Of a stretch of DNA of 64,000 nt, positions 1 through 64,000 are shown piece by piece. The stretch comes from an uncultured virus (IMG/VR IMGVR_UViG_2049941000_000011) (lineage: Duplodnaviria; Heunggongvirae; Uroviricota; Caudoviricetes): the IMG/VR virus record IMGVR_UViG_2049941000_000011; one strand, written 5' to 3'. The position numbers were made by a program, and so were the translations under genes. Each line of letters starts with the position of its first letter. Positions within the stretch are counted from its first letter, which is position 1. A model generated the notes under the pieces. The model made no database searches. It was not told where the DNA came from and saw only the letters and a program-made list of their open reading frames with translations.

Positions 1-174
1 TAAATTAGCCACTTGTTGTCGACTATACTCGACAGCCGTACTTGCCTGAATACCAAAAGTATGGATAGCAAACGCATTACCCATAAACTTTTGTGACAAA
101 TAAGGTTTCATAGCTTCAAATACTCTTTTATCTACACATGTATTTGCAGCTGAATCTAAATAAATATCTCTCAT
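1..174 (-). CDS. iscS: Cysteine desulfurase (IscS/NifS family), 5' end only, truncated by the window edge
   Basis: Manual translation MRDIYLDSAANTCVDKRVFEAMKPYLSQKFMGNAFAIHTFGIQASTAVEYSRQQVANL matches the IYLDxAAT...GNxxSxHxxG...VExxRxxVA N-terminus of class V PLP desulfurases; absent from ORF track. Confidence 0.85.
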   Translation of the reverse strand, partial: MRDIYLDSAANTCVDKRVFEAMKPYLSQKFMGNAFAIHTFGIQASTAVEYSRQQVANL

Positions 175-176
175 AA

Positions 177-508
177 TTACATCCCTAATACATCTTTTAA
201 ATGTCTACGACCTAAATCAGACATTCTATTAATAATAAAGTTTTTAATATGTTCAGGATTCATCTTTTTTCCATCAATTCTTAATGTAATAATATTTGAT
301 TTANNNNNNNNNNNNNNNNNNNNNNNNNNNNNNNNNNNNNNNNNNNNNNNNNNNNNTTGTGATCAGAAATTCTAAACATTAATGATGTTTTTCCACTATA
401 TAATTTAAAATAGTGAGAATTAGTAGATACTGAGTCCCTTTCTATTAAATCGTATCCTTTTCTTTTAACTTCTCGTTTGATAATTTCTAATACGTCTTTG
501 TATTGCAT
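177..508 (-). CDS. Hypothetical protein spanning an N gap
   Basis: Starts MQYKDV after an AAGGAG SD; after the gap a different frame reads SNIITLRIDG...KDVLGM-stop, ending just before iscS. Confidence 0.6.
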
Positions 509-531
509 AACATTCTCCTTTAGATACTAAT

Positions 532-560
532 ATTATGCTCGACTATTAAAAATAAATCAA
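532..560 (-). promoter_or_regulatory. sigmaA-type promoter
   Basis: TTGATT-17-CATAAT upstream of the 177..508 ORF. Confidence 0.55.
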
Positions 561-566
561 GTCTTT

Positions 567-1139
567 TTACACTTTATTTTTTTCTGTTTCCCATTGAGTA
601 TACCATTCTTTACCAAACGGAGCCCAACGATTGCGTAAACACATACGTTCTGCCTGTTTTTCAAATACTTCCATATTAATAGGCTTGTAATCATTTAATT
701 CTACATTAACATTGAAGAAATTTGGTAAATTAACAATATGATTTTTATGTAAATGCCCATGTACATTAATAACGTACTCTGAATTATATGCTTCTTCCAC
801 AGGAACGTGACTCAAAATAATATGAGTATTATAATAAATTGGATGGCGAACGACATCGATAAAGCCCATAGCTCTATATTCTCGATCGGTTAATTTATCA
901 TGATTGCCTACCAAGAGAATTTTTCTGCCGTTTAAGCGTTTAACTAGTTCAGATAGTGCCTTTTCTGGAGTAAATCCAATATCACCAAGAATATAAACTA
1001 GGTCATCTTTTCCAACGACAGAATTATATTGCTTAATAATATATTCGTTGTGCTCTTCTATCGTGGCAAAATTAGATCTACAGAATCCGAGAATGTTTGT
1101 GTGATTGAAGTGGAGGTCAGAACATACATATATTGGCAT
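567..1139 (-). CDS. Calcineurin-like metallophosphoesterase
   Basis: SDLHF, LGD, GNHD, SH and HGHLH motifs. Confidence 0.9.
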   Translation of the reverse strand: MPIYVCSDLHFNHTNILGFCRSNFATIEEHNEYIIKQYNSVVGKDDLVYILGDIGFTPEKALSELVKRLNGRKILLVGNHDKLTDREYRAMGFIDVVRHPIYYNTHIILSHVPVEEAYNSEYVINVHGHLHKNHIVNLPNFFNVNVELNDYKPINMEVFEKQAERMCLRNRWAPFGKEWYTQWETEKNKV

Positions 1140-1140
1140 A

Positions 1141-3537
1141 TTATTCTTCTCCCCCCACTGTAGCTTTCACATATTCATCCGCTAAATCTTTGTTTAGCCA
1201 TGTTTGTTTTTGTCTAATTGCACTAGTTCTAACAGCATGATTAACTGCTTTTGGTTGACAAACAAGAGCACAATATTTTTTAGCTCTAGTTAGTGCTGTA
1301 TAAAGCCATTCTCTGGATAATAAGACATATGCACCGTAATCTAATCCAATGATACAGTAAGGAGCTTGAGAGCCTTGTAATTTATGACAAGTAATTGCAT
1401 AAGCTAAGTTAATGTTCCACCAATCTTCTTTAGATACGATAACATCACCTTGTTCTTCAAAGTTAAGAACCATATAATCTTCTCCGATAGCTTTAATGTG
1501 GCCAATATTTCCATTAAAAATAGCTACTTCTCCGCCGCTAACGCTACGAACATGATAATTATTCTTATTGACAATAATACGGTCGCCAGTTTTGAATGTA
1601 ACAGGGAATTTTGCACCCTTTTCAACCATATCAATAGTCACTGCACTTGGGTCGCACTTGACGTTAACAATTTGTTGAATTTCTTTATTTAAAGCGTAAC
1701 AAGAATTAACACCGTTTGTTCTAACAGGAACAATAATTTGAATATCATCACTAGGAACTTTTTGTTCTATCATTAAGCGTTTATATTCGTCAATGATGCT
1801 TTGGTGAATAAGAGTAGAATCGAAATTAGTAATGATTTTAAAATCTTTTAATTCTCCTCTAACTTCTTCTCCTAAGAAATCATTCTTAACAATAGAAGTT
1901 CCTTCGCAAACATGAATAGATTGAGCAATAATACCAGACTTACGAGCTTGTCTATGAATAATAGAAAGCATACTAGTATGGATATATCCAGATTTAATAC
2001 AGTCGTTTAAGATATTACCAACTGCAAGAGGTGGAAGTTGTTTAACATCTCCCAACATAATTAATTTAGCACCTGTTTTAATTGCTAATAATAATGATAA
2101 GAAGAGTTCTTCTCCAACCATGGATGTTTCATCTAAGATAATAGCATCTGCACAAAGTTGATCACGTTCGTTTTTAGTAAATTGTTCAAGTTCTGCAGAA
2201 TATCCTAATAATCTATGAATTGTTTTGCCTGTTAATTTAGTAATTTCACTTAATAAGCTGGAAGCACGTCCAGAGAAAGCACATTGTTCGACTTTCATAC
2301 CATAGTGTTGGAAAATACGAATAAGAGGTTTTAAAGTAGATGATTTACCTGTACCAGCAGAACCAGTAAGAATAGAAACATTATCTTCTAAAATATTCCA
2401 CATCGCCTTCTTTTGTTCAGATGTGTATTCGTATCCTTGTTCAGTTTCAACATCGGCAATAATTTTTTCGCAAACAGCACGATCGAAGATTCTAGAAGGA
2501 ACGCTTCCTTGTAACCTAACTAATTGAGTGAGAATATCCTTTTCTAATCTTCTTAAATAGAATAAGCCAATTTTTTTATCATCTTTTGAATAGAAGAATA
2601 TTGGTGTTTCTAATTTCTTTTCACCCTTAGTATATTCTTCATAATATTTGTCGAATTCTGTTTGTCCCCATGTAACTTTTTTAATATATGTAGCAGCTGT
2701 AGTTTGATTAATTGGAGCACACATATTAACAACTTCTGCTAAGAAGACATTTACATCTACGCAAGAGTTGCCGTTAAGGTCAGCGTGTTCTTGTAAAAGG
2801 TGTTGCGCATAAGCTAATACTCTGAATTCGCAATCTGGAGCGAAACCACGAGCACGGGCCATTTTATCACATTTCTCCCATCCATAGCCTCTTACTAATC
2901 TAATTAATGAATAAGGATTTTCTTCAATAGTAGAAACAACAATATCGGCTGATCCTAATTGTTCAACAAGTTTATCAATAGCATACTTTGTAAGACCGAG
3001 GTCTTTTAAAGCAATGTAAGCCCTACCGTTGTTTTTATTGTCTTCGTATCTCATACACATACGAGTAGCTGTAACTTGACCGATGCCCTTAATACTAGTT
3101 AAAGCACCGATATTTTTAGACTCAAGAAGTTGAACAGGGTTAGAATCTAATTCAAATAATAAGTCAATTTGACGTTCTGTAAGGAAATAGCTGAAGAATT
3201 TACGTTGGTCGTCTGGAGATGTCATATCATAGTCTAAATGAATAGATAAACATTCATATTGTGGACCATAGCTGCCATCAATAATCAATTTACCAATGAA
3301 TAAATATTCTTCTCCTAAATCTAATTTTGGCATTTTACCTTTTGCCATTAGGTTTATTCTTCCCCAAATATCAGTTTTTTGTAATTCTACTGGAATTTCT
3401 CCTTCTATAACCTTAACAACATCCAAAACGACGATTGCGAAATCGCCGGAATGAACGTTGTGTCTTGGATAGCGATAATTGTGTAAAGTCACTTTTGCGA
3501 CCAATTGTGTTCCGTTAAGTTCTGCGGCAGTTTTCAT
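1141..3537 (-). CDS. recD2: RecD2-like SF1B helicase
   Basis: N-terminal YGPQY, HhH (IKGIG), Walker A GSAGTGKS, DETSM, GDVKQL, AYAITCHKLQGSQ, YTALTRAK. Confidence 0.92.
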   Translation of the reverse strand: MKTAAELNGTQLVAKVTLHNYRYPRHNVHSGDFAIVVLDVVKVIEGEIPVELQKTDIWGRINLMAKGKMPKLDLGEEYLFIGKLIIDGSYGPQYECLSIHLDYDMTSPDDQRKFFSYFLTERQIDLLFELDSNPVQLLESKNIGALTSIKGIGQVTATRMCMRYEDNKNNGRAYIALKDLGLTKYAIDKLVEQLGSADIVVSTIEENPYSLIRLVRGYGWEKCDKMARARGFAPDCEFRVLAYAQHLLQEHADLNGNSCVDVNVFLAEVVNMCAPINQTTAATYIKKVTWGQTEFDKYYEEYTKGEKKLETPIFFYSKDDKKIGLFYLRRLEKDILTQLVRLQGSVPSRIFDRAVCEKIIADVETEQGYEYTSEQKKAMWNILEDNVSILTGSAGTGKSSTLKPLIRIFQHYGMKVEQCAFSGRASSLLSEITKLTGKTIHRLLGYSAELEQFTKNERDQLCADAIILDETSMVGEELFLSLLLAIKTGAKLIMLGDVKQLPPLAVGNILNDCIKSGYIHTSMLSIIHRQARKSGIIAQSIHVCEGTSIVKNDFLGEEVRGELKDFKIITNFDSTLIHQSIIDEYKRLMIEQKVPSDDIQIIVPVRTNGVNSCYALNKEIQQIVNVKCDPSAVTIDMVEKGAKFPVTFKTGDRIIVNKNNYHVRSVSGGEVAIFNGNIGHIKAIGEDYMVLNFEEQGDVIVSKEDWWNINLAYAITCHKLQGSQAPYCIIGLDYGAYVLLSREWLYTALTRAKKYCALVCQPKAVNHAVRTSAIRQKQTWLNKDLADEYVKATVGGEE

Positions 3538-3576
3538 ACTTGCCCCTTTCCCAGGATTGTCCTGTTTTCTGTAAAT

Positions 3577-3605
3577 ATTATAATTGGAAATAGTTTATAA
3601 GTCAA
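3577..3605 (-). promoter_or_regulatory. sigmaA-type promoter for recD2
   Basis: TTGACT-17-TATAAT. Confidence 0.75.
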
Positions 3606-6600
3606 TTAATTTTTCTTACGAGAATATCTTACACTAAGACTTCCATCATCTCTTATAGATTCAATTAGTCCTATAGATCTTTTAAATCCACTACTATAAT
3701 CAGTTTTTACTGAGAACATATTTTCTTTTCTGTATCCGTAAACAATTAATTTTGTTCCCCTTTTGAAGAAAGATTCATCAATAACAACTTTTTTCTTGGT
3801 TGCAGGATCTAACTTACTAATTTTTTGGTTAAATTGAGTATATAAACCTGCATACATTTTAACATCTACGACACCATATTTTGTTAATAAACTAATAGTG
3901 TGACGAGTATTATCATAGTCTGTAACAGTACCTGCTAATGTGCAAAGTTTATATTTATTTTTACCGCCATCCTCTTCTGGATATTCAGGTAATTCATTGA
4001 AATTACGAGTATTATATGTAATATCATTCATATCGGCCAATTCGTGTCTACCGTGATAGAAGTTCATTGTTTCCATCTCCCAAGAAGATAAATCGCCTAT
4101 ACCGTAATATTTTTCTTTAAATTTATTTATAAAGTCTTGTTGAAGTAAATCTTGATATGCTTTTCTGCCTTCTAAAGTATTAATATNNNNNNNNNNNNNN
4201 NNNNNNNNNNNNNNNNNNNNNNNNNNNNNNNNNNNNNNNNNNNNNCAAATGCTGATTTTTTCATAAAGATTTTGTCACCAATATATCCATACTCTGATTT
4301 TTCAATTTTTAATTTTTGTTCAATGAAAGTACGGAAGAATTTTATACAAGCTTCATCATTGAAAACATAGCGTCTATTTGCTGCATCGAAACGATTTTTA
4401 TCAATATATCTTTTATATTTAAATAATCTAATCTCTGTATCAAATCCTTGTAAAGATAATCCGAGTTCTAAAGCTTTTTTTAGTTGAACAGAAGTTAATT
4501 TATCTTTTAATGGACATTCTTCTTCTGCTAATTTTTGGACATATCTTAACATAATGACATCACGCTTTTTATTTTCTAATTTATCGAAACATCCTGCTTT
4601 AATAAGTCCGACCATTTGTGCTTGTGTTGGTTGAATTCTTTCTTCAAAGTCAGTAATAGAAGTGTAAGGTCTACCAGCAATAATGCGTTCTGCTAATTCT
4701 GTGTTGACAACATTAATAGCAGACAAACTATATAGAATACTGTTGTTTTCAATATCAGGAGAGAAATCAATTTGAGAAGTATTAATATCTGGTAATTCAA
4801 TATTAACTCCTGATAATTGAGCATCAGAGATAGCCTTTGCAATTTTGCCATACTTAGGAGCAGATCTTTTTGCTGTTGTAGCTGTCTCTTCTTCATTTGA
4901 AGCTTCTTCTACTGTTTCAGCATCTTCTTCTTCGTCTTCTAAATCAAAATCTGTATCAGAATTGCCTGCATTAATGCATAAACAAGCGCATTGCCAATAA
5001 AGAGGATTCCAGCGTGTAGCTAGATTCATTTCTTGAACAGCAATAACAGAATAAGGAAGAGTGTGATTGAGAGAGAAAGCATAGCCCAATTGAGGTTCAA
5101 CACAATATTTCCAGACATAATTTAAGAATACATCTCGTGTTCCCAAGTCATGACCCTTTTTAAAATATTTTTCCTTATTTTCTTGAATTTTAGCAGCAAT
5201 TTTTTTAGAAATAGCTTTTCTAAATCCATTAGCTTCTCCCAATGTAAAGTTAGAGATTTTAGGATCCATAACTAATAACATTAATTTTTCTTGTGAACCA
5301 GAAATACCAAAGCTTTCTTTTAAATATTTTTCAAGAACTTGGATTTCTTCACNNNNNNNNNNTTCAAGCCGATTTCTATCATTTCTAAATACCACAAGTT
5401 GATATCATTTCTAAATTTAACGTATCTATCGATAGGTTGTTCATCGCCTTCAACTTGTAATCTCATAATAGAGTTAATTTCAGCTAATTGCATAACATTT
5501 TCTGGTTTTGCTTTTTNNNNNNNNNNATGCAGACAGAACCAACTTGTGTCTCAAACTGGAACAAATTAGCAATTTCTCCAGAAGCTGCTTTTTCCCACAT
5601 TTTAGGATTTGTATAATCTAATACGTCTGGGTGTAAATATTTATCATATGTTTTTCTTAAAGATCCTTGCCATTCAATTTGTTTATTTTTAATTAATAAG
5701 TCTAAACATTTTGCCATTTTAGATTGAGCATCAGTTCTTAAGACATCCATTTTTAATGCGCCCTGATCATCGGAATCATGCATATTAAATGCAGTCATTT
5801 TTGTTCCATTCGGAGCTCTCATTAAACTATTGTGTTCTAAATATCCATTGTTGAAGATATATAATGCAGATGCGTGAATACTAGAGTTAGTAGGCATGCC
5901 TTCGATCTTTCTAACAGCTTCTAATAACCCAGGATATGGATCAAACTTGTCTAAAAATCCTGGAACAGGATCTAAATCCTTCTCTTCATCTCCATTAACA
6001 CATTGTTCTAAATTATATGTAATACCTCTATGAGCAGGAACTAAAGCTGCTAGGGCTTGCATTTCATCATTATTATATCCTAAACCTCTACCACAAGTTA
6101 AGATGGCAGATTTTAAAGATTCTGTTTTAAATGTTGCACAGTTTAAGACGTTATCATCTCCATAAGCATCACGGAAGATCTGGATGATATCTGGTGTTTT
6201 TTCTGGTTGATAATCTGAGTCAATATCTGGCATTTCAACTCTCTCTTTATTAAGGAATCTCCAATAAGGTAATCCATAAACGAGAGGGTCACATTGTGTA
6301 ATACCAATAAGATAATTAATATAGAAACCACAAGCAGATCCACGGCCACATCCGACTAAGCTCACTTGCCAAGCAAGATTAATCATATCAACAGCTAAAT
6401 TAAGATAAGCACTGACATCTTGTTGTAATCTATTTGAAATAAACGCAACAACGTCTAATTCAGTTCTAACAGGAACAATAATTTGNNNNNNNNNNACAAC
6501 GTCTAATTCATCATTAATTCTTTGAAGCTTGACATCATCAATAGTAACATTCTTACTAATAAGACCATTTTCAATTTGATACATCAAGAATTGGTCTTGT

Positions 6601-7604
6601 TCAGATGAGCTGTAAGCATATTGCTTAATCATTGGATATTTATCATAAGCATCTTTTAATAAATGCTTTAATTCAAACTTTGGAAGATGTAAAGCTGGAA
6701 CGATAGTAGAGTGTCTAAAATCATAATCAACAATTTGATTACTAATTTTAACTGTATTATCGAGACCTTCTTTAATTTCTTCTTCGGATAAGCCTTGCTT
6801 TAATAGAATGTCTTTCATTTCATCTTCAGACATAATATAAGTGAAACGATAGAATTTATCTGTCTCGCGATCGCTAGATTGTTTACTATTTAAGAAAGCA
6901 CTGTGGATTTTAAAGTCTTCTTTATTTAAATAGTGACTGTCTGTTGTAATAATATAAGGAATATTATAATGTTTTGCAAATTTAATTAAAGTTTTGTTTA
7001 CAGTGATTTGTTCTTCTGAATCTGAAGGTTGTAATTCAAATGCAAAATTATCTCTACCAAAAGTAGATATACACCATTTAGTAAAGTTATTTGCTCCTGT
7101 AACATCATGAGCTAAGATTTTAACAGGTAATTCTCCTCCTAAACAAGCGGTGGAGGCAAAGATGTGTCCTTGATTTGGTTTAATAATTTCTTCAATATCT
7201 TTATAAGTTGTTGGAACTCTCATGATACCTCTTTCAACGTATCCTCTACTCCAAGCTCTACTAGATAATGTTTTGAGTTGTTGCCATCCCTCTTCATCCT
7301 TGGCTAATAAAATAAAGTGATAATATTGTGTTTTCTTTTCAGGATTGGAAACGTGAACATTAACATCATCAATCAAATAAATTTCATTTCCAAAAATAAT
7401 TTTGAAGTCTGGATGTTTTTCTTTGATTTTATCTCTAATTTTTAATAAACTTACTGCCACTGATAAACTCTCATGGTCGGTAAATGCAATACCAGAGAAG
7501 CCAAGGTCAATGGCCTTTTTTACCATCTCTTCAGGTTTATTTATAGAATCTAACATTCTTAAATTAGACCCTGCGGTGTGATTATGTAAAGAAGCAAAAC
7601 CCAT
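3606..7604 (-). CDS. dnaE: DNA polymerase III alpha subunit (family C); one gene fragmented by N gaps
   Basis: PHP domain (LHNHT, TDHES, TDSHY), GRGSACG, PDIDSD, SIHASA, KMDVL, YAFSLNH, C-terminal OB fold; inter-gap stretches 5363-5515 and 4077-4171 also translate as DnaE. Confidence 0.93.
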
Positions 7605-7607
7605 AAA

Positions 7608-8351
7608 TTATATCCCCTTTCTAATATTTTTTTTATAGTGATGCAAATGCGTCCAGATAAGGCATCTGTTAATTAAATTAACAGTATTATATGTTACACC
7701 GAACACATGAGCAATTTGCGTCTGAGTTAAACGAGTTTGAAGCAAGGCATCAATAACACCTTTTGCCGTCTCGTCTGTTAATTTAGCACTTGGATTGTTC
7801 TCGCCAAGTCTGTGGGGCCCTTCTATAATTCTACCATCTGCACGAATAGGATAATTTTCATTTATATCAACATAGCTTTTCCCATAATTAATACGAATAA
7901 GAATCGCTCGGTTGTTCTTTGTGGGGGTCATTCCAATCATGGAAAGAATATCATTATAAGATAAATCAATATTTTTTAATAGAGAACGTACGATTTTTGC
8001 TTGATCATTAGATAGATGCGCCCCGTAAGCCAACTCTCCTTTTTTATGATCGTTACACTCCCCTCCATAGGTCATATTGTAACCTTCACCATCCAGATAA
8101 TAAGTGTGATATTTTTTAATATAATCTCGTTCTTTCTGCTGAGCTTCTTCTTTTTTTAGATTTCTCTCTAAAACTTCAGTTTGAAAATTTTCTACTCCAT
8201 ATTTGCGTATTGCTTTATGAAAGAGAAAGGCGTCATTATTAGAATAAGCAGAATTAATATGTTCTTTCCATCTATGCTCAAAAGTATGTTGGGTAATACC
8301 AACATACTGTTTTTGATTTATCAAGTTCGTAATTTTATAGACGATAAACAT
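7608..8351 (-). CDS. Free-standing GIY-YIG homing endonuclease with repeated C-terminal DNA-binding units
   Basis: IVYKITNLINQKQYVGIT...RWKEH...E...GYNMTYGG; two GE..(S)AxL units followed by HTH-like segments. Confidence 0.88.
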   Translation of the reverse strand: MFIVYKITNLINQKQYVGITQHTFEHRWKEHINSAYSNNDAFLFHKAIRKYGVENFQTEVLERNLKKEEAQQKERDYIKKYHTYYLDGEGYNMTYGGECNDHKKGELAYGAHLSNDQAKIVRSLLKNIDLSYNDILSMIGMTPTKNNRAILIRINYGKSYVDINENYPIRADGRIIEGPHRLGENNPSAKLTDETAKGVIDALLQTRLTQTQIAHVFGVTYNTVNLINRCLIWTHLHHYKKNIRKGI

Positions 8352-8374
8352 ATTTTTTCCTTTCTGTATATATT

Positions 8375-8403
8375 ATTATATACGGAATGTTTTAATAAAT
8401 CAA
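8375..8403 (-). promoter_or_regulatory. sigmaA-type promoter for GIY-YIG/dnaE
   Basis: TTGATT-17-TATAAT. Confidence 0.7.
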
Positions 8404-8795
8404 GATTTGTTTTTTTGTTCTAATACTGTTTCTGCATCACATACGCCTAATGCACCCACCATAACAGCTTTTGCATAGGCACAGACATGAGCAACATCCA
8501 TGTGAGGATAATAGTCACTATCGTAAGTTAACTCTTGATTTAAATCGTCCCAACCGAGAGAAATAGATATTTTATCAGGTAGATCTTTGTCTACTGCCCA
8601 GTATCTACAAATACTTAATTCTATTAAGCAATTCTCTGTGGCAATATCAATTTCTTGTATAAAGTAACTTTTGTCTTCTTTATAATAAACATTTTGAATT
8701 ACAGATGAATCGCCTACTAAATCTTGAAACCTTGGCTTAACCGCACCAAGAATTTCTTTTTCTTCTTTATGTAAAGTATTAATATCAGGAACCAT
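8400..8795 (-). CDS. Hypothetical protein
   Basis: Start overlaps the upstream stop (TAATG coupling), SD present. Confidence 0.7.
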   Translation of the reverse strand: MVPDINTLHKEEKEILGAVKPRFQDLVGDSSVIQNVYYKEDKSYFIQEIDIATENCLIELSICRYWAVDKDLPDKISISLGWDDLNQELTYDSDYYPHMDVAHVCAYAKAVMVGALGVCDAETVLEQKNKS

Positions 8796-9331
8796 TAATT
8801 TTCTCCTTTTAATTTCTTTTCAATAACAGCGACAACTTCGTTATATCCGTGGACATCTCCTGTTGCTTCCATAAAAGCACCTGGGGCAGCTTCAGAAGAA
8901 ACAAGCTGATGAATTTGAACGTCTAATGCTTTAGCTTCTGTCTCTGTTTGAAAACGTCCATTTGGATTATATTCTTTAACTCTGTGAAGGAATACATCTA
9001 AATTATTGAATTTTTTAGATTCATAAATGATGGCTGCTTGTAAAGGTTCATCATCTTGTGCATATATTGCACCCATTAAGACAGGAGAATCTGTAATAAC
9101 TACGTCTACTTCTCCGATACATCTACTAATTTTGAACAATTGTTTACCTGTGACGTACATTTGGCATTGAAAGACTTTACCACTTCTTTCCCATACTTTA
9201 TCTTTTGCAAATTCTGATACATATTCAACATCGAAGCCGTCCATCTTTAATTTAGAAAAGATGTAAGTAGCTCCTGTAGATTTGCCTGTACCAGGTCCGC
9301 CAAATAAATTAACAACTAATGTTTTTTTCAT
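8795..9331 (-). CDS. P-loop NTPase / nucleotide kinase-like protein (AAA_28/NadR-like)
   Basis: VVNLFGGPGTGKST Walker A, EYVSEFAK, ITDSP. Confidence 0.75.
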   Translation of the reverse strand: MKKTLVVNLFGGPGTGKSTGATYIFSKLKMDGFDVEYVSEFAKDKVWERSGKVFQCQMYVTGKQLFKISRCIGEVDVVITDSPVLMGAIYAQDDEPLQAAIIYESKKFNNLDVFLHRVKEYNPNGRFQTETEAKALDVQIHQLVSSEAAPGAFMEATGDVHGYNEVVAVIEKKLKGEN

Positions 9332-9353
9332 AATTTCTCCTTATTTTAAAAAA

Positions 9354-9429
9354 TGGTAGATCGTGAGGGATTTGAACCCCCGACCAAACGGTTATGGGCC
9401 GTCTACTCTAACCGCTGAGTTAACGATCT
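9354..9429 (-). tRNA. tRNA with CAT anticodon, most like Ile2 (lysidine type)
   Basis: Cloverleaf AGATCGT/ACGATCT-A-CCA; anticodon arm GACGG-CCCATAA-CCGTT resembles Firmicutes tRNA-Ile2; T-loop TTCAAAT. Confidence 0.88.
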
Positions 9430-9440
9430 ATCATAATAAG

Positions 9441-9525
9441 TGGTGACGGTGGAGGGACTTGAACCCACACATCCGAAGATATATGCTTCTAAGGCATACA
9501 TGACTACCAGTTTCATCACACCGCC
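9441..9525 (-). tRNA. tRNA-Leu(TAG)
   Basis: GGCGGTG/CACCGTC-A-CCA, anticodon arm TATGC-CTTAGAA-GCATA, long variable arm with TTCG loop. Confidence 0.92.
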
Positions 9526-9537
9526 GGAATAAGAACA

Positions 9538-9717
9538 TTAGTTCTTATTTTGTGCTTGCTTAGCAGCTTCCATTAACACTTCTTCATTAAGTCTGTTGGC
9601 ATAATCTTGAGCAGCCTTCGTTAATAAAATGTTATAAGCTCTAACCAATTCTTCATACTTAGCTTTAGGAACTGTTTCCTCTGCTTTTGTTTCTGTAACT
9701 TTTGTTTCTTCTACCAT
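9538..9717 (-). CDS. Small helical hypothetical protein (59 aa, not in ORF track)
   Basis: AAGGAG SD then MVEETKVTETKAEE...AAKQAQNKN-stop. Confidence 0.7.
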   Translation of the reverse strand: MVEETKVTETKAEETVPKAKYEELVRAYNILLTKAAQDYANRLNEEVLMEAAKQAQNKN

Positions 9718-9764
9718 AAATACTCCTTAATATTTTATCGAATAAAATCTCTCTTTTATTCGTA

Positions 9765-10190
9765 TTAACCAAAATAGAAATCTAAAGCGGCCATGCCTGC
9801 GTCTTTATTATATTTATATCCTTCAAGTTCATCAATTAAATAGAAGGTTTGGCTGAAGATCAAGAGTGACCAGTCAGTCCATTTAATCCTATTTTTTTCA
9901 GGGATATCTTCTTGTTTTCTATAATCAAAGGTGCTCACCAATCTATTACGAATATGATTGATATATTCTTTAATTTGTTGGAAAGTACAGAAAATAGGAA
10001 GTTCATTTAATCCTGTCTCTTCACGAGGGAGATATTTATATTTATCAAGAGGATATTTCTTCAATCCATATTCATCATATCTACTCATAGTATTATAATA
10101 AAGTTTTCCTGCAGCAAAATCTTCCCAAGTCTTTTCATCACACATAACAACAGAGTGAGTAGAACTTGAATTAGTCTCAAATACATTTTT
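9765..10190 (-). CDS. Phage protein with N-terminal VFETNSSSTHS motif; true start lost at adapter/gap
   Basis: Frame continues upstream of the annotated Met as KNVFETNSSSTHSVVMCDEK until the adapter. Confidence 0.7.
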   Translation of the reverse strand, partial: KNVFETNSSSTHSVVMCDEKTWEDFAAGKLYYNTMSRYDEYGLKKYPLDKYKYLPREETGLNELPIFCTFQQIKEYINHIRNRLVSTFDYRKQEDIPEKNRIKWTDWSLLIFSQTFYLIDELEGYKYNKDAGMAALDFYFG

Positions 10191-10191
10191 T

Positions 10192-10233
10192 AGATCGGAA
10201 GAGCGGTTCAGCAGGAATGCCGAGACCGATATC
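10192..10233 (+). other. Illumina paired-end adapter contamination
   Basis: AGATCGGAAGAGCGGTTCAGCAGGAATGCCGAGACCGAT directly next to an N gap. Confidence 0.97.
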
Positions 10234-10261
10234 NNNNNNNNNNATAATATGGATAATGCAA

Positions 10262-11077
10262 CTATTTTTTCTTTTTAAATAAATTTGCAAACCAGTTAAT
10301 AACTTTTGCCAACCATCTTAAGAAAGTTGTATTGTGGAATGGTTGAGATACATGAGATTCTCCACCAACAACTTCATCAGTTACACCCCAAGCTTCTGAT
10401 AGCTTAGTGTCAAATGGTAGAACTGCTCTTCCACCTTTACCCCAAGAAGATCCCCAAGAATTTTGAATGAGCCATCCATCTTTGTTCCATCCGTAGATAA
10501 TCATACAATGACCACCTACTTTTTTCTTTTTAGGATCAAGATGAAGGACACCTTTATCGTCAACATTTGCTCCATCGCGCCAATCAACCGCAAATACGAC
10601 AGGTCCATAATTGAACAACGCGTATTTAATATCTTGAACGGATGAGACTCTGAAATATGTAGAGATTCTATTGTAATGAGCCCAAGTTTTTAAATCCAAG
10701 AAACGTTCTTCAAACAAATCAATAGCTTTTGGAACTTCTACATTTTCTGGGAAATCTGTTTTTTCAGCATCGCCATATTTACAAGCATTTGCTAATGCAT
10801 TTCTAACATACATGCCTTCGCCCTTATGTGCAGAGTTTCTTCTATTACCATAGATGAATCCTGTACTCATTAGCTTGTCTGTTTTTTCTTGACCTTCATT
10901 ATGAAATTCTATAACTTCTGCAATAGAATGCGCGACACAAGATCCAACCGCACCCTGATTTTTAATTCTAGGAGGGTGTAATTGGAATTTTTCTGGCATT
11001 TCTACGTCAGGAGCTTTTAATTTATAATCACGAACGTCTGTTTGGTGCGGAAGTGCACCGAATAATTTATTTTCCAT
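10262..11077 (-). CDS. Papain-like cysteine peptidase (C1 family)
   Basis: NQGAVGSCVAH (oxyanion Gln, catalytic Cys), GGHCMIIYGW (His), QNSWGSSWG (Asn); AAGGAG SD before MENKL. Confidence 0.9.
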   Translation of the reverse strand: MENKLFGALPHQTDVRDYKLKAPDVEMPEKFQLHPPRIKNQGAVGSCVAHSIAEVIEFHNEGQEKTDKLMSTGFIYGNRRNSAHKGEGMYVRNALANACKYGDAEKTDFPENVEVPKAIDLFEERFLDLKTWAHYNRISTYFRVSSVQDIKYALFNYGPVVFAVDWRDGANVDDKGVLHLDPKKKKVGGHCMIIYGWNKDGWLIQNSWGSSWGKGGRAVLPFDTKLSEAWGVTDEVVGGESHVSQPFHNTTFLRWLAKVINWFANLFKKKK

Positions 11078-11087
11078 GTATTTCTCC

Positions 11088-11279
11088 TTATATATATGCA
11101 TCTGGTTTTAAATCTACATCGATATAATAAACTTTTTCATCAATTAATTTATTAATATAAAACTTATTAATGCAAGATTGCATCCACAAGTTGAAATCCT
11201 CTCCGCTCGTAAATGCAATCACTGAAAATTTATTAGAATTATGAAGTCTCAGAATAACATGAATTAATTCTGTCGTCAT
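11088..11279 (-). CDS. Hypothetical protein
   Basis: Short ORF tightly packed in operon. Confidence 0.55.
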   Translation of the reverse strand: MTTELIHVILRLHNSNKFSVIAFTSGEDFNLWMQSCINKFYINKLIDEKVYYIDVDLKPDAYI

Positions 11280-11281
11280 AC

Positions 11282-11545
11282 TTATTCAAGCGTAATAGCT
11301 TTATTGCCTATCTTTTGATAAGTATCAACATAAAGTTGGTTAGCAGTTTTACTATATGTAATTTCATAGTATCTACCTTGGGTATCTGTAGGGACAACGA
11401 ATGTTCCTTTAATATTTCCTAGAACATATCCTAAGAAAACTGTTTCAATAGCATCGCGAGAGAGATCTTCTCTTCCGTAATGTTCCTTTTCAATACTAAT
11501 AATTGCATCTTTTGCAGCTGATCTAAATTTGTTTGTGCTTAACAT
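11282..11545 (-). CDS. Small phage protein (DUF6275-like)
   Basis: GGAGG SD before MLSTNKF; C-terminal YYEITY...QLYVDTYQK pattern. Confidence 0.55.
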   Translation of the reverse strand: MLSTNKFRSAAKDAIISIEKEHYGREDLSRDAIETVFLGYVLGNIKGTFVVPTDTQGRYYEITYSKTANQLYVDTYQKIGNKAITLE

Positions 11546-11570
11546 ACAAGCCTCCTTTAATTCTAAATTA

Positions 11571-11599
11571 ATTATATATGGATAATCAATTTTTTTCAA
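11571..11599 (-). promoter_or_regulatory. sigmaA-type promoter
   Basis: TTGAAA-17-TATAAT, just downstream of an intergenic hairpin at ~11619-11648. Confidence 0.7.
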
Positions 11600-11683
11600 T
11601 GAGATTTTCAATGAAACACCAACACACCCCCTGTCGGGGTATGTTGGATTTTGAAAATGTTTTTAGGTCAAAAAGTAATTGGC

Positions 11684-12607
11684 CTATTTTTTAGATTTAT
11701 ATTCTGGTTCTTCTAATTTATCACCATTTTGATTATAACACACGTTCATATTTTCTTCATTTATTACCATAACATTTTGAGGATGGAGATAAGTATGAGC
11801 ACGCGTACTTGCGCACCCCCCATCTAATCCAATCAAGTTGGCACTATAATAAATCGGACCCAACTCGTACAAATATGACGGATCGTTTTTTAAGGCGAAG
11901 AAGAAATCGCTTGTGTGCCAGTGTCCGCAAACCAGGGTTTTATTCTGTTTAGCTTCGGGTTCAAATAAGCCAGTCGCATATTGCTTCCAAGGACATCCCC
12001 AAGCGGCGTCGTCCCAATCTTCTTGGTGGGCTGTTCTCCATTCAGGACAGAATTCAAATTTTCTGTCATGAACGTACCATCCAGGTAAACCATCAAGATT
12101 TTTTACAGGAATGAACGAGTGAACGAAGATATATTTATCTAATTCATAGAAATTGACCCATTGGCCGCTCTTAATCCACTCTGTAATAGGGTGTTTTGCC
12201 ACTTTTTTGACGATCTCAGACCATTTTCTGAAAGCGAGGTTTATCGTATTCTCGTCATCATCATAAGACGGTTTGCGAACTGGTTTTAAAAATTGAATCG
12301 GAACCTGTGCAATTGAACAGAAAGTATTAACCGTACCGTTACTAAAGTCATATTCTTCTGGGAAACCTTTTTTCAAAAGCATTAAATATAGCCACTCATG
12401 ATTTCCACGAATTAAGATCATTCTTTCTTTTGGGATAGAAGATAAGAATTCATAAACAGGAATTGTTTCAGGCCCACGGTCGAAGACATCTCCACAAACA
12501 ATTAATATGTGTCCGGGATTCTCTTTTTGGTACCCAGCTGAATCCAATGATTTCTTCATTTCATAAAAGAAACTGTGAATATCAGATAATACAAAATATT
12601 TTTTCAT
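11684..12607 (-). CDS. Metallophosphoesterase (PPP/ApaH-like)
   Basis: SDIH, GDVFDRG, RGNHE, FVH, CGHWH, GLDGGC motifs. Confidence 0.88.
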   Translation of the reverse strand: MKKYFVLSDIHSFFYEMKKSLDSAGYQKENPGHILIVCGDVFDRGPETIPVYEFLSSIPKERMILIRGNHEWLYLMLLKKGFPEEYDFSNGTVNTFCSIAQVPIQFLKPVRKPSYDDDENTINLAFRKWSEIVKKVAKHPITEWIKSGQWVNFYELDKYIFVHSFIPVKNLDGLPGWYVHDRKFEFCPEWRTAHQEDWDDAAWGCPWKQYATGLFEPEAKQNKTLVCGHWHTSDFFFALKNDPSYLYELGPIYYSANLIGLDGGCASTRAHTYLHPQNVMVINEENMNVCYNQNGDKLEEPEYKSKK

Positions 12608-12611
12608 ATAA

Positions 12612-12998
12612 TTATTTTTTCACCTTTACCTTTTTTGGAGGCACGATATATAAATCACAACAAGGAATATGATTATTAGGTTCAATATAAATAATACACA
12701 ACTTTCCTTCTTTATCTATTTTCATTTCGAATGGTCTAAATTGAGATGCATCGATACGGAAGATTTCATAGCTTCCATAATTTTTTAACAAAACTGCTTC
12801 ACCAGCATCTTCTACAACCTCGGCACAATAATGATTATTAGAATAATAAGAAGGATTGTAATCGAAACAGAATTCATCAAGAACGTATGGAGAATGCACA
12901 GTTAAGAAAGATTCATAGAGCAAGCAATCAGCATTAGGCTGATAAACCCTAAAATGCTGACCGCGGCCTACGTCTGTAACAAATTCTTTCAAAGTCAT
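12612..12998 (-). CDS. Hypothetical protein
   Basis: ORF with SD, packed in operon. Confidence 0.65.
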   Translation of the reverse strand: MTLKEFVTDVGRGQHFRVYQPNADCLLYESFLTVHSPYVLDEFCFDYNPSYYSNNHYCAEVVEDAGEAVLLKNYGSYEIFRIDASQFRPFEMKIDKEGKLCIIYIEPNNHIPCCDLYIVPPKKVKVKK

Positions 12999-13001
12999 AA
13001 T

Positions 13002-13502
13002 TTATGCCTCATTTTCTTCATCTGCGGGAACATAATCTACCAAGATAATACGACCAACAGTTTCGATATTTTCATCAATACCTGGACAATATTCGTTAAA
13101 ATCTTGATTAACACACTTAGCAATCTTTTTGCGCAAGTTCTTTTTATAATGTCTCATTCCCTTTGGATACTTCTTAGTATTCCAGAAAGTATGATTATTT
13201 GCATCGATATCAACATCGTAATAGCACCAATTGTCTTTAATAAGCTTTTTGATAGCTTTGTGAGTGAAGAAGTTACAATAAATGCTATCTAGATGATACA
13301 AATAATAATCTGGATGCGTTTTAATGTATTCTTTGGCTGCATCCACCAAACCAATTGCTCTATAGAAACCTACATAGCTAAGAATAGGAAGATCATCCTT
13401 TTCAGGATCTGTCCACTCTTCCAAATCAGCAAAATTGACTGTCTTATCGAAAATGACAACTCTCTTAAGCTTTTTTTGTGATAATGATTTTTCTTCTGAC
13501 AT
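13002..13502 (-). CDS. Hypothetical protein
   Basis: ORF with AAGGAG SD, packed in operon. Confidence 0.7.
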   Translation of the reverse strand: MSEEKSLSQKKLKRVVIFDKTVNFADLEEWTDPEKDDLPILSYVGFYRAIGLVDAAKEYIKTHPDYYLYHLDSIYCNFFTHKAIKKLIKDNWCYYDVDIDANNHTFWNTKKYPKGMRHYKKNLRKKIAKCVNQDFNEYCPGIDENIETVGRIILVDYVPADEENEA

Positions 13503-13515
13503 ATCTATATCTCCT

Positions 13516-14527
13516 TTAAAAATCTAAATCTGATAAATCCGTATTTTTTATTTGTTCAATACGTTCTTTTTCTTCCGCAACAATTTTTTCATCCTTGTCT
13601 AGTCCCTCCCAGACATGATGCGTTACGAACGATGGAGTTCCTGGTCTCCACAGAGAATAATAGGAACACAAATTTTTAGCTTCTTCTACCTGTCCAGGAT
13701 TAGTAGGAGAGAAAGTACACCAAGCACACAATGGACATGGCTTAGGCTCAACATTCATTGCATGAATTTGATCTAACACCTTATTAATTTTATCAAGACC
13801 CCTCTTAATAAAACCTTTTGTTCCTGCCGATTGTTTTTCTCCTATCATTGGAAGGTCATATTGGAAAGTATCGGGATAATCTGTCAAATTAGCGATACTT
13901 TTTAATGCATATGAATATATAACAGCTTGTAGTGGTGTCGTTGCATCTTCTTTTGAGAAGAATTTATCTTTAGTTTTAANNNNNNNNNNGTTTGGGTTTT
14001 TCTTCATATACTCTTCTAAGCGATATATCCCAAAATTTAGATATTCTTTAGCTTTTGTATCAAATGATTGTCCCTTATCGTTAATCTGGAAGAATTCTTT
14101 TGGAAACATCTTTTTAAGAATATTAATACCAAATAAATTTCCACCGCTGTCGTATTTATTTTTCTTTGGCCTATTAATATTTAGAAATTCGTCTTTAATC
14201 TTTTCATAANNNNNNNNNNNNNNNNNNNNNNNNNNNNNNNNNNNNNNNNNNNNNNNNNNNNNNNNNNNNNNNNNNNNNNNNNNNNNNNNNNNNNNNNNNN
14301 NNNNNNNNNNNNNNNNNNNNNNNNNNNNNNNNNNNCTCATGGTTCTTTAATGCGATTCCTATTTGTTCTTCACAATAGTGTATCAATGTACCAAAGAACG
14401 CGTTAATATTAGGGGTGTCAATATAATGACCCTTAACATATTGTAAATAATATCTGAAAGGACATTGAATGAACGTATTCAATTTTGAGAAAGAATATTT
14501 TTCAACTTTTATTTTTACGTCTCCCAT
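13516..14527 (-). CDS. PD-(D/E)XK nuclease (RecB/AddB/Cas4-like, possible Fe-S cluster), interrupted by gaps
   Basis: YSFSKLNTFIQCP...FGTLIH; LQAVIY; C-terminal CPLCAWC...LC. Confidence 0.8.
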
Positions 14528-14529
14528 CT

Positions 14530-15660
14530 CTATCTCCTTTTTTTCTGTTTCTTTAATACATTGTTTTCTGGAATTTGTACATATCTTCTAGCGTGATATA
14601 ATTTTTCAAATATTTCTTTCCCCCTATCGGTTGGACTATCTTTATATTGAGTTAAATGGTCAGTATCCATGATGATAGCCACTCTCATATAAGGTAATAA
14701 CGGTTTTACAACCTTATAAAGCTTTTCTTTATATTCTAATATATCTTTATCAACCCCGCTACCATTAAACTCTCTATCGAAGCCCAATACAACTTCTTCA
14801 ACACCAAGCTCTAATAATAACTTAATATGGTCGCTACTAAGAGAAGATCCATAACATGCAAGAGCCCAACAGTTATTTTGTCCATACATTGTAGCCAATT
14901 GCATGACTGATTTCTCACCTTCAACAAGTAATACTCTCTTTAATTTTCTAATAGTTGTTTGATTTTCATAAATACCAAACAATGTTTTTGATGTAGGTGT
15001 CGCATATACATCTCCTTCAATAAAGACGGGCATATATTTTTTACCAGCCGCGACTTCGAATGGATCGAAGGATCTTCTACGAATACCAATTAATTCCCCT
15101 TTAATATTACGTTGAGGAATAATAATATGATGTAAAGCGCTATCTATTCTAATACCATATTGATACATAACTTCAGCTGCGATGCCTTCTTTTTTCCACT
15201 CATATGGAGCAGCCATCGGATAGAAATATTCTAACATGTTTTCATTAATAACTTTGACTTCATCATTTTGGACTTCTTCGACTACGCTTTCTTTATCTTT
15301 AACGAACTGGAAGATATCCCAATCGCTAGTTAATTTAGCAGGAGCTTCAAATCCTGTGTTTTTGAGATGAAAATATTGAACAACATATTGGAATGCATCA
15401 ATAAAGCTTTCAAATCCCTTTGCATATTGCACAATTTCGAAGAGGTCTTTAGTTGTCCCCCTCGTATAGCAATGAAAGAGTTTTGTTGAATCATAATAAA
15501 CTAATTTATAGGAATCTCCACCATCGTGATCAATACATGTATTGAACATAGGATTCCCTTTTGCATCGTAATAGACATTATCATCCCCTTGAAGGTCACA
15601 ACATATTTTGATAATATCATCGACTGTTAATTTTTCTTTTACTTGATTACTATCTAACAT
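14530..15660 (-). CDS. DNA primase (Zn-binding domain + TOPRIM)
   Basis: CIDH...FHCYT, LVEGEKSV, LGFDRE, KDSPTD; adjacent to helicase. Confidence 0.88.
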   Translation of the reverse strand: MLDSNQVKEKLTVDDIIKICCDLQGDDNVYYDAKGNPMFNTCIDHDGGDSYKLVYYDSTKLFHCYTRGTTKDLFEIVQYAKGFESFIDAFQYVVQYFHLKNTGFEAPAKLTSDWDIFQFVKDKESVVEEVQNDEVKVINENMLEYFYPMAAPYEWKKEGIAAEVMYQYGIRIDSALHHIIIPQRNIKGELIGIRRRSFDPFEVAAGKKYMPVFIEGDVYATPTSKTLFGIYENQTTIRKLKRVLLVEGEKSVMQLATMYGQNNCWALACYGSSLSSDHIKLLLELGVEEVVLGFDREFNGSGVDKDILEYKEKLYKVVKPLLPYMRVAIIMDTDHLTQYKDSPTDRGKEIFEKLYHARRYVQIPENNVLKKQKKRR

Positions 15661-15669
15661 ATCGTCCCC

Positions 15670-17244
15670 CTAGAATTCAAAGTCGTAAGCATTTTCAATC
15701 TTATCTTCAGTGGTTTTATCCAACATAACATCAACGTTTGTATCTTGAACTGGTAAGATTGCGCCGTTTTTATCTGTTACGAAACAGTCTTCAATTCTAC
15801 AAGTAGAACGATCGAAGTAGATATAAACTTTAATATTTTGATAACTTCCTCTTCTAATCTTATAAACAGAAATGACGAAGTTAGGTTCTATTTCAAATCC
15901 TTTTTGAGCATATTGAGCGATTACTGGTCTATCTACTTCTCTAACTGGCATAAGGATAGAACCTACGTCAACTTTATCAGACAAACTCTTAGCAGACCTT
16001 AAGAAGCTAGAATCTAATTCTTTAGAGTTCTTAAAGTCACCACTCAATTGTGTTGCTGTTGCGATATGAATATTTAATTGCTTTGCGCAGTCTTTAAGTG
16101 CTGTAATCATAGAAAGAAGGATTTGGTCAGTTCTTAATCCAGAAACCTTACTCTTACGTGCACCTTCTGCCATAATTTTTAAATTTTCTGAAAGATAATC
16201 ATAGAATACATATTGAACGTTTTCTAATTGATAATATTTCTTAATAGTATTAATTAAATCGTCTGTATCATAATTAGTAATAGCTACCATATATAAACCA
16301 GATTGTTTAACTAATTGAGCAGCTTTTCTTACTCTTTCTTCTTCGTCTCCGCTATAACGTCCATCTAAAATATGTGTTTCTGGAACGCCTGCAATATTAG
16401 CCAAGACCATTGTTTGAATTTCTTGTAATTCTAATTCAGTTTCAATTAACAATACTCTTTCTTGGCGGCCTGTGTGAATCCACTGTTTTTTGGTGTTATC
16501 ATACCATTCTGGAACGCCTAAGTTGATAGCCTCTCCTACCATAACACGGGTTTTACCCATACCCGTAGGAGCAGATGTCATATAAACACAACCTTTCCTC
16601 TGACCTCTATAAATAGTGGTTAATTTTTTAGACATTAATGGCATACCCATTTCTGGTGTCTTTTTTAATTCATCGATTAATTCTTCGATATTATCGCCCA
16701 TATGGCTTTGTACCATATCATCAGAACTTCCAAACTCTTCTTTAGCTTGAATAATCTTAAGTTCTTCTTTAAGAATAATGTCATTGACACTCATATTATC
16801 GAAAGCTTCTCTTTGTTTATTAATTTTACCAGGGTCAATTTCTTCAGGATTATAAATATCTGTTGTATCAAATCCCTGTGCATTGAAACAATTAAGTAAG
16901 CTGTATTTCTTTAATAATTCATAATAATATGAGAATTTTTGGCTATCGTAGATTTTTAAAGCTTGTTGAATATAATCAACTCCATGATTATCCACAAAAA
17001 TTTTATACTGAGTAGGATATTCTCTCAAAAATTGATCAATGTCGATATAACCAATTTTTTTCATACCCTTGTGGGCTAAGTGGTCTACCGCCCCAAATAA
17101 GATTTGATGAAATTGCTCTGGAAAATCATTGATTGAAAAACGATAATTGTTATCAGAGAATAAAAGAGGATTATCAATTAAACCCGCCAAGACTTGAATG
17201 ATGGCGATTCCACTTGTAGATTTTGCCACTTCGTTCTTATTCAT
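15670..17244 (-). CDS. dnaB: DnaB-like replicative helicase
   Basis: SAPTGMGKTR Walker A, IETEL, VFYDYL, TATQLS, SDKVD. Confidence 0.88.
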   Translation of the reverse strand: MNKNEVAKSTSGIAIIQVLAGLIDNPLLFSDNNYRFSINDFPEQFHQILFGAVDHLAHKGMKKIGYIDIDQFLREYPTQYKIFVDNHGVDYIQQALKIYDSQKFSYYYELLKKYSLLNCFNAQGFDTTDIYNPEEIDPGKINKQREAFDNMSVNDIILKEELKIIQAKEEFGSSDDMVQSHMGDNIEELIDELKKTPEMGMPLMSKKLTTIYRGQRKGCVYMTSAPTGMGKTRVMVGEAINLGVPEWYDNTKKQWIHTGRQERVLLIETELELQEIQTMVLANIAGVPETHILDGRYSGDEEERVRKAAQLVKQSGLYMVAITNYDTDDLINTIKKYYQLENVQYVFYDYLSENLKIMAEGARKSKVSGLRTDQILLSMITALKDCAKQLNIHIATATQLSGDFKNSKELDSSFLRSAKSLSDKVDVGSILMPVREVDRPVIAQYAQKGFEIEPNFVISVYKIRRGSYQNIKVYIYFDRSTCRIEDCFVTDKNGAILPVQDTNVDVMLDKTTEDKIENAYDFEF

Positions 17245-17249
17245 TTAAT

Positions 17250-17738
17250 TTATAAATCCTCCATTCTATAATTCGGTTTCCAACGTCTTTTATTTCTATC
17301 CGAATTAATTTTGACTGTTTGTGATGGTATATTGTGAAGATCCACTTGTGCATTATGAGCTTGGATCTTCTTTTGTTCTACTACATATTTACGTGCGTTT
17401 TCGTATTGGTCGCTAATAATTTTGCCTATATAATTGATATTATCTGTAGGATGTCCTTCAATTTCATAATACCACCATAATGTAGCTTTAATACCGCCAA
17501 CCTTACGGCCAGCAGTGAGAAGCTTTTCAATACTAGAGGTAACAAACTCTGGACACTCGGATTTACCAAATAAATCACAGATATATTTATATAGCTCAGC
17601 TTTTTGATTTTCAAGCTTAGTAAGCTCTGCTATGAGGGCATTATAGCATGCTTCACAGTATGCTTTGCCCCCATACATATGCTTAGTGCCAACAATTTGC
17701 TGACCACATTTTACACAAGTTGGTCTGCAAGATGGCAT
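17250..17738 (-). CDS. Zinc-finger replication-associated protein
   Basis: CVKC...YCEAC at the N-terminus; directly upstream of dnaB. Confidence 0.6.
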   Translation of the reverse strand: MPSCRPTCVKCGQQIVGTKHMYGGKAYCEACYNALIAELTKLENQKAELYKYICDLFGKSECPEFVTSSIEKLLTAGRKVGGIKATLWWYYEIEGHPTDNINYIGKIISDQYENARKYVVEQKKIQAHNAQVDLHNIPSQTVKINSDRNKRRWKPNYRMEDL

Positions 17739-17740
17739 AA

Positions 17741-18613
17741 TTAGTAACCCTTAGCTACGAGCTTATTGTAGATGCTATTGCATAAGTCGTAATCAGCTTC
17801 AGTAGCAGCATTGCACTTAAAGTCTTGCTTACCAGTGACTTCTACAACAACTTGATGATATACGCTAATATCGTTATCAGTTGATTTCATCTTTTTAACG
17901 ATTTCAGCGATTTTTGTAATAAGGTCTTTGAAAGGTATTTTTTCTGCAGCTGGAGTATTTGTTGTGTCAGCTACTTTCGTGTCTGTAACGGCCTTTTTTG
18001 CTGCTTTTACAGGCTCTTTAGCACTTTTAGTGTCTACAGTTTTATCCATCTTTTGCGCAATGGCACCTGTTGTAGGTAATGACCAACGATATACTTCAAC
18101 ATTTGTTTTAGAGTTAGCAATATGAAGTTCTGTAATAACTCTAGTTTTTTCGTTATATTTAATGTCGGTAACTACATATTTAGCCATAGGGTCATCTAAT
18201 ACCCAACCCTTCTTAGGGTCTTCTTTAGTTTTAACACTAAGCCAAATGAATGGTGATGAATAAAGTTCTTCACCGATACCGACAGCATAGCCAGCTCTTT
18301 TAAAAGCATCGGAAGCTTCACCTTTCTTTTCATTGCCGTCATTATCAGAACGACTTTCAATACCGCAGTCCCATTTCCAAACAAATGGTTGACTGATATC
18401 CTCTCTGATACCAATTCCACAGTATAAATTATCTTTAACTACTTTATAATCAGATGTCCAGTTTAATGGTCCGAATACATCATTTAAAATTCTACGATCG
18501 ACTCTCGCAGTCTTATATAATAATGCAAGGGCACCGTTTTTGCCGATTTGTTTAATTTTGACTTCGATATCTTCTGAAGTTAACAATGGTATATTAATGT
18601 TTTTGTTTTGCAT
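17741..18613 (-). CDS. Rad52/Sak-like single-strand annealing protein
   Basis: LLYKTAR...ILNDVFGPLNW...KWDCG...KGEASDAFKRAG...GIGEELY. Confidence 0.85.
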   Translation of the reverse strand: MQNKNINIPLLTSEDIEVKIKQIGKNGALALLYKTARVDRRILNDVFGPLNWTSDYKVVKDNLYCGIGIREDISQPFVWKWDCGIESRSDNDGNEKKGEASDAFKRAGYAVGIGEELYSSPFIWLSVKTKEDPKKGWVLDDPMAKYVVTDIKYNEKTRVITELHIANSKTNVEVYRWSLPTTGAIAQKMDKTVDTKSAKEPVKAAKKAVTDTKVADTTNTPAAEKIPFKDLITKIAEIVKKMKSTDNDISVYHQVVVEVTGKQDFKCNAATEADYDLCNSIYNKLVAKGY

Positions 18614-18643
18614 TTTTTTTGCTCCTCTCTTGTAGATATCTAT

Positions 18644-18672
18644 ATTATATCTGGTTATTTAATAAATTGCAA
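18644..18672 (-). promoter_or_regulatory. sigmaA-type promoter
   Basis: TTGCAA-17-TATAAT upstream of the Sak-like gene. Confidence 0.65.
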
Positions 18673-19317
18673 ATAGAATTTATCATCTAATTTAGGAATA
18701 GGTAGAAATCTACTCTTTAATCCGCTTAGATGAATAACTCCTAATGCTATATCTGTTGTCTTAATATATCCAGATTGATACGCAGCTATAGCATATAAGT
18801 TTAATTGTGCTGTAACAAGCTGTCTGTGAATTGTTGATGTAGTTTTAAAGTCAGCTAATGTAAGCACACCATCAACTTCACATAATAAGTCAAACCTTCC
18901 AGCTGCCACTGGCTTTCCGTCAGCGTCATGAAGCAAGACGACTTTTTCTGTTAAAGTTGGTTTAATTTTATAAATTGGTTCTACTAAATTGAAATAATTT
19001 TGAACCTCTTGATACTCTGATACTAGAGGAATAGAATCATCCATCTCTCTTAATTCAATTAAATCTTGAAGATCTTTGTGCACTTTGGTTCCATACTCTG
19101 CTGCTTTCTGCAAGATTTCTGGTCTAACATTGGCATAAGCGTTACCATAGAAATCGTTTAGGAGAGAAGTTACACTTGGTAACTCCGCTCCATCTACGAT
19201 ATAAGTATGTGTTTCGTCAATATATTGAACCACTTCTCCCGTAGGCAGAACATAAGTTTCAATTTTTGGACTTGATTCCATACTATTCTGTCTTGTCTTC
19301 GGCAACCCTGTTGACAC
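18655..19317 (-). CDS. PD-(D/E)XK exonuclease
   Basis: PSVT, GTKVH, AGRFD, LADFKT, QLNLY; exact start uncertain. Confidence 0.85.
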   Translation of the reverse strand: MSTGLPKTRQNSMESSPKIETYVLPTGEVVQYIDETHTYIVDGAELPSVTSLLNDFYGNAYANVRPEILQKAAEYGTKVHKDLQDLIELREMDDSIPLVSEYQEVQNYFNLVEPIYKIKPTLTEKVVLLHDADGKPVAAGRFDLLCEVDGVLTLADFKTTSTIHRQLVTAQLNLYAIAAYQSGYIKTTDIALGVIHLSGLKSRFLPIPKLDDKFYLQFIK

Positions 19318-19672
19318 GAACAGATTCTTTTACTGTAGAAATCTTAACATATTTCTTATAAGTGTCAGGATCTTCAGCCTTAAGCTTTGTCGTGTCAATC
19401 ATTGTTTTTGTGGAACCAGGAATATAGGAATAAACAAACTTATCTGTGGAAAGTTTTCCTTCTCCTGTCTTCATATATTGTTCTTTTAAAGTGCTCTTAA
19501 TGCTTTCGTTAATATCGGTTTTTAAAGTATTAAGACGATCTAATACGGACAACAACATGTCGTATTTTTGATTAAAATCATCAGAATTAATAATTTCTGT
19601 TGTAAGATGAGCAAGATCAATGGATTTTAATTCGTTAATTGCTAATAATTCATTATCTTTTCCCATACTCAC
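19283..19672 (-). CDS. Hypothetical coiled-coil recombination-module protein
   Basis: IDTTKLKAEDPDTYKKY pattern, typical of small genes next to phage exonucleases. Confidence 0.55.
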   Translation of the reverse strand: MSMGKDNELLAINELKSIDLAHLTTEIINSDDFNQKYDMLLSVLDRLNTLKTDINESIKSTLKEQYMKTGEGKLSTDKFVYSYIPGSTKTMIDTTKLKAEDPDTYKKYVKISTVKESVRVNRVAEDKTE

Positions 19673-19674
19673 TC

Positions 19675-20661
19675 CTAGAAGTCAACTTCTTCGTCAAGAA
19701 CTGATGTGGCGGCAGATGTATTTACAGGTGCTGCTGCAGGAGCTGCAGCTTTCTTAGCTGATGATTTTTTACCATTTTCATCCATCTTATTGTCTCTTAA
19801 TACCATAGCTTTCTTAACGAAATCTGTTGTAATAGAGCCTTCTTCGCCATTGTGAATTGGATTTGTAGAACCAGCCATAATTCTACGTTCTCTAATAAAG
19901 CGTGTTTCATATTGAGGGGTATCAACTTTTCCAAAATATTGAGGCTTTTCTTCTTTAACAGCTTCCTTTTTAACTGCAACACTAGTAAGGTCGCCTATTA
20001 AAGTAACAGTATCAGAAACTGCATAATGTTCTGAAATATAATCTGCAATACCATCATCAGGATAAGCAATGAAGCCAACTTTATTAACAGAATTATCATA
20101 AGTAGGAATAAGTCCGTCAACCCAAAGTTTTCCTGTTGTTTCTCCGTCCTCTTCTACTGGTGTTAAAGCATCAATATAGACGTCAACTTTGAATTTAGCT
20201 TCTGGTGTGAATGGAGAAGCATCTGTAGCTGTAATTTGTTTAAATCCTGCACGGAATCCTTTTAAGGTGACCATAGATTTTTCAATTTCACCTTGACGAG
20301 ATGCAAATTCTTCAAAACGTGCAATAGCATAGACTTTTGCAGCCATAGTGATAGCAGCTTTGTAATCTGCTGATTCGTTAGTTTTTAAATAGCTAGCGAT
20401 GCTGATTGTGTTTTCTGGTAAGAGTTCTTCAAGCTTTTTGTAATCTTTGTTTTCGCTTTTGTCTTTGTTAAATTCATTCATAAAGAATTGAACTTTGTAG
20501 GAAGAAACTTCATTGACCGCAATAGTAATAGAACCACGAATAGCAGTCTTACCGTCTTGGCTAACGATGCGTTCTAGGTTGTTCTCCTTAAGATAGCCGA
20601 CGATCTTAACGGAGTTTTGTTTTGTAACATTTGTTGTAGTTGTTTGTTTTGGCTTTGCCAT
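19675..20661 (-). CDS. Probable single-stranded DNA-binding protein
   Basis: NSVKIVGYL start, Ala/Pro linker, acidic tail ending DEEVDF; first gene after a strong promoter. Confidence 0.65.
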   Translation of the reverse strand: MAKPKQTTTTNVTKQNSVKIVGYLKENNLERIVSQDGKTAIRGSITIAVNEVSSYKVQFFMNEFNKDKSENKDYKKLEELLPENTISIASYLKTNESADYKAAITMAAKVYAIARFEEFASRQGEIEKSMVTLKGFRAGFKQITATDASPFTPEAKFKVDVYIDALTPVEEDGETTGKLWVDGLIPTYDNSVNKVGFIAYPDDGIADYISEHYAVSDTVTLIGDLTSVAVKKEAVKEEKPQYFGKVDTPQYETRFIRERRIMAGSTNPIHNGEEGSITTDFVKKAMVLRDNKMDENGKKSSAKKAAAPAAAPVNTSAATSVLDEEVDF

Positions 20662-20740
20662 AGTTTTTTCTTAATCTCCTTTACAAAAAAATGTTTAATA
20701 ATTGCGTTGATGGTAGACATAGTTGTACCATAACACCTAT

Positions 20741-20769
20741 ATTATATATGGATATAAAAATAGTGTCAA
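20741..20769 (-). promoter_or_regulatory. Consensus sigmaA promoter for the replication/recombination operon
   Basis: TTGACA-17-TATAAT. Confidence 0.85.
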
Positions 20770-20776
20770 TAGAATA

Positions 20777-20941
20777 TTACTCATCAATGCGTTTATTTCT
20801 TTTAAATGATCCTTTGCCCTTTTTAGGCTTAAAAACATGAGCTCGTGTAGATCTCTGCACATTGAAGTGATCCACGTTTCTCATGTTATATTCGCCTTCT
20901 GTTGTTTGGCCATTTAAGGAAATTCTAATTTTACGTTTCAT
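20777..20941 (-). CDS. arfA: ArfA-like alternative ribosome-rescue factor (54 aa, not in ORF track)
   Basis: MKRKIRISLNGQTTEGEYNMRNVDHFNVQRSTRAHVFKPKKGKGSFKRNKRIDE contains the ArfA hallmark KKGKGS(Y/F)xR. Confidence 0.72.
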   Translation of the reverse strand: MKRKIRISLNGQTTEGEYNMRNVDHFNVQRSTRAHVFKPKKGKGSFKRNKRIDE

Positions 20942-20948
20942 GGCCATT

Positions 20949-20977
20949 ATTATATATGTATTTTTTTATATTGTCAA
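20949..20977 (-). promoter_or_regulatory. Consensus sigmaA promoter directly before the arfA-like gene
   Basis: TTGACA-17-TATAAT; the ATG at 20941 follows the -10 box after 7 nt. Confidence 0.85.
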
Positions 20978-21177
20978 TAAATATCATCATTAACACATTT
21001 CGCTATCGCATCTCCGACCAATATTGTCCCAGAGAAGAGGAATATGCCTGTCATAACTTTTACCCATAGCGGGGCATAGAGGAAAATCAAAGAAATACCA
21101 ATTACAACCACAGCAATGAGCATGGTTATCAATATTGCAAATAACCATGATTTTAAATTAGATTTAAATTCTTCCAT
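20974..21177 (-). CDS. Small two-TM membrane protein
   Basis: AGGAG SD before MEEFK; two hydrophobic segments. Confidence 0.65.
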   Translation of the reverse strand: MEEFKSNLKSWLFAILITMLIAVVVIGISLIFLYAPLWVKVMTGIFLFSGTILVGDAIAKCVNDDIY

Positions 21178-21185
21178 ATATACTC

Positions 21186-21485
21186 CTAAATGAAATAGAT
21201 TGGTAATAAACAATAATGTAACACTTGGTCCGTAACATAACTAATCTTTTTGAATCTGGCCTTTGAAACGTCAATAATTATATGACTGATAAAGATAATA
21301 GCTAAATGCCAAGTAATTCCGAATGCAAAGATGAACGGCAAACAATACAGGGCACAATGCACTAATAGATGGTAATAATTACTTCCCTTAGTTTGTGCTA
21401 TGTAATCGCACTGTAAGACATAATCACCCACTAAGTGACAAAGAATTAATGTAATCAATGTTTTAATGATATCCATAATTAACAA
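21186..21485 (-). CDS. DUF3307-like membrane protein
   Basis: HLVGDYVLQ...K, HCALY, SHIIID, DQVLH motifs. Confidence 0.75.
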   Translation of the reverse strand: MLIMDIIKTLITLILCHLVGDYVLQCDYIAQTKGSNYYHLLVHCALYCLPFIFAFGITWHLAIIFISHIIIDVSKARFKKISYVTDQVLHYCLLPIYFI

Positions 21486-21853
21486 GTCACTCTCTTCTTA
21501 CTGTGGGGACAATAATCACAAGGGCTATCTCCTGCCACTGGATTACCGAACGCATCTTTTGGACCGCCGTTATTTGGGCAAGAAGCACAATGATCAGATT
21601 TGACATAGTATCCTAAACTAATGTTGGGATCCACGACAATCTCATTAAGATCGGGAGAGGTGGTGGTATCATGAAAGATCACCTTACCGCACTCTGGACA
21701 CACAACATATCGTTTAAATTGACATGGATAAGTAGTTAAACAAATAGTTCCATCTACTTTCAAATCTGATTCTGCAAATTCAAACTCGCATCCGCATTCT
21801 GGACAAGTTGTTTTTAGTCTGGGATTCTTCCCGTGCTTTAAGACTTTGATCAT
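21479..21853 (-). CDS. Cys-rich zinc-ribbon protein
   Basis: CPECGC, CPECG, CASCP, CDYCP; GGAGG SD before MIKVL. Confidence 0.7.
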   Translation of the reverse strand: MIKVLKHGKNPRLKTTCPECGCEFEFAESDLKVDGTICLTTYPCQFKRYVVCPECGKVIFHDTTTSPDLNEIVVDPNISLGYYVKSDHCASCPNNGGPKDAFGNPVAGDSPCDYCPHSKKRVTC

Positions 21854-21866
21854 ATATATTATCCTC

Positions 21867-22133
21867 CTAAATATGAACATGACATAACCAATAAATAAAT
21901 TGGCATATCCACCAAATTGGCATTATTATCAAACATATCGCGGATGTCAAGATACATCCGAATAAATTCATTTTATTATTTTCCCTACGATATAAATACC
22001 AAGGCAGCATGCTGTATTTTGCAAAACAATTCTTATCGTCAGCATTAACTAGATAACCTATACTATAAGTTAGATTACATACAAAGAAGAGTGCTGCATA
22101 AATGCAAAGAATAATTATTAAAATCGGGTTCAT
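21867..22133 (-). CDS. Small membrane protein (paralog of 22144..22371)
   Basis: MLPW...MNLFGCI...PIW...FIYWLCH. Confidence 0.7.
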   Translation of the reverse strand: MNPILIIILCIYAALFFVCNLTYSIGYLVNADDKNCFAKYSMLPWYLYRRENNKMNLFGCILTSAICLIIMPIWWICQFIYWLCHVHI

Positions 22134-22143
22134 TTTTTACCTC

Positions 22144-22371
22144 CTAAATATGAAACAACCAATAGAAGAATCTTGTAATCCATATTGGTGCAAATAATAC
22201 AAACGCTAGTACAGAAACAACAATACATCCTGCTAGATTCATGTCAGTATCATCATGTAAATCCCAAGGTAACATAGCATAGAAACGTATGTCAAGAGAT
22301 ACGGATATAATAATCATAACAAATGAAAGTGCACAATATCCAATTATAATTGCTGGTAAAATATCAATCAT
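22144..22371 (-). CDS. Small membrane protein (paralog of 21867..22133)
   Basis: MLPW...MNLAGCI...PIW...FFYWLFH; GGAGG SD before MIDIL. Confidence 0.7.
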   Translation of the reverse strand: MIDILPAIIIGYCALSFVMIIISVSLDIRFYAMLPWDLHDDTDMNLAGCIVVSVLAFVLFAPIWITRFFYWLFHI

Positions 22372-22375
22372 TATG

Positions 22376-22627
22376 CTACCTCCATCCCCAATCGAGTCTC
22401 CACCAGCCAAATATGGTTTCCTTATAAATAAAGCTAATACCTTTTAAATCATTCTTTTCACATTCAGTCAGAGGAAGGTATACGCCATCATATTTGAGAT
22501 GAGTATCATTCTTAAAGAAATCGGCTATTCTGTCCACAGGATCGTCTTCATCTTTCATAATAAATCCTATACATAGATATGCATCGGGTGTCACCCCAGA
22601 ACATTTATAATATCTCTTTTTCTTCAT
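22376..22627 (-). CDS. Hypothetical protein
   Basis: ATGA-coupled to the upstream ORF. Confidence 0.6.
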   Translation of the reverse strand: MKKKRYYKCSGVTPDAYLCIGFIMKDEDDPVDRIADFFKNDTHLKYDGVYLPLTECEKNDLKGISFIYKETIFGWWRLDWGWR

Positions 22628-23007
22628 AAATAGTAATCGTCCTCGTCTTCAAAATCTACTCTTGATGATCTTACCATGTCATTGATAATTCTTCCAAAAA
22701 TTGTATCAACACGATCTTCATCTATATCATCTTCTTCAGCTGTATCGCCGAGCCAAATTTCATATGCAGCTGCTTTCAAATGTTTATCATAATCATTATA
22801 GAAGATATTTCTCCTAGCAGCTTCATCAAATATGTCATCTAGAGCTTTTTGATTATTCTTTAAAAAGCGAACGTTACCTTTCCTATTGGCTACAGCGAAG
22901 GCAATATTCTTAAGATATTCATCATCAATCTCAGAAAAATCATAATATCTATTGCCACGGATATCTATCCAAACAGGTTGTTTACTTAGTTCCATATTTT
23001 TTTTCAT
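22624..23007 (-). CDS. Hypothetical protein with acidic C-terminus
   Basis: TAATG-coupled to the upstream lipoprotein gene. Confidence 0.65.
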   Translation of the reverse strand: MKKNMELSKQPVWIDIRGNRYYDFSEIDDEYLKNIAFAVANRKGNVRFLKNNQKALDDIFDEAARRNIFYNDYDKHLKAAAYEIWLGDTAEEDDIDEDRVDTIFGRIINDMVRSSRVDFEDEDDYYL

Positions 23008-23390
23008 TACCCCCAAATGAAGTCAGGTGTTGTCCAGAATAATCTAATTTCCCAATGATATGGATCTGTGGTAGCATTTTCTGTTTGTTGAACTAAATAA
23101 CAAACTTCGCCCCCTAAGAAACAATAATGTTTTTTAAATTGATTTTCACCTGTTTTAATGGTAATAGCTAATTCGTCAGTAGCACTGTTTGAAATAGAAA
23201 TTAATCCTTCTACTTCTAATAAAATTTTATCTGTTCTTAAGTTAACTAAGCTGAATGTTCTATATAGTTCGAAAGCATCGGCTTGTTTTGATAAATTGTG
23301 ATTGACGACATCTGCCTTATCATCATACAAACACCCTGTAAGACCAAGACAAGTCATTACGCTTAATAAGAATAATTTTAATTTTTTCAT
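23007..23390 (-). CDS. Phage lipoprotein
   Basis: Signal peptide MKKLKLFLLSVMTCLGLTG-C (lipobox). Confidence 0.75.
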   Translation of the reverse strand: MKKLKLFLLSVMTCLGLTGCLYDDKADVVNHNLSKQADAFELYRTFSLVNLRTDKILLEVEGLISISNSATDELAITIKTGENQFKKHYCFLGGEVCYLVQQTENATTDPYHWEIRLFWTTPDFIWG

Positions 23391-23536
23391 TTTCTTTTTA
23401 CCTTCTTTCTTGAACAAGTTATAATTTTTGGAACAATCATGTAATATTTATGATGTTCTCTTATTAATAGAGGCTCTTCTTTAAGCTTCCATAATTTTTT
23501 AAGTGGATAATGTATTACTCTATATTTCATAAACAC

Positions 23537-23719
23537 CTACTTACTATCTAAATAAAACACTGTGCCCCATATAATAAACGTTATAACATTTAGAACGTAC
23601 GACATTAATATTGTAGCTTGTATGTGTTCAATAATACCTATAATGAAGCATACAAGACCAGTAGCGACAAGAAGCCAGCATAGTATACTTAGACCCAATA
23701 AAGACTTATTTCTTTTCAT
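23537..23719 (-). CDS. Small two-TM membrane protein
   Basis: Two hydrophobic helices; SD present. Confidence 0.6.
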   Translation of the reverse strand: MKRNKSLLGLSILCWLLVATGLVCFIIGIIEHIQATILMSYVLNVITFIIWGTVFYLDSK

Positions 23720-24051
23720 TTTTACTTTCCCTCTTATCTACACTGAGATTGAATTGTTTAAGTAAAGAATAAATAGCTTTTGCAAGATTATGAATTTCTT
23801 TTTTATTTAATGTTTTTAAATAATATTTATAGAAACCCATTTTTAAGAAGAATTTTTCTCCAGATATTTTGAACGATAAGTGATCTTTATCAGGATAATC
23901 ATCAAGGATAAATCCAATATTCATTAAATCATCTGGCTTATTTTTCNNNNNNNNNNTCTGAAGCTTTTTGTTTATAATTACACTCAGTAGAATCATCTAA
24001 GTAATTAATAATAAGTTGCTCAACATCTTTAATTTTTTGCTTTGTCATAAT

Positions 24052-24459
24052 CTACCTCTGTAAGACTTTAAGATCAAACTTACTTTTAATAAAGTCTTCA
24101 CATAGTTTACTGTTTATACCGTTGCCTAAATGTTGATAAATGGCTTCAAAGTCCTCTTTTGAGAAAGAAGTTTTAAGATATTCATTTATCCCATTTCTCA
24201 CATATTCTTGAACAATACTGCTGACTTGAGCTCCGCCAGGTTCAGTTTTGCATGCGTGTCTTGACCAGTACTCTAATACTTTTCTTTTAACATCTAATGC
24301 AGACTTACAGTTAGCAAGATTGAAATAATAATTACAATATAAATTTCTACCCTTACCATGCCAGAATCCGTAATTACTATCGACATCAACAGGATTTACT
24401 GGATGGCATATAACTAATTCTAAACAGCTATTAATAAATCCTTCTTCAAAATATTCCAA
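24052..24459 (-). CDS. Hypothetical phage protein (start uncertain)
   Basis: KRKVLEYWSR...IYQHLGNGIN ORF in the accessory array. Confidence 0.6.
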   Translation of the reverse strand: MEYFEEGFINSCLELVICHPVNPVDVDSNYGFWHGKGRNLYCNYYFNLANCKSALDVKRKVLEYWSRHACKTEPGGAQVSSIVQEYVRNGINEYLKTSFSKEDFEAIYQHLGNGINSKLCEDFIKSKFDLKVLQR

Positions 24460-24503
24460 GAGCTTGAAAGCTTCTTTTCTTACTTCAATATTTTCAATAT
24501 CTT

Positions 24504-24764
24504 CTAAAGTTTTANNNNNNNNNNTTTATATTTCTCATAAGAAGTTTTATCAACCTCTTTGTCGCCATAATTTTCTAATGTGAAATAATAAACTTTTTTG
24601 CTCATAGGTGTCTCAAAGAACCAACTTGCAACATTATTCAATTCACTGCGTATTTCCTTATTAACGATTATATCTTCGTATTTTGTTTTGGACTTTTCTT
24701 CATATCCACATCCACTTAATGTAAGTGTTAATAAGCTAATCGCTAGTAATTTTAATTTTTTCAT
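24504..24764 (-). CDS. Phage lipoprotein (3' end affected by gap)
   Basis: MKKLKLLAISLLTLTLSG-C lipobox. Confidence 0.7.
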   Translation of the reverse strand: MKKLKLLAISLLTLTLSGCGYEEKSKTKYEDIIVNKEIRSELNNVASWFFETPMSKKVYYFTLENYGDKEVDKTSYEKYKXXXXKL

Positions 24765-25203
24765 TTTCTTCTACCTCAATTTTACTATAATTATCTCTGT
24801 TCGCAATAATATTACAAATTAGTTTGAAGGCATCTTTTGTCGTATTTAATGTTTCAGGACACCAGTACGCAACCTCGTCTAATTCTTTAATACCGCCGAT
24901 ATCTCCGCCTTTGGATTGATATTCTCTGTAGGTTTCTTTTAGTGAATAATAGTCCCCAGTTTCTAAAGTTTTGTCCATCAATTTCGCTACGTGACATGCT
25001 TTATCTACGCAACAGGATCGTCCTTCTTTATTCTCGAAATAATGTTCTAGAATATATTTGAAGATAGAGATTCTATCCCTAAAGATACGTTCATAACGGA
25101 AATATTCATATAAGTCAGGTTTGGCATGTTCGGGGCTTAATTTTATAATAGCCTCTATTACTTTTTTTATATCTTCTTCATTANNNNNNNNNNCATTAAC
25201 CAT
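24736..25203 (-). CDS. Hypothetical protein
   Basis: ORF in accessory array, N gap near the start. Confidence 0.6.
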   Translation of the reverse strand: MVNXXXXNEEDIKKVIEAIIKLSPEHAKPDLYEYFRYERIFRDRISIFKYILEHYFENKEGRSCCVDKACHVAKLMDKTLETGDYYSLKETYREYQSKGGDIGGIKELDEVAYWCPETLNTTKDAFKLICNIIANRDNYSKIEVEENEKIKITSD

Positions 25204-25878
25204 AACTATTCACCTTTTATTGCATCTCGACCAAAGTCTAAATCCCCCTTAACAGACAATCTCCCATCGTAGAAACCATCTCCGTATGCTTGTTTTATCA
25301 TCAACGCTGTTTTAACGTCTGGAATATTATAAGCAATAGTGTTACGACCCCCGTCAATTTCACTAATAACGCTGAAATTANNNNNNNNNNCGTCTTTAGC
25401 AATAACCATAATATTATTATAAATTTCAAATTCCATATTTTTCTCCTTTTCTATAAACCTGACATTGCGATTAAACCAATTACAGACATAAAACCTATTA
25501 CACCTGATACAATAGCAATTATTTTGCTTTTCTTGGTCCATCCTTTGTTTTCAGCTTCTGCACCAATAAGGACACAGAAACATGTTCCTACCGCGAATAA
25601 TATTATAAATAGGACAGATAAGAATGTTTTTGCTAATTCACTCATATTTTATACCCCCAGTCTAATTCGCCGTTGTCCTTAATCGGAATTGAATCCTTTT
25701 CTTCAAAGGAATATTTAATTAATTCAGAAGAATTTTTATCCTTTAAAAATTCAATTTTATCAAGAGCAGATTTTTTATCGAAANNNNNNNNNNCTGCTTT
25801 GGAAAGAAATATATCCACCAAGCCAACCACCGTCTGATATTCTACACCATTGTTCCTTATAAATTATATATACCATAT

Positions 25879-26172
25879 TTAATCTCTCCCCTTGTCTTTA
25901 GACATAAAACTCCAAACATCTAGCTCATCTCCGCAAAAGAACTTTGTGCCGTTAGCCATAATAATTCTGTATCCAGAAATTGCGCTTCCGTCGAGCTGAT
26001 TGTGTAAAATACAAGATTCAATAGATTCTATGTATTGCTCATTTATATATACTTCTTTTGGAAGTGTTTGAGGATACTTAGGATTTGTATATATATTTTT
26101 TGCCAAACTGCCGCGAGATCCATCATACTCTTCATCCTGACGAGGATAAGGTAAATATCTTTTTACTACCAT
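25879..26172 (-). CDS. Hypothetical protein
   Basis: ORF in accessory array. Confidence 0.6.
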   Translation of the reverse strand: MVVKRYLPYPRQDEEYDGSRGSLAKNIYTNPKYPQTLPKEVYINEQYIESIESCILHNQLDGSAISGYRIIMANGTKFFCGDELDVWSFMSKDKGRD

Positions 26173-26179
26173 AACACCA

Positions 26180-26668
26180 TTACCTCAAATCTTTCAACAT
26201 ACGCCATTCGAAATCACTATATATTTTCCATCCAAATAACTCGAATATCTTTGTTGTTTCTTCGAATGCGAAGTCTTTGGGACTGCCAATAATAATACCA
26301 CCCATATCAATAATACTTTTACTATCGTCAGGGACAAGTTCTATTTTTTTCCCGACAGAGATAGATTGTGCGCATACTCGACCGACGTTCGCCTGGTTAA
26401 TATCTGCTCTGTTAATATCTGCTCTATCTGTCGTTGATACATCAGTATGTATATTTTGAGCTCTCAATGCTGTACAATCCATGTCGTCTATTTCTGCTTT
26501 AGCAAGATGCGCGTTTTCAATTTCTGTGTGGCCCATTAAACTAGTGGTTCTTGTTCTCAATACAGCACTTTGAGCATCGACATCCAAGTCAAACCCCCCA
26601 GACGTCAAACTTTCACATACTACTCGTTGAATTATTTTCTTTTCTACTCCAGGAATACTAAATCCCAT
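26180..26668 (-). CDS. Hypothetical protein with short 5-aa repeats
   Basis: RADINRADINQANV periodicity; first gene after promoter 26699-26727. Confidence 0.6.
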   Translation of the reverse strand: MGFSIPGVEKKIIQRVVCESLTSGGFDLDVDAQSAVLRTRTTSLMGHTEIENAHLAKAEIDDMDCTALRAQNIHTDVSTTDRADINRADINQANVGRVCAQSISVGKKIELVPDDSKSIIDMGGIIIGSPKDFAFEETTKIFELFGWKIYSDFEWRMLKDLR

Positions 26669-26698
26669 AATTTACCTTCTTTCTTCTTAGACAACAAT

Positions 26699-26727
26699 AT
26701 TATAAATGGATTAATTTTAAAAAGCAA
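26699..26727 (-). promoter_or_regulatory. sigmaA-type promoter starting the accessory region
   Basis: TTGCTT-17-TATAAT right after a terminator. Confidence 0.65.
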
Positions 26728-26728
26728 T

Positions 26729-26761
26729 AAAAAAAGAAGGACTGCTCGCGCAATCCTCCTT
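26729..26761 (-). terminator. Intrinsic terminator at the end of the tail operon
   Basis: GGAGGATTGC-GCGA-GCAGTCCTTC followed by T7. Confidence 0.85.
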
Positions 26762-26773
26762 CAAGATTGATGA

Positions 26774-27235
26774 TTATAAAAGAATAAAATCATCTATAGG
26801 TATGTCTATGAGTTCTTGATTATTAACCTTTGCGGGGTTAAAATTATGAAAAATTGTTTCATCATTGACCACAGTGATTGTTTTGTAGTGGTTATGGTTC
26901 TCTGTGGCTATATTAATTAAAATATCTTTCCACAGTGAAAAATCACTAGATAATCTAACATAAATAGTGTCTGAACAGAACGAATATTGCCCTCTAAGAG
27001 CGGATGTTCTTATACGACAGAATTCCTTATTAAGTTCTTCATAGATATAAGTATTNNNNNNNNNNNNNNNNNNNNNAAGCTTAATTTTATTGTTTTGAGT
27101 ATTTTCTTGAAAAAAATAAAGACTATCTGCAGTTAAACACCTATCTTTTAATATATAAGGATGTATATTATGTTCACATTCAAAAATCATTCCGTCATTT
27201 CTGACCATATAGGCCCAAGCTTGTTTTAAATACAT
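26774..27235 (-). CDS. Hypothetical protein
   Basis: GAGG SD before MYLKQAW; contains an N gap. Confidence 0.55.
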   Translation of the reverse strand: MYLKQAWAYMVRNDGMIFECEHNIHPYILKDRCLTADSLYFFQENTQNNKIKLXXXXXXXNTYIYEELNKEFCRIRTSALRGQYSFCSDTIYVRLSSDFSLWKDILINIATENHNHYKTITVVNDETIFHNFNPAKVNNQELIDIPIDDFILL

Positions 27236-27249
27236 AATTTGTACCTCAC

Positions 27250-30200
27250 TTATACATTTGAATGTAAATTTGTGCAATAAACAGAGTTCGAATCAGTAAT
27301 CGATACTGTTTTGCGATTTGAAGAACTTGTCCCAGTTATATTGTTTAGAGTAATACGCTCTCTATTAACAAAAGATGAAGACGTTGATCTAACGTTTAAA
27401 TATTGACATCCTTGTATAAAAACCTGGTTCATAGATACATTAGTAGTACCCATATCCAGGTAATAACAGTCGTCAATAGTAAAACTGTAAATATCTGCAT
27501 CATTCTGAAAAGTGATATGGTTACAGTTTGTAACACTCGCAGACCCAAAACTTGGGTGATTAAAATTACTATAAGAGACATTATCGAAACGTAAACGATT
27601 TGTATAATATCCATATATATTAACAGATTCACAATACCCAGTAAAACGCATATCTCCACCCGTAGCTTGAAATGTTTCTGTGTCTCGAACACCAATAGAA
27701 ATATTTCGGCATTCAGGGCCAAAATATATATCAGACGAATAATACCAATAATAACGTAAATAGCATATTTTTCGAGGAAATACAATCCATGAACTGTTCG
27801 GAATTGAGTATACATGCTCCGTATGATTTGTCTCAATAACACAATTACGCGCTAAATAAGATATGCCTTCACCTGAATTTGCCAACTCTGTAGTAACATC
27901 TACAACTACGTCATTGTACTTTTCACAAAAAGTATAATATTTAGCAACACTAACAGTAGCCCCATATGGTGTTTGGTTAATATATGCCAAATTCTTAAAA
28001 TCATAAGGGCAACGATTTCCATTATCATCTTCTAACTCATCTAACACATATCCGTTAATTGTGTAACTTGATACGGTAGTAAGATAGGGTCCGAGTTTAC
28101 CTTTCCATTTGCTAATATCACAATTATGAAAATATGTGTCTCCAGCGTGTTTTCTAAATAAAACATTTCTATTTAACTCTGTAGAAGAAGTTGCAAGAAC
28201 TAAAATATCAAATTGATGACCTTGCATTGTAAAGCCGTTACCGCTCCATGTCGGCGCGTAATCAGTAATAGCATACCATTGTCCAGGAGTTAGAGTACCA
28301 TTAGATTCTAGAGAATGCAAATACGCTTGTGAGCATTCAATGAGTCCACTTCCTCCACCACCTCCGCCACCATCTAAGGCGATTGTTTGATTACTGCCTT
28401 GATTTGTAGAAAAAGAGCCCTTTACAACGCCGTTTTGAGTGAATGTGATTATTGCGTCATTGACTGTAGGAATCTCTGTTATTTTGGCTAAACGTTGATT
28501 GTTAGCATATACATCGTTAGGAAAGAAAGCATTTTGTGAAGTATCATAACTATATAAATGCCCTGTGGTTGCTAGATTTGAAGGAGCAGCCCATGCATTT
28601 TCACCGAAAATTCTGAGAGCATATATATTAGCTGTTGTCAAGTAGTCTGGATCTAATTGTCCATTAGTGAATGTTAAGCGTAATTGCCAATAATTGCCAT
28701 ATTGGCCATCCCAACCTCCTAATGTTCCTAAAATTAAAGGAATATCATTCCATCCACTCCATCCAGCAAGATTATAAGTGCCATATGTTTCCCATGGACC
28801 ATCATGCTCAAAATCTTCTCCTGTTCTGCATTCGACTAATACAGTCATAGTGCCAGAAGAAGCCATATTGATTAACATTTTACGAGGGTTAGTGTAGAAA
28901 TAACAATCTCCATCACACCCTGTAAGAGTAATTCTGGTTTTAGATCCTACAGCTCGAGCCACACTTCCATCATCTGTACCGACAGGAATATCTCCTGAAG
29001 TGGTGCATAAAGCTATTTTTCCATCATCCGATACAGACATTGGAGACCAAGTCGATCCGTCTGTGGAATATTCGATTGAAATAGCAGCTGGATCTACATA
29101 TGCAATTCGATTTGCCGAATGTTCTGAAGACAGCGCCATACCGATTGGAGAGACTTCTCCAACCTTATTACCGCCACCCCATTGTAAATATTCTTCATAT
29201 GAATTAGCATCTGTTAATAAAGTGCCATCCGTATCTGGAAAACCATATGTACGTCTAGAAGTTAATGAGTTTGTCGTTAATTGAGCGACGCTGCCATTTC
29301 TCCCTTGGGTTACTAAAGATATATAGCCTCCGTCAGTACGGAAAATTAAATCATCACCACTGAGAAAATCAAATGTAGCGTCACCTACACCAAAATTAAT
29401 AGAAACGTTGCTATTATTAGTGCTGATATAATATTCTTGCGCGGAAAAATTTAAAGAACTATCATCTGCATCAAAATAAATATCAGCAAAAACAGAACCT
29501 GGATTACTCAAAGATCCTGAGCGACCATATAAATAACAACTGCCTCCAGAGCCACAATAAAAAATTATATCGCTATCACTTTGTATATTCGTAGAATCAT
29601 ATGTTACTTCAACACCTGTATAAGAAACATCCGCATCAAAGACTTTGCTTCCAGTGATTGTTTGCGCCGTATCTAAAGTAACATAATGAGATAAATCTAC
29701 AGTTGGTGGTAAATAATACGTACCATCAAATTTAATACTAGTTATTGTAGCAGTTGTAGCACCACTAGGAATAGTTGAATTGATTTCTAAATATGGGTCG
29801 CCATCTGGATTGAGTAATTCATTTCCGAATTGTAAATCATTCCCTACAGTAACGCTGCTATATACATTCAGACTTCCACCCGTTATATCAAGATCCGCAT
29901 TCGTAATTCGTACGTCATTGTCGAATGTAGCATTACCCTCGACAGTTAAATTACCGCGCGTGCTAATATCACCCGTAACACCAAGGTCGTTGTCAACATA
30001 GCAGTCGTTAAAAATTTCAACTTGCCCAGAGTTAGCGTCACCCAAATTAATACTATTGAATCCTGTAAATGTTAAATCACCGCCAACACCATCCATACAA
30101 ATATCGGCGTTGGTTTCTGCATACATTTCGCCCACTTTTGTGGTAGTATAATAAAAGCTAAAAGAGCCTGTCGTCTCTAAATTACTTCCTTTAACCTTAC

Positions 30201-30375
30201 CGTTAAATGTTGTATCAGCGCTAAACGTTTTCGCCCCAGTAATTGTTTCTGTCCCCGCTTTGTGGACAACTCCATCTAAAGTTGTTGATAAGTTGTCCAC
30301 GTCTTGGATTCTTACTTTAGGAAATAAATTATCCGTTTTTGCTTTATTTTGTAATTGAATTTGTTTATCTGCCAT
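27250..30375 (-). CDS. Tail fibre / receptor-binding protein
   Basis: ETITGAKTF and QTITGSKVF fibre repeats, beta-strand repeats, Gly linker, parallel-beta-like C-terminus. Confidence 0.8.
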   Translation of the reverse strand: MADKQIQLQNKAKTDNLFPKVRIQDVDNLSTTLDGVVHKAGTETITGAKTFSADTTFNGKVKGSNLETTGSFSFYYTTTKVGEMYAETNADICMDGVGGDLTFTGFNSINLGDANSGQVEIFNDCYVDNDLGVTGDISTRGNLTVEGNATFDNDVRITNADLDITGGSLNVYSSVTVGNDLQFGNELLNPDGDPYLEINSTIPSGATTATITSIKFDGTYYLPPTVDLSHYVTLDTAQTITGSKVFDADVSYTGVEVTYDSTNIQSDSDIIFYCGSGGSCYLYGRSGSLSNPGSVFADIYFDADDSSLNFSAQEYYISTNNSNVSINFGVGDATFDFLSGDDLIFRTDGGYISLVTQGRNGSVAQLTTNSLTSRRTYGFPDTDGTLLTDANSYEEYLQWGGGNKVGEVSPIGMALSSEHSANRIAYVDPAAISIEYSTDGSTWSPMSVSDDGKIALCTTSGDIPVGTDDGSVARAVGSKTRITLTGCDGDCYFYTNPRKMLINMASSGTMTVLVECRTGEDFEHDGPWETYGTYNLAGWSGWNDIPLILGTLGGWDGQYGNYWQLRLTFTNGQLDPDYLTTANIYALRIFGENAWAAPSNLATTGHLYSYDTSQNAFFPNDVYANNQRLAKITEIPTVNDAIITFTQNGVVKGSFSTNQGSNQTIALDGGGGGGGSGLIECSQAYLHSLESNGTLTPGQWYAITDYAPTWSGNGFTMQGHQFDILVLATSSTELNRNVLFRKHAGDTYFHNCDISKWKGKLGPYLTTVSSYTINGYVLDELEDDNGNRCPYDFKNLAYINQTPYGATVSVAKYYTFCEKYNDVVVDVTTELANSGEGISYLARNCVIETNHTEHVYSIPNSSWIVFPRKICYLRYYWYYSSDIYFGPECRNISIGVRDTETFQATGGDMRFTGYCESVNIYGYYTNRLRFDNVSYSNFNHPSFGSASVTNCNHITFQNDADIYSFTIDDCYYLDMGTTNVSMNQVFIQGCQYLNVRSTSSSFVNRERITLNNITGTSSSNRKTVSITDSNSVYCTNLHSNV

Positions 30376-30395
30376 AATTTATCTCCTTTTACATT

Positions 30396-31295
30396 TTAAT
30401 GTTCTTTTTTTAATTCATCGACTTCTTTACGAAGCTTTTTAACTTCTTCAAGCAATAAAAAGACGATTTTATCTTCTTCAATACCTAAATACCCGTCTTT
30501 ATTTTCACGCACGATTTCAGGACAAATTTTTTGTAAATCTTGTGCCATACAACCAATATTATTTTTTTTACCATTAATAAAATCATATTTATAAAGTGGT
30601 AAGTCTAAAATTGATTTTTTAGCACTGAATGGTGTAATATTCTCTTTTAAACGACGATCGGAGGTTTGAATAAAAGCACTTGCGTACATTAATTCTGCAT
30701 GTACGTCATAACTGTCTACAACAACGTCGGAGTCAATTGCAACTTGATTTGAATAAATTGTAACGCCTCGCCCTGTTTCTGTGCTAGCGATATGTAATCC
30801 AGGCTCCGTATGACCGCCGGGGACAATAACACCCAATCCAAAACCATACGATTGATTATTATAAGTATGATAAAACTTAATTCTCTCATAAGAATTAGTG
30901 TTAGAAGTTATTGTTAAAAAACCGTTATTAATTATAAACATGCCTGTCTGTTCAATTCTTAATGTACCGAAATTGGTAACTGTAAGGACTTCACCGTTAT
31001 TACCAACAGTTAATTGACCATCAAAATGATGCATATTTAAATGACTATATCCAATGTTGCCATTTGCATCTATAACATTTAAACATTGATATTGACTACC
31101 AGAACGCAACTCCTTTGTTTTCGCGTTAGTTCCATTAAGCTTACCGACACCAACATAAAGACTACCATTTTGAGTAAGTGTATTTTTACTTTCCATTTGC
31201 ATTCTCATAATGTCAGCTCTCAACCCTGAATCTATCACAACATTATTATCGCCATCCTTAGATGAATGTTGTGGCGTAATTGTTTGTCTTGCCAT
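30396..31295 (-). CDS. Tail spike/fibre with intramolecular chaperone (peptidase S74) domain
   Basis: TSDRRLKENI...GCMAQDLQKICPEIV...C-terminal coiled coil. Confidence 0.85.
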   Translation of the reverse strand: MARQTITPQHSSKDGDNNVVIDSGLRADIMRMQMESKNTLTQNGSLYVGVGKLNGTNAKTKELRSGSQYQCLNVIDANGNIGYSHLNMHHFDGQLTVGNNGEVLTVTNFGTLRIEQTGMFIINNGFLTITSNTNSYERIKFYHTYNNQSYGFGLGVIVPGGHTEPGLHIASTETGRGVTIYSNQVAIDSDVVVDSYDVHAELMYASAFIQTSDRRLKENITPFSAKKSILDLPLYKYDFINGKKNNIGCMAQDLQKICPEIVRENKDGYLGIEEDKIVFLLLEEVKKLRKEVDELKKEH

Positions 31296-31310
31296 ATATA
31301 ATCCTCCTTA

Positions 31311-32573
31311 TCACCTTGTAACAAAAGGTAAATTCTTTAAATTACTAAATGAGATACTCATTTGGTTATTATAATCAAGAGAGCATGAAATACTATTTAG
31401 TAAAAACCTTTCATATTTTAAATTAAAAAATGTATCTGAGATGCTAATTAAATTATTAACTTCTAATAATGGATTAAATAAAACGTTAGCACTTGTAGAA
31501 CTTTTAAGAATTAGTTGTTGTCTTAGTTCGTATTCTGCACGTTCTTTTGCTAAGACATTAGAAGTAATATTACTATCATTAATAATACTACCAGTTCGAT
31601 AGCCAATACGTTGCCAACATAGTGGTGAAGCTGTATCATCATTAACAGCGATATATTTATATACACCGCCATTTGTCGAGCTTCCAATAACGACTATTTT
31701 ATTAATAATTTGATTCATATCAAAACTGAAATCTAATTGACTTAAATCACCTTTATCTGCGTCAAATTCATAAATTAAAGGCTTATCTTGATCTGTCGTA
31801 ACTTCATTAATAGGCACAACAGTCAAGCATCCATAAGCATTGTAGAATATTTCAGCAGATAGCTGTGTGGCGAGATCTAAAAGAATACTCCCTAAAGTGT
31901 CGCCTGCACTTTTAGAGATAGTACATTGAGTAGTTTTACCTTCAAATGCCGAATGATAAATCAACTTTTGGCTATCCAAAGGCGCGCCGTTACCCATATC
32001 AGTAAGTAAAATACTCTGAATAATTGATTTAATTTCTGTACCGACAGGTATTTCATAAGTAGAGTCGATTCTACCAGTTGAATCTTCGAATAAACTAAAT
32101 TTATCACTGGCAGAAATTTGAACTTCTTTTCCTGTAGGGGTATTATTTGCAGTAATTTGAGTAATAACAAAAATGCCTTTTTGAAACCAAATAGTTTGAT
32201 TATTAGGTAAAATTAGCCCCATATCTAGTCTTAGTCGTGTACCAGACCAAAAACTATTAATATCTGGAGTATATTTTCCAGATTCATTATATAAACCAAA
32301 AGACAAAGCTCTTCTCTGCCCATTTTGGTAATTTTCATTCCAAGATCCTCCGAGTTTAATATCCTCGCGAGGTATTTCATAATTTATAGCTTCATCAGGG
32401 TATAAAACCATGATTCTAAAAATTGAGGAAACCATATTATTACTAATTTGGTAACTCAAAGATTGAAAATCTATGTTTTGGGTAATATATGTTCCATTTT
32501 CTGTAATTGAAAAAGGGAGTATATCACCACTCACCAGATTAAGATAATTATTCATATGGTTTCCTCCTATCAC
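31311..32573 (-). CDS. Tail/baseplate hub-like protein
   Basis: Position in tail module; QKGIFVI, DKFS, FYNAYG, INKIVVIG, ERAEYEL, NPLLEVNNLI pattern. Confidence 0.65.
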   Translation of the reverse strand: MIGGNHMNNYLNLVSGDILPFSITENGTYITQNIDFQSLSYQISNNMVSSIFRIMVLYPDEAINYEIPREDIKLGGSWNENYQNGQRRALSFGLYNESGKYTPDINSFWSGTRLRLDMGLILPNNQTIWFQKGIFVITQITANNTPTGKEVQISASDKFSLFEDSTGRIDSTYEIPVGTEIKSIIQSILLTDMGNGAPLDSQKLIYHSAFEGKTTQCTISKSAGDTLGSILLDLATQLSAEIFYNAYGCLTVVPINEVTTDQDKPLIYEFDADKGDLSQLDFSFDMNQIINKIVVIGSSTNGGVYKYIAVNDDTASPLCWQRIGYRTGSIINDSNITSNVLAKERAEYELRQQLILKSSTSANVLFNPLLEVNNLISISDTFFNLKYERFLLNSISCSLDYNNQMSISFSNLKNLPFVTR

Positions 32574-32579
32574 ATATTT

Positions 32580-33848
32580 TTATAAATGTTTAAGACCTGT
32601 CTTAAACATAGGAATTTTTTCCACGGTCTTATTTGGATTATTCTTATTATTAGAATAAATTGGTTGAACGTCGCCATAAATAACAACGTGATCGACAGAA
32701 TCTATTTGCTTCCATTGGAAAGAAATATTATCTGGTTGATTATAATAATTAGTTTTTGGAGTGTTATCCCCACTCATAATTTGTACTATCCACGCTTGAC
32801 CTTTATTATCTCTCAATAATTTAGGATTCTTCGAAGCTAGTAATTCGCGCCATTGATTTAACATATAGACGCGATCGTTCGTTGTTAGTGGTTGTGGGCC
32901 TCTAGAGTACCACATTCTTTCAACATATGCCGAACTATTGTATGGTCTAATTTCACTTCCTAATAATGCAGATACATTACCTGAAATATTATTACCCAAA
33001 CCAAAACCAATTTTTGGATATTGTCCGAGAGTCTGTATTTCATTACGACTGATATTTTGTGCTTGGGCACCTGTTTCTAAATTATACTTAAAGAACCACA
33101 TTTGATTTAAATTTACTTGATATTTCTTCTTGATAAGCGGTATATTATGTTCCTTTTCTTGAGGAATTAATTCTGCTATCATCCAATCTTGCCAATTAGA
33201 CACAATTGGAGAACCTGTTTGAGATTCATTACGAGTATCTCCTTGAACGAAATTATTACCGATAAAGACGACTCCGTCATAATTAGCAAAAGATTGATAT
33301 TCTTGTTGATCAAATAGTGAGTTAGCACTATAACAAACATATTGATAAGTTTTATCACATTGAATATTAAAATCTCTGAAATTACCCATTGATGTATCAA
33401 TTAATACAGGTTCCCATTCACTTTTATATTCTTTATATATATAATCGTTAACATTTGAATCAAATTCTTTAAAAATTTCATATTCACGACGATAAAAAGA
33501 ATATTTATTATTAGTAGTTTCTAACGAAGGAGAATATAAACCCTGATACGCTGGGATATTATCACGCAATTGTTCATCAAAATTAAGGATGACAGGGGAA
33601 TAATTTTTTAATACATCGTTCCCCTGTCCTTTACTTAAACCGAAAATCGCATCGTAAGTAATTGTGCCTGAATGAGGATCAGATATTGAATAAATTTGAG
33701 AAAGCAAACTATCTTGTGCTGTGGAAAATAAATACGCATAGTCGACAAACATTTGACCATCGTGATATTGATCTAAATATAACATACCGTCTTCTAAATT
33801 AGTACCTACTCCAGAAAAACGAATAGAAAATCTTCTGTTTCCTGCCAT
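32580..33848 (-). CDS. Tail/baseplate structural protein
   Basis: Position; YPKIGFG...SKNPKLLRDNKG distal-tail-like C-terminus. Confidence 0.6.
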   Translation of the reverse strand: MAGNRRFSIRFSGVGTNLEDGMLYLDQYHDGQMFVDYAYLFSTAQDSLLSQIYSISDPHSGTITYDAIFGLSKGQGNDVLKNYSPVILNFDEQLRDNIPAYQGLYSPSLETTNNKYSFYRREYEIFKEFDSNVNDYIYKEYKSEWEPVLIDTSMGNFRDFNIQCDKTYQYVCYSANSLFDQQEYQSFANYDGVVFIGNNFVQGDTRNESQTGSPIVSNWQDWMIAELIPQEKEHNIPLIKKKYQVNLNQMWFFKYNLETGAQAQNISRNEIQTLGQYPKIGFGLGNNISGNVSALLGSEIRPYNSSAYVERMWYSRGPQPLTTNDRVYMLNQWRELLASKNPKLLRDNKGQAWIVQIMSGDNTPKTNYYNQPDNISFQWKQIDSVDHVVIYGDVQPIYSNNKNNPNKTVEKIPMFKTGLKHL

Positions 33849-33862
33849 ATTATATCCTCCTC

Positions 33863-36800
33863 TTACTCAGCATAATAAATAAAGAATTTAGCAAATTTGT
33901 CGAAATATTGAGAACTACTATTGTATAAGAATAAATGAACCTCACCATAAAGATTTTCTTCACCACCATTATACTCGTCATATGCTATATGTACATGATT
34001 CCAATTCTCATAAATTGCTTGAATATTGAAAATTCTATATTCGACTTTATATTCTTGTGTAGACAGAGAATCAGGATGTCTAGGCAATGCAATAAATTCG
34101 CGCATATCCCAGTTTTGATCTTTAATATTATGATCTGAAGTAATGTCATTCCATGTCGGAGCATCTTCATATAAAGAATCATAATCTTCTAGCCAATAAC
34201 TATATTCTTCGATATATTCGTCCGAACTATTTTTATATTCTGGCCAATATTGGTCGAATCCACCGTGACTGCTTGGTGTAAAATAATGTAGTGCAAAATT
34301 TTCAGAACCACCGTCAATAAATTTTCCGTCAACATTAGCTACGGTTTTAAGATTAACTCTATCTTCAACCCAATAAATCGGACCTCGACACAATCTCGAA
34401 GATACATCTGTTCTATCAAACACTTCACCCGATTGTTGATTACTATCTGTGTACGCCACATCATCATTCGGACACACAACGCAACAGTTTCCTAGGAATT
34501 TTTCAGTGCTGGTTAAATATTTATTATTCGAATAATTATTAGCGTCTCCGATAACTTTAAACCATACATTAATAGGATAGAGAGGAAAATGTAAAAATTC
34601 CGTATCTCTATTAATATATGGACCTACAAGATCTGCTGACTGTAAATAGAAATATTCTCCAGTAGGTTCGTGTGTGAAATTATAATCGTTTGTGTATCCT
34701 ATTTTACGTTCTTCTGTTTCACTATATTTATCTTTGTCCACAAAGAAACCTAAATGTATTCTATTTGGATTTAAAACCTTTGCGCCGTTTTCTTCGATAA
34801 AATTATCTGGAATATTAAGCCCAAAAGAGAGATATCCTGTAAAATCATTAGTTGGCAAGAGATGGTCGTCTGCCATATCATGATTTAAAATTGGTAATCC
34901 GTGATGCTCATCATATTCTCCTTCTACATTAACTGTTACACAATCTCCGCAGAAATTATCAGTTAATATAAAAACAGATGTAAAATAAAATTCATTGGCT
35001 TCATTATTTAAAGTCAAGCATTTTTCCGACATTTGTTCTTCGTCTAAAGACATTTCATCATTAGAAAAAAATGCTCCATAGTTCATACCCAAAGTAACAG
35101 CTCTAGAAGGTTGGTATACTCCCGCTGGCGGATAATAATATTCTTCGGAAGAAACCCAGCCAGATTCACGACTAGTTCTATTTCCTGCCACTCCATTCTC
35201 TAATAGTAAATTGACAGGAATGGCTGTTTGAGGAATTTTATCATTACCACTGCCTATACCAGTAACATGCAACCATCCACTACTATCACTACCATAATTG
35301 CCTAAAGGATTATCTGCTAAGTAATCTATGCTAAAATCAAAAGTACTTTGCTCATTAGTATTACTAATATCATATACTTCTATAGATTTTTCTAAAAATT
35401 GATTTTCTAAAAGATAGCAAGGATTGACTTTACCATTATCTTGTAAATTTAGTTTGACTGAATGTGTATCACATTCATATTCTGCATGAAATGGAAGATG
35501 TAATCCTTCTACTGCATTTCCTTGCATTGGTAGCTTAACTGAATAAGTTAACGTATTATTTAAATCATCTGTTACATAAATTAAAATTGTATATTGACGA
35601 TCGTCTTCATTAGTTAATCCGTAAAAGTCAACTTCCATCGCATTATTATATTGCGTTGTAGTATCTTGTAAGATATTATTATTTTTATCTAATAAAACAA
35701 AACGATAACTATTCCATGATACATTCTCTGATTGATTGTAGAATGCAGACATTCTAATAGCGCGGCGGCCATAAAAACCTGGATACTCGAACTGTTTATC
35801 AATGGTGATGTAATTAATTTCATTATCTTTTAAACAGAATATCTTATCATTAATTTTTAAATTTAAATAAGGTGTTTCATAACAGTAAAAAGAGTTCTCA
35901 TCTGAAGCTTTATAATGACTTCTAACTTCATATTGCCATGGAACAGATTTATCCATATTATTATAAGATTCTAATGGATTCAATAGCTCCGTAGCCGTAC
36001 TCACATACCATAAGGTAGTATCAATCTGTGCAGTATCTAACCATCCCGATGCATCTCCATTTGTAAATTGTACTTTTTTATTATTTAACAATTTTAACTT
36101 CATACCAGGCTTCAAGCCAACATATGGAGAAATAAAGGTATGAGTAGTGTCATTACGTAATACTTTTGCAGTAAATAAATCATAGTTTGGAGTAGAATAA
36201 TCATTGTTGTAAAATACTTTACCTCCATGAACTGTACCTTGAGTAATATATACATATTTTTGCGCAGACATAGGGCTTTGAGGCAATTCATGTAAAGTAT
36301 ATGTGTTGCCATTTATTGCTGTAACTTCCCCGAAACGATTATCTCGGAATAAGATTACATCCCCAAGTTGAGGTTTATAATTATCTATACTGCTCATAGT
36401 AAATGGGCTTTGAAAATCGAAATATTCTTCGTATATAGTAACAGTCTTATATATTTTATTGTTAAAAAGCAAAATTGGTTGTTCTGGAATAAACAATAAA
36501 GGAGAAGAACCATTAATGCCCGAAGCACTGCGAGGATCCCATAAATTAAAAGCACCTGCAGATGCTAAGCATTGCATATTCTCTCCTTGCAATTGTCCTC
36601 CAGCACAATAAATAACTTTGCCTATATATGAAGCCCAGTTTTGATAACCTGGAGCACGCTTCAATGTGACGCAATGTTGGTATACTGCACCATATCCATC
36701 GGTTATAGTAACATCTTTACGTAATACCGTATAAATACCCTGACCCTGTGGCCAAGATGAATCAGCATAATAGTGAGTAACATGAGTTAATAATACTGTA

Positions 36801-38185
36801 TTACCTATTGCTATGTTATTGAAATGTGGATCGATCGAGCTACCGCCTATAATAAAAATTTCTTCTTCTGTGACGCTGGTGCCATTCATCTTATTTGATA
36901 TATATATCTCATCACTGATACCAAAATCAACAATATCGGTATTCAAAATATACTCTGCATCATTTGAATGCTTGTAAAATCTACAGTATTGTGCATTCTC
37001 AACGGCTGCTGAAGATAACGAGTTTTGTAATGGATAGATGTGTCCTAATGTTGCATCATAAGACGAAATATATACACGAGAACCTGCTTGATTAACTGCA
37101 TTCTGGCTATTCATTAGTTGAATAAAGCGAGTTTGAAGAACCAGCGGATCTGTAGCTGTGCCAGAAGGAATTTCTTTCATATTCACATCAGAAATTTGAA
37201 TTCTTTCTGGAGTCGAACCCATAATTTGTCCTGCTGATAATTTTCCATCAAACCATTTATCATCTAAGAGACTATAAGACACATAATAAGCATGATTGTC
37301 GTTATAATCATCAAGTCTATAAATATGTCCTTTTCTGGATTCTTCTTGTAGCGAAGTGGTTTCAGGGTAATTTTCTAATTCACCTTGATATAAAGTAATT
37401 TCCCATTTGTATGTATGACCTTCTGCGTCAAAATCCAAAATTTGAGGATTTTTAAACATTCTCCAGCCAGCTTTACCACCTGATACATATTGATGTATAT
37501 CTTCTTTATAATAGAAAATAGTATCTTGATAATCATGACCTTGAAGAGACACAACAGAATAATCGTGGAGGTCGTCCAAAGGAATGAGTTTTAACGTATT
37601 ATTTTCTTTATCAAAAGATAATTTAAATACGCCCTGTTCTAAAATAAATACTAATTGACCATCCATGACATATTCTCCATCTATCAAAGGATATTCATGT
37701 TCGGTTAAATCATAAACATACCCATAGGAAGCCCCTTCATATGTCCAACCTTGTGCATAAGGATCCGATAAAACACATCTTACCCCAATATCGCCCTCAT
37801 AGTAGATAGCATTCACGGATTGTAAAGCACTATGCGCCTCTTCTGGATCGATATCATCACGTAGAATTGGTCTCTTATAATTTTGAAAGAAAGGAATCTT
37901 TAATGTCGTACCATTAACGCCTGTATTTTCACCTGTATTTTCATCAACTAAAACAGAAAGTTCTGAAACAGGACTGATTTCTAAAAGATTATTATTAGTT
38001 AATGGGAAAATAGTGTTACCATTTTCATCAATAATTCTAATTGAATAACCTGTGATATCCATATTGGAAGTATCAATCTTACATTGTAAATATTTAGCAG
38101 TTCCACGAAGATCTGAATCTAACACAGTTCTAGGGTCTAAAGAGTTTAAAAATGGATAACAATATGTCGCTTTGTATACTGCCAT
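33863..38185 (-). CDS. Large virion (baseplate/tail tip) protein, 1440 aa
   Basis: Directly downstream of the tape measure gene; acidic, beta-rich. Confidence 0.65.
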   Translation of the reverse strand: MAVYKATYCYPFLNSLDPRTVLDSDLRGTAKYLQCKIDTSNMDITGYSIRIIDENGNTIFPLTNNNLLEISPVSELSVLVDENTGENTGVNGTTLKIPFFQNYKRPILRDDIDPEEAHSALQSVNAIYYEGDIGVRCVLSDPYAQGWTYEGASYGYVYDLTEHEYPLIDGEYVMDGQLVFILEQGVFKLSFDKENNTLKLIPLDDLHDYSVVSLQGHDYQDTIFYYKEDIHQYVSGGKAGWRMFKNPQILDFDAEGHTYKWEITLYQGELENYPETTSLQEESRKGHIYRLDDYNDNHAYYVSYSLLDDKWFDGKLSAGQIMGSTPERIQISDVNMKEIPSGTATDPLVLQTRFIQLMNSQNAVNQAGSRVYISSYDATLGHIYPLQNSLSSAAVENAQYCRFYKHSNDAEYILNTDIVDFGISDEIYISNKMNGTSVTEEEIFIIGGSSIDPHFNNIAIGNTVLLTHVTHYYADSSWPQGQGIYTVLRKDVTITDGYGAVYQHCVTLKRAPGYQNWASYIGKVIYCAGGQLQGENMQCLASAGAFNLWDPRSASGINGSSPLLFIPEQPILLFNNKIYKTVTIYEEYFDFQSPFTMSSIDNYKPQLGDVILFRDNRFGEVTAINGNTYTLHELPQSPMSAQKYVYITQGTVHGGKVFYNNDYSTPNYDLFTAKVLRNDTTHTFISPYVGLKPGMKLKLLNNKKVQFTNGDASGWLDTAQIDTTLWYVSTATELLNPLESYNNMDKSVPWQYEVRSHYKASDENSFYCYETPYLNLKINDKIFCLKDNEINYITIDKQFEYPGFYGRRAIRMSAFYNQSENVSWNSYRFVLLDKNNNILQDTTTQYNNAMEVDFYGLTNEDDRQYTILIYVTDDLNNTLTYSVKLPMQGNAVEGLHLPFHAEYECDTHSVKLNLQDNGKVNPCYLLENQFLEKSIEVYDISNTNEQSTFDFSIDYLADNPLGNYGSDSSGWLHVTGIGSGNDKIPQTAIPVNLLLENGVAGNRTSRESGWVSSEEYYYPPAGVYQPSRAVTLGMNYGAFFSNDEMSLDEEQMSEKCLTLNNEANEFYFTSVFILTDNFCGDCVTVNVEGEYDEHHGLPILNHDMADDHLLPTNDFTGYLSFGLNIPDNFIEENGAKVLNPNRIHLGFFVDKDKYSETEERKIGYTNDYNFTHEPTGEYFYLQSADLVGPYINRDTEFLHFPLYPINVWFKVIGDANNYSNNKYLTSTEKFLGNCCVVCPNDDVAYTDSNQQSGEVFDRTDVSSRLCRGPIYWVEDRVNLKTVANVDGKFIDGGSENFALHYFTPSSHGGFDQYWPEYKNSSDEYIEEYSYWLEDYDSLYEDAPTWNDITSDHNIKDQNWDMREFIALPRHPDSLSTQEYKVEYRIFNIQAIYENWNHVHIAYDEYNGGEENLYGEVHLFLYNSSSQYFDKFAKFFIYYAE

Positions 38186-38229
38186 ATGAATTTCCTCCTT
38201 GTTTATATAAAACGAATAAAATATTTCTT

Positions 38230-41200
38230 TTATTTGTAAGACATATATGTCTTAAATAAATCTTTTNNNNNNNNNNNNNNNNNNNNNNNNNNNNNNNNNN
38301 NNNNNNNNNNNNNNNNNNNNNNNNNNNNNNNNNNNNNNNNNNNNNNNNNNNNNNNNNNNNNNNNNNNNNNNNNNNNNNNNNNNNNNNNNNNNNNNNNNNN
38401 NNNNNNNNNNNNNNNNNNNNNNNNNNNNNNNTCAACTTGCATATTAATTGTGTTAATATTAATAGATTCATCAGTAGATGTACCAACACCTGTAAATTTA
38501 GGATTACTTAAGTGAAGCTCTAACATTCTCATAAGATTTGGAGCTACATCACCCAAAGCCCAGAGATTCTTAGTAATATCAGCAGGAATAATACCTGTTT
38601 GTGAAGGCAATGAAGTTAATGTACCTTGTGGCGTAATAATCGCCTCAGTTCCTAATTCATTGACCATAACAGGACCACCAGCGAAAGATAAATCACCAGT
38701 ATATTTTCCATCTGCTAGATCGGTATAATCAGGTGTGTATACTTCGTCAAATTGAGGTCTCCAGTTTTTACCTTTATCACCGTTTGAGAGATTATTGTTT
38801 TTCCCCGAATCCCCATTAACTTTGTAAACTTTTCCATCCTTTACATAAACAGCATAATCACCATAATAGTCGCTTCCTATACCTAAAATAACATATTCTG
38901 ATACGCCTTTTTGATATAATCTATCAACATAATCTTGTAATGTGTCATCGCTGTCTACAGCTTGATAAACTGTACTATCAGAAGGATAAAAACCTTTTCC
39001 ATCTCCGTTTTTAAGCCACATATATGAATCGTGAGGATCTTTAAGATCTTCCAATATTTCTGCAGCTATCGAACTATCGGTCATTAGCTCCATGTTACTG
39101 GTTCCTTTATAATATTCGCTAGTATCATGTGGATTTTCTAAATCAAACACCATTTTAGGAGTATATCTTTGTTCAGATTCTTTACCATTAGAAGCTGCCC
39201 AAGCACCAACTTTCTCGCCATTACCCATAGCAACCGATGATCCCCACGTTTGAGTGTCTTCTTCAGTCATGCCAACGTTTTTAGCATTTTGCATCGCAGT
39301 ATGAAAATTAGAAAGAGCTGTGTTAAAACTTCTAGAACCTGGTTTTGAATTGGTCAAAACATTCCAGGCCTTTCGTGCCTCTTCAACAGCTTTGGTTTTT
39401 TCAGCAGCATCTGTGTCTGAGCTGTTTTGAATTAAATTAGACAATTTTTCTTCAACGCCATTGATACCCGCTACAATACTCTGATAAAGATCTTCCGCGG
39501 TCTCATAAAAGTTTCCGTCTTTTTCCGCTTCTTTTATATAATCATCATATAATTTTGACAATAACTCAAAATTTTGTTTCTCATAGATAGAAGACAAATC
39601 AGCTTTTTGACTTTCAAGTTCTGCGATTTGTGTTTCAAGTTCTGAAACAGTTTTGCGATTCTCTAAATCACTAATATTCTTCTGAGCATCAATAATAGCA
39701 TTTTGGTCAGATTCATAAACCCAACCGACGCCAGCTCTATAAACACGCTTCTTCTCTTGCATCGCATTTTCTAATTTGAGTTTTGCTTCAATAAGACTGT
39801 TTTCGTATTCACGTTGCTTATTAATATCTTGTAATGCTTCTTTTTGTTCATTCAAATTATTAAGTTCTTGGTCTAAAACTTGAGTTCTAAAATTAATAAT
39901 ATGATCATAACGACCTTTTAAAACACTAGAAGTGATAGATAAATCGAACTGATCCACTATTTCTTTTAAAGAATCAAGAACCTTTTGACCTCTATCAGAA
40001 AGTTTACCATTAGATAAATATTCTTTCTTTAACCAATCTGTGACTGCAGAAATAGAAGTAATATTTTCTTTGTCTAATAATTTAGTGATATCAGAATCAC
40101 CAATTCTTTCATAGAATTTTTCCTTAATAGTTGAATAAGTAGTTTCATCACTCGACACGGCTGTATATTGAGCGTTGACATATTGGTTAGATAAATTTTT
40201 AAGTTTTGTTCCAATCTTTGAAAATAAAGTTGGAATATCACTCATATAAGCAATTAAATCTGGAAATTGATTGATAATTTCATTCATCCACGCAGATACG
40301 TTGCCCGCACCTGTTGTAATAGAATCTAGTAAACCCGTATATTTAGATATTTCGTTTGCTAGCTCTGTCGTAGATAAATAAGTATCTGCTAAAGTTAAAG
40401 AGCCATATTTAGATTCTACAGCCTCAAGTTGATCGACTGTTGTGCCTAAAGAAGCTGCAAAAGATTCTAAAATCCTTTGTACTTGTTTAGTATTACCTAA
40501 TTTTTCTCTTAATTTAAGAGCTTCTGATAAAGTATATGCCTGACCAGAAAGTACAGCACTTATTTCGTCATCTCCTAAATTCTTAACTTGACGCATTAAA
40601 TAATCATATCCAGCATCCGTTAATTTACCATTATCAAATAAAGTATAACCATCAAAACCATGGTCTTCTGCAGATTCACCAATTGCTTGTAAAATCTGTT
40701 CATTACCAAGATTTTTCAATTGAGCAATACTCATATCTTGAATATATTGGTCTTGATATTTAGCATCGATTAAACCTTGTCGTAACGAAATATCATTACG
40801 CTCGTCCATCATCTGGCTAATCATCGCATTTTGTTCTTTTAATGTAGCAAGTAATTCTTCTGCATTTTTAATATCCTCAGCGTGATTATTTTCAGTATCA
40901 GCTTGCCATTCTTCGATACGATCTTGAATAGCATTCATCTGTTCAGATGTAGTTTTTCTATTCCATTCAGATTCTAATGCATGACGTTTTTCATCTTCTT
41001 CGGCTTGAGCGATTCCCATTTTAATGGCCGCAAAAATACCAAAGCCAACCCCAAGTAACAAACCAATTGGGCCAAGAAGGCTAAGCCCACCAGCGACAGC
41101 TAAAGAACCAGCTCCTAACGCGATACCTGTGCCAACCATTGATCCAACAGCAATACCTGTTCCGACTGCTGCGCCGCCAAGAGCTACACCAACATCTGCT

Positions 41201-44148
41201 GCGACACCTCCGGCGCTAGGTTTTCCATTATAGTGGTCAAATCTACTATATTGTGTACCCATCGTTTCAGATAAATCTTGGAATTGATCAGCATATTTAT
41301 TTGGAATTTGTGCTTTTTTAGCTTCTAGTTGCGCTAACTGTAATTTTTTATACGCTTCCAACGATTTCTCATCGTTTTTCTTAATAGCTTCAATGGTGTC
41401 ATATAATGATCCAGGACCACCGAGATATAAGTCTAAAGTTTTTCTGAGGTCTTTATTATCGTTTTCATATAAGGTCGATAGTAATTCAGTAATGCCTTCA
41501 TTAAATTCAGCACTACCAAATTGAGCATGCCCAATATTTTCAATATTGTTATTAATAGAATCTAATTTTTGCAACATTTTAGCCGCATCTTTAGCCGCTT
41601 TGTTAGCAATATCTCTAGCCTTATCAATACTACCAGCAATTTTTTCACCAATACCGATAATATTATCAAAGAACGATCCAATGCCAAACGGAATAAGGGC
41701 TAAAATAGCCGAGACTGCTCCAGCAGTTTCTTGTGCAGCCTCCGAAGACTCAACTAAACTATCCTCGTATTTGTGAGTAGCGCCAGATGTTTTATAAGCA
41801 ATTAATGCGCTAGAAAGGCTACTTATAATCATAGATACGCCAGCGAGAATAGCAGAGAAGGAGCCCCCTCCTGCAGCAGCAGCAGTCGCACCAGCAGCAT
41901 TTGCACCGCCGGCACCAGCGCCACCTCCTGCAGCAGCTATATTTGCAGCGTTTGCTGCTCCTTGTACATTTGTACCTAATAAATGAGTATTATGTATAAC
42001 ATCCGATATGCCTTGTCCAGCTTTTTGAACTAACGATTTACCCATTAATGCTTTAACATCTTCAACAGCATGAAGAATCATAGGTAACCATTTAACAAAC
42101 CATGGTAAGAGATGTTCTACAACCCAAGTAAGGCCTTTGGTAACATCTGTTAATGTCTTATTAATTTGTGCATTATTTACTAGTTGTTTAATTGCATCAT
42201 CTAAACTTGCTTTCGCTGCTTCATATGATTCTTGATATGATTTATATTTCTTATCGGCTGTACCTGCAGAGTTTTCAGATACTTCAAGATTTCTCTTATA
42301 CTTATCATAGTTTTCCATGAGAGTAAGGAAGGCTTCTTGTTGTCTAGTGCCCGCAAAACTTGTAGAAATAGCTCTTTTTGTAACATTATCTAAATCACTC
42401 CAACGTTCTGCTAATTCATCAATAATGACATCGAAATCTTTAAAGTGTAAATTAGCGTCTCTAATAGAAATACCTAATTTCTTCAAAACTTTTTCAACAT
42501 CATTTAGGTCTTGAGAATTATCCATTGTTTCAGCGTTAACATTTAATTTATTATATGCCCCAGCTTTAACGTTACCGTAACGAGACATAATCATCTTTAA
42601 TGAACTACCAACTGCAGAGCCACTGTTTTGAGTAACTTCAGCGATAGTCGCGACATATGCCGCTGCTTGGTCAAGATTAACACCATTAACATTTGCTAAG
42701 TTTGCAAATTGAGAAAGACCCTCAGCGATTTCACCCGCTGTGACAGCTGCTTGCATATCAATAGCTGTTAATTTATCAACAACCTTAATACTCTCATTTG
42801 AAGCCATCTTAAAGCCTTTTAATGCGCTTGTTAAATCTTGTGTAGCTTTAGTCATATCAATCATACCAAGTTTACTTAATTTAGTAGTTGAAGTAACTAA
42901 TTCCATAACATCGGCTGTATCATAACCTTGTCTATAGAAATCTCTAGCTGCACCTAGAACGTCTTGTGCAGTGGTGCCTAATTCTTTAGATAAATTAATG
43001 AATTGTCCTGTCAATTGTTGAGCAGCAGCTCTAGTTGTTCCTGTAACAATACGGATTTCAGTCATAGATTTATCTAATTCCTTAGCAATCTTAATAGCTT
43101 CGGTGAGACCTTTCCTCAAAATTTGGAAAAATTTCATAATAGCTCCGCCATTTACCATTCTTTCGAACCACCAAACGATACGGCCGTCTAATGAATAATA
43201 TGCGGAAGACCTCTTGGAACCTGCACCAGCTGCGCCTGCAGCGCCTTTAAGAGCTTGAGAATTCTTATAATTATATTGATTCTTTTGTAAAGCTAAATGA
43301 ATTTGATAACGACGCTCCAAATCAGCAGTATCGATACCTTCTGTTTTCTTTAATTTTTCAATCTTCGCTTCGCGACCAGCGATGTTGCCTTTTAATAAAT
43401 CGTTTTGGTCTTTTAAACTTTTAGCGTATTCAAGAGATTCAGCCGTATTTTCTTTTTGTAATTTTTCAATTTGATGTTCGTTATCTAAAATCTTTAATTG
43501 ATCTTGTAAATTTTCGTCAAATTGTTTCCTAACACGACTCATCACGCGTTCGAGTTTTTCTTCTGGAGCAAGTTCGGCTGCTTCTGCAACTTTGTCCTTA
43601 CCCTTCTTACCAGAACCGCCACCTCCAAAAGGTCCAGTGCCCTTTGGATAATTATTTACGTTATTTTCAACATGCTTAATGTTAATATTTTCTGCAGTAA
43701 TCTTCATGTGTTCTACATGTTGAATACCTTTGTGAATAATTTCTTGTTTGTCTGCTGCGCTCATTCTTGATGGTGTTGCAGCTTCTGAGGATGATAGTGC
43801 TGCTTCGACTTTATCTTCTACGACTTCTTTAACGGTTTCTTGAACAGCTTGAATTTCTTTTGTAGAAGGTTTAGTTGCCTTACCGCTACCTCTAGGTCTT
43901 CCTCTTTTTTTTGCAGAAGACACTGGTTCAGAAGCTGAAGAAGACGCCACTGGGGCATCTATAACAGGAGCGGCAGTAGTATCTCCTAGCAGAGATTCGG
44001 CTGAAATTTGCTCATTGCGCTTTTCAAACTCCTCATTTAATCCCACGACGGTGATCTCATTTGGGTCACCTACAGGAACATTAACATTTTGAGAAGATGG
44101 TATATCATCAACCCACGGTCCTTTTAATTGTTTAATTTCTCCGTCATA
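38230..44148 (-). CDS. Tape measure protein (core and C-terminal part); both ends at gaps
   Basis: ELDKSMTEIRIVTG...VVDKLTAID...GSSLKMIMSR...FAGTRQQ TP901-type core, hydrophobic Gly/Ala segment, long coiled coils, VNELGTEAII. Confidence 0.9.
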   Translation of the reverse strand, partial: YDGEIKQLKGPWVDDIPSSQNVNVPVGDPNEITVVGLNEEFEKRNEQISAESLLGDTTAAPVIDAPVASSSASEPVSSAKKRGRPRGSGKATKPSTKEIQAVQETVKEVVEDKVEAALSSSEAATPSRMSAADKQEIIHKGIQHVEHMKITAENINIKHVENNVNNYPKGTGPFGGGGSGKKGKDKVAEAAELAPEEKLERVMSRVRKQFDENLQDQLKILDNEHQIEKLQKENTAESLEYAKSLKDQNDLLKGNIAGREAKIEKLKKTEGIDTADLERRYQIHLALQKNQYNYKNSQALKGAAGAAGAGSKRSSAYYSLDGRIVWWFERMVNGGAIMKFFQILRKGLTEAIKIAKELDKSMTEIRIVTGTTRAAAQQLTGQFINLSKELGTTAQDVLGAARDFYRQGYDTADVMELVTSTTKLSKLGMIDMTKATQDLTSALKGFKMASNESIKVVDKLTAIDMQAAVTAGEIAEGLSQFANLANVNGVNLDQAAAYVATIAEVTQNSGSAVGSSLKMIMSRYGNVKAGAYNKLNVNAETMDNSQDLNDVEKVLKKLGISIRDANLHFKDFDVIIDELAERWSDLDNVTKRAISTSFAGTRQQEAFLTLMENYDKYKRNLEVSENSAGTADKKYKSYQESYEAAKASLDDAIKQLVNNAQINKTLTDVTKGLTWVVEHLLPWFVKWLPMILHAVEDVKALMGKSLVQKAGQGISDVIHNTHLLGTNVQGAANAANIAAAGGGAGAGGANAAGATAAAAGGGSFSAILAGVSMIISSLSSALIAYKTSGATHKYEDSLVESSEAAQETAGAVSAILALIPFGIGSFFDNIIGIGEKIAGSIDKARDIANKAAKDAAKMLQKLDSINNNIENIGHAQFGSAEFNEGITELLSTLYENDNKDLRKTLDLYLGGPGSLYDTIEAIKKNDEKSLEAYKKLQLAQLEAKKAQIPNKYADQFQDLSETMGTQYSRFDHYNGKPSAGGVAADVGVALGGAAVGTGIAVGSMVGTGIALGAGSLAVAGGLSLLGPIGLLLGVGFGIFAAIKMGIAQAEEDEKRHALESEWNRKTTSEQMNAIQDRIEEWQADTENNHAEDIKNAEELLATLKEQNAMISQMMDERNDISLRQGLIDAKYQDQYIQDMSIAQLKNLGNEQILQAIGESAEDHGFDGYTLFDNGKLTDAGYDYLMRQVKNLGDDEISAVLSGQAYTLSEALKLREKLGNTKQVQRILESFAASLGTTVDQLEAVESKYGSLTLADTYLSTTELANEISKYTGLLDSITTGAGNVSAWMNEIINQFPDLIAYMSDIPTLFSKIGTKLKNLSNQYVNAQYTAVSSDETTYSTIKEKFYERIGDSDITKLLDKENITSISAVTDWLKKEYLSNGKLSDRGQKVLDSLKEIVDQFDLSITSSVLKGRYDHIINFRTQVLDQELNNLNEQKEALQDINKQREYENSLIEAKLKLENAMQEKKRVYRAGVGWVYESDQNAIIDAQKNISDLENRKTVSELETQIAELESQKADLSSIYEKQNFELLSKLYDDYIKEAEKDGNFYETAEDLYQSIVAGINGVEEKLSNLIQNSSDTDAAEKTKAVEEARKAWNVLTNSKPGSRSFNTALSNFHTAMQNAKNVGMTEEDTQTWGSSVAMGNGEKVGAWAASNGKESEQRYTPKMVFDLENPHDTSEYYKGTSNMELMTDSSIAAEILEDLKDPHDSYMWLKNGDGKGFYPSDSTVYQAVDSDDTLQDYVDRLYQKGVSEYVILGIGSDYYGDYAVYVKDGKVYKVNGDSGKNNNLSNGDKGKNWRPQFDEVYTPDYTDLADGKYTGDLSFAGGPVMVNELGTEAIITPQGTLTSLPSQTGIIPADITKNLWALGDVAPNLMRMLELHLSNPKFTGVGTSTDESININTINMQVXXXXXXXXXXXXXXXXXXXXXXXXXXXXXXXXXXXXXXXXXXXXXXXXXXXXXXXXKDLFKTYMSYK

Positions 44149-44299
44149 NNNNNNNNNNNNNNNNNNNNNNNNNNNNNNNNNNNNNNNNNNNNNNNNNNNN
44201 NNNNNNNNNNNNNNNNNNNNNNNNNNNNNNNNNNNNNNNNNNNNNNNNNNNNNNNNNNNNNNNNNNNNNNNNNNNNNNNNNNNNNNNNNNNNNNNNNNN

Positions 44300-47200
44300 G
44301 AATTTTTCACGAATTTTTTCTTCAGATTCATGTAAAAATACAGCGAGAGTATATCCCTTAGCGTCACCCTTAGCTGTTGGGCATCTAACATATTCATGTC
44401 TACCAATATTATTTCCACATTCATAAATATAAATTCTACCAGCAAGTTCTCCATCGTCAGCGAGAAATCTAACAGCTGCATAATTCTTATTATCGCTATC
44501 TCCATAAACATAGTATAAACCATCTTTAATTTGAGTTTCACGCCACTTTGCCAAACGTTTTGCCGCCGAGCGATCTTTCTTAGTATCATAACGTGATACA
44601 CGATCATCTATATCAGACAAACCAGCCACAAAATTATCTTGTGCCTCTTTGTTTGCATGCATAGCTGTAACGGTAGAACCTTGTAAAACCAAATTTTCTA
44701 AGGCTCCATCAGACCCCGTCATAGTATCGAGTTTAGCATGTTCGCCGATTTGTTTTTCTATAACATCGATTAACGAATCTTTTCCGCCACTATTAACTTC
44801 AGCATATTGTGCACTGTCTTCACATTGCTTGTAATATGCAGCTAAACTGTGTAAAACATTACGAACACTACCGTCTTCTCCGGCTATTGTTTCCAACCAA
44901 ACAGAATCTGTCGCCTGGCCTCCGAGGTACCATAAAATATAACCCCAGTCATATCCAGCGTCTAAAAGAGCATCAATTTCTTCTCTTAGTCTCATAGTAG
45001 CTGCCATTTGAGTAGATTGTTCAGAAGTTAAATTTGCTTTGACAAATTCAGCTGGGTTAGCTGTTAATTCATCATTATGATCTTTTTGATAATTTTTAAA
45101 TAATTTACCAATAGCTGAAGCATAAATATCTTTAGCATAGTATAAATAAGATAGTTTATGAGCAACTTTTGTAGAATTTAATATTTTATCATCTGGATTA
45201 AANNNNNNNNNNTCTAATAATTCATCTTCTAACAAACTATCTCTACGAGGATCAAATTTAGCATCTTCATCAGCAAGAATTTTAGCTGCGTCTGCAGGCA
45301 TCATTTCCATAATACCCTTATCATTTATACCATAACTCTTGAATACACCATTAACCAAGTGCAACATACTTTGATCTGATGATGCTTTAATAGCTTTATC
45401 TATATCATTAATAGAAGAAAAACCAGCCATTCTAGATTTGATGAATTTACTTTTAGTTTGTTCAGATAATTTTGAAATATCTATATCACTCAAATCATGC
45501 CATGGGTGGTCACCTTTCATCCAATCTTCTTTAGAGCCACCTTGTTTAATAAAATCATAAAAATCACCCCAATATTGTTTTTCTCGAGGTAAAAATGTTT
45601 TATTTAACCAACTGTCTGGTTCAATTAAATTATTATTAATACCATTAATGGCTGATAATGTCATTTGATATTGCTCAGCATTTAATCTGTTCCAGGCTTG
45701 CGGGATTTGCAGATTTTCTTCTAGAATACCGACCATGTGATCATATAGTTTTTGTCTCTTAGCTGGCGATTGTCCTGCAATCATTGACATCCAACCAGAA
45801 AAAGATCTCGCTCCAATATCAATTCCATAGTCTCCTTGAGAAATAGTTCGATCCTTCATTGGATCTGCGTAAGCAGTATATTTATTTTTTAATACATCAA
45901 ACATTTCTTGGATAGGTTTATCATCATCGGATACTTTTCCATCTTTTCCTATAAATGATCTCGTACGAATTTGTCTTTGGAAATACCCCCTGTCATAACC
46001 AGGAACGCTCATGATTAAATCATGTAAAGCTTCAGCACCTCCACCATTTTGAGCAAAATGACGAGCCCATTCGGTTAAACTTTTACCATTAATAGTGCGC
46101 ACTGGTACATTTTTTCCATCTTCAGTTACCCAATTACGAGTACCTAAAGTTGTACCTACTCCACCACGGCCTAATATGCCAACAGCTTTTTTATATAATT
46201 TTTCTTTTTCTTCAGGGGTTTTTGCATTTTGCACTTGAAGAGAAATATCGATACATTCTAAAATCTTTTTTAGACCTAGATCATTAATATCAACTAAACC
46301 AGCAGATTGATCATTATTTCTTGGTAAATGAATAATTTTACCCTTATTGTCTAATTTAATTCCGTTGATTCGAGCTAATAATCTTAACAAATTAATTTGT
46401 AAACCATAATCAGCTCCAATGGATCCAGAACTTTTTAAGTCTGTAATCATAGCACCAAAAATTTGGTCTAATGTTCCAGCAATATTAACTTCGCGTCCAT
46501 TAATATTAATACGAGCTCCTAAAGCCTGCTCTGTAGCAGTTGCATTTTTATTACCAAGGCCCATTGAATCTTTTAGTCGTAAATAATCATTAAGATTTTT
46601 TTCTAATGATGCAATAATTTTTTGTTGAGCTTTATCAGTTCTATCATATATATGACCGTTTTTTCCATAGCTGTATAAAAAACCAGCTGCATCAGCTTGA
46701 TCTTCTGCTCTGGCGCTTTGAGCTAATTTTTTTACAAAGGATTCTACATCTTTATTTTTTACAGTCATTCCCGTGTGAGGTTTACCAAAAACATTAGATT
46801 TTTCGAGTTCTTCTATGGCTCTATGTAATAAAGTACCATAAGCCGTAGCATCAGTATCACCTTGATTTTCTTTTTTATAATATTCTGTAAAATTTTTAGT
46901 AAGTTGTGTAACAGAATAAATCGGATCCTTACCATATTTTTTCTTATCAGAAGCACCTTTCAAAACATATTCATGTTTTCTACGTTGAATACCATTAAGA
47001 ATTTCAATTGATGTATCTAAAGCAACATTTAAAGCTTTGGCTTGAACAATACCATTATTTAAATTCTTACGATATTCTTTAATTTTAGGATTACTTTCTG
47101 TTTTTTTTACCTCTTTAGTTAAAGCCAAGAGTTTATTCATTTTATCTTTAATTTTATTATATTCTGCTTCTTTGTCTAAGCTTTCAAGATNNNNNNNNNN

Positions 47201-47361
47201 NNNNNNNNNNNNNNNNNNNNNNNNNNNNNNNNNNNNNNNNNNNNNNNNNNNNNNNNNNATTGTGAAGGGTTGCTCTTAAACCACTCTGTTATTTCATCAA
47301 GTTGTTTTTGTAATTCAGCAATTTCTTTCATTGATTGCTTATCTTCCATGTTGTTTGCCAT
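44300..47361 (-). CDS. Large protein with a PD-(D/E)XK-like domain; probable N-terminal part of the tape measure protein
   Basis: Starts MANNMED after AGGAGG; open frame runs into gaps on both sides; YSVTQL, YGTLLH, IAGTLD, TDLKSS, YGLQINL motifs. Confidence 0.65.
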
Positions 47362-47380
47362 ATTCAACCCTCCTAAACAT

Positions 47381-47408
47381 AAAAAAGAACTACCCATTCG
47401 GGCAGTTC
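47381..47408 (-). terminator. Intrinsic terminator closing the large ncRNA unit
   Basis: GAACTGCCC-GAAT-GGGTAGTTC followed by T6. Confidence 0.85.
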
Positions 47409-47425
47409 ATAATTTTTAACATAAC

Positions 47426-48042
47426 TGTTCTTTGATAAGTAATTTAACATTGAGACTTTTCTTCATCTTACAACACTTTTATCATGTTTTATTCACACAC
47501 ATTCACGGAGGTCTGAGCGAAAAGGAGCTACCTTTAGGCTTCCTCAATGGGGTAAAACCCGAACAATGGCTAGAATCAAATAGATTGTATTTGTATTCTG
47601 CAACTTTCACCGAACTTCAGAATTTTTTAAGGTTCATCAGTTACTATTACTCATAACTCATGCACAACGTATCATATTTGAGCTGTGTCATACGGCTACT
47701 TGCACACTTACTAACTCTTATACATAACTTACGTTACTTCAAGACACTTCCTTACTTTGAGAACCCAGCTATCAAGTTTCTCAGGCTTGTAACTAATGGT
47801 GAGATGTATTTCTACAGAGCTTCTTGTGGGACGAGCTGTAAGCTTGTTTAAACACCGATAATATGTTGCACTGACATCTCCGCTCGTAAATCGTAGCTTA
47901 CGAGAGAACTCTGATGTTACCTACCAGAGTTTTTTACGTACGACCAGTATCCCAGCCTTATTGCTATTTCATCAAGATGCCATCCCTGCAAGACGTAATC
48001 CTCTTCACAGGGTTCAACTAATAAATTACTTGTCAAAGAACA
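47426..48042 (-). ncRNA. Large structured ncRNA (~575 nt) in a 21-bp terminal stalk; ROOL-like candidate
   Basis: No credible ORF; inverted repeat 47426-47446 / 48022-48042 (20 of 21 match); own promoter and terminator; near tRNAs; size fits ROOL. Family assignment unverified. Confidence 0.7.
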
Positions 48043-48098
48043 ATTTGGTTTTAACAACTTTTCCTTGTTGAATTCTTTTATAGTGAATTACGCTATTT

Positions 48099-48127
48099 AG
48101 TATATATGGTATTTATATTCTTGTCAA
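48099..48127 (-). promoter_or_regulatory. sigmaA-type promoter of the large ncRNA
   Basis: TTGACA-17-TATACT. Confidence 0.8.
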
Positions 48128-48182
48128 ACATTTTTTTTATTTTGTCTCAGATATAAATATTTGACTCAACCTTTTACACTCT

Positions 48183-48494
48183 CTAGAATGGTAAATTGAA
48201 GAATGTTGCAAACAATTCAGAAAGAGTTGGACCCTTCGATGTTGTAACACTTGTTTGTGTGTGATGATAGCTCTTATAATCTTGAATAAAGCTATTAAGA
48301 GCATCTTGATATTTCTTTCTAGCTTCTAAATAAGCAGCTTCTAGAGTTTCAACCTCTTTTGCTCTTTCAGCTCTTTTCTTTTTGAAATCTTCAATTTGAG
48401 CTTGTTTCTCATCATACTTTTTTTCATCTGCTTCTAAATCTTTTTTAGATTCATAGATTTTACCAGTTTTTTCACTTTTAAATAATTCAATCAT
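48183..48494 (-). CDS. Small coiled-coil protein (103 aa)
   Basis: AGGAGG SD before MIELFKSEK; the longer tracked ORF overlaps tRNA-Gln and is over-extended. Confidence 0.75.
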   Translation of the reverse strand: MIELFKSEKTGKIYESKKDLEADEKKYDEKQAQIEDFKKKRAERAKEVETLEAAYLEARKKYQDALNSFIQDYKSYHHTQTSVTTSKGPTLSELFATFFNLPF

Positions 48495-48574
48495 TTTTAA
48501 GTCCTCCTGTTGACTTTGCGAATAAAATCCTATTTTTATTCCGCATAATAACTGTGTATCTGAGACCATACACT

Positions 48575-48649
48575 TGGCAGGGAAAGAAGGGTTCGAACCT
48601 TCGCATCCAAGATTCAAAGTCTCGTGCCTTACCACTTGGCTACTTCCCT
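48575..48649 (-). tRNA. tRNA-Gln(TTG)
   Basis: AGGGAAG/TTTCCCT-G-CCA, anticodon arm CGAGA-CTTTGAA-TCTTG, T-loop TTCGAAC. Confidence 0.92.
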
Positions 48650-48670
48650 ATTTTATCCAATTAACTTCAA

Positions 48671-48696
48671 AGCAGTTTTGCGACTTGCTCGGGTCG
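48671..48696 (-). repeat. H-type pseudoknot motif (related copies at 50111-50136 and, degenerate, 48764-48787)
   Basis: CGAC-CCGAGCAA-GTCG-CAAAAC-TGCT. Confidence 0.6.
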
Positions 48697-49052
48697 GGGA
48701 GTAGAACTATCGTCCATCGTCCTCGTCCTCATCTCAATTAAGCTCCGCATGGACTATGTGAGCAGCAGTTTAACGACATGTCGGTCAACCGATACAATTA
48801 TTTTTAAATCTATATTACTCTATCGGCTAAGTATGAGATTTATATAAACTTTCTTCCTGTTGGTAGAAAGATCACATATTTATGAAAGAGGGTATCTCCT
48901 TTTCTCCAATAAGCAGCCGCAGCTATTTATTGTCCACAAACGCCGTGCACGACGATAGAGATTAGGTGTGGCATCGGCGCCCCTCGCGCCCATTATCCCT
49001 CGTTATTTCGCAAGACACCCCCTGGCCAGAGGATATCAAGTTACTCTCTATT

Positions 49053-49129
49053 TGGTTGGAATGACAGGATTCGGACCTGCGACCTTCTGCTCCCAAAGCA
49101 GACGCGATACCAAGCTACGCTACATTCCA
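49053..49129 (-). tRNA. tRNA-Pro(TGG)
   Basis: TGGAATG/CATTCCA-A-CCA, anticodon arm TCTGC-TTTGGGA-GCAGA; atypical T-loop TCCGAAT. Confidence 0.88.
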
Positions 49130-49193
49130 ATATTTGTGTGGGCTCAACCCCACTTGCAGACCCTTTTGCCTGGAGTTCCCCAGCTTTTCTAAT

Positions 49194-49356
49194 AGTCTAT
49201 ATCTGATGCTCGGGTCATTGGAACGCTGTGTCCTCAAAGATAGGCCCGATGTTTTTTTATTCTTACACATCATTAAACTTTAGTAGTCCACTTACTTAAT
49301 CCTTATCTGGCCAAAAAACGAACCCTAGAATCCTAGGAACCAGCATCAGACTAAAC
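49194..49356 (-). ncRNA. Rod-like hairpin RNA with central bubble (6S-like candidate)
   Basis: Closing helix TCTGATGCT/AGCATCAGA, inner GGCC.GAT/ATC.GGCC helix, unpaired centre. Confidence 0.4.
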
Positions 49357-49372
49357 AACATTCAGTACCAGG

Positions 49373-50150
49373 TGGTGGAACTTATTTGACTCATCCTTTT
49401 ATCAGGGACATTACTGCGGGATCGAGGGTTTACTCTCCTCTTAACATGGAGTCTTCATGGGTTTATAGTTTTCCTTCTGATGGTCTTCTACAATGTCTCT
49501 ATTGCTCTTGCGTGCGGTCTCTACCAGTAGCCCAACGAAGTCTCTTGACAGGAGCTCTCTCTATCCCAATGCAAGTCCAAGGATAGCCGTCAACGCTCGG
49601 CCTAACTCTCTACTTAGTGTAGTTAGACTTTGCCTCTCACGTAAGAACGCGGGTTACCCCGCAGCCGGCAAACACCCCGACTCTCCCTTTTACGTTATGA
49701 GGCCTAGAGACTTACATGCTCTAACATGGGTTTATATGGTTTTCCTTCCACATTAATTTTGGCCCTTTAAGCGTCGGGTCAGAAACGCTCGCATTCGCGA
49801 CACAGGTGTGGACGTATCCTATCCTGCTTTCCTATTGTAAAGAGGAACTTCACAAAAGTTCCCCAGCGAGCCATCGGCTCTAATAATGTAATACAATTTG
49901 TTTTCGTTCGAAGCAGACAAATCATAACTGCTATATTATCTATGAATCCGCAAACGCATAGATACTATCTGTTTAATAAAGCTTTCAGGGGTTATAGCTT
50001 CATATGACTTTAATCTTTAACAGATTCATGTTTTACGAATTTACCCTGCAGCGGCTACTTCAACCCGAAAAGTCCGGTGCATTTAAAGACTCACCAGCGT
50101 CTTTGTCTATGGCAGTTTAACGTCATGCCAGGGACGTGTGTCTAATTTCA
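49373..50150 (-). ncRNA. Structured non-coding transcript region of unknown family
   Basis: Higher GC than flanks, no credible minus-strand ORF, many hairpins and pseudoknots, duplicated motif; downstream of a consensus promoter. Confidence 0.6.
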
Positions 50151-50160
50151 AAGTAATTAT

Positions 50161-50189
50161 ATTATAGACGACAACACTTATAATGTCAA
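50161..50189 (-). promoter_or_regulatory. Consensus sigmaA promoter of the tRNA/ncRNA island
   Basis: TTGACA-17-TATAAT. Confidence 0.88.
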
Positions 50190-50210
50190 TTATTTTTATA
50201 TCTACAATAT

Positions 50211-52652
50211 CTATTTAATAATTGGTGCATAATCATAAGACTGAACAGAAATAGTGGTCCAAGAAAGTGGGGTTGAGGAATTCTCAGTAGTGTAGCCTGC
50301 TAAAGTTAATCCTATGCCACCCGTACCTTGCCACAATTCAATTAACTCAAGAGGGTTAGATTGTTGAAGCAGCGCGGATAATTGTTGAGTAGGAGCACTG
50401 CCAGAGCTAATGTTCATATTGTAAAACTTAATGCTTTTTAGTAAATCAGCATAATTTCTATCAACAGTAATATTAGTAAGAAGGGTATATAAAGAATCAC
50501 TAGATTCTAATAATTGAGTACATGCTTCATCTTTATATAAATGATTTGCTGTTTCATTTTGTGCTTTATTAGGATTGTAAACAGTTGTATTTTTAAAATA
50601 TAAAATCTCTGGCTCAGGTTCTGGCTCTTCTGCCTCTGCCCATTCCACTCTCTTCACAGGAGCCGAAAGAATAGACTGTAAGCCATCAAAGTTTACAGAT
50701 TCACTATCTGTCGTTAGATAAGGATATCCATTTTCGAGATGATTATCTATAATACTTTGATCCCATGTTCCGCCGTCTCGAGTGTCAATTGCTCTTTCAA
50801 AGACATCTCCATCATACCAACCAAACCACCAATCACCATTATCTGCTTTTCTTATATATAAATCCCAACCAGAGCCTTCTCCTCCATATGCTAAGAAACA
50901 GTAATCCCACTCATCTAAATCTGGGAATGCATTGTCTAAGATATTAATAACTTCTGCACGAGTTAAATTGGTATTGATATATAACTTATTATAACTAGTA
51001 TCATGTTGTAGCGGATTACCAACGCCATCATCATATGACACTTCCATTACATACTTTCCTTCGTCAAGATTTTTAGGAGAAGGTGTAGATTCATCGGCCC
51101 AAATTGTTCGTCCACTTTCATCGCAAGTAAGAATTTGTCCAGGTGAACCTGAACCTGGTCCCACTGTGACAATCTCACGGAAATTTTTTCCGTCTGCTGA
51201 TGGAGGTAATATTAATGCACCATCGACTTCTTTAGGAACATACATTAATTGACTTAAAATATTTAATTGTGATTGATTTAAAACATTCTGACCAGTACCT
51301 TCGTTTGGTCTACCATTAATAGGTATACGATTGCCAAATTGTTCTAGATATTCTTCATTCCACTCAAATCGATTGAAAATATCCCCATCAAATAAAACGT
51401 CGCCAGTATTTGGATCTGTTAAATATACTGAGATCTTTGTACTTTCCCAATCCTCTGAGTCCATATAAAAAGTAATTTCAAGTCCTTTGGTGCTATAAAC
51501 AGTATATGTATCATATTGACCCGTTGAATTTAGAATACTCCAAACCTCTTCATATGGTTTAGTAGCATCAAATACTATCTCTTGAGGCCAACGACTGCCA
51601 TCATCAAGAGTAAGGCCATCTAATGGAGCCGGAATAGCTTCTATTTCATTAGAAACTTCTCTATAGAATACATTATAATTAATTTCCGATAAAGGTTGCG
51701 TTGGATCAACACTAATAATAGCTTGCGGTACAACAAATTTAGGATCAATCTTGATAATAGATTCACCCCCTCCAAAAATTGTTGCGTGCTCCATGCACAC
51801 TACACCTTCTATCGCACCATAGTGTTTAGTTTCGGTCATGAATAAACCACGAGACATCCCTGGAATATCATCTTGTGTAATCCCCACTAAAAGCTCACGC
51901 GTACTACCTGTGTGATCTTCTACTTCAATAACATATTCGTTTTCTTCAGTATATATCATTGCGCGAGTAATAGTACCTGTGGCTGGAGCCGCTCCTGGTT
52001 GTAATACTACAGAGTAACGTTTACCAATAAATGCTGATGCTTCACAGTAGTCACCAACTTTTTTAACATGTTCTTCTGTGCCAACTCTTATTTCAGCATC
52101 GACCCAATTACCATCCCAAGAATAGGAATTAAAATTACCTCTTGTACCACGTGGTGGACTGTATTCTAATCTAGCGGTATATTGTAATATATTTACTTCA
52201 TTAATCGCGCCTTCTTTAAGATAGAAAAAATATAAACCAGCCTCAGGAAATATATATCCATTCCATATTGTTCCAGGTGTTAAAATACATATAACCATCG
52301 TACTGCCATAGTATGGAACATAATAATTTACTCCGTCAGTATCTCCGTCACCTTGCCAAGGATATGCCTTGTCATCATTATCATAAAGAGACGCATTACC
52401 AAAATAATCATCTGCATCAATAATTTCTTGAGGTGTTGTTAAAGGAGAATCTCCAACTCTTACCCAGCCGCTTACATAACTATAGACAGGTTCTTCTAGT
52501 GAATCATCATAACTAATAACACCTTCTTCTACAATACCCATGCCGCCAGCTTTAGCAGAGTTAATAATAGTATCTACTTCAGGTGGTATGTCTCCTCCAC
52601 CTCCGCCGGATTTACTCAATGCGAGTAAACGTGCAATAACATCAACTCCCAT
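50211..52652 (-). CDS. Large acidic beta-rich protein, probably virion-associated
   Basis: Short N-terminal helix plus SGGGGG linker, GSPGQILT..GRTIWAD fibre-type motif, two related internal domains. Confidence 0.6.
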   Translation of the reverse strand: MGVDVIARLLALSKSGGGGGDIPPEVDTIINSAKAGGMGIVEEGVISYDDSLEEPVYSYVSGWVRVGDSPLTTPQEIIDADDYFGNASLYDNDDKAYPWQGDGDTDGVNYYVPYYGSTMVICILTPGTIWNGYIFPEAGLYFFYLKEGAINEVNILQYTARLEYSPPRGTRGNFNSYSWDGNWVDAEIRVGTEEHVKKVGDYCEASAFIGKRYSVVLQPGAAPATGTITRAMIYTEENEYVIEVEDHTGSTRELLVGITQDDIPGMSRGLFMTETKHYGAIEGVVCMEHATIFGGGESIIKIDPKFVVPQAIISVDPTQPLSEINYNVFYREVSNEIEAIPAPLDGLTLDDGSRWPQEIVFDATKPYEEVWSILNSTGQYDTYTVYSTKGLEITFYMDSEDWESTKISVYLTDPNTGDVLFDGDIFNRFEWNEEYLEQFGNRIPINGRPNEGTGQNVLNQSQLNILSQLMYVPKEVDGALILPPSADGKNFREIVTVGPGSGSPGQILTCDESGRTIWADESTPSPKNLDEGKYVMEVSYDDGVGNPLQHDTSYNKLYINTNLTRAEVINILDNAFPDLDEWDYCFLAYGGEGSGWDLYIRKADNGDWWFGWYDGDVFERAIDTRDGGTWDQSIIDNHLENGYPYLTTDSESVNFDGLQSILSAPVKRVEWAEAEEPEPEPEILYFKNTTVYNPNKAQNETANHLYKDEACTQLLESSDSLYTLLTNITVDRNYADLLKSIKFYNMNISSGSAPTQQLSALLQQSNPLELIELWQGTGGIGLTLAGYTTENSSTPLSWTTISVQSYDYAPIIK

Positions 52653-52654
52653 AA

Positions 52655-53059
52655 TTAGTCCTCCGCTACGCCAACGATAACTGCAGGCTCACCAATAGAA
52701 TCTATACCGACACGAACTCTTTGGCATCCAGTAATACTGACCATATAAATACCAGGGCCAGTAATAGTGTCAACAGCTTCATATGTATTCATATTCATAA
52801 TTTTTAATCCTGTCCACCAACAATCACTATCCTGAAGTGTTTCACTGCGAGGCATACCATCTTCATCGATCCAACGATCCACAACGTTAATACATGCTTC
52901 TACATACATTTCGATATTATCGGTTCTGGAAACTTCGATGGTCATGGTATTGTATCCAGAGTTTATAAAAGACTCACTAACCCCTGGCTCTGTGACTGGA
53001 GTTTCAATACAAGAATGAAAAAATGGAAAAATTTCTTTATCTGCTCTTGTTAGGCTCAT
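52655..53059 (-). CDS. Hypothetical, possibly structural, protein
   Basis: AGGAGG SD before MSLTRADK; tracked ORF is over-extended. Confidence 0.65.
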   Translation of the reverse strand: MSLTRADKEIFPFFHSCIETPVTEPGVSESFINSGYNTMTIEVSRTDNIEMYVEACINVVDRWIDEDGMPRSETLQDSDCWWTGLKIMNMNTYEAVDTITGPGIYMVSITGCQRVRVGIDSIGEPAVIVGVAED

Positions 53060-53089
53060 AATTCTACCTCCTAAATAAAAATAAAAACA

Positions 53090-53118
53090 AAAAATAAAAA
53101 GAGTGATAGAACACTCTA
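53090..53118 (-). terminator. Probable intrinsic terminator after nrdG
   Basis: AGAGTG-TTCTAT-CACTCT followed by a T-rich tail. Confidence 0.55.
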
Positions 53119-53153
53119 TAGAGCCCACCAGAAAGATGGGCTTGAACAATGTT

Positions 53154-53609
53154 CTAATTTTTAATAAAACGATAAGTAATATCTTTAATATTACCACATT
53201 GTATATGGAATAATCTTTGATTGGTGTTGGGGTTATTTAGTGGTCCTTTTTCTGGAATATATCCCCCAATTTTATAATAATCAAGCACAGGAACCAAATC
53301 TCTGTCTAATTCGTCATCACCACTATACATACCAACTTTTAAGTGAGTAGTATTATGTATATAATTAGCCATATACTTAATATAATTATGATCACTGTCG
53401 CCCCCCATAAAGCAAACACAAGTAATACCGAAATGGTCTTGAATTAATTTATCTAATTCTGCTTCTGATAATACTGTACCGATATCTTCACGAAGCCACG
53501 GAGAGTGACAATTTTTACACATATGAGGACAACTGGTAATATCTATAGCTAAAGTAATTTCATCAGGTATTTCACTGAATACTACTGCGCTATCATAATA
53601 TTTAAGCAT
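53154..53609 (-). CDS. nrdG: Anaerobic RNR activating radical-SAM enzyme
   Basis: CPHMCKNCHS, FMGGD, DYYKIGGY, TNQR. Confidence 0.92.
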   Translation of the reverse strand: MLKYYDSAVVFSEIPDEITLAIDITSCPHMCKNCHSPWLREDIGTVLSEAELDKLIQDHFGITCVCFMGGDSDHNYIKYMANYIHNTTHLKVGMYSGDDELDRDLVPVLDYYKIGGYIPEKGPLNNPNTNQRLFHIQCGNIKDITYRFIKN

Positions 53610-55522
53610 CTTTAATATCATCCTTTTTTGCGTAATATCTTGTAACAGCTTCAACTTGTCTAGCTTCACTAAAATTTCCAATGCGCTTGAGATATCCAAT
53701 GATTCTAGTTAAATAGTCAACATTTTTAGAACCGCAGTGTTCACAATGGTCTAAATGATGTTTGCTAATATGTCCGCATTCGTTACAGATTGTATTAGGG
53801 ATATTAAATGTAAAATATGAACATCCAGCATGTATTGCAATATCCATTAACATACGATATTGTTTTTGAGATAAGTGTTCATCTAAATTACAATGATATG
53901 CGCTACCACCATCTAAATTACCAATAAAATCATGTCCTTGTAAGAACATTTTTGTAATTGGATCATACTTAGGATCTTCGACAGGATAGAAATAGGAATT
54001 ATATAAATTTCTCTTTGGATTAACATAATATCCATCTCTCTTATCCCATTTATATAACTTCGCACCCGCATTCTCTGCTGGAACTTGCTCTGTATTAAAT
54101 CTGAGATGTTCTGTTCTGTGTGCAGTATTTAATTCTTTAATAGTATTCAAAATATCCTTCGCATACATCTTATATGATTCGTTACTAGGATTAATTTCAA
54201 TATTTTTGTAGCAATCACTATTAACATGAGCTAAGAACTCTGCGCCTTCGATGAAACCATTAAATCCGATAGTAAGATATTGTTTGTCTAAATCAATATA
54301 TCCAGCATCATAAACTGTTAATAATCCAGAATTCTTTAAATCCCAAAGATAATCATTCCAAGCTTCTAAATATTTATGTACTCTATTAACAATATCAGCG
54401 ATATAGTCACTAAGTGTACCTTTATATTTGAATAATAATCTATGTGATTTTCTATACCAATCTTGGACTATTCTATTAATATTTAAAGTAATAACTTTCT
54501 TAGAGCCAGTTTCAACACCGCCAGCTCCCAATGTATAACTAAAAACGTTCTCTTCGATAGCATTTTTCAAACGGCAACAACTTGAAAGTGCATCCGCAGA
54601 ATCACTATTATATAAGAAGAACGAATGGCCTTCTGCCCACATTTCTGCTGTAAAATCTGCCATATCTGAATCAACATATTGTTTTGTGTCTTTGTTCCAC
54701 AATAAATTCATGGTTTCAACAGGGAAAGTAATAACATCATGTGTTCTTTCTTGATTAAACCATTTCATAAATATTTTTTGCAATTTCTTAGTGGATTCCC
54801 AACAAGGAATGTCTCCGTCAGGGAAAATAAAATCCTTAAAAATAGATTCAAAANNNNNNNNNNNNNNNNNNNNNNNNNNNNNNNNNTATCCTTTGTCGAA
54901 ATATGCAATGTTTGTAAATGGAGATTGATATCCCCTTGCACCAGCAGGTTGATTTATACAATAGACAAATTCTTGAAATAAATCTTCAATAATATGTCTC
55001 ATTGTGAANNNNNNNNNNATTATATACACATTCTTCTAAATGCTCCATATAATCATCACCGTAATCTACTCTTAAGAAGTGGTCTAAATAAGGCAAAAAT
55101 TCAGGAACAGCGACTGCTCCTGCAAATTGACCAGCAACTAAGAANNNNNNNNNNGCGTGTTTAGGAGCACCGCTGGTTCCCCCCAATGGCTTTAACCCTT
55201 CTAATAAAAAAGGATATAAAGAAATAGCTACACAATAAGGCATAATTGAAGTCTCATCATGAGAATAAATAAGATGTCGTGCTAAATCTTTATCGAATTT
55301 TCTACATATTTTAATACCATATTTTTTTCGAAGATAAGTTTTTGTAATAACTCTATTTACTTCAATAAAATCGGGCTTAGAAAGCTCTGAAGACATTGTA
55401 GCAATATTTTTACTTGTTACATTTGCGTTAGCATCCACAGTGCTTCCAGATGCAGCATTTTTTGCCTTTTTGTAGCGATTAATAAAACGCAATTTTCTCT
55501 TGGTTAGCTTACTTATTCTCAT
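53602..55522 (-). CDS. nrdD: Class III (anaerobic) ribonucleotide reductase, split by gaps, no ATP cone
   Basis: IYSHDE, PYCVA, SSCCRL, EQVPAE, CNEC/CEHC zinc site, glycyl-radical motif RIIGYL. Confidence 0.93.
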
Positions 55523-55745
55523 TGTTGTCTCCCCCTTGTAAGCGAACCCATTCAAATATATCTTTTCCCACATATGATTTTTCGTCGACTACAAGTACGG
55601 GAGTGTGAGAGAAACCCAATGCTTTAATTTGTTCAGTATCCTGATTTTCAATGTACTGAATATTATTTTTATTTAACATCATCTTAACCATTTTGCATTG
55701 AGGACATCCTGGTTGAGAATAAATTGTAACTGTATGTTGATCCAT
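55509..55745 (-). CDS. nrdH: NrdH/glutaredoxin-like redoxin
   Basis: TIYSQPGCPQC...TPVL. Confidence 0.85.
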   Translation of the reverse strand: MDQHTVTIYSQPGCPQCKMVKMMLNKNNIQYIENQDTEQIKALGFSHTPVLVVDEKSYVGKDIFEWVRLQGGDNNENK

Positions 55746-55750
55746 AAATA

Positions 55751-56477
55751 TTATTCCTCTTTAGTATTACCTTTCGTAGCTGAAGCTTTTTTCTTCTTAT
55801 CTAAATCGCTTGCGACTTTTGTTAACAAATCTTTTTCTTTTTGTAATTCTTTATTAGCTTGGTCTACAGCGATAGCATTTAAATCTTTTTCTAAAGCAGT
55901 GGTACCAGATCCGGCACCCATTTTAGCGAGTTGAATCAAATCATCGACTGTCTTAGAATTAAGGTCACCTTTAATTGCTTTAATACTTTCTTCCCATTTA
56001 TTAAAACTCTCTGGTGAAAACATGTTCGCAGTTTCGATAATTTTACCAATATTATTTGCATTAATAGTATTATCAATCATTTTTAATAGTCTATTATAAT
56101 CTGCAAAACATTTATTAAGAATATAATCATATAAACCATTCATGACAATAGTGTCATAAATTGATGGTGTTGAAAGTGCAATTGTGTCTAAATCATTTTC
56201 AAAATTAACACAATATCCTAATAAACCATATATGATTCTTCCCATTTCAATAAAACGTGCTGTACCCATAGCAGAAAAATCGTCATTTAAAACAGATAGA
56301 ATTCGAGCACAAACAATTTCCTTATCAGCCAAAGGCATAAATTCTTTAACTTGGATTGTATTAATAAACTCGTTTAACTCTTCAAGATTTTTATCTGAAG
56401 GGTCTTCTGAAAACTTAACTGCAAGTTCCAAGAGACTTACATGCTCTAANNNNNNNNNNTTTAAATTTTGATTCCAT
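55751..56477 (-). CDS. Hypothetical helical protein (5' end affected by gap)
   Basis: AAGGAG SD before MESKFK. Confidence 0.6.
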
Positions 56478-56492
56478 TTTATTAGTCTCCTT

Positions 56493-57179
56493 TTACTTCA
56501 TATTTTTGCGCAAATAATAACGATTCATATTTGCAATTTTAATTTTTTCTTTATGTTTTTGATAATATTCACGTTTTTGTTGTCGCAAATATTCTTTTTG
56601 TTCAGATGACATTTTAGCAAGGCGCCTTTTTTCGCTATCTCTTTTACGAAGTAATTTTTCTTCTCTGCTCAAAGGAATACGAGGCGCCCAATTTGGGTCT
56701 TGTTCCCTTTTAGCTTTATTACGAATACGGCTACGTAGTAAAATAGCTTCCCTATTTTGAAGATAATACGCTCGCTGTCTGGCATTTTTTTGTTCTCTGT
56801 GTTCATTTTCCCAACGGACATGAGAGTATTTTTCTGCCGCTTGTCTATCTTCTTCAGTTAAATACTTAATAGCCCCTTCTCCTCCATACGTCATATTATA
56901 TCCATTGCAATTAGGATCTTTTATACACGTATGATATAATAAGATAAGCTCTCTTTCTTTTTCTTTCGCGTCTTGTTCTGTTAAATTTTGAAACAAAATA
57001 TTATGCTGAATATTATTCCATCCATATTTTTGTATAGCTCGATACATCATAGGTTGAACATTCTCTTTATATCCCCACCCATAATCCCAACGTAATTGTG
57101 GCGATTGACATGTAATGCCAATATATTTTTTACCATTAGGAAATATATGCTCATAAACAATAAATTTTCTATCTGGCAT
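56493..57179 (-). CDS. GIY-YIG endonuclease with basic C-terminal repeats
   Basis: IVYEHIFPNGKKYIGIT...RW...GYNMTYGGEG; RAYYLQNRE and REYYQKHKE repeats. Confidence 0.85.
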   Translation of the reverse strand: MPDRKFIVYEHIFPNGKKYIGITCQSPQLRWDYGWGYKENVQPMMYRAIQKYGWNNIQHNILFQNLTEQDAKEKERELILLYHTCIKDPNCNGYNMTYGGEGAIKYLTEEDRQAAEKYSHVRWENEHREQKNARQRAYYLQNREAILLRSRIRNKAKREQDPNWAPRIPLSREEKLLRKRDSEKRRLAKMSSEQKEYLRQQKREYYQKHKEKIKIANMNRYYLRKNMK

Positions 57180-58185
57180 CCGAACTATCCCCTTTTTTAT
57201 TGTTATACTTAACAAAAAATTTATTTAGTTTTTCTTCTGTAGGAGTATCATCGTAAATTTTAATTAAATCTGAACTTGCCCACGAGAATATCTGAACAAT
57301 CACATCATCTGGTAATTCCATAGATTTTAATAATGTACAGAAATAATGTCTACTTGAGTGATTGTAATATTCAATATTAAACATTTTTGAAATCTTAGCA
57401 GCAAAATTATTTGCGGTTGAAGTATTAGCTGGCACATAAATACCACCTTTTTTCGTTACAAATAAATAGTCACTGGTGATTCCTAATTTTTCTCTTTGAT
57501 TCATCCATTGATCAAAGAATGGTTGAAAGAATTCTTTAATAACATATTTTTTAATCAATTTACCTTGTTTTCCTCTGCCTTTGGATCTAATTGATGGAGT
57601 ACAATACATGTATCCGTCAAAAACTTCTCTCTCAGGAACAAAGAACTCTGGCTTCATTTGAAGCATTTCTGATTTTCTACAACCAGATGCACATAATAAA
57701 GCTAAATAACAAGCAATTTGATATTCTTCGTTGTCTACGAGCCCTTGTAAAATGTTATTAATATCTTCATTACTTAATACAGTCTTTTCACGAACAGTAT
57801 TAATATGAACTGGTTCTAATCCTCTTAATTGATTATGAAAATTCGGATAAATATCTTCATATAATAATTCAATTTCAGAAGATAGACTGCTTAATACAGA
57901 TTTTAGGGATGCGATTCTATTTGAACTCATTCCTAAATCTCTACACCAACCAAAGTAGTAAACAAAGTCTCTCTTTTTAAGCTCAATAAAAAATTTATCA
58001 TCATTTTCTAATAAGTTCCAACAAAAGAAAACTTTAAGCCATTCTTCGTATTGGTGGATGGTTTGCGGAGATTTATCATTAGACTTACAGTATTTAATAA
58101 AATCTTTTACAAGTCTCTGATTTTCGGCAGAAACATTTGCATAATCTTTAGTTAAATTATCATTATAAACTGTTGATCTGCCCAT
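57169..58185 (-). CDS. Tyrosine recombinase (XerC/D/integrase family)
   Basis: SGCRKSE, SKGRG, HSSRHYF, FSW, catalytic Tyr in IKIYDD. Confidence 0.88.
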   Translation of the reverse strand: MGRSTVYNDNLTKDYANVSAENQRLVKDFIKYCKSNDKSPQTIHQYEEWLKVFFCWNLLENDDKFFIELKKRDFVYYFGWCRDLGMSSNRIASLKSVLSSLSSEIELLYEDIYPNFHNQLRGLEPVHINTVREKTVLSNEDINNILQGLVDNEEYQIACYLALLCASGCRKSEMLQMKPEFFVPEREVFDGYMYCTPSIRSKGRGKQGKLIKKYVIKEFFQPFFDQWMNQREKLGITSDYLFVTKKGGIYVPANTSTANNFAAKISKMFNIEYYNHSSRHYFCTLLKSMELPDDVIVQIFSWASSDLIKIYDDTPTEEKLNKFFVKYNNKKGDSSDAR

Positions 58186-58201
58186 ATATTCTCCTCCTCC
58201 T

Positions 58202-58876
58202 TTAATTTATTATTTTTAGCCCGTCTAAGCGCTTTATTTCTTCATCACAGCTGTTTATAGCATGTGCTGCTTTCAAAGTCTTACGGTGTCTTTTTACTTC
58301 TCTAATTTGTTCATCTATTTGCTTATTCCAAACAAGCTCTACAAAAGTTTGAGCAAGAAATACAGCATCTGATTCATCGAGAATTAAATTACTTAAATTA
58401 TATGTTTCATATAAATAATCTCTGGTATCTTTCTTATCTACAGGGTGTTTATTGTCCCACCCTCTCAATTTTCTGAGATAGCAATGCCAAGTAATTGGAT
58501 AAACGCCTGTATAATCAAATACATCGATATTATGCTGAGCACAATATAAATCTAAAATTCCATGACTACGAGCTAAAGCAATAAATGTTTGAATTGTAGT
58601 AGCCGCACCATGTATTTGTGAAGGCATAGCCTCTTTATAAACAAGAATATCGGACAATGAAATGCCCATTTTATTAAGACCACTAAAAAATGCATCAAGT
58701 TGATCATACAATGCAGCAACTGGTAAGGTTTTACATTTTGTAACATCAATAATTGATGTTTGTGCTGGTCTATGATTTTGAATATCCCATAAACATACAC
58801 CTGTAATTTTGCTTGCTAAATCAAACATAACTACATATTTATAGTCTGATAAATGTTTCTGAAATTTTATTTCCAT
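58202..58876 (-). CDS. RuvC-like Holliday junction resolvase
   Basis: FDLASKITG, YKE, DESDAV acidic RNase H-fold motifs. Confidence 0.7.
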   Translation of the reverse strand: MEIKFQKHLSDYKYVVMFDLASKITGVCLWDIQNHRPAQTSIIDVTKCKTLPVAALYDQLDAFFSGLNKMGISLSDILVYKEAMPSQIHGAATTIQTFIALARSHGILDLYCAQHNIDVFDYTGVYPITWHCYLRKLRGWDNKHPVDKKDTRDYLYETYNLSNLILDESDAVFLAQTFVELVWNKQIDEQIREVKRHRKTLKAAHAINSCDEEIKRLDGLKIIN

Positions 58877-58948
58877 AAACGCTCCTTTTACTGTCTTAGA
58901 GGAGGGGCGGGTGGCTCTGATCGTACGAGCGCCCGCCCCAAGCTGAAT

Positions 58949-59865
58949 TTATTGATAAAGATTAATGATTCCTCGTTGAGTATCAATCTGTGTTAAACTA
59001 GGATCTGGATCTCCATCTCCTGGCTCAATGTGTACATACACTACATATAATTTATCATGTGGCGTATGCCAATATTTTCCATGAGCCCCGCTATATAAAC
59101 AAAGGCCAAAGCGTTTCCACCATGCTCCTTCATGTTGATAAGTCTCATACGTAGCAATCTCAGATTCTTGCAAAACGTAATTATCGTGATACATATACTC
59201 TTGTACAATATGAGTAACATCAATTTTACGTTTTATAGTATGACCTAAATTTATACTTTCAATATGTTCAGGTAAATCACCACCACCGTGAGGTCCTAAG
59301 CTACCTGCCATGGTATATTGTAATCTATTCTGATAATGAATGCCATGTGGATCATCATATGGTCTTTCTACACCTGTCTCTAATCTAAATACTTGCTTTT
59401 TAGAGTGTTCTCTATATATCGCAACAATGACATCAGACTCATCAGTGCAAAGTTGATTATATAAAGAATCATCATTAATTTGTAAAAACCACCTTTTAGT
59501 GGATGCTTCATAAATTACAGTGGCAGGGGGTGGGGCGACNNNNNNNNNNCTTCGTGATATACACGAGGTGCTTCACCACTAGCATAAGGATTAACCGCAC
59601 TCATAATAAATGAATTATTTAATTGATTGTTAATTTTATAAATATAAACATAGTCCCCTTCTTTAAATTCAAGACGAGTTGTATTTAATACATTTTGTAT
59701 AATTTCCGACTCATCGGGAACTACATAGACATTATAATGTTTATCGTCTGTTTTAGCGACAACTTGACATAAAACAGTTTGGCCTCTTGTCGATAATTCT
59801 TGCTGAATAATATCACGTACAGTTTTTACCATTTCTTCTGCTGCCATTTCTTCTGCTGTATTCAT
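58949..59865 (-). CDS. Structural protein; tracked ORFs 59515..59865 and 58949..59311 are probably one gene
   Basis: After the gap the frame PPATVIYEAS...QNRLQYT runs without a stop into MAGSLGP; N-terminus paralogous to 61420..61854. Confidence 0.6.
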
Positions 59866-59876
59866 ATGATTTCTCC

Positions 59877-61418
59877 TTACGATATAACAGTATAGCTAAG
59901 ATCGATTAAATCGCTGGTCAAAGCGACGTCACCACTTTTATCAGGGAAAGTATATTCTCTATGAGCAGTCAATAAATGTCTATCTTTCGTAGAATCATAC
60001 GTTCCAAAATAGAAAATACCCAATTTGCCATTATAATTTCCTATAAAATCTTTTTCAGAATCTGGTTGGAATTGAAAACCCTTGCCAACAAATCTTATCC
60101 ATCCGTCATAAACAGATGAGCTATACGTTCCAGCGTCTGCAACCAAATGACTATTAAGTCCGTTTATTCTTACATCGGCTAAAGAGTTATTAGATTTGTG
60201 GCTCAGTGCATCACTTTCTATGTACCAGCCACTAGCCATCATGTCGCCATGGCCGTCGGCATATCCTACTATCAATTCATAAGCATAGGGACTACCAGAG
60301 TACATCTTTAAATAACCAGTAAGTGCAGAGCTAATATTACCAATAGTAGCTATTTCATTATTAGCTACGCTAGTTGAACCATAGAACGCTTTACCTGTTC
60401 CAGATGTTGACAACTGAATATTGTTGTTTGAAGCAGCGGATAATAATAATTCACCTATAGAAGCGACTTTAAAACCATTACCGTTCGTTGAGCCAATTTC
60501 GCTACAATTATCAAAATCTGAAGTCGCAGATGAAGCATATGTGAAAAACAAATTATATCCGTCTTCAAATGCGCAATGCGCATCTACTAGTTTTGTTCCA
60601 CCAATAACTTGAGTTGTATCGCGTGTCATTACGTTTAAGGTTTGACTACCAACTGTAATATTTTCAGAACCAGAAGTATTTGACATCGATATACCTAAAT
60701 TCGCAGGAGTTAAATTAACATTACCCGATCTATATGATTGTTCAGCACTTCCTTTAACACCCGAAACAAAACTCGAAGGTATGTCAGAAGTAAGAGCAAG
60801 CTGACCAGATTGACTTGGCGGAGTAAGAGTAATATTACCGCTCAATCCTGTGAGATTTAACGATAATTCATGGCTGTTACCCCAAAATATATAACGGCCA
60901 CTTGTTTTAAAAACCAAATCTGTTCCTGCTGAGCCACTACCAGAATAAATCATCGCTGGATCTTGTGTCAAATTCTCTGCATCTTCATCATACCAATAAA
61001 AATACAATCCAGGATTAGGCGCATTTTCACTACCGTCCACTTCTATATCATCTATAAAACAAGGAGATGTGAGAACATCGTTCCAAATTTGGCCGCCAGT
61101 AATAAATCCGCTGTTACCATTTTCAATACGACCACTGAAGTCACTTTTAATAGTTGCTTCACTCTTATTATCTACATTGCCCAAATCAACATCTATTTTA
61201 GATAATTGAAAATTAACTGTTTGGCCAGTAGATGAATTTAATGTAAATGAACCTACAGAGCTGCCATTTTTTTGTAATGTAACCGTAGTATCATATACAG
61301 TAGGAATAATAGGTTGATTAATAATATTTTCCCACTTGGTTCTTGGATACAAATTAGTATCCGTTATAATTACTCCATCATCAACGGGATGGAGGGTTAT
61401 ATCTTTTTCTGTTGGCAT
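59877..61418 (-). CDS. Second tail-fibre-like protein
   Basis: VDLGNVDNKS, GVKGSAEQSYRSGNVNLTPANLG, FPDKSGDVALTSD fibre motifs. Confidence 0.75.
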   Translation of the reverse strand: MPTEKDITLHPVDDGVIITDTNLYPRTKWENIINQPIIPTVYDTTVTLQKNGSSVGSFTLNSSTGQTVNFQLSKIDVDLGNVDNKSEATIKSDFSGRIENGNSGFITGGQIWNDVLTSPCFIDDIEVDGSENAPNPGLYFYWYDEDAENLTQDPAMIYSGSGSAGTDLVFKTSGRYIFWGNSHELSLNLTGLSGNITLTPPSQSGQLALTSDIPSSFVSGVKGSAEQSYRSGNVNLTPANLGISMSNTSGSENITVGSQTLNVMTRDTTQVIGGTKLVDAHCAFEDGYNLFFTYASSATSDFDNCSEIGSTNGNGFKVASIGELLLSAASNNNIQLSTSGTGKAFYGSTSVANNEIATIGNISSALTGYLKMYSGSPYAYELIVGYADGHGDMMASGWYIESDALSHKSNNSLADVRINGLNSHLVADAGTYSSSVYDGWIRFVGKGFQFQPDSEKDFIGNYNGKLGIFYFGTYDSTKDRHLLTAHREYTFPDKSGDVALTSDLIDLSYTVIS

Positions 61419-61419
61419 A

Positions 61420-61854
61420 TTATTCCTCCTCTTCCTCGTATCCGACTAATGAAATAAAATCTTGCCCTGTTCCTCCAACAGGATATCCCATGCTTGTTCC
61501 ATCTACAGACCTATAGCCCATGTTGTAATTAGCAACACGCTTTTGAATCTGGAACGCTTGCTTTGCAGCATCTTCACGATTAACATAAGGAAGAACTGGA
61601 CTAACAATAAAAGATTGTGCAAAGTTATTTTGTATCTTATATAAATACGCATATGAGCCTTCGTCTAGATCTTCCATCGTTACATTTAATATATCACGTA
61701 TAACGGTTGACTCATCAGCGACGTCAACGATATCATAATGAGTTGCGTCTTTACGTTTAACAACTTGACATAAAATAATATTGTCTTGACTGTTTAATTC
61801 TTGGATGACCATGTCACGAATTATGTCAAGCATTTGATTAGAAGCTTTATTCAT
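61420..61854 (-). CDS. Small structural protein, paralog of the 59865 gene N-terminus
   Basis: RD.xQEL...LCQVV...HY...DES...LN...EG.Y.Y.YKI.N...SFI. Confidence 0.65.
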   Translation of the reverse strand: MNKASNQMLDIIRDMVIQELNSQDNIILCQVVKRKDATHYDIVDVADESTVIRDILNVTMEDLDEGSYAYLYKIQNNFAQSFIVSPVLPYVNREDAAKQAFQIQKRVANYNMGYRSVDGTSMGYPVGGTGQDFISLVGYEEEEE

Positions 61855-61874
61855 GACCTGCCCCTCCTTAATAT

Positions 61875-61902
61875 AAAAAACCTCTGCCGAGATGGGCAGA
61901 GG
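61875..61902 (-). terminator. Intrinsic terminator
   Basis: CCTCTGCC-CATCTC-GGCAGAGG followed by T6. Confidence 0.85.
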
Positions 61903-61929
61903 AAATGGTTAACAAAAAGTTAACGGATG

Positions 61930-62220
61930 TTACTTGTTAACTTCGTCGATATCTTCGACAACCATGTATTCGCGGTTTGCTGGTTTTCTACCACCCTTCT
62001 TTTTAGGAGCTGGTTTTGGTTCCTCAGTAAGTTCCACGTCACTAATATTTAAAAATTTTTCCTTTTCACCATCTGTATTTTCTAATTTATCTTCATCAAG
62101 AATAATTTTATGAGGAGTTTCTTCAACGACTTCATCAACTGTAGCTAGTTTTCTGCGCATTCCCANNNNNNNNNNTAAAGCATTCTTTCTGAGTAAATCT
62201 TGAAGTGTCATTTTCTTCAT
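61930..62220 (-). CDS. Hypothetical charged protein
   Basis: AAGGAGG SD; contains an N gap. Confidence 0.6.
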   Translation of the reverse strand: MKKMTLQDLLRKNALXXXXGMRRKLATVDEVVEETPHKIILDEDKLENTDGEKEKFLNISDVELTEEPKPAPKKKGGRKPANREYMVVEDIDEVNK

Positions 62221-62232
62221 AAAATTTCCTCC

Positions 62233-62586
62233 TTACTTACTATTAACAGTTTTAGACCATGAGCATAAATCTTTAATAGTAGCGATAATCTTATTAATTA
62301 ATTCATCATCCAACTTAACACCTAATCTTGCACAAGCAGCTTTTACGCCTTCAAGACACATATTAAGTTTGTCTTCACTTGTCATTTCTGGATGTTGCTT
62401 AGCATAGTTTTCAACAGCTGTCATACTTTCTTTAACAACACCGACAATTGTATTCCATTCCTTGTTCTTGATAACTTCTTTGATTTTACCAAATAAAACA
62501 ATAGCGGTTGGAATTAAACCAGCAAGCAAGCCAATCAATGTGCAAATAGAAATAATTAATTGAATAACGTTTTGTACTTCTTCCAT
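62233..62586 (-). CDS. Probable holin (LL-H-like)
   Basis: N-terminal TM segment, AVE...SEDKL pattern; AAGGAG SD before MEEVQ. Confidence 0.6.
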   Translation of the reverse strand: MEEVQNVIQLIISICTLIGLLAGLIPTAIVLFGKIKEVIKNKEWNTIVGVVKESMTAVENYAKQHPEMTSEDKLNMCLEGVKAACARLGVKLDDELINKIIATIKDLCSWSKTVNSK

Positions 62587-62710
62587 AAAATCTCCTTTAC
62601 GGTCTAAACCGTCACAATAAAAACACAATTTTATTTCTTTGTAAAAATACCTAATTATTTAAGTATCTTTAAAAAGGAATAACAGGGCCTAGAAAAACTA
62701 GGCCCATTTA

Positions 62711-62860
62711 TTATTTCTTTTCTTTATAAGCCGGACACTTGTTACAACGATCCGTTTTAAACTTGTGCGTTACATTACAATAATCTTGATGTGTGCAATT
62801 TTTATGAGTTAATTTACACTTATAAAGCTTGCTACCATCGCCATTCAAATATTTGCACAT
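62711..62860 (-). CDS. Small Cys-rich protein (49 aa, not in ORF track)
   Basis: MCKYLNGDGSKLYKCKLTHKNCTHQDYCNVTHKFKTDRCNKCPAYKEKK; weak SD; followed by hairpin GGGCCTAG/CTAGGCCC. Confidence 0.5.
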   Translation of the reverse strand: MCKYLNGDGSKLYKCKLTHKNCTHQDYCNVTHKFKTDRCNKCPAYKEKK

Positions 62861-62869
62861 GTCTAGTTA

Positions 62870-63925
62870 CTAAGCAACAACAACGCTTTCGTCAATAACT
62901 TCTGGTTTTGCTTTGATACGAATATCATAAGTACCAGCTTCTAATTCACCATCAGCTGGGAAATCAGAATAATCTGTACCAGAATGTGCCTTATATTCTA
63001 AGTCAGAATAGAAAGCTTTTGTTAAAGTGCCGTCTGGTGTAGAACCATAGATGTCAATTGGTGTACCAGCAACTAATGTTTCAGCATCAACGATTAATTC
63101 TGTAACATCAGTATACCATTTACGGTCATAAATGATTTCTCTAATGTTGAGTAATAAACCGCTGCTTGCATCACAAGCATCATTAGTAGCAGCCATTGCA
63201 CTACCAGCTAATGACATGTTTTGGTTAGAGGACATATTCATAGAGAATTCTTGTCCACCGTTAAGACTGAATCTTGGAACTTCAAATTGAATTTCGCCAG
63301 CAGGTCTGCCACGAGAAGCAGCACAAGCGTCACCAGCAAAGATTGGAGCAGTAATAACTAAGAACAATTCTTGTGGGATGATTGTAGAACTGATAGAAGC
63401 GACTTTAGCACCACTAACTTCACCTAAATAACGAACACAATATTTGTCGCTTAGAGAATGACCAGCAGGAAGTTTATACTTACCATTGTCTTCATCAAGC
63501 ATAAAATATTCGTCAGTTCCGACTTTGCAAGCCCAAGCAAGTTTTTCGCTGCCGCCACAGTTTAAGCCACCGATTGCTTTAATGTCGCTGATAGTAATAC
63601 CTTCAGCAGTGAAAGTAACTTGTTCACCGTTGTTGTAATACTTATATGCTTCATTTTCGTTTTCGAATTCAGCGCCTAATTGTGCTGTAACATATTCAGG
63701 TTTCCATAAAATATCTGTTAAAGTAATTTCAACAGTAGAATCATGACAGAAAACGAATTGAACAGGAGCACCTTGTCCACCACGGATTTCGTCTTTACTT
63801 GTAGAGATATTTAATCCAGAGTCTGTTAAAGTTTTAGCGACAAAAGCAACTTCATATTTGTTAGTTGCAGGATTATATCTTAAAGCTTCAGCTTTACCGA
63901 CACTACCTAAAAATAATTTTGCCAT
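62870..63925 (-). CDS. Probable major tail (tube) protein
   Basis: AGGAG SD before MAKLFLGSVG; KTLTDSGLNISTSKDEIRGGQG and QFEVPRFSLNG patterns; position upstream of tail genes. Confidence 0.6.
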   Translation of the reverse strand: MAKLFLGSVGKAEALRYNPATNKYEVAFVAKTLTDSGLNISTSKDEIRGGQGAPVQFVFCHDSTVEITLTDILWKPEYVTAQLGAEFENENEAYKYYNNGEQVTFTAEGITISDIKAIGGLNCGGSEKLAWACKVGTDEYFMLDEDNGKYKLPAGHSLSDKYCVRYLGEVSGAKVASISSTIIPQELFLVITAPIFAGDACAASRGRPAGEIQFEVPRFSLNGGQEFSMNMSSNQNMSLAGSAMAATNDACDASSGLLLNIREIIYDRKWYTDVTELIVDAETLVAGTPIDIYGSTPDGTLTKAFYSDLEYKAHSGTDYSDFPADGELEAGTYDIRIKAKPEVIDESVVVA

Positions 63926-64000
63926 ATCTTTTCTCCTTCTAAATTTCATTATAAATTATTAACGCGGCTCTTAACGTCGTCAACATCTTGAAGATAACCA

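Follow-up and report, generated by a model that had tools for sequence, protein, structure and literature searches.

The window, by which we mean the whole 64-kb stretch of DNA analyzed, has all its genes on the minus strand, with GC contents of 31–39% (33% for the phage). They include tape-measure and tail genes, a tyrosine integrase, a recombination directionality factor and four tRNA genes, together with a replication and recombination block that encodes a 328-aa protein, a RecE-like protein, an exonuclease, Erf, a DnaB-like helicase, a primase and a split DNA polymerase. The DNA polymerase is 41% identical to YorL, and its best matches (15 of 15) are from SPbeta-group Bacillus phages and a Geobacillus phage; the window can be described as that of a large SPbeta-like phage. 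A Firmicute is the likely host, in view of the YorL-like polymerase, the low GC content, promoters of sigma-A type and strong Shine-Dalgarno (SD) sequences. The sequencing runs containing the locus DNA are labelled as bovine gut or gut metagenomes. We found no tmRNA gene within the window.

Directly upstream of the replication and recombination block, as the first cistron, lies a gene of 54 codons. Along the minus strand from 20980 to 20740, the order is the end of a 79-aa gene, promoter P1, the 54-codon ORF, 7 nt, promoter P2, a leader and the 328-aa gene. The features, with the evidence for those predicted within the protein, are:

20949..20977, minus strand: promoter P1, TTGACA (20977–20972), 17-nt spacer, TATAAT (20954–20949), matching the consensus at 12/12 positions.
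20942..20948, minus strand: the 7 nt from −10 box to start codon, AATGGCC, holding an in-frame ATG (20947–20945).
20777..20941, minus strand: 54-codon ORF with its TAA (20779–20777), the second ATG, at 20941, being the probable start.
20885..20938, minus strand: residues 2–19, N-terminal element, a predicted beta-hairpin (strands 2–9 and 12–19; AF2 on family alignment A1).
20849..20875, minus strand: residues 23–31, predicted helix with the signature RN..HF.VQ (A1 and AF2).
20780..20848, minus strand: residues 32–54, ArfA-like module, ending in IDE (Pfam, PDB profile search, hhalign).
20807..20824, minus strand: KKGKGS, residues 40–45 (A1).
20741..20769, minus strand: promoter P2, a perfect TTGACA-17-TATAAT that begins 7 nt after the ORF stop.

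The minus-strand ORF listing gives this frame as 20947..20777, 56 aa (MAMKRK...), and the 54-aa form begins at the second ATG (20941). The upstream in-frame ATG (20947–20945), which would yield the 56-aa form, cannot be in a P1 transcript because it stands 1 nt after the −10 box. Relatives start at the equivalent of the second ATG in the protein alignment, and the codon between the two ATGs is changed from GCC to GTC in a close relative of the locus; both observations fit 20941 as the start. The 54-codon frame on the minus strand, from 20941 to the TAA, is MKRKIRISLNGQTTEGEYNMRNVDHFNVQRSTRAHVFKPKKGKGSFKRNKRIDE. No GGAG, GAGG, AGGA or other SD-like word was found ahead of either ATG; neighboring genes have strong SDs, for example AAAGGAGA ahead of the 328-aa gene. 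An earlier note on this DNA, made from the sequence alone, had described a 54-aa ORF with KKGKGS, a perfect −10 box 7 nt before its ATG with no SD, a consensus promoter of its own, and a real stop with no hydrophobic tail. All of this was confirmed: RAHVFKPKKGKGSFKR lies within the 54-aa form, TTGACA-17-TATAAT precedes it, and the C-terminal end, ...NKRIDE, has no hydrophobic tail, the stop and the missing tail being true of the ORF and across its family.

The −35 box of P1 contains the TGA stop (20976–20974) of the upstream 79-aa gene. P2 serves the 328-aa gene (20661–19675), whose leader of about 73 nt carries a strong SD. Since no terminator separates the ORF from P2, transcription from P1 should continue into the replication module. 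Exact 12/12 matches to the promoter pattern number three in the 64 kb, where 0.05 would be expected, and 0 of 100 shuffles reached three; two of the three perfect promoters of the window flank the 54-codon ORF. The +1 is probably the A of the ATG at 20941, and the mRNA would hence be leaderless; its first 18 nt are unpaired in the predicted fold. We considered whether the ORF has, as arfA does, a 3′-terminal hairpin for RNase III, and rejected this, as the single strong predicted hairpin lies at about codons 19–36, before KKGKGS, and the ORF has its own stop. Rfam gave no match in 19500–22500 at E ≤ 1.

The ORF product belongs to a family of 45–70-residue proteins from metagenomes and viral contigs. 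Word-indexed search found 12 small proteins (50–86 aa, 96–58% identity). Exhaustive search of cluster representatives yielded 27 matches at E ≤ 0.001, adding 26 more relatives once P0017, a 407-aa repeat protein, was discarded as spurious. Alignment A1 comprises the window sequence and 34 relatives (35 sequences); left out of it were the near-duplicate P0006 and three proteins of 83–97 aa (P0008, P0023 and P0027). The extra length of these three looks like mis-called starts or extensions. The conserved elements of A1 are an N-terminal MK.KI.V..., the signature RN..HF.VQ and then R..VFKPKKGKGSFKRNK. K40 is invariant, and H25, Q29, R33, K41, G42, K43, G44, S45 and R48 are each conserved in 90% or more of the 35 sequences. 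KKGKGS itself is kept in 32 of 35, and the three members without it retain the basic tail.

Among 29 members with DNA, 22 pairs had unsaturated synonymous divergence, and their median dN/dS was 0.17, with values of 0.02–0.2 for close pairs. By these measures the 54-codon ORF is a real, conserved gene under purifying selection. A close relative of the whole locus was found on a 136-kb contig and two shorter contigs, from three runs in two studies. It differs from the window by 41 substitutions over 801 compared bases, four of them in 20777–20947 (two synonymous third-position changes, at G42 and E54, one R6K, and one in the GCC between the ATGs). No promoter hexamer is altered. From P2 through its leader into the start of the 328-aa gene, 277 nt contain two substitutions and a deletion of 1 nt; the upstream membrane-protein gene is the outlier, with 29 substitutions in 240 nt. 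This comparison does not single the ORF out, since the sequence downstream is at least as conserved.

One member of the family is in an Erysipelotrichaceae assembly, adjoining an FtsK-like gene, and only 2 of 151 related genomes around that assembly carry a family member. Flanking genes differ between loci: comparison of proteins of at least 60 aa at 35 family loci with those of the window gave just two incidental matches, neither of which adjoins the family gene. A conserved gene neighborhood was rejected, Pfam search of the immediate neighbors having returned unrelated functions. With so few carriers and unshared flanking genes, the family is accessory. In the phage collection, neither megablast with 19000–23000 nor tblastn with the 328-aa neighbor gave a match; tblastn with the 56-aa protein (E ≤ 1) gave none either, a result obtained with a short lysine-rich query under a low-complexity filter and so not to be read as absence. 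NCBIfam has no family for the ORF product, and PHROGs gave one weak match, to a family of unknown function.

Start regions were compared across the family. DNA was available for 36 family loci (the window, L001–L003, L013 and L048–L078), of which 30 remained after dropping six duplicates whose upstream region and protein were identical to others. For each locus the start was taken to be the closest Met lying 33 or more residues upstream of the motif, which follows the protein alignment and was our choice. Controls were 148 other ORFs of at least 100 aa from the same DNA, taken from the first ATG on both strands and including some non-genes. A locus was called leaderless under a loose rule if a −10-like hexamer ended 4–10 nt before the ATG and there was no SD; the strict rule added a spacing of 6–7 nt and a −35 hexamer matching at 4/6 positions or more, at 16–18 nt. 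The loose class took in 15 of the 30 family loci against 6 of the 148 controls, and the strict class, a subset of it, 12 of 30 against 1 of 148. An SD only was found at 9/30 family loci and 89/148 controls, both a −10-like hexamer and an SD at 2/30 and 0/148, and neither at 4/30 and 53/148. Eleven of the 12 strict loci have a spacing of 6 nt, so that the usual +1 falls on the A of the ATG; that of the window is 7 nt. The strict counts support the leaderless start that the earlier note had thought probable. The leaderless form is not obligatory in the family, nine of the 30 loci having an ordinary SD. Several family loci have a terminator-like hairpin overlapping the −35 box, making the gene an insulated cassette.

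ArfA (PF03889) is the sole Pfam match of the ORF product (E 1e-4), scoring 22.1 bits for the 56-aa form and 22.2 for the 54-aa form. Search with this model had been proposed in the earlier note; it returned the expected family, but at a score under the 25.5-bit gathering cut-off. The match covers residues 35–53 of the 56-aa form and profile positions 24–42 of 44. At E ≤ 0.01, 31 of the 34 relatives also match (32 of 35 with the window), the three that fail being those without KKGKGS, and two of the 34 reach the cut-off (P0032, 27.1; P0036, 25.5). Matches begin at profile position 20–28, and none extends into the N-terminal half of the model. When the family profile was compared with PDB sequences (E ≤ 10), all six matches were ArfA chains of ribosome structures, at E about 2e-3.

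In the latter alignment window residues 32–54, TRAHVFKPKKGKGSFKRNKRIDE, pair with ArfA 25–47 (full-length chain numbering; 5h5u_3). R33, V36, K38, KKGKGS and R48 are identical to ArfA, and F46 is opposite a Tyr; KKGKGS with the aromatic and Arg residues is thus in register with ArfA 33–41, and ribosome contact by this part of the phage protein is a prediction. KP-KKGKGS-FKRNKR falls opposite ArfA 31–44, the part at the decoding center and in the mRNA channel, and TRAHVF opposite ArfA 25–30, the region of the RF2 beta-strand. As described for ArfA (PMC8012679), Q27–E30 add a strand to the sheet of RF2 domain II/IV, F25 makes RF2-specific hydrophobic contacts, residues 15–24 form a helix at the decoding center, and the C-terminus is in the mRNA channel. 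Opposite QRVE of that strand stand residues A34–F37 (AHVF), with the V identical and R33 opposite R26; the AF2 monomer is coil there. Thr32 stands opposite F25. Ile52 stands opposite the His of the "KH" pair described as conserved between ArfA and BrfA (PMC8012679); the review gives the pair without numbers, and its ArfA residues were assigned here from the PDB-profile alignment. The ArfA-like tail is short and ends in acidic residues, the TAA coming 9 codons after the motif.

Scanning of contigs (viral, genome and metagenome) turned up a second group, of 36–50-residue proteins encoded by AT-rich marine DNA, three of them in Pelagibacter or Pelagibacteraceae records. These marine ArfA-type proteins all match Pfam ArfA (29 of 29, best E 2e-8), and when the family was compared with them by hhalign, the last 24 columns alone aligned (probability 98.2%, E 3.9e-14). 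In the ESM Atlas the nearest clusters score 0.92, and 21% and 13% of their members carry the Pfam label ArfA. The stretch that matches ArfA is rich in K and G, and part of the ArfA score could be compositional.

By these alignments, the last ~23 residues are homologous to ArfA. The earlier note had called the gene ArfA-like, and this stands for the C-terminal half, through Pfam and the PDB ArfA chains, but not for the N-terminal 31 residues, which could not be aligned to ArfA by Pfam, PDB profile or hhalign. Residues 2–19 are family-specific, with no ArfA counterpart in the PDB-profile or hhalign alignments, and there is no alignable counterpart of ArfA 1–14 or of the A18 region; ArfA 1–14 are described as becoming ordered only upon RF2 opening, an activation blocked by A18T (PMC8012679). 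An AF2 model on A1 has strands at 2–9 and 12–19, a helix at 23–31 and then coil, at low confidence (mean pLDDT 67, pTM 0.28). The predicted helix occupies the same place as ArfA helix 15–24, directly before the aligned segment, and since it immediately precedes the aligned strand the layout would be the same as that of ArfA.

The reading we favor, with somewhat more confidence than doubt, is that the product is an ungated rescue factor of ArfA type that recruits a release factor. That it docks in the ribosomal mRNA channel, taken by itself, we consider quite probable. The basic tail K38–R51, including KKGKGS, would thread into the empty mRNA channel of a ribosome that has run to the 3′ end of a broken message and stalled there, and the strand R33–F37 and helix V23–S31 would lie at the decoding center and recruit a class-I release factor, with RF2 the most likely partner. 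This presumed partner should be available, because prfB is present in every one of 31 genomes around the Erysipelotrichaceae assembly. The release factor would hydrolyze the peptidyl-tRNA without a stop codon, and the ribosome would be freed for phage translation. Cellular arfA and brfA are described as expressed from non-stop mRNAs and silenced by trans-translation (PMC11633108, PMC8012679). The phage product would not be gated in this way, because its real stop comes just after the functional region; the "unregulated" activity that the earlier note drew from this stop and the missing tail may accordingly be read as a suggestion of the sequence. With no trans-translation gate, it would be an always-on factor, expressed from a strong promoter at the head of the replication module, and its role for the phage would be the recycling of ribosomes stranded by mRNA decay during infection. 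We infer ribosome binding, release-factor recruitment, the transcription start, the timing and the benefit to the phage.

The main rival, which we judge unlikely, keeps the tail in the empty channel and supposes that the N-terminal half recruits no release factor. Such a plug would compete with SmpB-tmRNA or other channel-sensing factors, or block vacant ribosomes, and the phage product would then inhibit trans-translation or host translation instead of rescuing ribosomes. It would account for the likeness being confined to the channel and strand half of ArfA, with the RF2-activating half replaced, and a peptide equal to the SmpB C-tail is reported to inhibit tmRNA-SmpB binding and transfer (PMC8012679), so that a channel-binding peptide can inhibit by itself. 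However, conservation in the family is among the highest in R33–F37, opposite the RF2-pairing strand, and in the preceding helix, which mere plugging would not require. Less probable again is a small basic protein that binds nucleic acid, DNA or RNA for example, with a likeness to ArfA that is convergent or compositional. The position of the gene directly upstream of replication and recombination genes would suit such a protein, as would a match to ArfA that is short, lysine-rich and below the Pfam cut-off, and the three members with a basic tail but no motif; yet the other family loci show no synteny with replication genes, the identity extends over a specific 9-residue word and a flanking R..V.K that keep register with ArfA, no other family or structure was matched, and a graded series links the family to ArfA-type proteins. 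We regard it as very improbable that the ORF is a chance frame between two strong promoters and no functional protein gene. It is very short and lacks an SD, and in the close relative P2 with its leader is at least as conserved, but 38 protein relatives occur in unrelated contexts and the dN/dS of close pairs is low.

The rescue-factor reading has a narrower form, in which the factor serves chiefly to undo stalling that abortive-infection nucleases of the host bring about by cutting mRNA or tRNA; this is a sub-case and not an exclusive rival, and we find it doubtful. The earlier note had proposed that the gene counters such mRNA- and tRNA-cleaving defenses, a claim for which we found no support, there being no RNA-repair or known anti-defense gene recognized beside the ORF or elsewhere in the 64-kb window. 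The phage does carry four tRNA genes, and the family gene is accessory and mobile, like many counter-defense genes. ArfA-type factors are described as needing an empty mRNA channel and as acting on ribosomes with mRNA cut at the A site (PMC8012679, PMC11633108), which would suit mRNA-cutting systems; for these an anti-defense role is possible. Cleavage of tRNA leaves mRNA in the channel, so it would not alone create a substrate, and turnover of host mRNA by the phage itself would explain the need for rescue equally well.

Leaderless mRNAs load onto 70S ribosomes with an empty mRNA channel. An ArfA-like tail can occupy this same state, and a self-limiting circuit can be imagined in which leaderless mRNA and channel-binding product replace the tmRNA gate: once stalled ribosomes had been cleared, free peptide would fill vacant 70S channels and turn off its own leaderless translation. 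Together with the N-terminal module peculiar to the family, this would mark out a phage-borne class of proteins that recruit release factors and are tuned to Firmicute RF2 or RF1. We offer this as a long shot.

ArfA-type rescue is viewed as a cellular back-up checked by trans-translation, and a survey of more than 15,000 genomes reports ArfA as restricted to Gammaproteobacteria, some Betaproteobacteria and ten species of the B. subtilis group, the latter being the only Firmicute hosts for which that survey reports ArfA/BrfA (PMC11633108). New here are a distinct subfamily with an N-terminal module of its own, its setting in a rumen phage of Firmicute type (the host being probable), and a quantified enrichment of the leaderless layout. 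If the rescue-factor reading is true, phages supply their own rescue capacity, or manipulate rescue, during infection, and the known range of the ArfA channel-sensing module widens. The family would also provide natural chimeras, with the same tail and a different head, for asking what recruits or activates RF2 rather than RF1. Repeated leaderless mRNAs for the family gene are a testable regulatory oddity, and a 54-residue peptide is easily synthesized for in vitro release assays.

Among known systems the nearest is ArfA (YhdL) of E. coli and other gamma- and beta-proteobacteria (PF03889; structures 5MDV, 5U4I, 5MGP, 5H5U and 7OJ0). The phage protein resembles its active form in size (the structure chains have 45–61 residues, with one full-length chain of 72) and in the order of elements, namely helix (predicted in the phage protein), short strand, KKGKGS and basic tail. 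Unlike ArfA, it has a predicted beta-hairpin in place of the flexible residues 1–14, a shorter tail with an acidic end, and Thr opposite F25. Its ORF has a real stop and no hydrophobic, unstable C-terminal extension, whereas the ArfA mRNA is made non-stop, through an RNase III hairpin or a terminator within the ORF; moreover the phage gene is probably leaderless and is carried by a phage whose host is probably a Firmicute.

BrfA of the B. subtilis group (6SZS, according to PMC8012679) is described as working like ArfA (PMC8012679, PMC11633108). It is the known small factor that recruits RF2 and senses the channel in a Firmicute, the phylum of the probable phage host. This likeness is one of description, no BrfA chain having appeared among the PDB matches of the family profile at E ≤ 10, and brfA, in contrast to the phage ORF with its real stop, is reported to be expressed from a non-stop mRNA under the trans-translation gate (PMC11633108). 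ArfT of Francisella tularensis is likewise very small, with a charged ribosome-binding segment, and recruits release factors to non-stop ribosomes (PMC6514570, PMC8012679). As these sources describe it, ArfT differs in working with either RF1 or RF2 and in having a charged helix, often repeated; it is set beside the phage protein by description only. The C-terminal tails of SmpB and ArfB are also basic and sense the empty mRNA channel (PMC8012679), but they belong to larger proteins, adopt a helical form on the ribosome and have no sequence likeness to the phage protein.

ArfA genes have been noted in other phages. In the literature searched we found no publication on the function of a phage ArfA, the name appearing in print for phages only as annotation, and none on leaderless phage ArfA genes. 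Gp30 of pelagiphage HTVC027P has an ArfA domain and is reported as highly expressed both early and late in infection (PMC12753301), and g10 of Citromicrobium phage RXM is annotated as ArfA (PMC8953757). These two belong to alphaproteobacterial phages, and we liken them to the present gene by description, as phage-borne genes with an annotated ArfA domain.

The ArfA-like ORF of the window is preceded by a perfect TTGACA-17-TATAAT promoter (P1), and this element seems, judging from sequence matches, to be present again in other genomes from the same habitats. A P1-covering stretch of 33–39 nt inside 20943-20989 (minus strand) was the sole match to the window in seven short pieces of other contigs. 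Each piece carries 6–7 differences from the window, and contigs continue at these places with sequence unlike it.

The corresponding region was examined at other loci encoding relatives of the ArfA-like product. At eight of these (L051, L053, L055, L061, L064, L066, L068 and L073) a terminator-like hairpin with a T-run lies about 45 nt before the start, where it overlaps the leaderless promoter's −35 box. This gives the ArfA-like gene in these loci the look of a self-contained, insulated cassette. In the window itself, the RNA of 20700-20941 (minus strand), running from the ORF to P2, the consensus promoter just after its stop codon, has a predicted fold of −51.2 kcal/mol (z −3.5), which only 1 of 200 shuffled sequences equaled. 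The prediction places one long hairpin within codons ~19–36 and a second structure over P2.

A pattern search of the window gave one more perfect TTGACA-17-TATAAT, its third, which is listed below with other features. Downstream of it are small ORFs, tRNA-Pro (49129-49053) and tRNA-Gln (48649-48575), and given this placement it may drive the tRNA cluster. Two genes are split, each with a homing endonuclease gene nearby, and the polymerase gene may be interrupted by mobile elements.

Further features of the window (all minus strand)
3606-4076, 4172-5395 and 5484-7604, SPbeta YorL-like DNA polymerase in three ORFs (sequence similarity)
7608-8351, GIY-YIG homing endonuclease gene, immediately upstream of the polymerase ORFs
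10262-11101, papain-family cysteine peptidase (PF00112, E 6e-13)
21186-21485, membrane protein of the DUF3307 type, encoded two genes ahead of the ArfA-like ORF
50161-50189, third consensus promoter
53602-55029 and 54986-55573, two overlapping ORFs between which the large subunit of the anaerobic ribonucleotide reductase is split
56493-57215, second homing endonuclease gene, near the split reductase

A second group of ArfA-type genes, of 36–50 codons and with real stop codons, was found in AT-rich marine contigs (L014-L016 and L079-L107), three of which have records titled Pelagibacter or Pelagibacteraceae. All 29 of 29 marine proteins matched Pfam ArfA at E≤0.01. A published survey records no ArfA beyond the gamma- and beta-proteobacteria and the B. 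subtilis group (PMC11633108).

Some relatives of the window's protein depart from the usual form. Three (P0015, P0018 and P0028) keep the N-terminal module and the basic tail without KKGKGS and may constitute a motif-less branch of the family; P0015 scores 26.0 bits against Pfam DUF7230, under the cut-off of 27. Another, P0023 (83 aa), has ~30 extra, partly hydrophobic residues past the usual acidic end. This extension could reflect a mis-called stop, or else the protein may be made by read-through or be gated in a way that recalls full-length ArfA.

Follow-up and report, generated by a model that had tools for sequence, protein, structure and literature searches.

A divergent ROOL RNA gene in phage DNA from the cattle gut carries a boxA-like sequence at the foot of its closing stem

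The ROOL RNAs (Rfam RF03087), treated in the family papers of Weinberg et al. 2017 (PMC5737381) and Cousin et al. 2017 (PMC5643018), are reported to occur in phages and prophages near tRNA islands (PMC12286853, PMC5737381). ROOL monomers are reported to build hollow cages, hexameric or octameric, with no help from protein (cryo-EM in Kretsch et al. 2025, PMC12286853; review PMC12990946), as is known for the env-120, E. faecalis and L. salivarius ROOLs. The mature L. salivarius RNA measures 520 nt by circular RACE, while its promoter is placed 225–450 nt upstream (PMC5643018). Therefore this RNA is excised from a longer transcript, and excision of a ROOL has a precedent in the family. GOLLD is similar to ROOL in being a large ornate RNA of phages and prophages that is found near tRNAs and reportedly forms RNA-only cages, but it has another fold and constitutes another family.

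The second system that bears on this locus is the boxA of rRNA operons. In B. subtilis, NusB is described as binding the rrn boxA, the consensus of which is AUGAUCUUUGAAA (PMC13753749). The published accounts of ROOL consulted mention neither boxA, Nus factors nor RNases. Within the texts covered by our literature search, no paper named both ROOL and boxA, and among the matches listed no link of ROOL or GOLLD to antitermination, NusB or RNase III was found.

The DNA analysed here, called the window, is a stretch of 64,000 nt from an uncultured virus (IMG/VR record IMGVR_UViG_2049941000_000011), and all positions refer to it. A cmscan of the whole window gave a ROOL match of 192.7 bits (gathering score 99.1, E = 8.2e-42), which covers model positions 1–574 of 574 with an Rfam span of 602 nt and is not truncated (Table 1). 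No Rfam match to GOLLD was found in the window at gathering scores. The stretch 47381–48127 on the minus strand is a full-length ROOL gene, ROOL proper rather than merely ROOL-like. The original prediction, made from the letters alone, had proposed a self-contained large non-coding RNA gene at this place, made up of a promoter, two 21-nt arms, a 575-nt interior and a terminator. All of these parts lie where it put them, on the minus strand, and the gene has a promoter and a terminator of its own. It had also foreseen that a strong Rfam hit would confirm the family and lower the novelty, as has happened.

Table 1 Coordinates of the ROOL gene, of its neighbours and of the RNA-library contigs in the window
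Feature	Position	Strand	Remarks
tRNA-Pro (UGG)	49053..49129	-	upstream of ROOL
tRNA-Gln (UUG)	48575..48649	-	447 nt upstream of the ROOL promoter
Sigma-70-type promoter, TTGACA-17-TATACT	48127..48099	-	11/12 matches, best site in 47000-49400
Predicted leader, about 50 nt, start to stalk	48043..48092	-	between predicted start and 5' arm
5' arm of P1, TGTTCTTTGACAAGTAATTTA	48042..48022; extended 29 nt, 48022-48050	-	pairs with 3' arm, closed in fold
boxA-like 13-mer TGTTCTTTGACAA, 5' foot of closing stem	48030..48042	-	15.0 bits on rRNA boxA matrix
ROOL RNA, RF03087	47435..48036	-	192.7 bits, full model
3' arm of P1	47446..47426; extended 29 nt, 47418-47446	-	20/21 complementary to 5' arm
Intrinsic terminator	47408..47381	-	9-bp stem (5 G-C pairs), 4-nt loop, T6
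Ribosome-binding site AGGAGGG (47374..47368) and ATG (47361..47359) of the downstream gene	47359..47374	-	sequence reading
RNA-library contig, run X5	47461-48018		558 nt, 0 differences
RNA-library contig, run X6	47456-48004		549 nt, 0 differences
RNA-library contig, run X7	47463-47986		524 nt, 0 differences
RNA-library contig, run X16	47464-48022		560 nt, 4 differences and 1 gap
Union of the four RNA-library contigs	47456..48022	-	one contig per run, ROOL body only

Six promoter-like sites were found in 47000–49400 against a shuffle mean of 6.2, a number not above chance. The ROOL promoter counts as evidence because it is the top-scoring site and well positioned, not because of the number of sites. 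Transcription is predicted to start near 48092 on the minus strand. The leader that would follow forms no significant hairpin (MFE -6.6 kcal/mol, z = +0.24), and a boxB-like hairpin is unsupported there. The two arms, which contain one C-A mismatch in 21 nt and have exactly 575 nt between them, rank first of the seven inverted repeats in 44000–52000 and can be extended to 29 nt at 86% complementarity. They form the closing stem, or stalk, P1, which is closed in the MFE fold of the gene. The 619 nt with the stalk closed reach -170.3 kcal/mol (z = -4.3), and an equally good fold was obtained in none of 20 shuffles.

Across 49 ROOL lineages, the 5' and 3' zones of the same gene pair at a median of -31.6 kcal/mol versus -13.5 kcal/mol with foreign partners (p = 9e-15), and the P1 arms are 34% alike between lineages. 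P1 is a conserved structure with free sequence. The longest sense-strand ORF within the gene encodes 46 aa; a protein-coding interior, which the original prediction had found not credible, was rejected on this ground.

The Rfam alignment of the window gene shows every conserved block of the family: AACCCnGUGAAGA, the GGGAUAC loop, CAAGUAGCC, UUCUGAA...GGUGAAAGUU, GCUCAGAC and GAAUA. By eye count on the same alignment, approximately 33 model pairs are non-canonical. Other ROOL genes were gathered for comparison by conserved-block patterns, the sampling pattern demanding three exactly conserved blocks. The window ROOL fits this three-block pattern, which in named genomes retrieved ROOL alone according to cmscan (20/20 loci, one of which was truncated where its contig stopped). 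In IMG/VR, 35 of the 40 loci screened contained ROOL, 20/20 in the first batch and 15/20 in the second. Scored as full loci with 900-nt flanks, 34 viral ROOLs reach 253–367 bits, and the 19 uncut genomic ROOLs reach 255–361 bits. The 192.7 bits of the window ROOL are the lowest full-length score in comparison with these 34 viral and 19 genomic loci. The experimentally proven ROOL of L. salivarius pMP118 stands below it, with 130.4 bits over an Rfam span of 543 nt.

As its score exceeds the gathering score but falls under the 253–367-bit comparison range, the window ROOL is a genuine yet divergent member of the family. A distant blastn search revealed no relative of the 747-nt stretch among GenBank phages, and none of the IMG/VR and metagenome loci fetched is close to it, the best (L087) being 74% identical over 92 nt. 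Its apical stem is shortened, in a region that the ROOL papers, as far as consulted, term variable and cage-size-setting. Like known ROOLs, it matches the full model, shares the conserved blocks, is about 600 nt long with a long P1 stem, lies near tRNAs in a phage, comes from the cattle gut and is present in RNA libraries. Earlier papers already cover the family, its occurrence in phages near tRNAs and its origin in the rumen, and the gene described here is a somewhat divergent ROOL.

The remaining genes of the window include a split DNA polymerase, a primase, a helicase, exonucleases, a split NrdD and an integrase-like gene, together with tail genes and a tail fibre gene. The context, with these phage genes in the window and with tRNA-Gln and tRNA-Pro upstream of ROOL, fits the published ROOL setting. 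The DNA polymerase shares 41% identity with its counterparts in SPbeta-like Bacillus phages and in a Geobacillus phage. Because of this resemblance, the host is likely a member of the Bacillota. The gene downstream of ROOL (start 47361) enters a masked stretch of N at 47192–47268, heading for a 998-aa ORF that matched no known family. The tape-measure ORF (38230–44607; PF10145, phrog_4211) and tail genes come after the 998-aa ORF. The original prediction had put the RNA gene directly upstream of the tape-measure locus, which is roughly right: the next gene and the 998-aa ORF precede the tape-measure ORF. On the other side, the region upstream of tRNA-Pro (about 49320–50196) folds with z = -1.46. 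It showed no Rfam match at E <= 1, contains an internal repeat without an IMG/VR match, and against GenBank phages gave tRNA-Pro as its sole match.

Twenty sequencing runs contain the ROOL stretch wholly or partly, and seven of them are RNA libraries. The whole 747 nt is present in four DNA runs from one bovine-gut sample (X1–X4), from which the window may derive. We compared the RNA libraries of four cattle-gut runs from four studies, mapped onto 47270–48700. All four RNA contigs stop on the 3' side at 47456–47464. On the 5' side their ends fall at 47986–48022, and none goes past 48022, the inner edge of the 5' arm. No loose ends were reported at these stops. The flanks at 47270–47455 and 48038–48277 yielded no contig of this organism in the four RNA libraries, contig gaps being uninformative on absence. 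Short contig pieces at 47685–47829 and at tRNA-Gln, loose at both ends, belong to ROOLs and tRNAs of other organisms. The contigs, which reveal neither strand, true ends nor level, give a weak hint that the abundant RNA species has lost most of the stalk along with leader and terminator. A drop in coverage towards the ends, or a stable helix hindering reverse transcription, would also make contigs stop before the stalk.

The original prediction had likened the 5' arm to the boxA of rRNA processing stalks in Firmicutes. On real rRNA leaders and spacers, taken from 16S loci with their flanks in genomes that share the phylum of a Streptococcus carrying ROOL, we verified that boxA in Bacillota rRNA operons has the sequence GTTCTTTGA. 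In an unbiased k-mer count, the most widespread 9-mer of 21 16S leaders, with one mismatch allowed, was C[CT]TTGAAAA, which occurs in 18–19 of the 21. The boxA copies of the rRNA spacers read TTGTTCTTTGAAAAC (also given as TTGTTCTTTGAAAACTGCACA), and one of them reads ...GTTCTTTGACAAC, with the GACAA variant seen in the window arm. Both the k-mer and the spacer copies agree with the reported B. subtilis consensus (PMC13753749). The 13-mer TGTTCTTTGAMAA has a single exact match in the 64-kb window, and the sole copy of the boxA-like 13-mer with one mismatch in the window is the complement of the 3' arm.

Sites were scored with a matrix of the 13-nt core built from 32 distinct rRNA boxA sites of one phylum, which is biased toward the consensus because resemblance to the top k-mer decided which sites entered it. 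The window arm lies within the rRNA range of 5.2–19.5 bits (median 17.3), with a shuffle p of 0.004. The first 13 nt of the P1 5' strand are thus, at the level of sequence, a good copy of the Bacillota rRNA boxA, in accordance with the likeness originally proposed. A wider 20-nt matrix including the CUGAACA tail had been tried first, and the 13-nt core was chosen afterwards; the wider matrix pointed in the same direction more weakly (8.5 bits for the window, 11/33 lineages at shuffle p <= 0.05).

On aligning the ends of the collected ROOLs, it was noticed that many of their P1 5' feet read ...C(U/C)UUGA(A/C)AA. For the family, a site counted as rRNA grade if it scored at least 12.7 bits, the 10th percentile of the rRNA sites, and the zone scored was 75 nt around the ROOL 5' end. 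In the first set of 33 non-redundant lineages, the 5' zone held an rRNA-grade site in 7 and a site at shuffle p <= 0.05 in 13. The controls at rRNA grade gave 0/33 for the sense strand of the 3' zone, 0/33 for the reverse strand of the 5' zone and 1/33 for the complement of the 3' arm. Because the motif had been noticed on this first set, new ROOL loci were drawn for testing. The held-out set comprised 16 lineages that have no cluster in common with the first, with ends placed by profile anchors (error 0–3 nt in known cases). It contained 3/16 lineages at rRNA grade and 9/16 at shuffle p <= 0.05. Its 5' zones outscored the 3' zones (p = 0.0011), the reverse strand (p = 7.6e-5), the interior (p = 0.0013) and the complement of the 3' arm (p = 0.047).

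When both sets are combined, 10/49 lineages reach rRNA grade (controls 0–1/49) and 22/49 beat their shuffles, in tests that overstate independence because ROOL lineages are related and on a motif that is short and AT-rich. The other 27/49 lineages have no boxA site at shuffle p <= 0.05, and the motif is not family-wide. In the first set, too, the 5' arm resembled boxA more closely than did the complement of the 3' arm (p = 0.003). Therefore the constraint is on the 5' strand itself. A large Streptococcus cluster of ROOLs is without boxA, though the Streptococcus rrn operon has a clear one, and no boxA was found at the foot of the best-studied ROOL, that of L. salivarius pMP118. One of the five ROOL-bearing Streptococcus genomes returned rRNA, so that the host-matched comparison of ROOL and rrn boxA consists of one genome, the ROOL of which lacks boxA.

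The claim that boxA resides in the rRNA processing stalk was borne out on the operons. In 15 of 16 rRNA operons, which include near-duplicates and amount to roughly 11 distinct ones, at least 7 of the 10 bases of the boxA core are paired to the 16S trailer, and in 14/16 the boxA-trailer energy lies beyond all 50 shuffles. Therefore boxA is the 5' foot of the leader-trailer helix in this phylum. The ROOL gene has the same arrangement, in which a promoter is followed about 50 nt on by a boxA-like sequence with letters within the rRNA range, and this sequence is the 5' foot of a helix whose other strand lies 3' of a large structured RNA. The enclosed RNA is ROOL instead of 16S or 23S. In the rrn leaders a hairpin precedes boxA, whereas the window leader has none before it. 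The rRNA helices have a recurrent unpaired G in CUUUGAAAA, whereas the ROOL stalk pairs that G and has its mismatch two bases later. The ROOL stalk is also shorter, with 21–29 bp versus 30–45 bp. The boxA of suhB and of CRISPR arrays is similar in that a short boxA heads an untranslated or poorly translated transcript (PMC13753749), but those described cases are gammaproteobacterial and lie outside any long-range closing helix. The comparison supports an rRNA-style stalk as a sequence-level feature. We are highly confident in the overall explanation that this is the ROOL gene of a large SPbeta-like cattle-gut phage, with its own promoter and terminator and a closing stem that has a boxA copy at its foot.

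What the foot does is a separate question, and the gene may well be an ordinary ROOL with a purely structural stem, an account toward which we lean almost as much as away from it. The boxA likeness would then have no function of its own, being an AT-rich helix kept by descent or a convergence on a stable pairing sequence, and unspecific trimming, together with promoter and terminator, would determine the ends. The motif is missing from more than half of the ROOL lineages, as this account would have it, and the L. salivarius ROOL, reported to be as abundant as 16S rRNA, manages without boxA. The window leader has no boxB-like hairpin, and plain T7 transcripts are described as forming cages in vitro. 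A purely structural stem fits less well with the confinement of the motif to the P1 5' foot, as it is absent in the 3' zone, on the reverse strand and in the interior. The boxA letters are also kept on the 5' arm at positions where the 3' arm is not perfectly complementary, in arms that are otherwise so little alike between lineages, and the boxA excess was reproduced in the held-out lineages.

Phage nut sites, consisting of boxA and boxB, drive late transcription. The ROOL unit might in a similar way also be the leader of the tail-gene operon, a boxA-modified polymerase reading through the ROOL terminator. Such read-through towards the tail genes is noted here as a side possibility, because the downstream gene starts right past the terminator without an intervening promoter: its ribosome-binding site begins 6 nt past the T run, and the nearest promoter-like site on the minus strand, at 47178, lies inside that gene. 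Two small antisense ORFs set aside, the 56 ORFs of at least 100 aa also all run on the ROOL strand. We consider this role improbable, as most ROOL genes are located in tRNA arrays and not ahead of structural genes, and rrn-type complexes are described as countering mainly Rho, not intrinsic terminators (PMC13753749). It is far less probable still that the TTGACA of the arm is a signal at the DNA level, either a -35 box or a protein-binding site. The hexamer is the same as that of the true -35 box 85 nt upstream, and several other ROOL feet read TTGACA. However, no -10 hexamer is found 16–18 nt after the arm TTGACA, most boxA-positive feet read TTGAAAA, which fits boxA rather than a -35 box, and the bases of the arm belong to the RNA's own helix.

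By analogy with rRNA operons, a possible course of events at the ROOL gene with a boxA foot can be proposed, in which the antitermination and the RNase III-type maturation suggested by the original prediction would both have a place. The promoter would fire, and boxA would emerge about 50 nt into the transcript while its strand is still unpaired. There it would bring the NusB/S10 antitermination complex of the host to RNA polymerase, a step that we regard as plausible though somewhat less likely than not. As at rRNA operons, the complex would shield the untranslated transcript and speed its transcription, and it would keep the 5' end close to the polymerase for as long as the 3' strand has yet to appear. 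That strand would emerge after 575 nt and close P1. The closed stalk would then be trimmed, in the manner of pre-rRNA, to a stable ROOL body; its trimming by a double-strand-specific RNase is a tentative suggestion that we think rather unlikely to hold. The RNA-library contigs, which end inside the stalk or before it, are a weak hint of such processing. The body would assemble into a cage, as other ROOLs do. Extended to the family, between a third and a half of the ROOL genes, with the present one among them, might be miniature rRNA operons, in which a boxA foot recruits NusB/S10 to make a Rho-proof, fast and chaperoned transcript, the 5' end is tethered and the stalk is cut off. This generalisation is speculative, and we would sooner expect it to fail.

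As a divergent member from the habitat in which the family was discovered, with RNA-library contigs in four studies, the window ROOL is a good candidate for relating sequence variation to cage size. The boxA foot would offer a concrete mechanism for the abundance and biogenesis of ROOL, namely antitermination of the rRNA type, with the ends joined during transcription and the stalk then processed, and it connects two fields that are unlinked in the literature searched. If the reading is true, phages borrow the ribosome-assembly transcription machinery of the cell for mass-producing RNA cages, and the same boxA signal might also let the polymerase pass the ROOL terminator and go on to the tail genes.

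Helix detail was read in the rRNA operons of other genomes (loci L116 and L121-L143). The helix between 16S leader and trailer there recurrently leaves the G of CUUUGAAAA unpaired, with the flanking bases paired; the trailer base opposite is G in the cases read. The unpaired G of CUUUGAAAA is a conserved irregularity of rRNA leader-trailer helices at boxA, whereas the ROOL stalks do not copy it exactly.

Several boxA-positive IMG/VR ROOL loci (L001, L037, L052 and others) carry an extended -10 box, TGATATAAT, 5-20 nt ahead of boxA. At four further loci (L012, L019, L040 and L252), the boxA foot lies immediately 3' of a tRNA, an arrangement similar to that of rRNA spacers (tRNA-boxA-23S). The experimentally studied ROOL of L. 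salivarius pMP118 (L149, 1802-2344, minus strand) scores only 130.4 bits and measures 543 nt by Rfam versus 520 nt by published circular RACE. No boxA-like site was found at its foot.

Features of the window surrounding the ROOL locus and elsewhere
Feature	Position	Strand	Remark
DNA polymerase, three pieces	5484-7604, 4172-5395, 3606-4076	minus	
GIY-YIG homing endonuclease	7608-8351	minus	immediately upstream of the DNA polymerase pieces
tRNA-Met (CAU) and tRNA-Leu (UAG)	9354-9525	minus	further tRNA pair
Tape-measure ORF, 2125 aa	38230-44607	minus	as listed
998-aa ORF	44144-47140	minus	no known family
Masked run, 77 N	47192-47268		within the gene beginning right after the ROOL terminator, which may continue into the 998-aa ORF
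tRNA-Pro/tRNA-Gln gap	48650-49052	minus	
ORF-poor stretch	49320-50196	minus	promoter to terminator-like hairpin
Terminator-like hairpin	49338..49323		closes the ORF-poor stretch
NrdD, two overlapping ORFs	54986-55573, 53602-55029	minus	
Second GIY-YIG endonuclease	56493-57215	minus	upstream of the NrdD ORFs

The ORF-poor stretch is headed by a perfect promoter (TTGACA-17-TATAAT), with the boxA-like ACTTTGAAAT about 10 nt or less past it. The following ~800 nt hold few ORFs, have a raised GC of 0.44-0.53, and include a two-copy internal direct repeat, GGAAAAC..ATAAACCCATG; tRNA-Pro comes directly after the closing hairpin. An Rfam search of the stretch returned nothing at E <= 1, and its fold reaches a z-score of just -1.46. 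Neither IMG/VR, queried with the repeat, nor GenBank phages yielded a homologue. The stretch could represent a second RNA that is not yet catalogued, or merely the long leader of a tRNA operon.

The 400 nt separating tRNA-Pro from tRNA-Gln are GC-rich, reaching as high as 0.52; they contain no ORF of at least 100 aa and give nothing in Rfam at E <= 1. The tRNA-Met/tRNA-Leu pair is distant from the ROOL locus.

Downstream of ROOL, the 998-aa ORF and the tape-measure ORF, as listed, share 464 nt, each read in its own frame. Because the tape-measure matches of the latter start only at residue ~344, its real start may be further downstream than listed. Jointly, the two ORFs would form a tape-measure region of ~3000 aa, as in SPbeta-like phages.

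Both the DNA polymerase and NrdD genes are split and have GIY-YIG neighbours (3606-8351 and 53602-57215), which suggests intron, intein or homing-endonuclease traffic.

Follow-up and report, generated by a model that had tools for sequence, protein, structure and literature searches.

Here we report that at least the core (~49405-49762) of a tRNA-bearing island in a cattle-rumen phage exists as RNA, and that a test on its predicted fold supports selection of this core for base pairing on the minus strand. In our estimate the chances are about even that the island is an uncatalogued phage tRNA-operon RNA, cut by tRNA processing into pieces that carry Shine-Dalgarno (SD)-like protective boxes at their 5' ends. 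What is new here is an RNA of the phage tRNA-island type and, possibly, the 5'-end box too.

The window, by which we mean the whole 64-kb stretch of DNA analysed, has all of its genes on the minus strand and is fully present as DNA in bovine-gut runs; genes for a tape-measure protein, an integrase and an anaerobic ribonucleotide reductase mark it as a phage. The host in which the island operates probably belongs to the Firmicutes. A megablast of 12 kb against GenBank phages returned 0 matches, and the sole match of a blastn search of GenBank phages was tRNA-Pro. The flanking proteins of 813 and 998 aa have no relatives in IMG/VR, and among 5.8 billion proteins their sole match was a 100%-identical fragment.

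Layout of the island and the adjacent ROOL unit

The island had originally been predicted as about 1.5 kb with no credible same-strand open reading frame (ORF), lying behind a perfect TTGACA-17-TATAAT promoter and enclosing two tRNAs. This outline holds. The promoter matches at 12/12 positions and ranks first among the 16 promoter-like sites between 46500 and 51000, the stretch behind it extends to about 1.6 kb on the minus strand, and both tRNAs were found, tRNA-Gln lying just beyond position 48650, where the island had been taken to start. Read along the minus strand, the order is promoter, ~1.03 kb without an assigned family, tRNA-Pro, 403 nt and tRNA-Gln; the whole window holds four tRNAs. 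The features of the island and of the DNA downstream of it are as follows, in the direction of transcription.

50161-50189, minus strand: sigma-70 promoter TTGACA-17-TATAAT (12/12), with the transcript start at ~50153
50112-50129, minus strand: leader box A, GGCATGACGTTAAACTGC, ~25-40 nt into the transcript
49887-50104, minus strand: module M1, phage-specific
49690-49886, minus strand: module M2, which holds W-box 1
49725-49748, minus strand: W-box 1, GAAGGAAAACCATATAAACCCATG
49498-49689, minus strand: module M3, the GC-rich folded core
49313-49497, minus strand: module M4, which holds W-box 2 and ends in a terminator-like hairpin
49456-49477, minus strand: W-box 2
49130-49312, minus strand: 183-nt leader ahead of tRNA-Pro, no Rfam match
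49053-49129, minus strand: tRNA-Pro(UGG), CCA encoded (ARAGORN and tRNA model, 64.1 bits)
48650-49052, minus strand: 403-nt spacer, no Rfam match, with leader box B, a CTTAATTGAGA box at 48729-48742 and the degenerate copy C
48765-48782, minus strand: leader box B, ahead of tRNA-Gln
48672-48687, minus strand: leader box C, degenerate
48575-48649, minus strand: tRNA-Gln(UUG), CCA encoded (ARAGORN and tRNA model, 64.9 bits)
48183-48497, minus strand: 104-aa ORF with an AGGAGG ribosome-binding site and no family match, between the island and ROOL
47387-48127, minus strand: ROOL unit, with promoter 48127-48099 (11/12), ROOL 48036-47435 and terminator 47408-47387

The predicted GC enrichment is present, with values of 0.39-0.52 for the island and 0.29-0.34 for the DNA immediately next to it, the contrast being modest because coding parts elsewhere in the window also reach 0.41. 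Minus-strand ORFs of the island, two of which overlap tRNA-Pro, do not exceed 52 aa. Nine small ORFs, counted over both strands, gave no Pfam match at E<=0.01, the sole row at E<=1 being DUF4794 (0.17). The longest ORF, of 87 aa, lies on the plus strand at 49493-49756 and coincides with the conserved core. It was considered as a gene and set aside, as comparison with a natural variant (the X17 contig described below) gives 21 non-synonymous and 11 synonymous differences, spread 10:9:13 over the codon positions, and a 1-nt deletion.

The island also contains a feature that the original prediction had not mentioned, a terminator-like hairpin at 49338-49323 on the minus strand followed by a T-run to 49313. 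This site could stop most transcripts short of tRNA-Pro.

Searches against known RNA families agreed with the prediction that most of the stretch is unassigned, in that only the tRNAs and ROOL match Rfam 15 at E<=10. The 403-nt part that follows tRNA-Pro has no known domain in the same search, and neither ARAGORN nor the tRNA covariance model (E<=10) finds further tRNA-like matches in the remaining parts of the island. Self-cleavage, also raised at the outset, was not borne out: the ribozyme models of Rfam 15 (hammerhead, twister, pistol, hatchet and HDV-like) gave 0 matches at E<=10. The GOLLD model RF02032, with a gathering score of 150 bits, returns no row at E<=10 in 47000-50600 or 48640-49060, and nothing in 48650-50189 matches the ROOL model RF03087; judged by these models, the island is neither GOLLD nor ROOL. 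Six island segments compared by nhmmer with 62 loci gave nothing below E=0.2, and two exact patterns from the core module M3 are absent from IMG/VR. Because searches of IMG/VR, JGI metagenomes and GenBank phages detected no relatives of modules M1, M3 or M4, one or two natural variants are all that the comparison can draw on.

The adjacent gene described as ROOL-like is a true ROOL RNA (RF03087; 47435-48036, minus strand; 192.7 bits, the cut-off being 99.1), situated 540 nt downstream of the island. The idea that the two form one functional system gained no support: a promoter and a terminator of its own set ROOL apart, and the 104-aa ORF lies between the two. A scan of IMG/VR recovered 60 ROOL loci, 35 of which lie within 4 kb of tRNAs, these always on the ROOL strand, and many of the 60 show same-strand gaps without ORFs.

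RNA presence, modules and pairing of the core

Four public runs were compared over 46500-51500, namely the metatranscriptomes X5 and X6, size-fractionated RNA (X17) and DNA (X8). The core occurs at 0 differences in the rumen metatranscriptomes of two studies, at 49435-49762 in X5 and 49405-49741 in X6, and so does ROOL, at 47627-47933 (307 nt, X5) and 47463-47986 (524 nt, X6). Across the 5 kb compared, the core and ROOL are the only two stretches of >300 nt at 100% identity in both metatranscriptomes. The X5 and X6 bins over 49840-51500 are empty, including the coding DNA from 50211, which argues against carry-over of DNA. Small RNA-run contigs span 49352-49451. The part at 48671-49004 is without cover in all four runs, and 49840-50160 has no cover in X5 or X6 and small depths in X17 and X8, neither of which is evidence of absence.

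A single precursor spanning the whole stretch, as first proposed, was not borne out: no RNA contig bridges the core to a tRNA, and the terminator-like site lies at 49338-49313. The companion claim, that cutting at the tRNAs releases small RNAs, stands as plausible, given that homologous pieces are found between tRNAs in another ROOL phage (L066); RNA ends and strand cannot be read from X5, X6, X17 and X8 because all four are assemblies (contigs).

Comparison with two related contigs indicates, at the level of sequence, that the island is modular and that its relatives swap or lack modules. The first relative is a 954-nt RNA contig of X17, 92% identical, which differs from 49422-49886 at 35 positions and by one gap; the second is a DNA contig of X8. 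Module M1 appears specific to this phage, as the X17 relative does not resemble the window upstream of 49886, and X8 skips 49690-50104. Module M2 shows three listed differences from X17 in 197 nt. Module M3 is common to the window, X17 and X8, and differs from X17 at ~30 positions, clustered in one hairpin that re-pairs with new sequence; near 49602-49627 the variable M3 hairpin has ~134 extra letters in the X8 contig. That contig covers 49498-49689, is then joined to 50105-50137 and is unlike the window downstream of 49498, the joint being weak and possibly spurious because its short side is 33 letters at 80% likeness. Together, the X17 and X8 comparisons suggest that M3 is the shared piece and that its neighbours vary.

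The dense hairpins claimed for the island are upheld in part. MFE z-scores reach -2.98 for 49130-50125 and -2.17 for 48650-49052 on the minus strand, but only -1.10 for 49340-49770 on the same strand, and selection for pairing is supported only within 49422-49886. There, the MFE structure of the window (49886-49422, minus strand) was combined with 34 of the 35 X17 differences and set against 1000 random mutants of the same kinds. In this test, which rests on one variant and a predicted structure, with the deletion ignored and one difference unlisted, the X17 variant breaks 8 pairs where 15.1 are expected (a result reached by 2 of the 1000 random mutants), and it carries four compensatory, two-sided pair changes where 0.37 are expected, a count that none of the 1000 random mutants attains. 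Its energy on the window structure is -107.2 kcal/mol against -90.3±7.9 kcal/mol, so that 17 kcal/mol more is kept (16/1000). Clearest among the compensatory changes are C-G to U-A in the hairpin 49682-49677/49668-49663 and G-C to A-U in the hairpin 49662-49658/49653-49649, which has a GUAA loop. Four of the X17 changes are tolerated only as G-U pairs of the minus strand, which names the minus strand as the one that folds.

The W-box in the window and elsewhere

The W-box is a purine-rich element of the form GAAGGAAAAC-N-TRTAAACC, or GAAGGAAAAC-N0-3-TRTAAACC when relaxed. At up to three mismatches it has two copies in the 64 kb, both in the island, where they flank the core; both are internal to the transcript, with no known 5' end adjoining. 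The possibility that it is a general phage promoter was dropped, since within the 64-kb window it is found only in the island.

Three IMG/VR records carry the box or box-like copies. In contig G001 (locus L001) a W-box identical at 23/24 positions lies ~13 nt past the -10 hexamer of a 12/12 promoter and heads an RNA of ~190 nt upstream of a tRNA array; the same contig also holds a GOLLD-like RNA (RF02032, 97.1 bits, E ~1e-25 to 1e-27, below the cut-off). Locus L066, which has ROOL at 215 bits and 27-30 tRNAs, carries a W-box identical at 21/22 positions that lies 14-16 nt after tRNA-Lys and heads a 223-nt inter-tRNA RNA; its tRNA-Pro is 96.6% identical to that of the window over 58 nt. In L052, a 1.9-kb stretch without ORFs upstream of ROOL contains three box-like copies.

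A scan of IMG/VR with the relaxed form gave 84 loci, which reduce to 54 distinct contexts, including the two of the window. A perfect TATAAT ends 12-14 nt upstream of the box in 9 of the 54, where the chance estimate is well under 1, and in 8 of these 9 an SD sequence and an ORF of 80-336 aa follow 13-16 nt later. A same-strand tRNA ends 2-14 nt upstream in 5/54, and a second box lies directly upstream in 3/54. These promoter, tRNA and tandem contexts suggest that the W-box tends to open an RNA; 35 of the 54 contexts have no upstream promoter, tRNA or second box, and some of them are perhaps chance matches.

No Rfam family overlies the W-box in 20 loci. The box is also present downstream of the capsid gene in noda-like contigs. 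A metagenome scan gave 14 loci, none of them near a tRNA, which either fall in a coding region of freshwater phage or match by chance, and a genome scan gave nine, none of them aligned to the window by blastn; the genome locus examined, in a rumen Clostridiales MAG, lies where a GC-rich coding region ends. Among the matches listed in a literature search with the box 10-mer, all are unrelated, most of them eukaryotic or from SARS-CoV-2.

Two proposals about the W-box were abandoned. A hairpin after the box is not a general part of the element (mean z -0.24, p 0.29), and a tie to ornate RNAs found no support in five further phage records with W-box and tRNAs, several of them incomplete, none of which holds ROOL or GOLLD. 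The GAAGGA of the box can pair with the anti-SD sequence UCCUUU, as judged by eye against a 16S rRNA tail that may not be that of the host, and SD mimicry leaves the conserved second half of the element (TRTAAACC) unexplained.

Readings of the island beside known RNAs

On the reading we prefer, one consensus sigma-70 promoter would drive an untranslated RNA-plus-tRNA operon, whose transcript would run from a leader box through a lineage-specific module, the core between two W-boxes, a weak terminator, tRNA-Pro and a spacer of ~400 nt that contains the second leader box to tRNA-Gln. RNase P and tRNA 3'-end enzymes would cut the read-through transcript into pieces, and the W-box, with its SD-like AAGGA tract and its position elsewhere no more than ~15 nt from a transcript start or a tRNA 3' end, would mark and protect the 5' end of the piece downstream of it, the likeliest guard being a docked 30S subunit, or else a protein, that obstructs 5'-to-3' decay. 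The product would be a folded RNA, stable and a few hundred nucleotides long. From the place of the core in a tRNA island beside ROOL, its putative role is expected to lie in translation or the tRNA machinery during infection. A bolder version, which we offer only tentatively and consider rather doubtful, takes the W-box to be a widespread, undescribed 5'-terminal element that recruits a host factor (30S or a protein) to phage transcripts, tRNA trailers and non-coding modules; the island would then be a train of box-headed pieces and the core a new class of large phage RNA beside tRNAs and ROOL/GOLLD.

The same stretches could be ordinary leader and spacer RNA of a tRNA operon, transcribed and to some extent folded but with no role other than to be removed and degraded in the course of tRNA maturation, which we regard as unlikely, though deserving of serious weight. 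The tRNAs flank the stretches behind one promoter, no conservation evidence or RNA cover in the four runs attaches to 48650-49052, 49130-49340 or 49887-50160, relatives swap or lose modules, and ROOL and GOLLD are missing from all five other W-box/tRNA records. Against this reading, the core, like ROOL alone, has contigs of >300 nt at 100% identity in both metatranscriptomes, and compensatory changes preserve its helices. Moreover, 1 kb ahead of one tRNA far exceeds what processing needs.

The remaining alternatives have little to recommend them. A highly diverged GOLLD RNA is very improbable: its architecture, as given in PMC12286853, is alike, and the W-box-bearing G001 has a GOLLD-like RNA, yet RF02032 reaches 97.1 bits on G001 and is silent here at E<=10, and the conserved part of the island lies 5' of the tRNA, not 3'. 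Equally hard to credit is the decay of a larger tRNA array into pseudo-tRNAs. Related ROOL phages do have 27-30 tRNAs in such islands against four in the window, but neither ARAGORN nor the tRNA model finds a partial tRNA at E<=10, and the helices with compensatory changes are not tRNA-like. Finally, it seems most unlikely that the stretch codes for small proteins or regulatory mini-ORFs with the W-box as their ribosome-binding site and an ATG 14-16 nt on. An ATG does follow the box in W-box 1, W-box 2 and L001, and eight other phages have a genuine SD with an ORF 13-16 nt past the box; the mini-ORFs here, however, have 7, 5 and 2 codons and unrelated peptides, the L066 box has no following ATG, and GGA and ATG lie too far apart for an SD site. 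The natural variant also shows no codon-position bias and a frameshifting deletion, and there is no Pfam match.

The giant RNAs ROOL and GOLLD occur in phage tRNA islands, and we know of no function for either to date. GOLLD is about 800 nt long, with a conserved 3' domain and a variable 5' region, and the trait of the GOLLD/ROOL class is an RNA-only homo-oligomeric nanocage; the island was compared with this class by covariance model and setting. GOLLD resembles the island as a large structured phage or prophage RNA near tRNAs, variable in its 5' part and conserved in another, whereas the sequence and supported helices of the island are unrelated to it and its conserved part lies upstream of the tRNA. 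PMC12286853 describes GOLLD near phage tRNA islands, with a less conserved 5' region and tRNAs at times in the linker; set beside this account and PMC5737381, the island is like GOLLD and ROOL in setting and in its division into variable and conserved parts. ROOL shares the genomic setting, and L066 and L052 carry both ROOL and boxes; the island, in contrast, fails the ROOL model, and ROOL here is a separate transcription unit. The locus adds a third, unrelated, modular RNA beside a ROOL gene, with evidence of presence as RNA and of selection on structure.

A further comparison is with phage T4, whose tRNA operon yields species 1 and 2, small stable RNAs of ~120-140 nt that are co-transcribed with the tRNAs and freed by tRNA processing. 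Compared by description only, they resemble the island in the co-transcription of stable RNA and tRNAs; they differ in being shorter and in belonging to a phage of Gram-negative bacteria. For the W-box alone, an analogy may be drawn with STAB-SD and the SP82 polypurine element, 5' mRNA stabilisers of Bacillus that protect against 5'-to-3' decay in Firmicutes; an element of the STAB-SD type prolongs the half-life of the RNA downstream of it in a way that depends on 30S binding and RNase J1. Like them, the box would be a purine-rich, SD-like tract near an RNA 5' end that serves no start codon, whereas its SD core is weaker (AAGGA) and it has an additional conserved half, TRTAAACC. Should the W-box prove to be a stabiliser or a ribosome dock, it would explain how long untranslated phage RNAs survive in Firmicutes, and it would serve as a handle for finding further such RNAs.

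The leader box, for its part, may have the role that rrn boxA plays in leader and spacer, by analogy of position. It resembles boxA/nut antitermination elements, of which boxA is bound by NusB:S10, in being a short tract, conserved and single-stranded, that lies ~25-40 nt into the transcript, and it is repeated in the spacer after a tRNA much as boxA stands before both 16S and 23S. The boxA consensus is given as UGCUCUUUAACA for E. coli and AUGAUCUUUGAAA for B. subtilis in PMC13753749. The resemblance in sequence is weak, UCGUUAAAC against UCUUUAAC differing by one substitution and one insertion when compared by eye. A consensus fold for the leader box was tried and set aside as weak (-3.17 kcal/mol). 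The stretch 50105-50137 around leader box A recurs in the related X8 DNA contig, and 48763-48787, around leader box B, is identical to L066 at 23 of 25 positions. In L066 the leader box directly follows that unit's own promoter and heads a 640-nt RNA without ORFs.

boxA-like tracts at ROOL and at the island start

Two short tracts resembling boxA, the rrn antitermination element, lie in the window, one at the large phage RNA ROOL and the other at the non-coding RNA and tRNA island.

48033-48050: boxA-like tract YTCTTTRAMA, here GTTCTTTGACAA, at the 5' edge of ROOL
50146-50153 (-): CTTTGAAA, where the island transcript starts (about +1)

The tract at ROOL falls within the 29-nt extended closing stem of that RNA (arms 47418-47446 and 48022-48050), and the same pattern was found at 5 of 57 distinct ROOL loci (the window and the IMG/VR loci L066, L057, L076 and L036), against 0.005 expected per 220 nt. 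At the island start, CTTTGAAA corresponds to the 3' portion of the boxA consensus that PMC13753749 gives for B. subtilis; it has four minus-strand matches across the 64-kb window, that at 50146-50153 being one of them.

Non-coding units in other phages

Among the ROOL loci, L052 carries 27 tRNAs and a stretch free of same-strand ORFs, which lies behind a promoter and contains three W-box-like copies, as well as a hairpin at its 5' side followed by UGCUUAUUAAUA. The phage of IMG/VR record G001, which shares the W-box and has about 24 tRNAs, encodes a GOLLD-like RNA with an 11/12 promoter upstream; the full length of the model is covered, yet the score of 97.1 bits is below the 150-bit cut-off. 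Similar AAGGAA leaders open three non-coding units of this phage.

L052, oriented coordinates 1247-3147: 1.9-kb same-strand ORF-free stretch, upstream of ROOL
L018 (G001), 1474-1911 (-): GOLLD-like RNA, 97.1 bits

Other features of the window

9354-9525 (-): second tRNA pair, tRNA-Met(CAU) and tRNA-Leu(UAG)
48183-48497 (-): 104-aa ORF, between tRNA-Gln and ROOL

The second tRNA pair is distant from the island. For the 104-aa ORF, only weak, sub-threshold family matches were obtained, mostly to coiled-coil families, and a search for a PHROG match found none. At 44000-44607, where GC falls to 0.17-0.19, the listed coordinates give a 464-nt overlap between a 2125-aa tape-measure ORF and a 998-aa ORF; the downstream gene probably starts later than listed.

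W-box settings in prophages and RNA-virus-type contigs

In Oenococcus oeni prophages (L093 and ~25 similar loci; GenBank MH220877.1, 38629-38687), the W-box occupies a short gap immediately 5' of small genes that precede an HNH endonuclease, with an ArpU-family regulator upstream, a position close to the expected start of the late transcript.

The W-box is common to Firmicutes phages and contigs of RNA-virus type. Tandem W-boxes, in two or three copies, stand directly 3' of the capsid-gene stop codon in L096, L115, L130, L145, L151 and similar short IMG/VR contigs (1.5-5.7 kb); ORF 207-1451 of L145 scores 247 bits against Peptidase_A6, a nodavirus coat family.

Follow-up and report, generated by a model that had tools for sequence, protein, structure and literature searches.

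A non-coding island with three copies of a compact motif

The window, by which we mean the whole 64,000-nt stretch of DNA analyzed here, comes from an uncultured virus of the Caudoviricetes, a phage of the rumen (IMG/VR record IMGVR_UViG_2049941000_000011). Its minus strand carries a non-coding island that ends downstream in a ROOL RNA with a promoter-like site of its own (48127-48099). Following the direction of the minus strand, the island contains these features:

50161..50189, minus strand: sigma-70-type promoter-like site, TTGACA-17-TATAAT, 12/12 in a consensus scan
49315..50153, minus strand: putative non-coding RNA of ~840 nt, family unassigned, which would start with copy 1
50110..50136, minus strand: motif copy 1, CGTC-CCTGGCAT-GACG-TTAAAC-TGCC (50136-50111), plus an extra pair in its second stem
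50085..50104, minus strand: 6-bp hairpin AAAGAC-GCUGGUGA-GUCUUU, present in the minimum-free-energy and centroid folds
49338-49323, minus strand: terminator-like hairpin at the 3' end of the ~840-nt RNA
49053..49129, minus strand: tRNA-Pro (UGG), lying between the ~840-nt RNA and copies 3 and 2 (ARAGORN and Rfam)
48742..48787, minus strand: motif copy 3, (T)GAC-CGACAT-GTC(G)-TTAAAC-TGCT (48787-48764), with a second hairpin
48670..48696, minus strand: motif copy 2, CGAC-CCGAGCAA-GTCG-CAAAAC-TGCT (48696-48671), plus an extra pair in its second stem
48575..48649, minus strand: tRNA-Gln (UUG) (ARAGORN; RF00005, 64.9 bits)
47435..48036, minus strand: ROOL RNA (RF03087, 192.7 bits; gathering score, 99.1)

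The predicted transcription start near 50154 leaves a leader of ~17 nt (17-18) ahead of the first stem of copy 1, and the first 18 nt from this start are unpaired in the nested fold of the copy 1 region. No ORF of 100 aa or more was found in the stretch of the ~840-nt RNA; the sole minus-strand ORF there encodes 52 aa (49115..49273) and partly overlaps the 3' end of the RNA. The ~840-nt RNA has a fold z-score of -2.04 (20 shuffles) and no Rfam match at E <=5. Exact contigs from RNA libraries (4 runs from 4 studies) were found within 49197-49762, covering parts of this RNA, and in the ROOL region at 47461-48018. These data are contigs without information on RNA ends, and 48670-48790 and 50085-50136 lie outside their coverage. 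Searches of Rfam 15 returned no match at the motif sites at the gathering threshold, and none at E <=5 in a search of 46500-51000. The only match within 50080-50150 at E <=10 was to GP20-b (RF03003) at copy 1, with 9.6 bits (gathering score, 36.2); it was taken as chance, and GP20-b had no match at the scaffold-gene instance of the motif (L009). A BLAST comparison of the 2.85-kb island with named phages returned tRNA matches only, and the neighboring 813-aa protein had no relatives in named phages, PHROGs, Pfam or viral contigs.

All three motif copies have the sequences and minus-strand positions given in an initial annotation of this DNA, which described them as a repeated H-type pseudoknot. 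In copy 1, the first stem (S1) pairs CGUC (50136-50133) with GACG (50124-50121) around the loop CCUGGCAU, and the second stem (S2) pairs UGGCA of that loop (50130-50126) with UGCCA (50114-50110) past the linker L3, UUAAAC (50120-50115). By its predicted pairing, copy 1 is a Watson-Crick, 8-base-loop pseudoknot resembling coremin, an Xrn1-resistant element of eukaryotic RNA viruses that is discussed below. Copy 2 is likewise predicted to be a Watson-Crick pseudoknot with an 8-base loop, in which S1 is CGAC/GUCG, the loop CCGAGCAA, L3 CAAAAC and S2 GAGCA/UGCUU. Between these two copies both stems carry compensatory changes (U-A to A-U in S1 and G-C to A-U in S2), as the initial annotation had pointed out. 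S2 comprises 5 bp in both, with one G.U in copy 2. This is one pair more than had been recognized, so the elements end at 50110 and 48670, respectively. The placement of the two copies was also read correctly at the outset: the promoter-like site puts S1 of copy 1 17-18 nt past the predicted start, where ~18 nt had been claimed, and copy 2 ends 20 nt before tRNA-Gln (48649-48575), which directly follows it.

Copy 3, on the other hand, had been called degenerate, and this description has to be revised. Its hairpin 1 pairs UGAC (48787-48784) with GUCG (48777-48774) around the loop CGACAU, which conforms to YGNNAD, and a 10-nt spacer, UUAAACUGCU (48773-48764), leads to hairpin 2, GCUC-14 nt-GAGC (48763-48742). 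Judged by its sequence, copy 3 is therefore not merely degenerate but has the two-hairpin, 6-base-loop layout published for coremin. Folding predicts hairpin 2 for copy 3 and none for copy 2, where the tRNA begins 20 nt on. Past copy 1, the 6-bp hairpin at 50085..50104 is separated from hairpin 1 by 16 nt and starts 5 nt beyond S2, and it may be the counterpart of coremin hairpin 2, though it is off the canonical 8-10 nt spacing. The nested-fold z-scores of the copies are -0.71, +0.21 and +0.25, values that are uninformative for pseudoknots. Upstream, copies 1 and 3 have the word AAAAATAATTG in common.

A widespread family of predicted pseudoknots

Within the window, the 26-nt IUPAC consensus at up to 3 mismatches matched twice, and none of 100 dinucleotide shuffles contained a match. 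The 13-nt core GWCGYWAAACTGC at up to 1 mismatch matched three times against 0.16 expected, a count reached in 0 of 100 shuffles. A descriptor of structure only (a 4-bp stem, a 4-9 nt loop, NNAAAC and an S2 of at least 4 bp) was not enriched in this AT-rich window, giving 5 matches against a mean of 2.1, with 18 of 200 block shuffles reaching 5. The significance of the motif in the window therefore has to be drawn from sequence and structure combined, and from the comparative data.

The initial annotation had suggested scanning phage genomes with a descriptor; viral contigs and bacterial genomes were scanned with sequence patterns. The pattern CCNNGCAWGWCGYWAAACTGC was found at no fewer than 117 loci in viral contigs (at least 117, in 48 distinct flank contexts). 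It also matched bacterial genomes, and among the matches listed there (at least 124), 83 are fully paired where chance would give an estimated ~2-3. Four proteobacterial matches lack S1 pairing and were set aside as chance-like. The 6-base-loop form seen in copy 3 is abundant in viral contigs as well, with lower bounds of 120 and 112 loci and with 182 unique sequences, and 35 of the 80 contigs listed for it are 15 kb or longer. Against named phages, a 32-nt version of the motif had four weak matches, to Moorella phage MTATph1, Synechococcus phage S-EIV1, Nostoc phage NMeng1 and a fecal phage. Bacterial carriers of a fully paired motif include Levilactobacillus hammesii DSM 16381, Lentilactobacillus senioris, Lachnospiraceae bacterium AD3010 and Moorella mulderi DSM 14980, in each case in a prophage region.

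Pairing is maintained across the family while the paired bases change. The middle pair of S1, whose 5' arm lies outside the search pattern, is U-A in 43, A-U in 41, G-U in 5 and unpaired in 3 of 92 unique sequences, and the pair closing the loop is C-G in 85 of them. In an alignment of 88 sequences (A1), 84.7% of cells pair compared with 76.5% in shuffles and 21.6-48.4% in slid controls; the covariation score is 0.259 against 0.128 for shuffled alignments, none of which (of 500) scores as high. S2 varies in the same manner: pair 10-28 is AU in 49, GC in 17, GU in 4, UA in 4 and other in 14, and pair 9-29 is GC in 36, GU in 14, AU in 11, UA in 2, CG and UG in 1 each and other in 23. In a scan with L1 left free (n=112), the fourth S2 pair is A-U in 72, G-C in 29, G-U in 5 and other in 6, and the loop starts with CU in 100, CC in 11 and UU in 1. 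The outer S1 pair of A1 is CG in 40 and UG in 36 of the 88 sequences. Long open frames flanking the motif favor its strand, both upstream (26 vs 13) and downstream (29 vs 8). The frequent U.G in S1 and the predominance of same-strand flanking frames argue that the motif acts as RNA on the motif strand. The linker was assessed in a scan that left it free: NNAAAC occurs in 26 of 41 unique matches and TTAAAC in 15, U19 being fixed in every search pattern. Covariation in both stems of independent family members thus supports the compact H-type pseudoknot first proposed for the window. From these sequence comparisons, the knot is a widespread, uncatalogued family of predicted phage pseudoknots of ~27 nt in which both stems covary.

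Comparison with coremin and other exoribonuclease-resistant RNAs

To our knowledge, exoribonuclease-resistant RNAs (xrRNAs) are known only from eukaryotic RNA viruses, where they block Xrn1, and we know of no Xrn1 in bacteria. The closest known relative of the phage knot is coremin (xrRNA_C), an element of many eukaryotic RNA viruses, BNYVV and the cucumoviruses among them (PMC6546385; PMC10520033). BNYVV coremin consists of hairpin 1, C1G2U3C4/G9A10C11G12 with the loop CGAA, and the spacer U13U14A15A16A17C18U19A20C21 (PMC6546385; PMC10321173). The stem of hairpin 1 has 3-4 bp and is closed by a pyrimidine-purine pair (C-G, with U-A tolerated), and spacer positions A16-A20 are essential whereas 13 and 14 are tolerant (PMC6546385). 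Loops of the form YGAD (4 nt) and YGNNAD (6 nt) are described, and loops of 7-8 nt starting with CG are functional, whereas the loops CCGAA and CCGAAA do not stall Xrn1 (PMC10520033). Xrn1 resistance requires hairpin 2, of which only the structure matters, after a spacer of 8-10 nt (PMC10520033; PMC6546385). Published Xrn1-resistant forms include 8-base loops (PMC10520033) and Watson-Crick pairing between loop and spacer, and a change of A20 to a C that pairs with the loop is tolerated (PMC10321173).

The agreement is close. The copy 1 stem CGUC/GACG with its C-G closing pair is identical to that of BNYVV hairpin 1, and copies 1 and 3 both reproduce the BNYVV spacer exactly from U13 to U19 (UUAAACU). 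The C13 and A14 of copy 2 are natural variants of plant viruses (PMC6546385), and the phage linker as a whole varies at positions 1 (U/C) and 2 (U/A) as it does in those viruses. AAAC-U, essential in coremin, is conserved in the phages, with U19 fixed by the search patterns. All three copies (CGUC/GACG, CGAC/GUCG and UGAC/GUCG) follow the closing-pair rule, their last loop base, A or U, corresponds to the published D, and copy 3 has the complete layout of YGNNAD loop, 10-nt spacer and second hairpin. Placement is similar too, being intergenic or untranslated and sometimes tandem. The unpaired leader of ~17 nt ahead of copy 1 reproduces the layout of the constructs used in RppH-plus-Xrn1 assays, which carried a 10-nt leader (PMC10321173).

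There are differences as well. Copies 1 and 2 depart from the loop rule with a C, in place of G, at the second position of the loop, and each of the three copies carries at position 20 a G, predicted to pair with the loop, where coremin has A20. The phage family has a regular Watson-Crick S2 of 5-6 bp backed by covariation, and a second hairpin is not a general feature of its members: as judged by fold energies of the 40 nt downstream of 290 distinct instances, hairpin 2 is not enriched family-wide after the phage knot. Finally, the setting of the phage element is DNA phages and bacterial hosts, which are not known to have Xrn1.

A Watson-Crick variant of coremin, xrRNA_WCC, emerged from a screen and has been suggested for two viral species including Sanxia picorna-like virus 5, and compensatory mutations in it restored Xrn1 resistance (PMC10321173). 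As this source describes it, xrRNA_WCC has in common with the phage form hairpin 1, the A-rich linker and an antiparallel Watson-Crick stem joining the hairpin 1 loop to the 3' spacer; compensatory mutants support that stem there, as natural covariation does in the phage family. The published variant has a 4-nt loop with G first and a 3-bp S2 made by spacer bases 18-20 (PMC10321173), whereas the phage form has an 8-nt loop with C first and an S2 of 5-6 bp made by bases 19-23 or 19-24, and is very widespread. The phage form thus departs from the published loop and S2 geometry of xrRNA_WCC.

More distant are the flavivirus xrRNAs and xrRNA_LT, in which a knotted fold mechanically blocks a 5'-to-3' enzyme in a direction-dependent way, the action proposed here for the phage knot. 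They are larger and unrelated in sequence, with solved ring-like folds, and the searches of 46500-51000 gave no similarity to them in sequence or in Rfam. Some xrRNAs of the flavivirus, Tombusviridae and Solemoviridae types are described as intergenic and as defining the 5' ends of subgenomic RNAs (PMC10520033). We found no literature report of coremin in phages.

Genomic context and alternative functions

The position of the knot relative to upstream genes was analyzed in 78 distinct instances preceded on their own strand by an open frame of 55 codons or more. The spacing is sharply preferred and hints at a ribosome-linked role: S1 begins within 14 nt past the stop codon in 53 of them (0-4 nt in 4, 5-9 nt in 34 and 10-14 nt in 15, that is, 49 at 5-14 nt), and none overlaps the stop. 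With this spacing the knot would sit at the mRNA entrance of a ribosome at the upstream stop, where it might pause or block ribosomes and thereby uncouple neighboring genes, prevent sliding and re-initiation, or modulate termination. We judge such a role unlikely. It would agree with the 20 nt past the knot, which are G-poor (15% G against 22-24%), and with the weak structure downstream (mean fold energy over 40 nt of -5.14 kcal/mol against -5.93 and -7.23 for controls), as expected of a ribosome landing zone. It would agree as well with the stalling of scanning ribosomes by coremin (PMC10520033) and the efficient -1 frameshifting that coremin drives (PMC10321173). Frameshift and readthrough pseudoknots resemble the phage knot in their compact H-type topology and A-rich linker, and the 5-9 nt that separate frameshift knots from the A-site codon equal the stop spacing of many phage instances. 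The window copies differ from them in having no slippery site, open downstream frame, upstream ORF or Rfam match. Since no ORF precedes any window copy (copy 1 follows a promoter-like site, and the other two are flanked by tRNAs on either side), a role independent of translation is needed. Other instances lie just before tRNAs, which directly follow the motif in a few loci (L324 and L396 by ARAGORN, L044 by Rfam), and the stop spacing may reflect no more than the tight packing of phage genes with the knot clear of the terminating ribosome.

Alternatively, the knot could be recognized by a protein. RNase III sites in T7 cut polycistronic transcripts, and the knot might similarly direct an endonuclease to defined places in polycistronic or tRNA-containing transcripts, or else bind an RNA-binding protein or a factor of RNA polymerase whose recognition depends on both sequence and shape. 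The ~15 bases that are invariant across very different phages and the intergenic position of the element speak for such a signal, as do the copies clustered within a few hundred bases in the window and at one viral-contig locus (L077) and the U-runs found within 16 nt past the knot in 48 of 257 instances, compared with 24 and 1 in control segments. Here too we find the proposal improbable. No gene was seen to recur beside the knot: 18 of 27 downstream ORFs have no PHROG match, and the 9 that do match SSB, head scaffold (2), regulators (2), primase and three families without assigned function. This diversity favors a general role. Hosts of the motif range from CPR bacteria to Firmicutes and Cyanobacteria, and it is present in contigs of eukaryote-type RNA viruses as well, which makes a single dedicated protein partner implausible unless that partner is universal. 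Coremin, moreover, needs only the nuclease to function in vitro (PMC10520033; PMC6546385).

A third explanation, which we consider still more doubtful, is that the knot is a structural module, insulating or scaffolding the folding of structured RNAs such as large non-coding RNAs, tRNAs or ribozymes beside or around it. The window knots adjoin a tRNA and a large RNA that is predicted to be non-coding. Among 10 small RNA-virus-like contigs searched, 5 have a match to a GIR1-like ribozyme (22-48 bits, all below the gathering score of 100) whose 5' edge is made by the knot, and the S2 hairpin of the knot aligns there to a hairpin of the GIR1-like model. Most instances, however, precede ordinary protein genes with an unstructured leader, and a scaffold would not require the invariant AAAC-U linker held in common with an exonuclease-resistant element. 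ROOL RNA was found in 0 of 5 motif-bearing genomes, in a search whose controls were likewise negative, which makes this result uninformative.

A small-molecule riboswitch appears very improbable. The smallest riboswitch class, typified by preQ1-I, is an H-type knot of ~27-34 nt with an A-rich 3' linker, near the phage knot in size and topology, and the loop and linker bases of the phage family are conserved. No Rfam riboswitch family, including preQ1-I (RF00522), matched the 71-nt stretch searched at E <=10, nor did Pistol. No consistent expression platform follows the knot: a U-run is present in only 48 of the 257 instances, and words resembling a Shine-Dalgarno sequence occur at scattered positions. 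What lies downstream has no function in common and includes tRNAs, and L2, a single base, would probably leave little room for a pocket. Chance, or a repeat at the DNA level such as a duplicated promoter-leader segment without RNA structure, has in its favor the upstream word held by copies 1 and 3 and the structure-only result, but can be dismissed as extremely improbable in view of the shuffles (0 of 100 with a match), the hundreds of independent family members that show compensatory changes and G.U pairs on a single strand, and the fully paired genome matches among those listed.

A candidate roadblock to 5'-to-3' decay

The explanation we prefer, tentatively and at slightly below an even chance, is that copy 1 acts as a mechanical roadblock to 5'-to-3' decay that caps the ~840-nt RNA, and that the precursor of tRNA-Gln is shielded likewise. 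Of the three functions raised in the initial annotation, the nuclease-blocking cap is the one that fits coremin; the processing signal and the protein-binding module stand as the rivals weighed above. In this explanation the phage family as a whole would be the bacterial-virus counterpart of coremin and its Watson-Crick variant.

In the proposed fold, a 4-bp S1 is closed by C-G, and the 3' part of the loop would pair past the (Y)(W)AAAC linker to give an S2 of 5-6 bp. The A-rich linker probably lies in the groove of S1, and the resulting compact knot would be hard to unwind from its 5' side. After removal of the 5' triphosphate or a cut upstream, an enzyme dependent on the 5' end would move 5'-to-3' and presumably stall at the base of S1. 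This enzyme could be the exonuclease RNase J where the host has one, and otherwise RNase E scanning along the RNA. If transcription begins at the predicted promoter, copy 1, ~17 nt past the start, would become the stable 5' end of the ~840-nt RNA, and copies 3 and 2 would protect the pre-tRNA-Gln stretch once tRNA-Pro has been cut out upstream.

Several observations count against this reading: the departure of copies 1 and 2 from the coremin loop rule, the G at position 20, the lack of hairpin 2 enrichment across the family, the stop-codon spacing elsewhere, the distribution of RNase J and the rarity of the promoter-knot arrangement. Of 10 genomes carrying a fully paired motif, only 5 had a detectable RNase J (TIGR00649 above cut-off), a count to be read with the caution that MAGs may be incomplete and phage contigs mis-binned. 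It was not found in one MAG each of an Akkermansia, a Sphingobacteriales, an Actinomycetota, a Planctomycetales and an Omnitrophota member. A first RNase J search, on the four proteobacterial matches that lack S1 pairing and on Weissella, was set aside. The arrangement of a promoter followed after ~18 nt by the knot is rare in the family, with 1 promoter-like site 0-20 nt upstream among 257 instances.

Elements that stabilize mRNA at the 5' end are known from bacteria and phages, such as the ompA 5' hairpin and the aprE leader, which are obstacles to RNase E scanning or RNase J. As proposed for copy 1, a stable structure near the 5' end guards the RNA downstream. These stabilizers are simple hairpins or bound ribosomes without conserved sequence, whereas the phage knot is a predicted pseudoknot of conserved sequence that occurs in many phyla, for the most part inside operons.

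Somewhat less likely than the roadblock itself is the broader proposition that these knots are the first xrRNAs outside eukaryotic RNA viruses, stopping RNase J or scanning RNase E in DNA phages of many phyla and defining RNA 5' ends there. If this is true, the knot would determine where phage messages, pre-tRNAs and ornate non-coding RNAs such as the ~840-nt RNA have their stable 5' ends, and the identity between the phage element and that of plant, fungal and insect RNA viruses would mean either strong convergence on a minimal mechanical solution or an ancient exchange. In the window, a new large RNA, predicted to be non-coding and lying next to ROOL, probably has its 5' end at copy 1, which makes the boundaries and stability of that RNA testable. 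If the function holds, the knot would also provide a direct handle on the blocking of 5'-to-3' decay in bacteria and a very small stabilizing module for synthetic biology. For the phages themselves, it would mean that they control RNA decay with a portable part of 27 nt.

A conserved RNA pseudoknot in a phage non-coding island

The knots of the window are a real, conserved RNA pseudoknot and represent a coremin variant that is new and borne by phages. The three copies reside in a non-coding island that spans 2.8 kb of a tailed phage whose tape-measure protein is encoded at 38230-44607, and the sequencing runs holding the whole stretch are labeled bovine gut metagenome.

Features of the island, in minus-strand order
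50189-50161, minus: sigma-70-type promoter-like site, 12/12 in a consensus scan
49315-50153, minus: ~840-nt non-coding stretch between this site and a terminator-like hairpin
50136-50110, minus: copy 1, CGUC-CCUGGCAU-GACG-UUAAAC-UGCCA
49338-49323, minus: terminator-like hairpin
49129-49053, minus: tRNA-Pro
48787-48764, minus: copy 3
48696-48670, minus: copy 2, CGAC-CCGAGCAA-GUCG-CAAAAC-UGCUU
48649-48575, minus: tRNA-Gln
48183-48494, minus: 103-aa ORF with a strong AGGAGG Shine-Dalgarno, between tRNA-Gln and ROOL
48127-48099, minus: ROOL promoter-like site TTGACA-17-TATACT, between the ORF and ROOL
48036-47435, minus: ROOL RNA, 192.7 bits
47408-47387, minus: ROOL terminator-like hairpin

The initial annotation had placed copies 1 and 2 correctly and had rightly described compensatory changes between them in both stems; the predicted second stem (S2, loop with post-linker sequence) spans 5 bp, one pair more than described. 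It had also put copy 1 close to a predicted transcription start, and the spacing from the start predicted for the 12/12 site is ~17 nt. The motif is in excess of shuffled sequence, a comparison that the annotation had named among those able to refute it: with at most 3 mismatches, the 26-nt consensus is found at two sites in the window and in none of 100 shuffles, while the 13-nt core has three occurrences where 0.16 would be expected, and 0/100 shuffles reach three. In the AT-rich window a structure-only descriptor gave 5 matches, no enrichment over shuffles (mean of 2.1, 18/200 as high), so the case rests on sequence and structure together and on comparative data.

The ~840-nt stretch contains no ORF of at least 100 aa, matches no Rfam family up to E = 5, gives a fold z-score of -2.04 (20 shuffles), and is matched exactly within 49197-49762 by RNA-library contigs from four studies. 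This stretch may represent a new large phage RNA, neighboring ROOL and two tRNAs. ROOL, which has no coremin-like knot ahead of it, is likewise matched exactly by contigs from four RNA libraries in four studies (47461-48018 in three, 47627-47933 in the fourth). All of these contigs lie outside the motif sites and cannot show RNA ends. The AGGAGG of the 103-aa ORF suggests that the host uses translation signals of a Firmicutes-like type.

Both stems covary across a widespread family

A pattern scan of viral contigs, similar to one of the checks proposed in the initial annotation, found the knot to be widespread and both stems to covary. The CCNNGCAWGWCGYWAAACTGC pattern matched at least 117 loci in 48 flank contexts, and among the matches listed 54 of 80 viral contigs were at least 15 kb long. 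Because the 5' arm of the hairpin-1 stem (S1) and the bases after UGC fall outside the pattern, they provide an unbiased test of pairing. The middle S1 pair in 92 unique sequences was U-A in 43, A-U in 41, G-U in 5, and unpaired in 3. In an alignment of 86 unique 36-mers plus two window copies (A1), 84.7% of cells pair versus 76.5% in shuffles, with a covariation score of 0.259 versus 0.128 (reached by 0/500 shuffles) and 21.6-48.4% pairing in slid controls. S2 pair 10-28 was AU 49, GC 17, GU 4, UA 4, other 14, and pair 9-29 was GC 36, GU 14, AU 11, UA 2, CG 1, UG 1, other 23. A sixth S2 pair (8-30) is unsupported for the CC form in A1 (paired in 17/88). The outer S1 pair is U.G in 36/88 sequences of A1 and the open frames flanking family instances run mostly on the motif's strand; both observations indicate that the structure forms in RNA read from this strand.

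When the linker was not constrained, NNAAAC was recovered in 26/41 unique matches; the other 15 look like chance. With the loop start left free, CU was commonest (100/112) and CC, the form of this window, a minority (11/112). The sixth S2 pair is usual in the CU form (U-A 64 and U.G 13 of 101 sequences with U as second loop base). At L077, a viral-contig motif locus, two further copies flank the motif, ~90 nt upstream of it and 200 nt downstream; their loop starts UU instead of CC/CU and their single L2 base is G, so the true family is broader than the patterns used.

A genome scan returned at least 124 distinct instances. Full S1 and S2 pairing was found in 83 of the 124 listed, where an estimated ~2-3 are expected by chance. 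These occupy 81 loci, which include, by the titles of those listed, Firmicutes, Desulfobacterota-type MAGs, CPR bacteria, Planctomycetes, Omnitrophota, Cyanobacteria, Actinomycetota, Chloroflexi, and Akkermansia. The alpha-, beta-, and gamma-proteobacterial matches among those listed with titles all lack S1 pairing and were set aside as chance.

Likeness to coremin

No Rfam family matched at the motif; GP20-b gave a 9.6-bit match that was not reproduced at another instance, and this identity was rejected. The closest known element is coremin, the Xrn1-resistant RNA of eukaryotic RNA viruses. According to PMC6546385 and PMC10520033, hairpin 1 of BNYVV coremin is C1G2U3C4/G9A10C11G12 with a C-G closing pair and a CGAA loop (consensus YGAD; YGNNAD where the loop has 6 nt; 7- and 8-nt loops starting CG also function). 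Its spacer is U13U14A15A16A17C18U19A20C21, in which A16-A20 are essential while changes at 13 and 14 are tolerated. A second hairpin, which may have any sequence, follows, and Xrn1 halts at the hairpin-1 base. The Watson-Crick variant has a 3-bp loop-spacer stem proved by compensatory mutants (PMC10321173).

Copy 1 shares with BNYVV all four stem pairs as well as U13-U19, and where the phage linker varies (U/C, U/A), plant viruses vary too. Differences of the phage form are G for A20, which pairs with the loop, a C at the second loop position in copies 1 and 2 (loops CCGAA and CCGAAA did not work in an Xrn1 assay, PMC10520033), and the lack of family-wide enrichment of a second hairpin. Copies 1 and 2 thus read as an 8-base-loop Watson-Crick relative of coremin. 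Copy 3, previously called degenerate, instead has the canonical layout, with a 6-base CGACAU loop fitting YGNNAD, a 10-nt spacer UUAAACUGCU, and a 4-bp second hairpin. This 6-base-loop form occurs at no fewer than 120 and 112 loci in viral-contig scans (182 unique sequences), many on contigs of phage size; among the matches listed, AAACU is followed by A in 154 and by G in 23.

Literature searches found no report of coremin in phages, although subscription journals and supplements may hold more. At the level of titles, searches for xrRNA in phage or bacteria gave genome-editing and methods papers, and those for exoribonuclease-resistant RNA with bacteriophage and RNase J gave only unrelated work. 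PMC10321173 mentions neither "phage" nor "bacteri".

Five contigs of only 2-4 kb, each listed as viral, carry a knot 7-8 nt past a long ORF's stop, where it marks the 5' boundary of a match to the lariat-capping ribozyme GIR1.

Knots with GIR1-like matches
L011:597-813
L042:592-787
L004:413-632
L066:589-804
L012:594-826

These matches are full-length but sub-threshold (22-48 bits; gathering score 100) and retain conserved core strings of the ribozyme. The downstream ORF of L011 has a viral coat S domain (PF00729, E 1.8e-10). No RNA virus with a GIR1-like ribozyme turned up in a literature search.

Proposed role

A ribosome-linked role for the knot is kept alive by its family-wide neighborhood. 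Among the 78 instances with an upstream same-strand ORF, S1 starts 5-9 nt past its stop codon in 34 and 10-14 nt past it in 15 (5-14 nt in 49/78, 0-14 nt in 53/78), never overlapping the stop. The 20 nt that follow the knot are poor in G (15% G) and show little structure. However, none of the three window copies has an ORF directly upstream, so a translation-independent role is required here. A riboswitch is argued against by the diversity of downstream genes across the family. A U-run follows within 16 nt of the knot in 48/257 instances. At locus L044, a 45.2-bit tRNA match (688-747) begins 9 nt past the knot without an ARAGORN call; its sequence looks interrupted, possibly by an intron.

The best-supported reading, and a plausible one by analogy with coremin, is that the knot would act as a mechanical block to 5'-end-dependent decay. 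Speaking less for it, RNase J scored above cut-off in only 5/10 genomes with a fully paired motif. The ~17-nt leader before copy 1 is unpaired in the predicted fold, an arrangement that mirrors the leader-plus-knot test constructs described in PMC10321173. Copy 1 would then provide a stable 5' end for the ~840-nt RNA, and copies 3 and 2, which follow tRNA-Pro in that order and precede tRNA-Gln, would shield the pre-tRNA-Gln segment once upstream processing is done.
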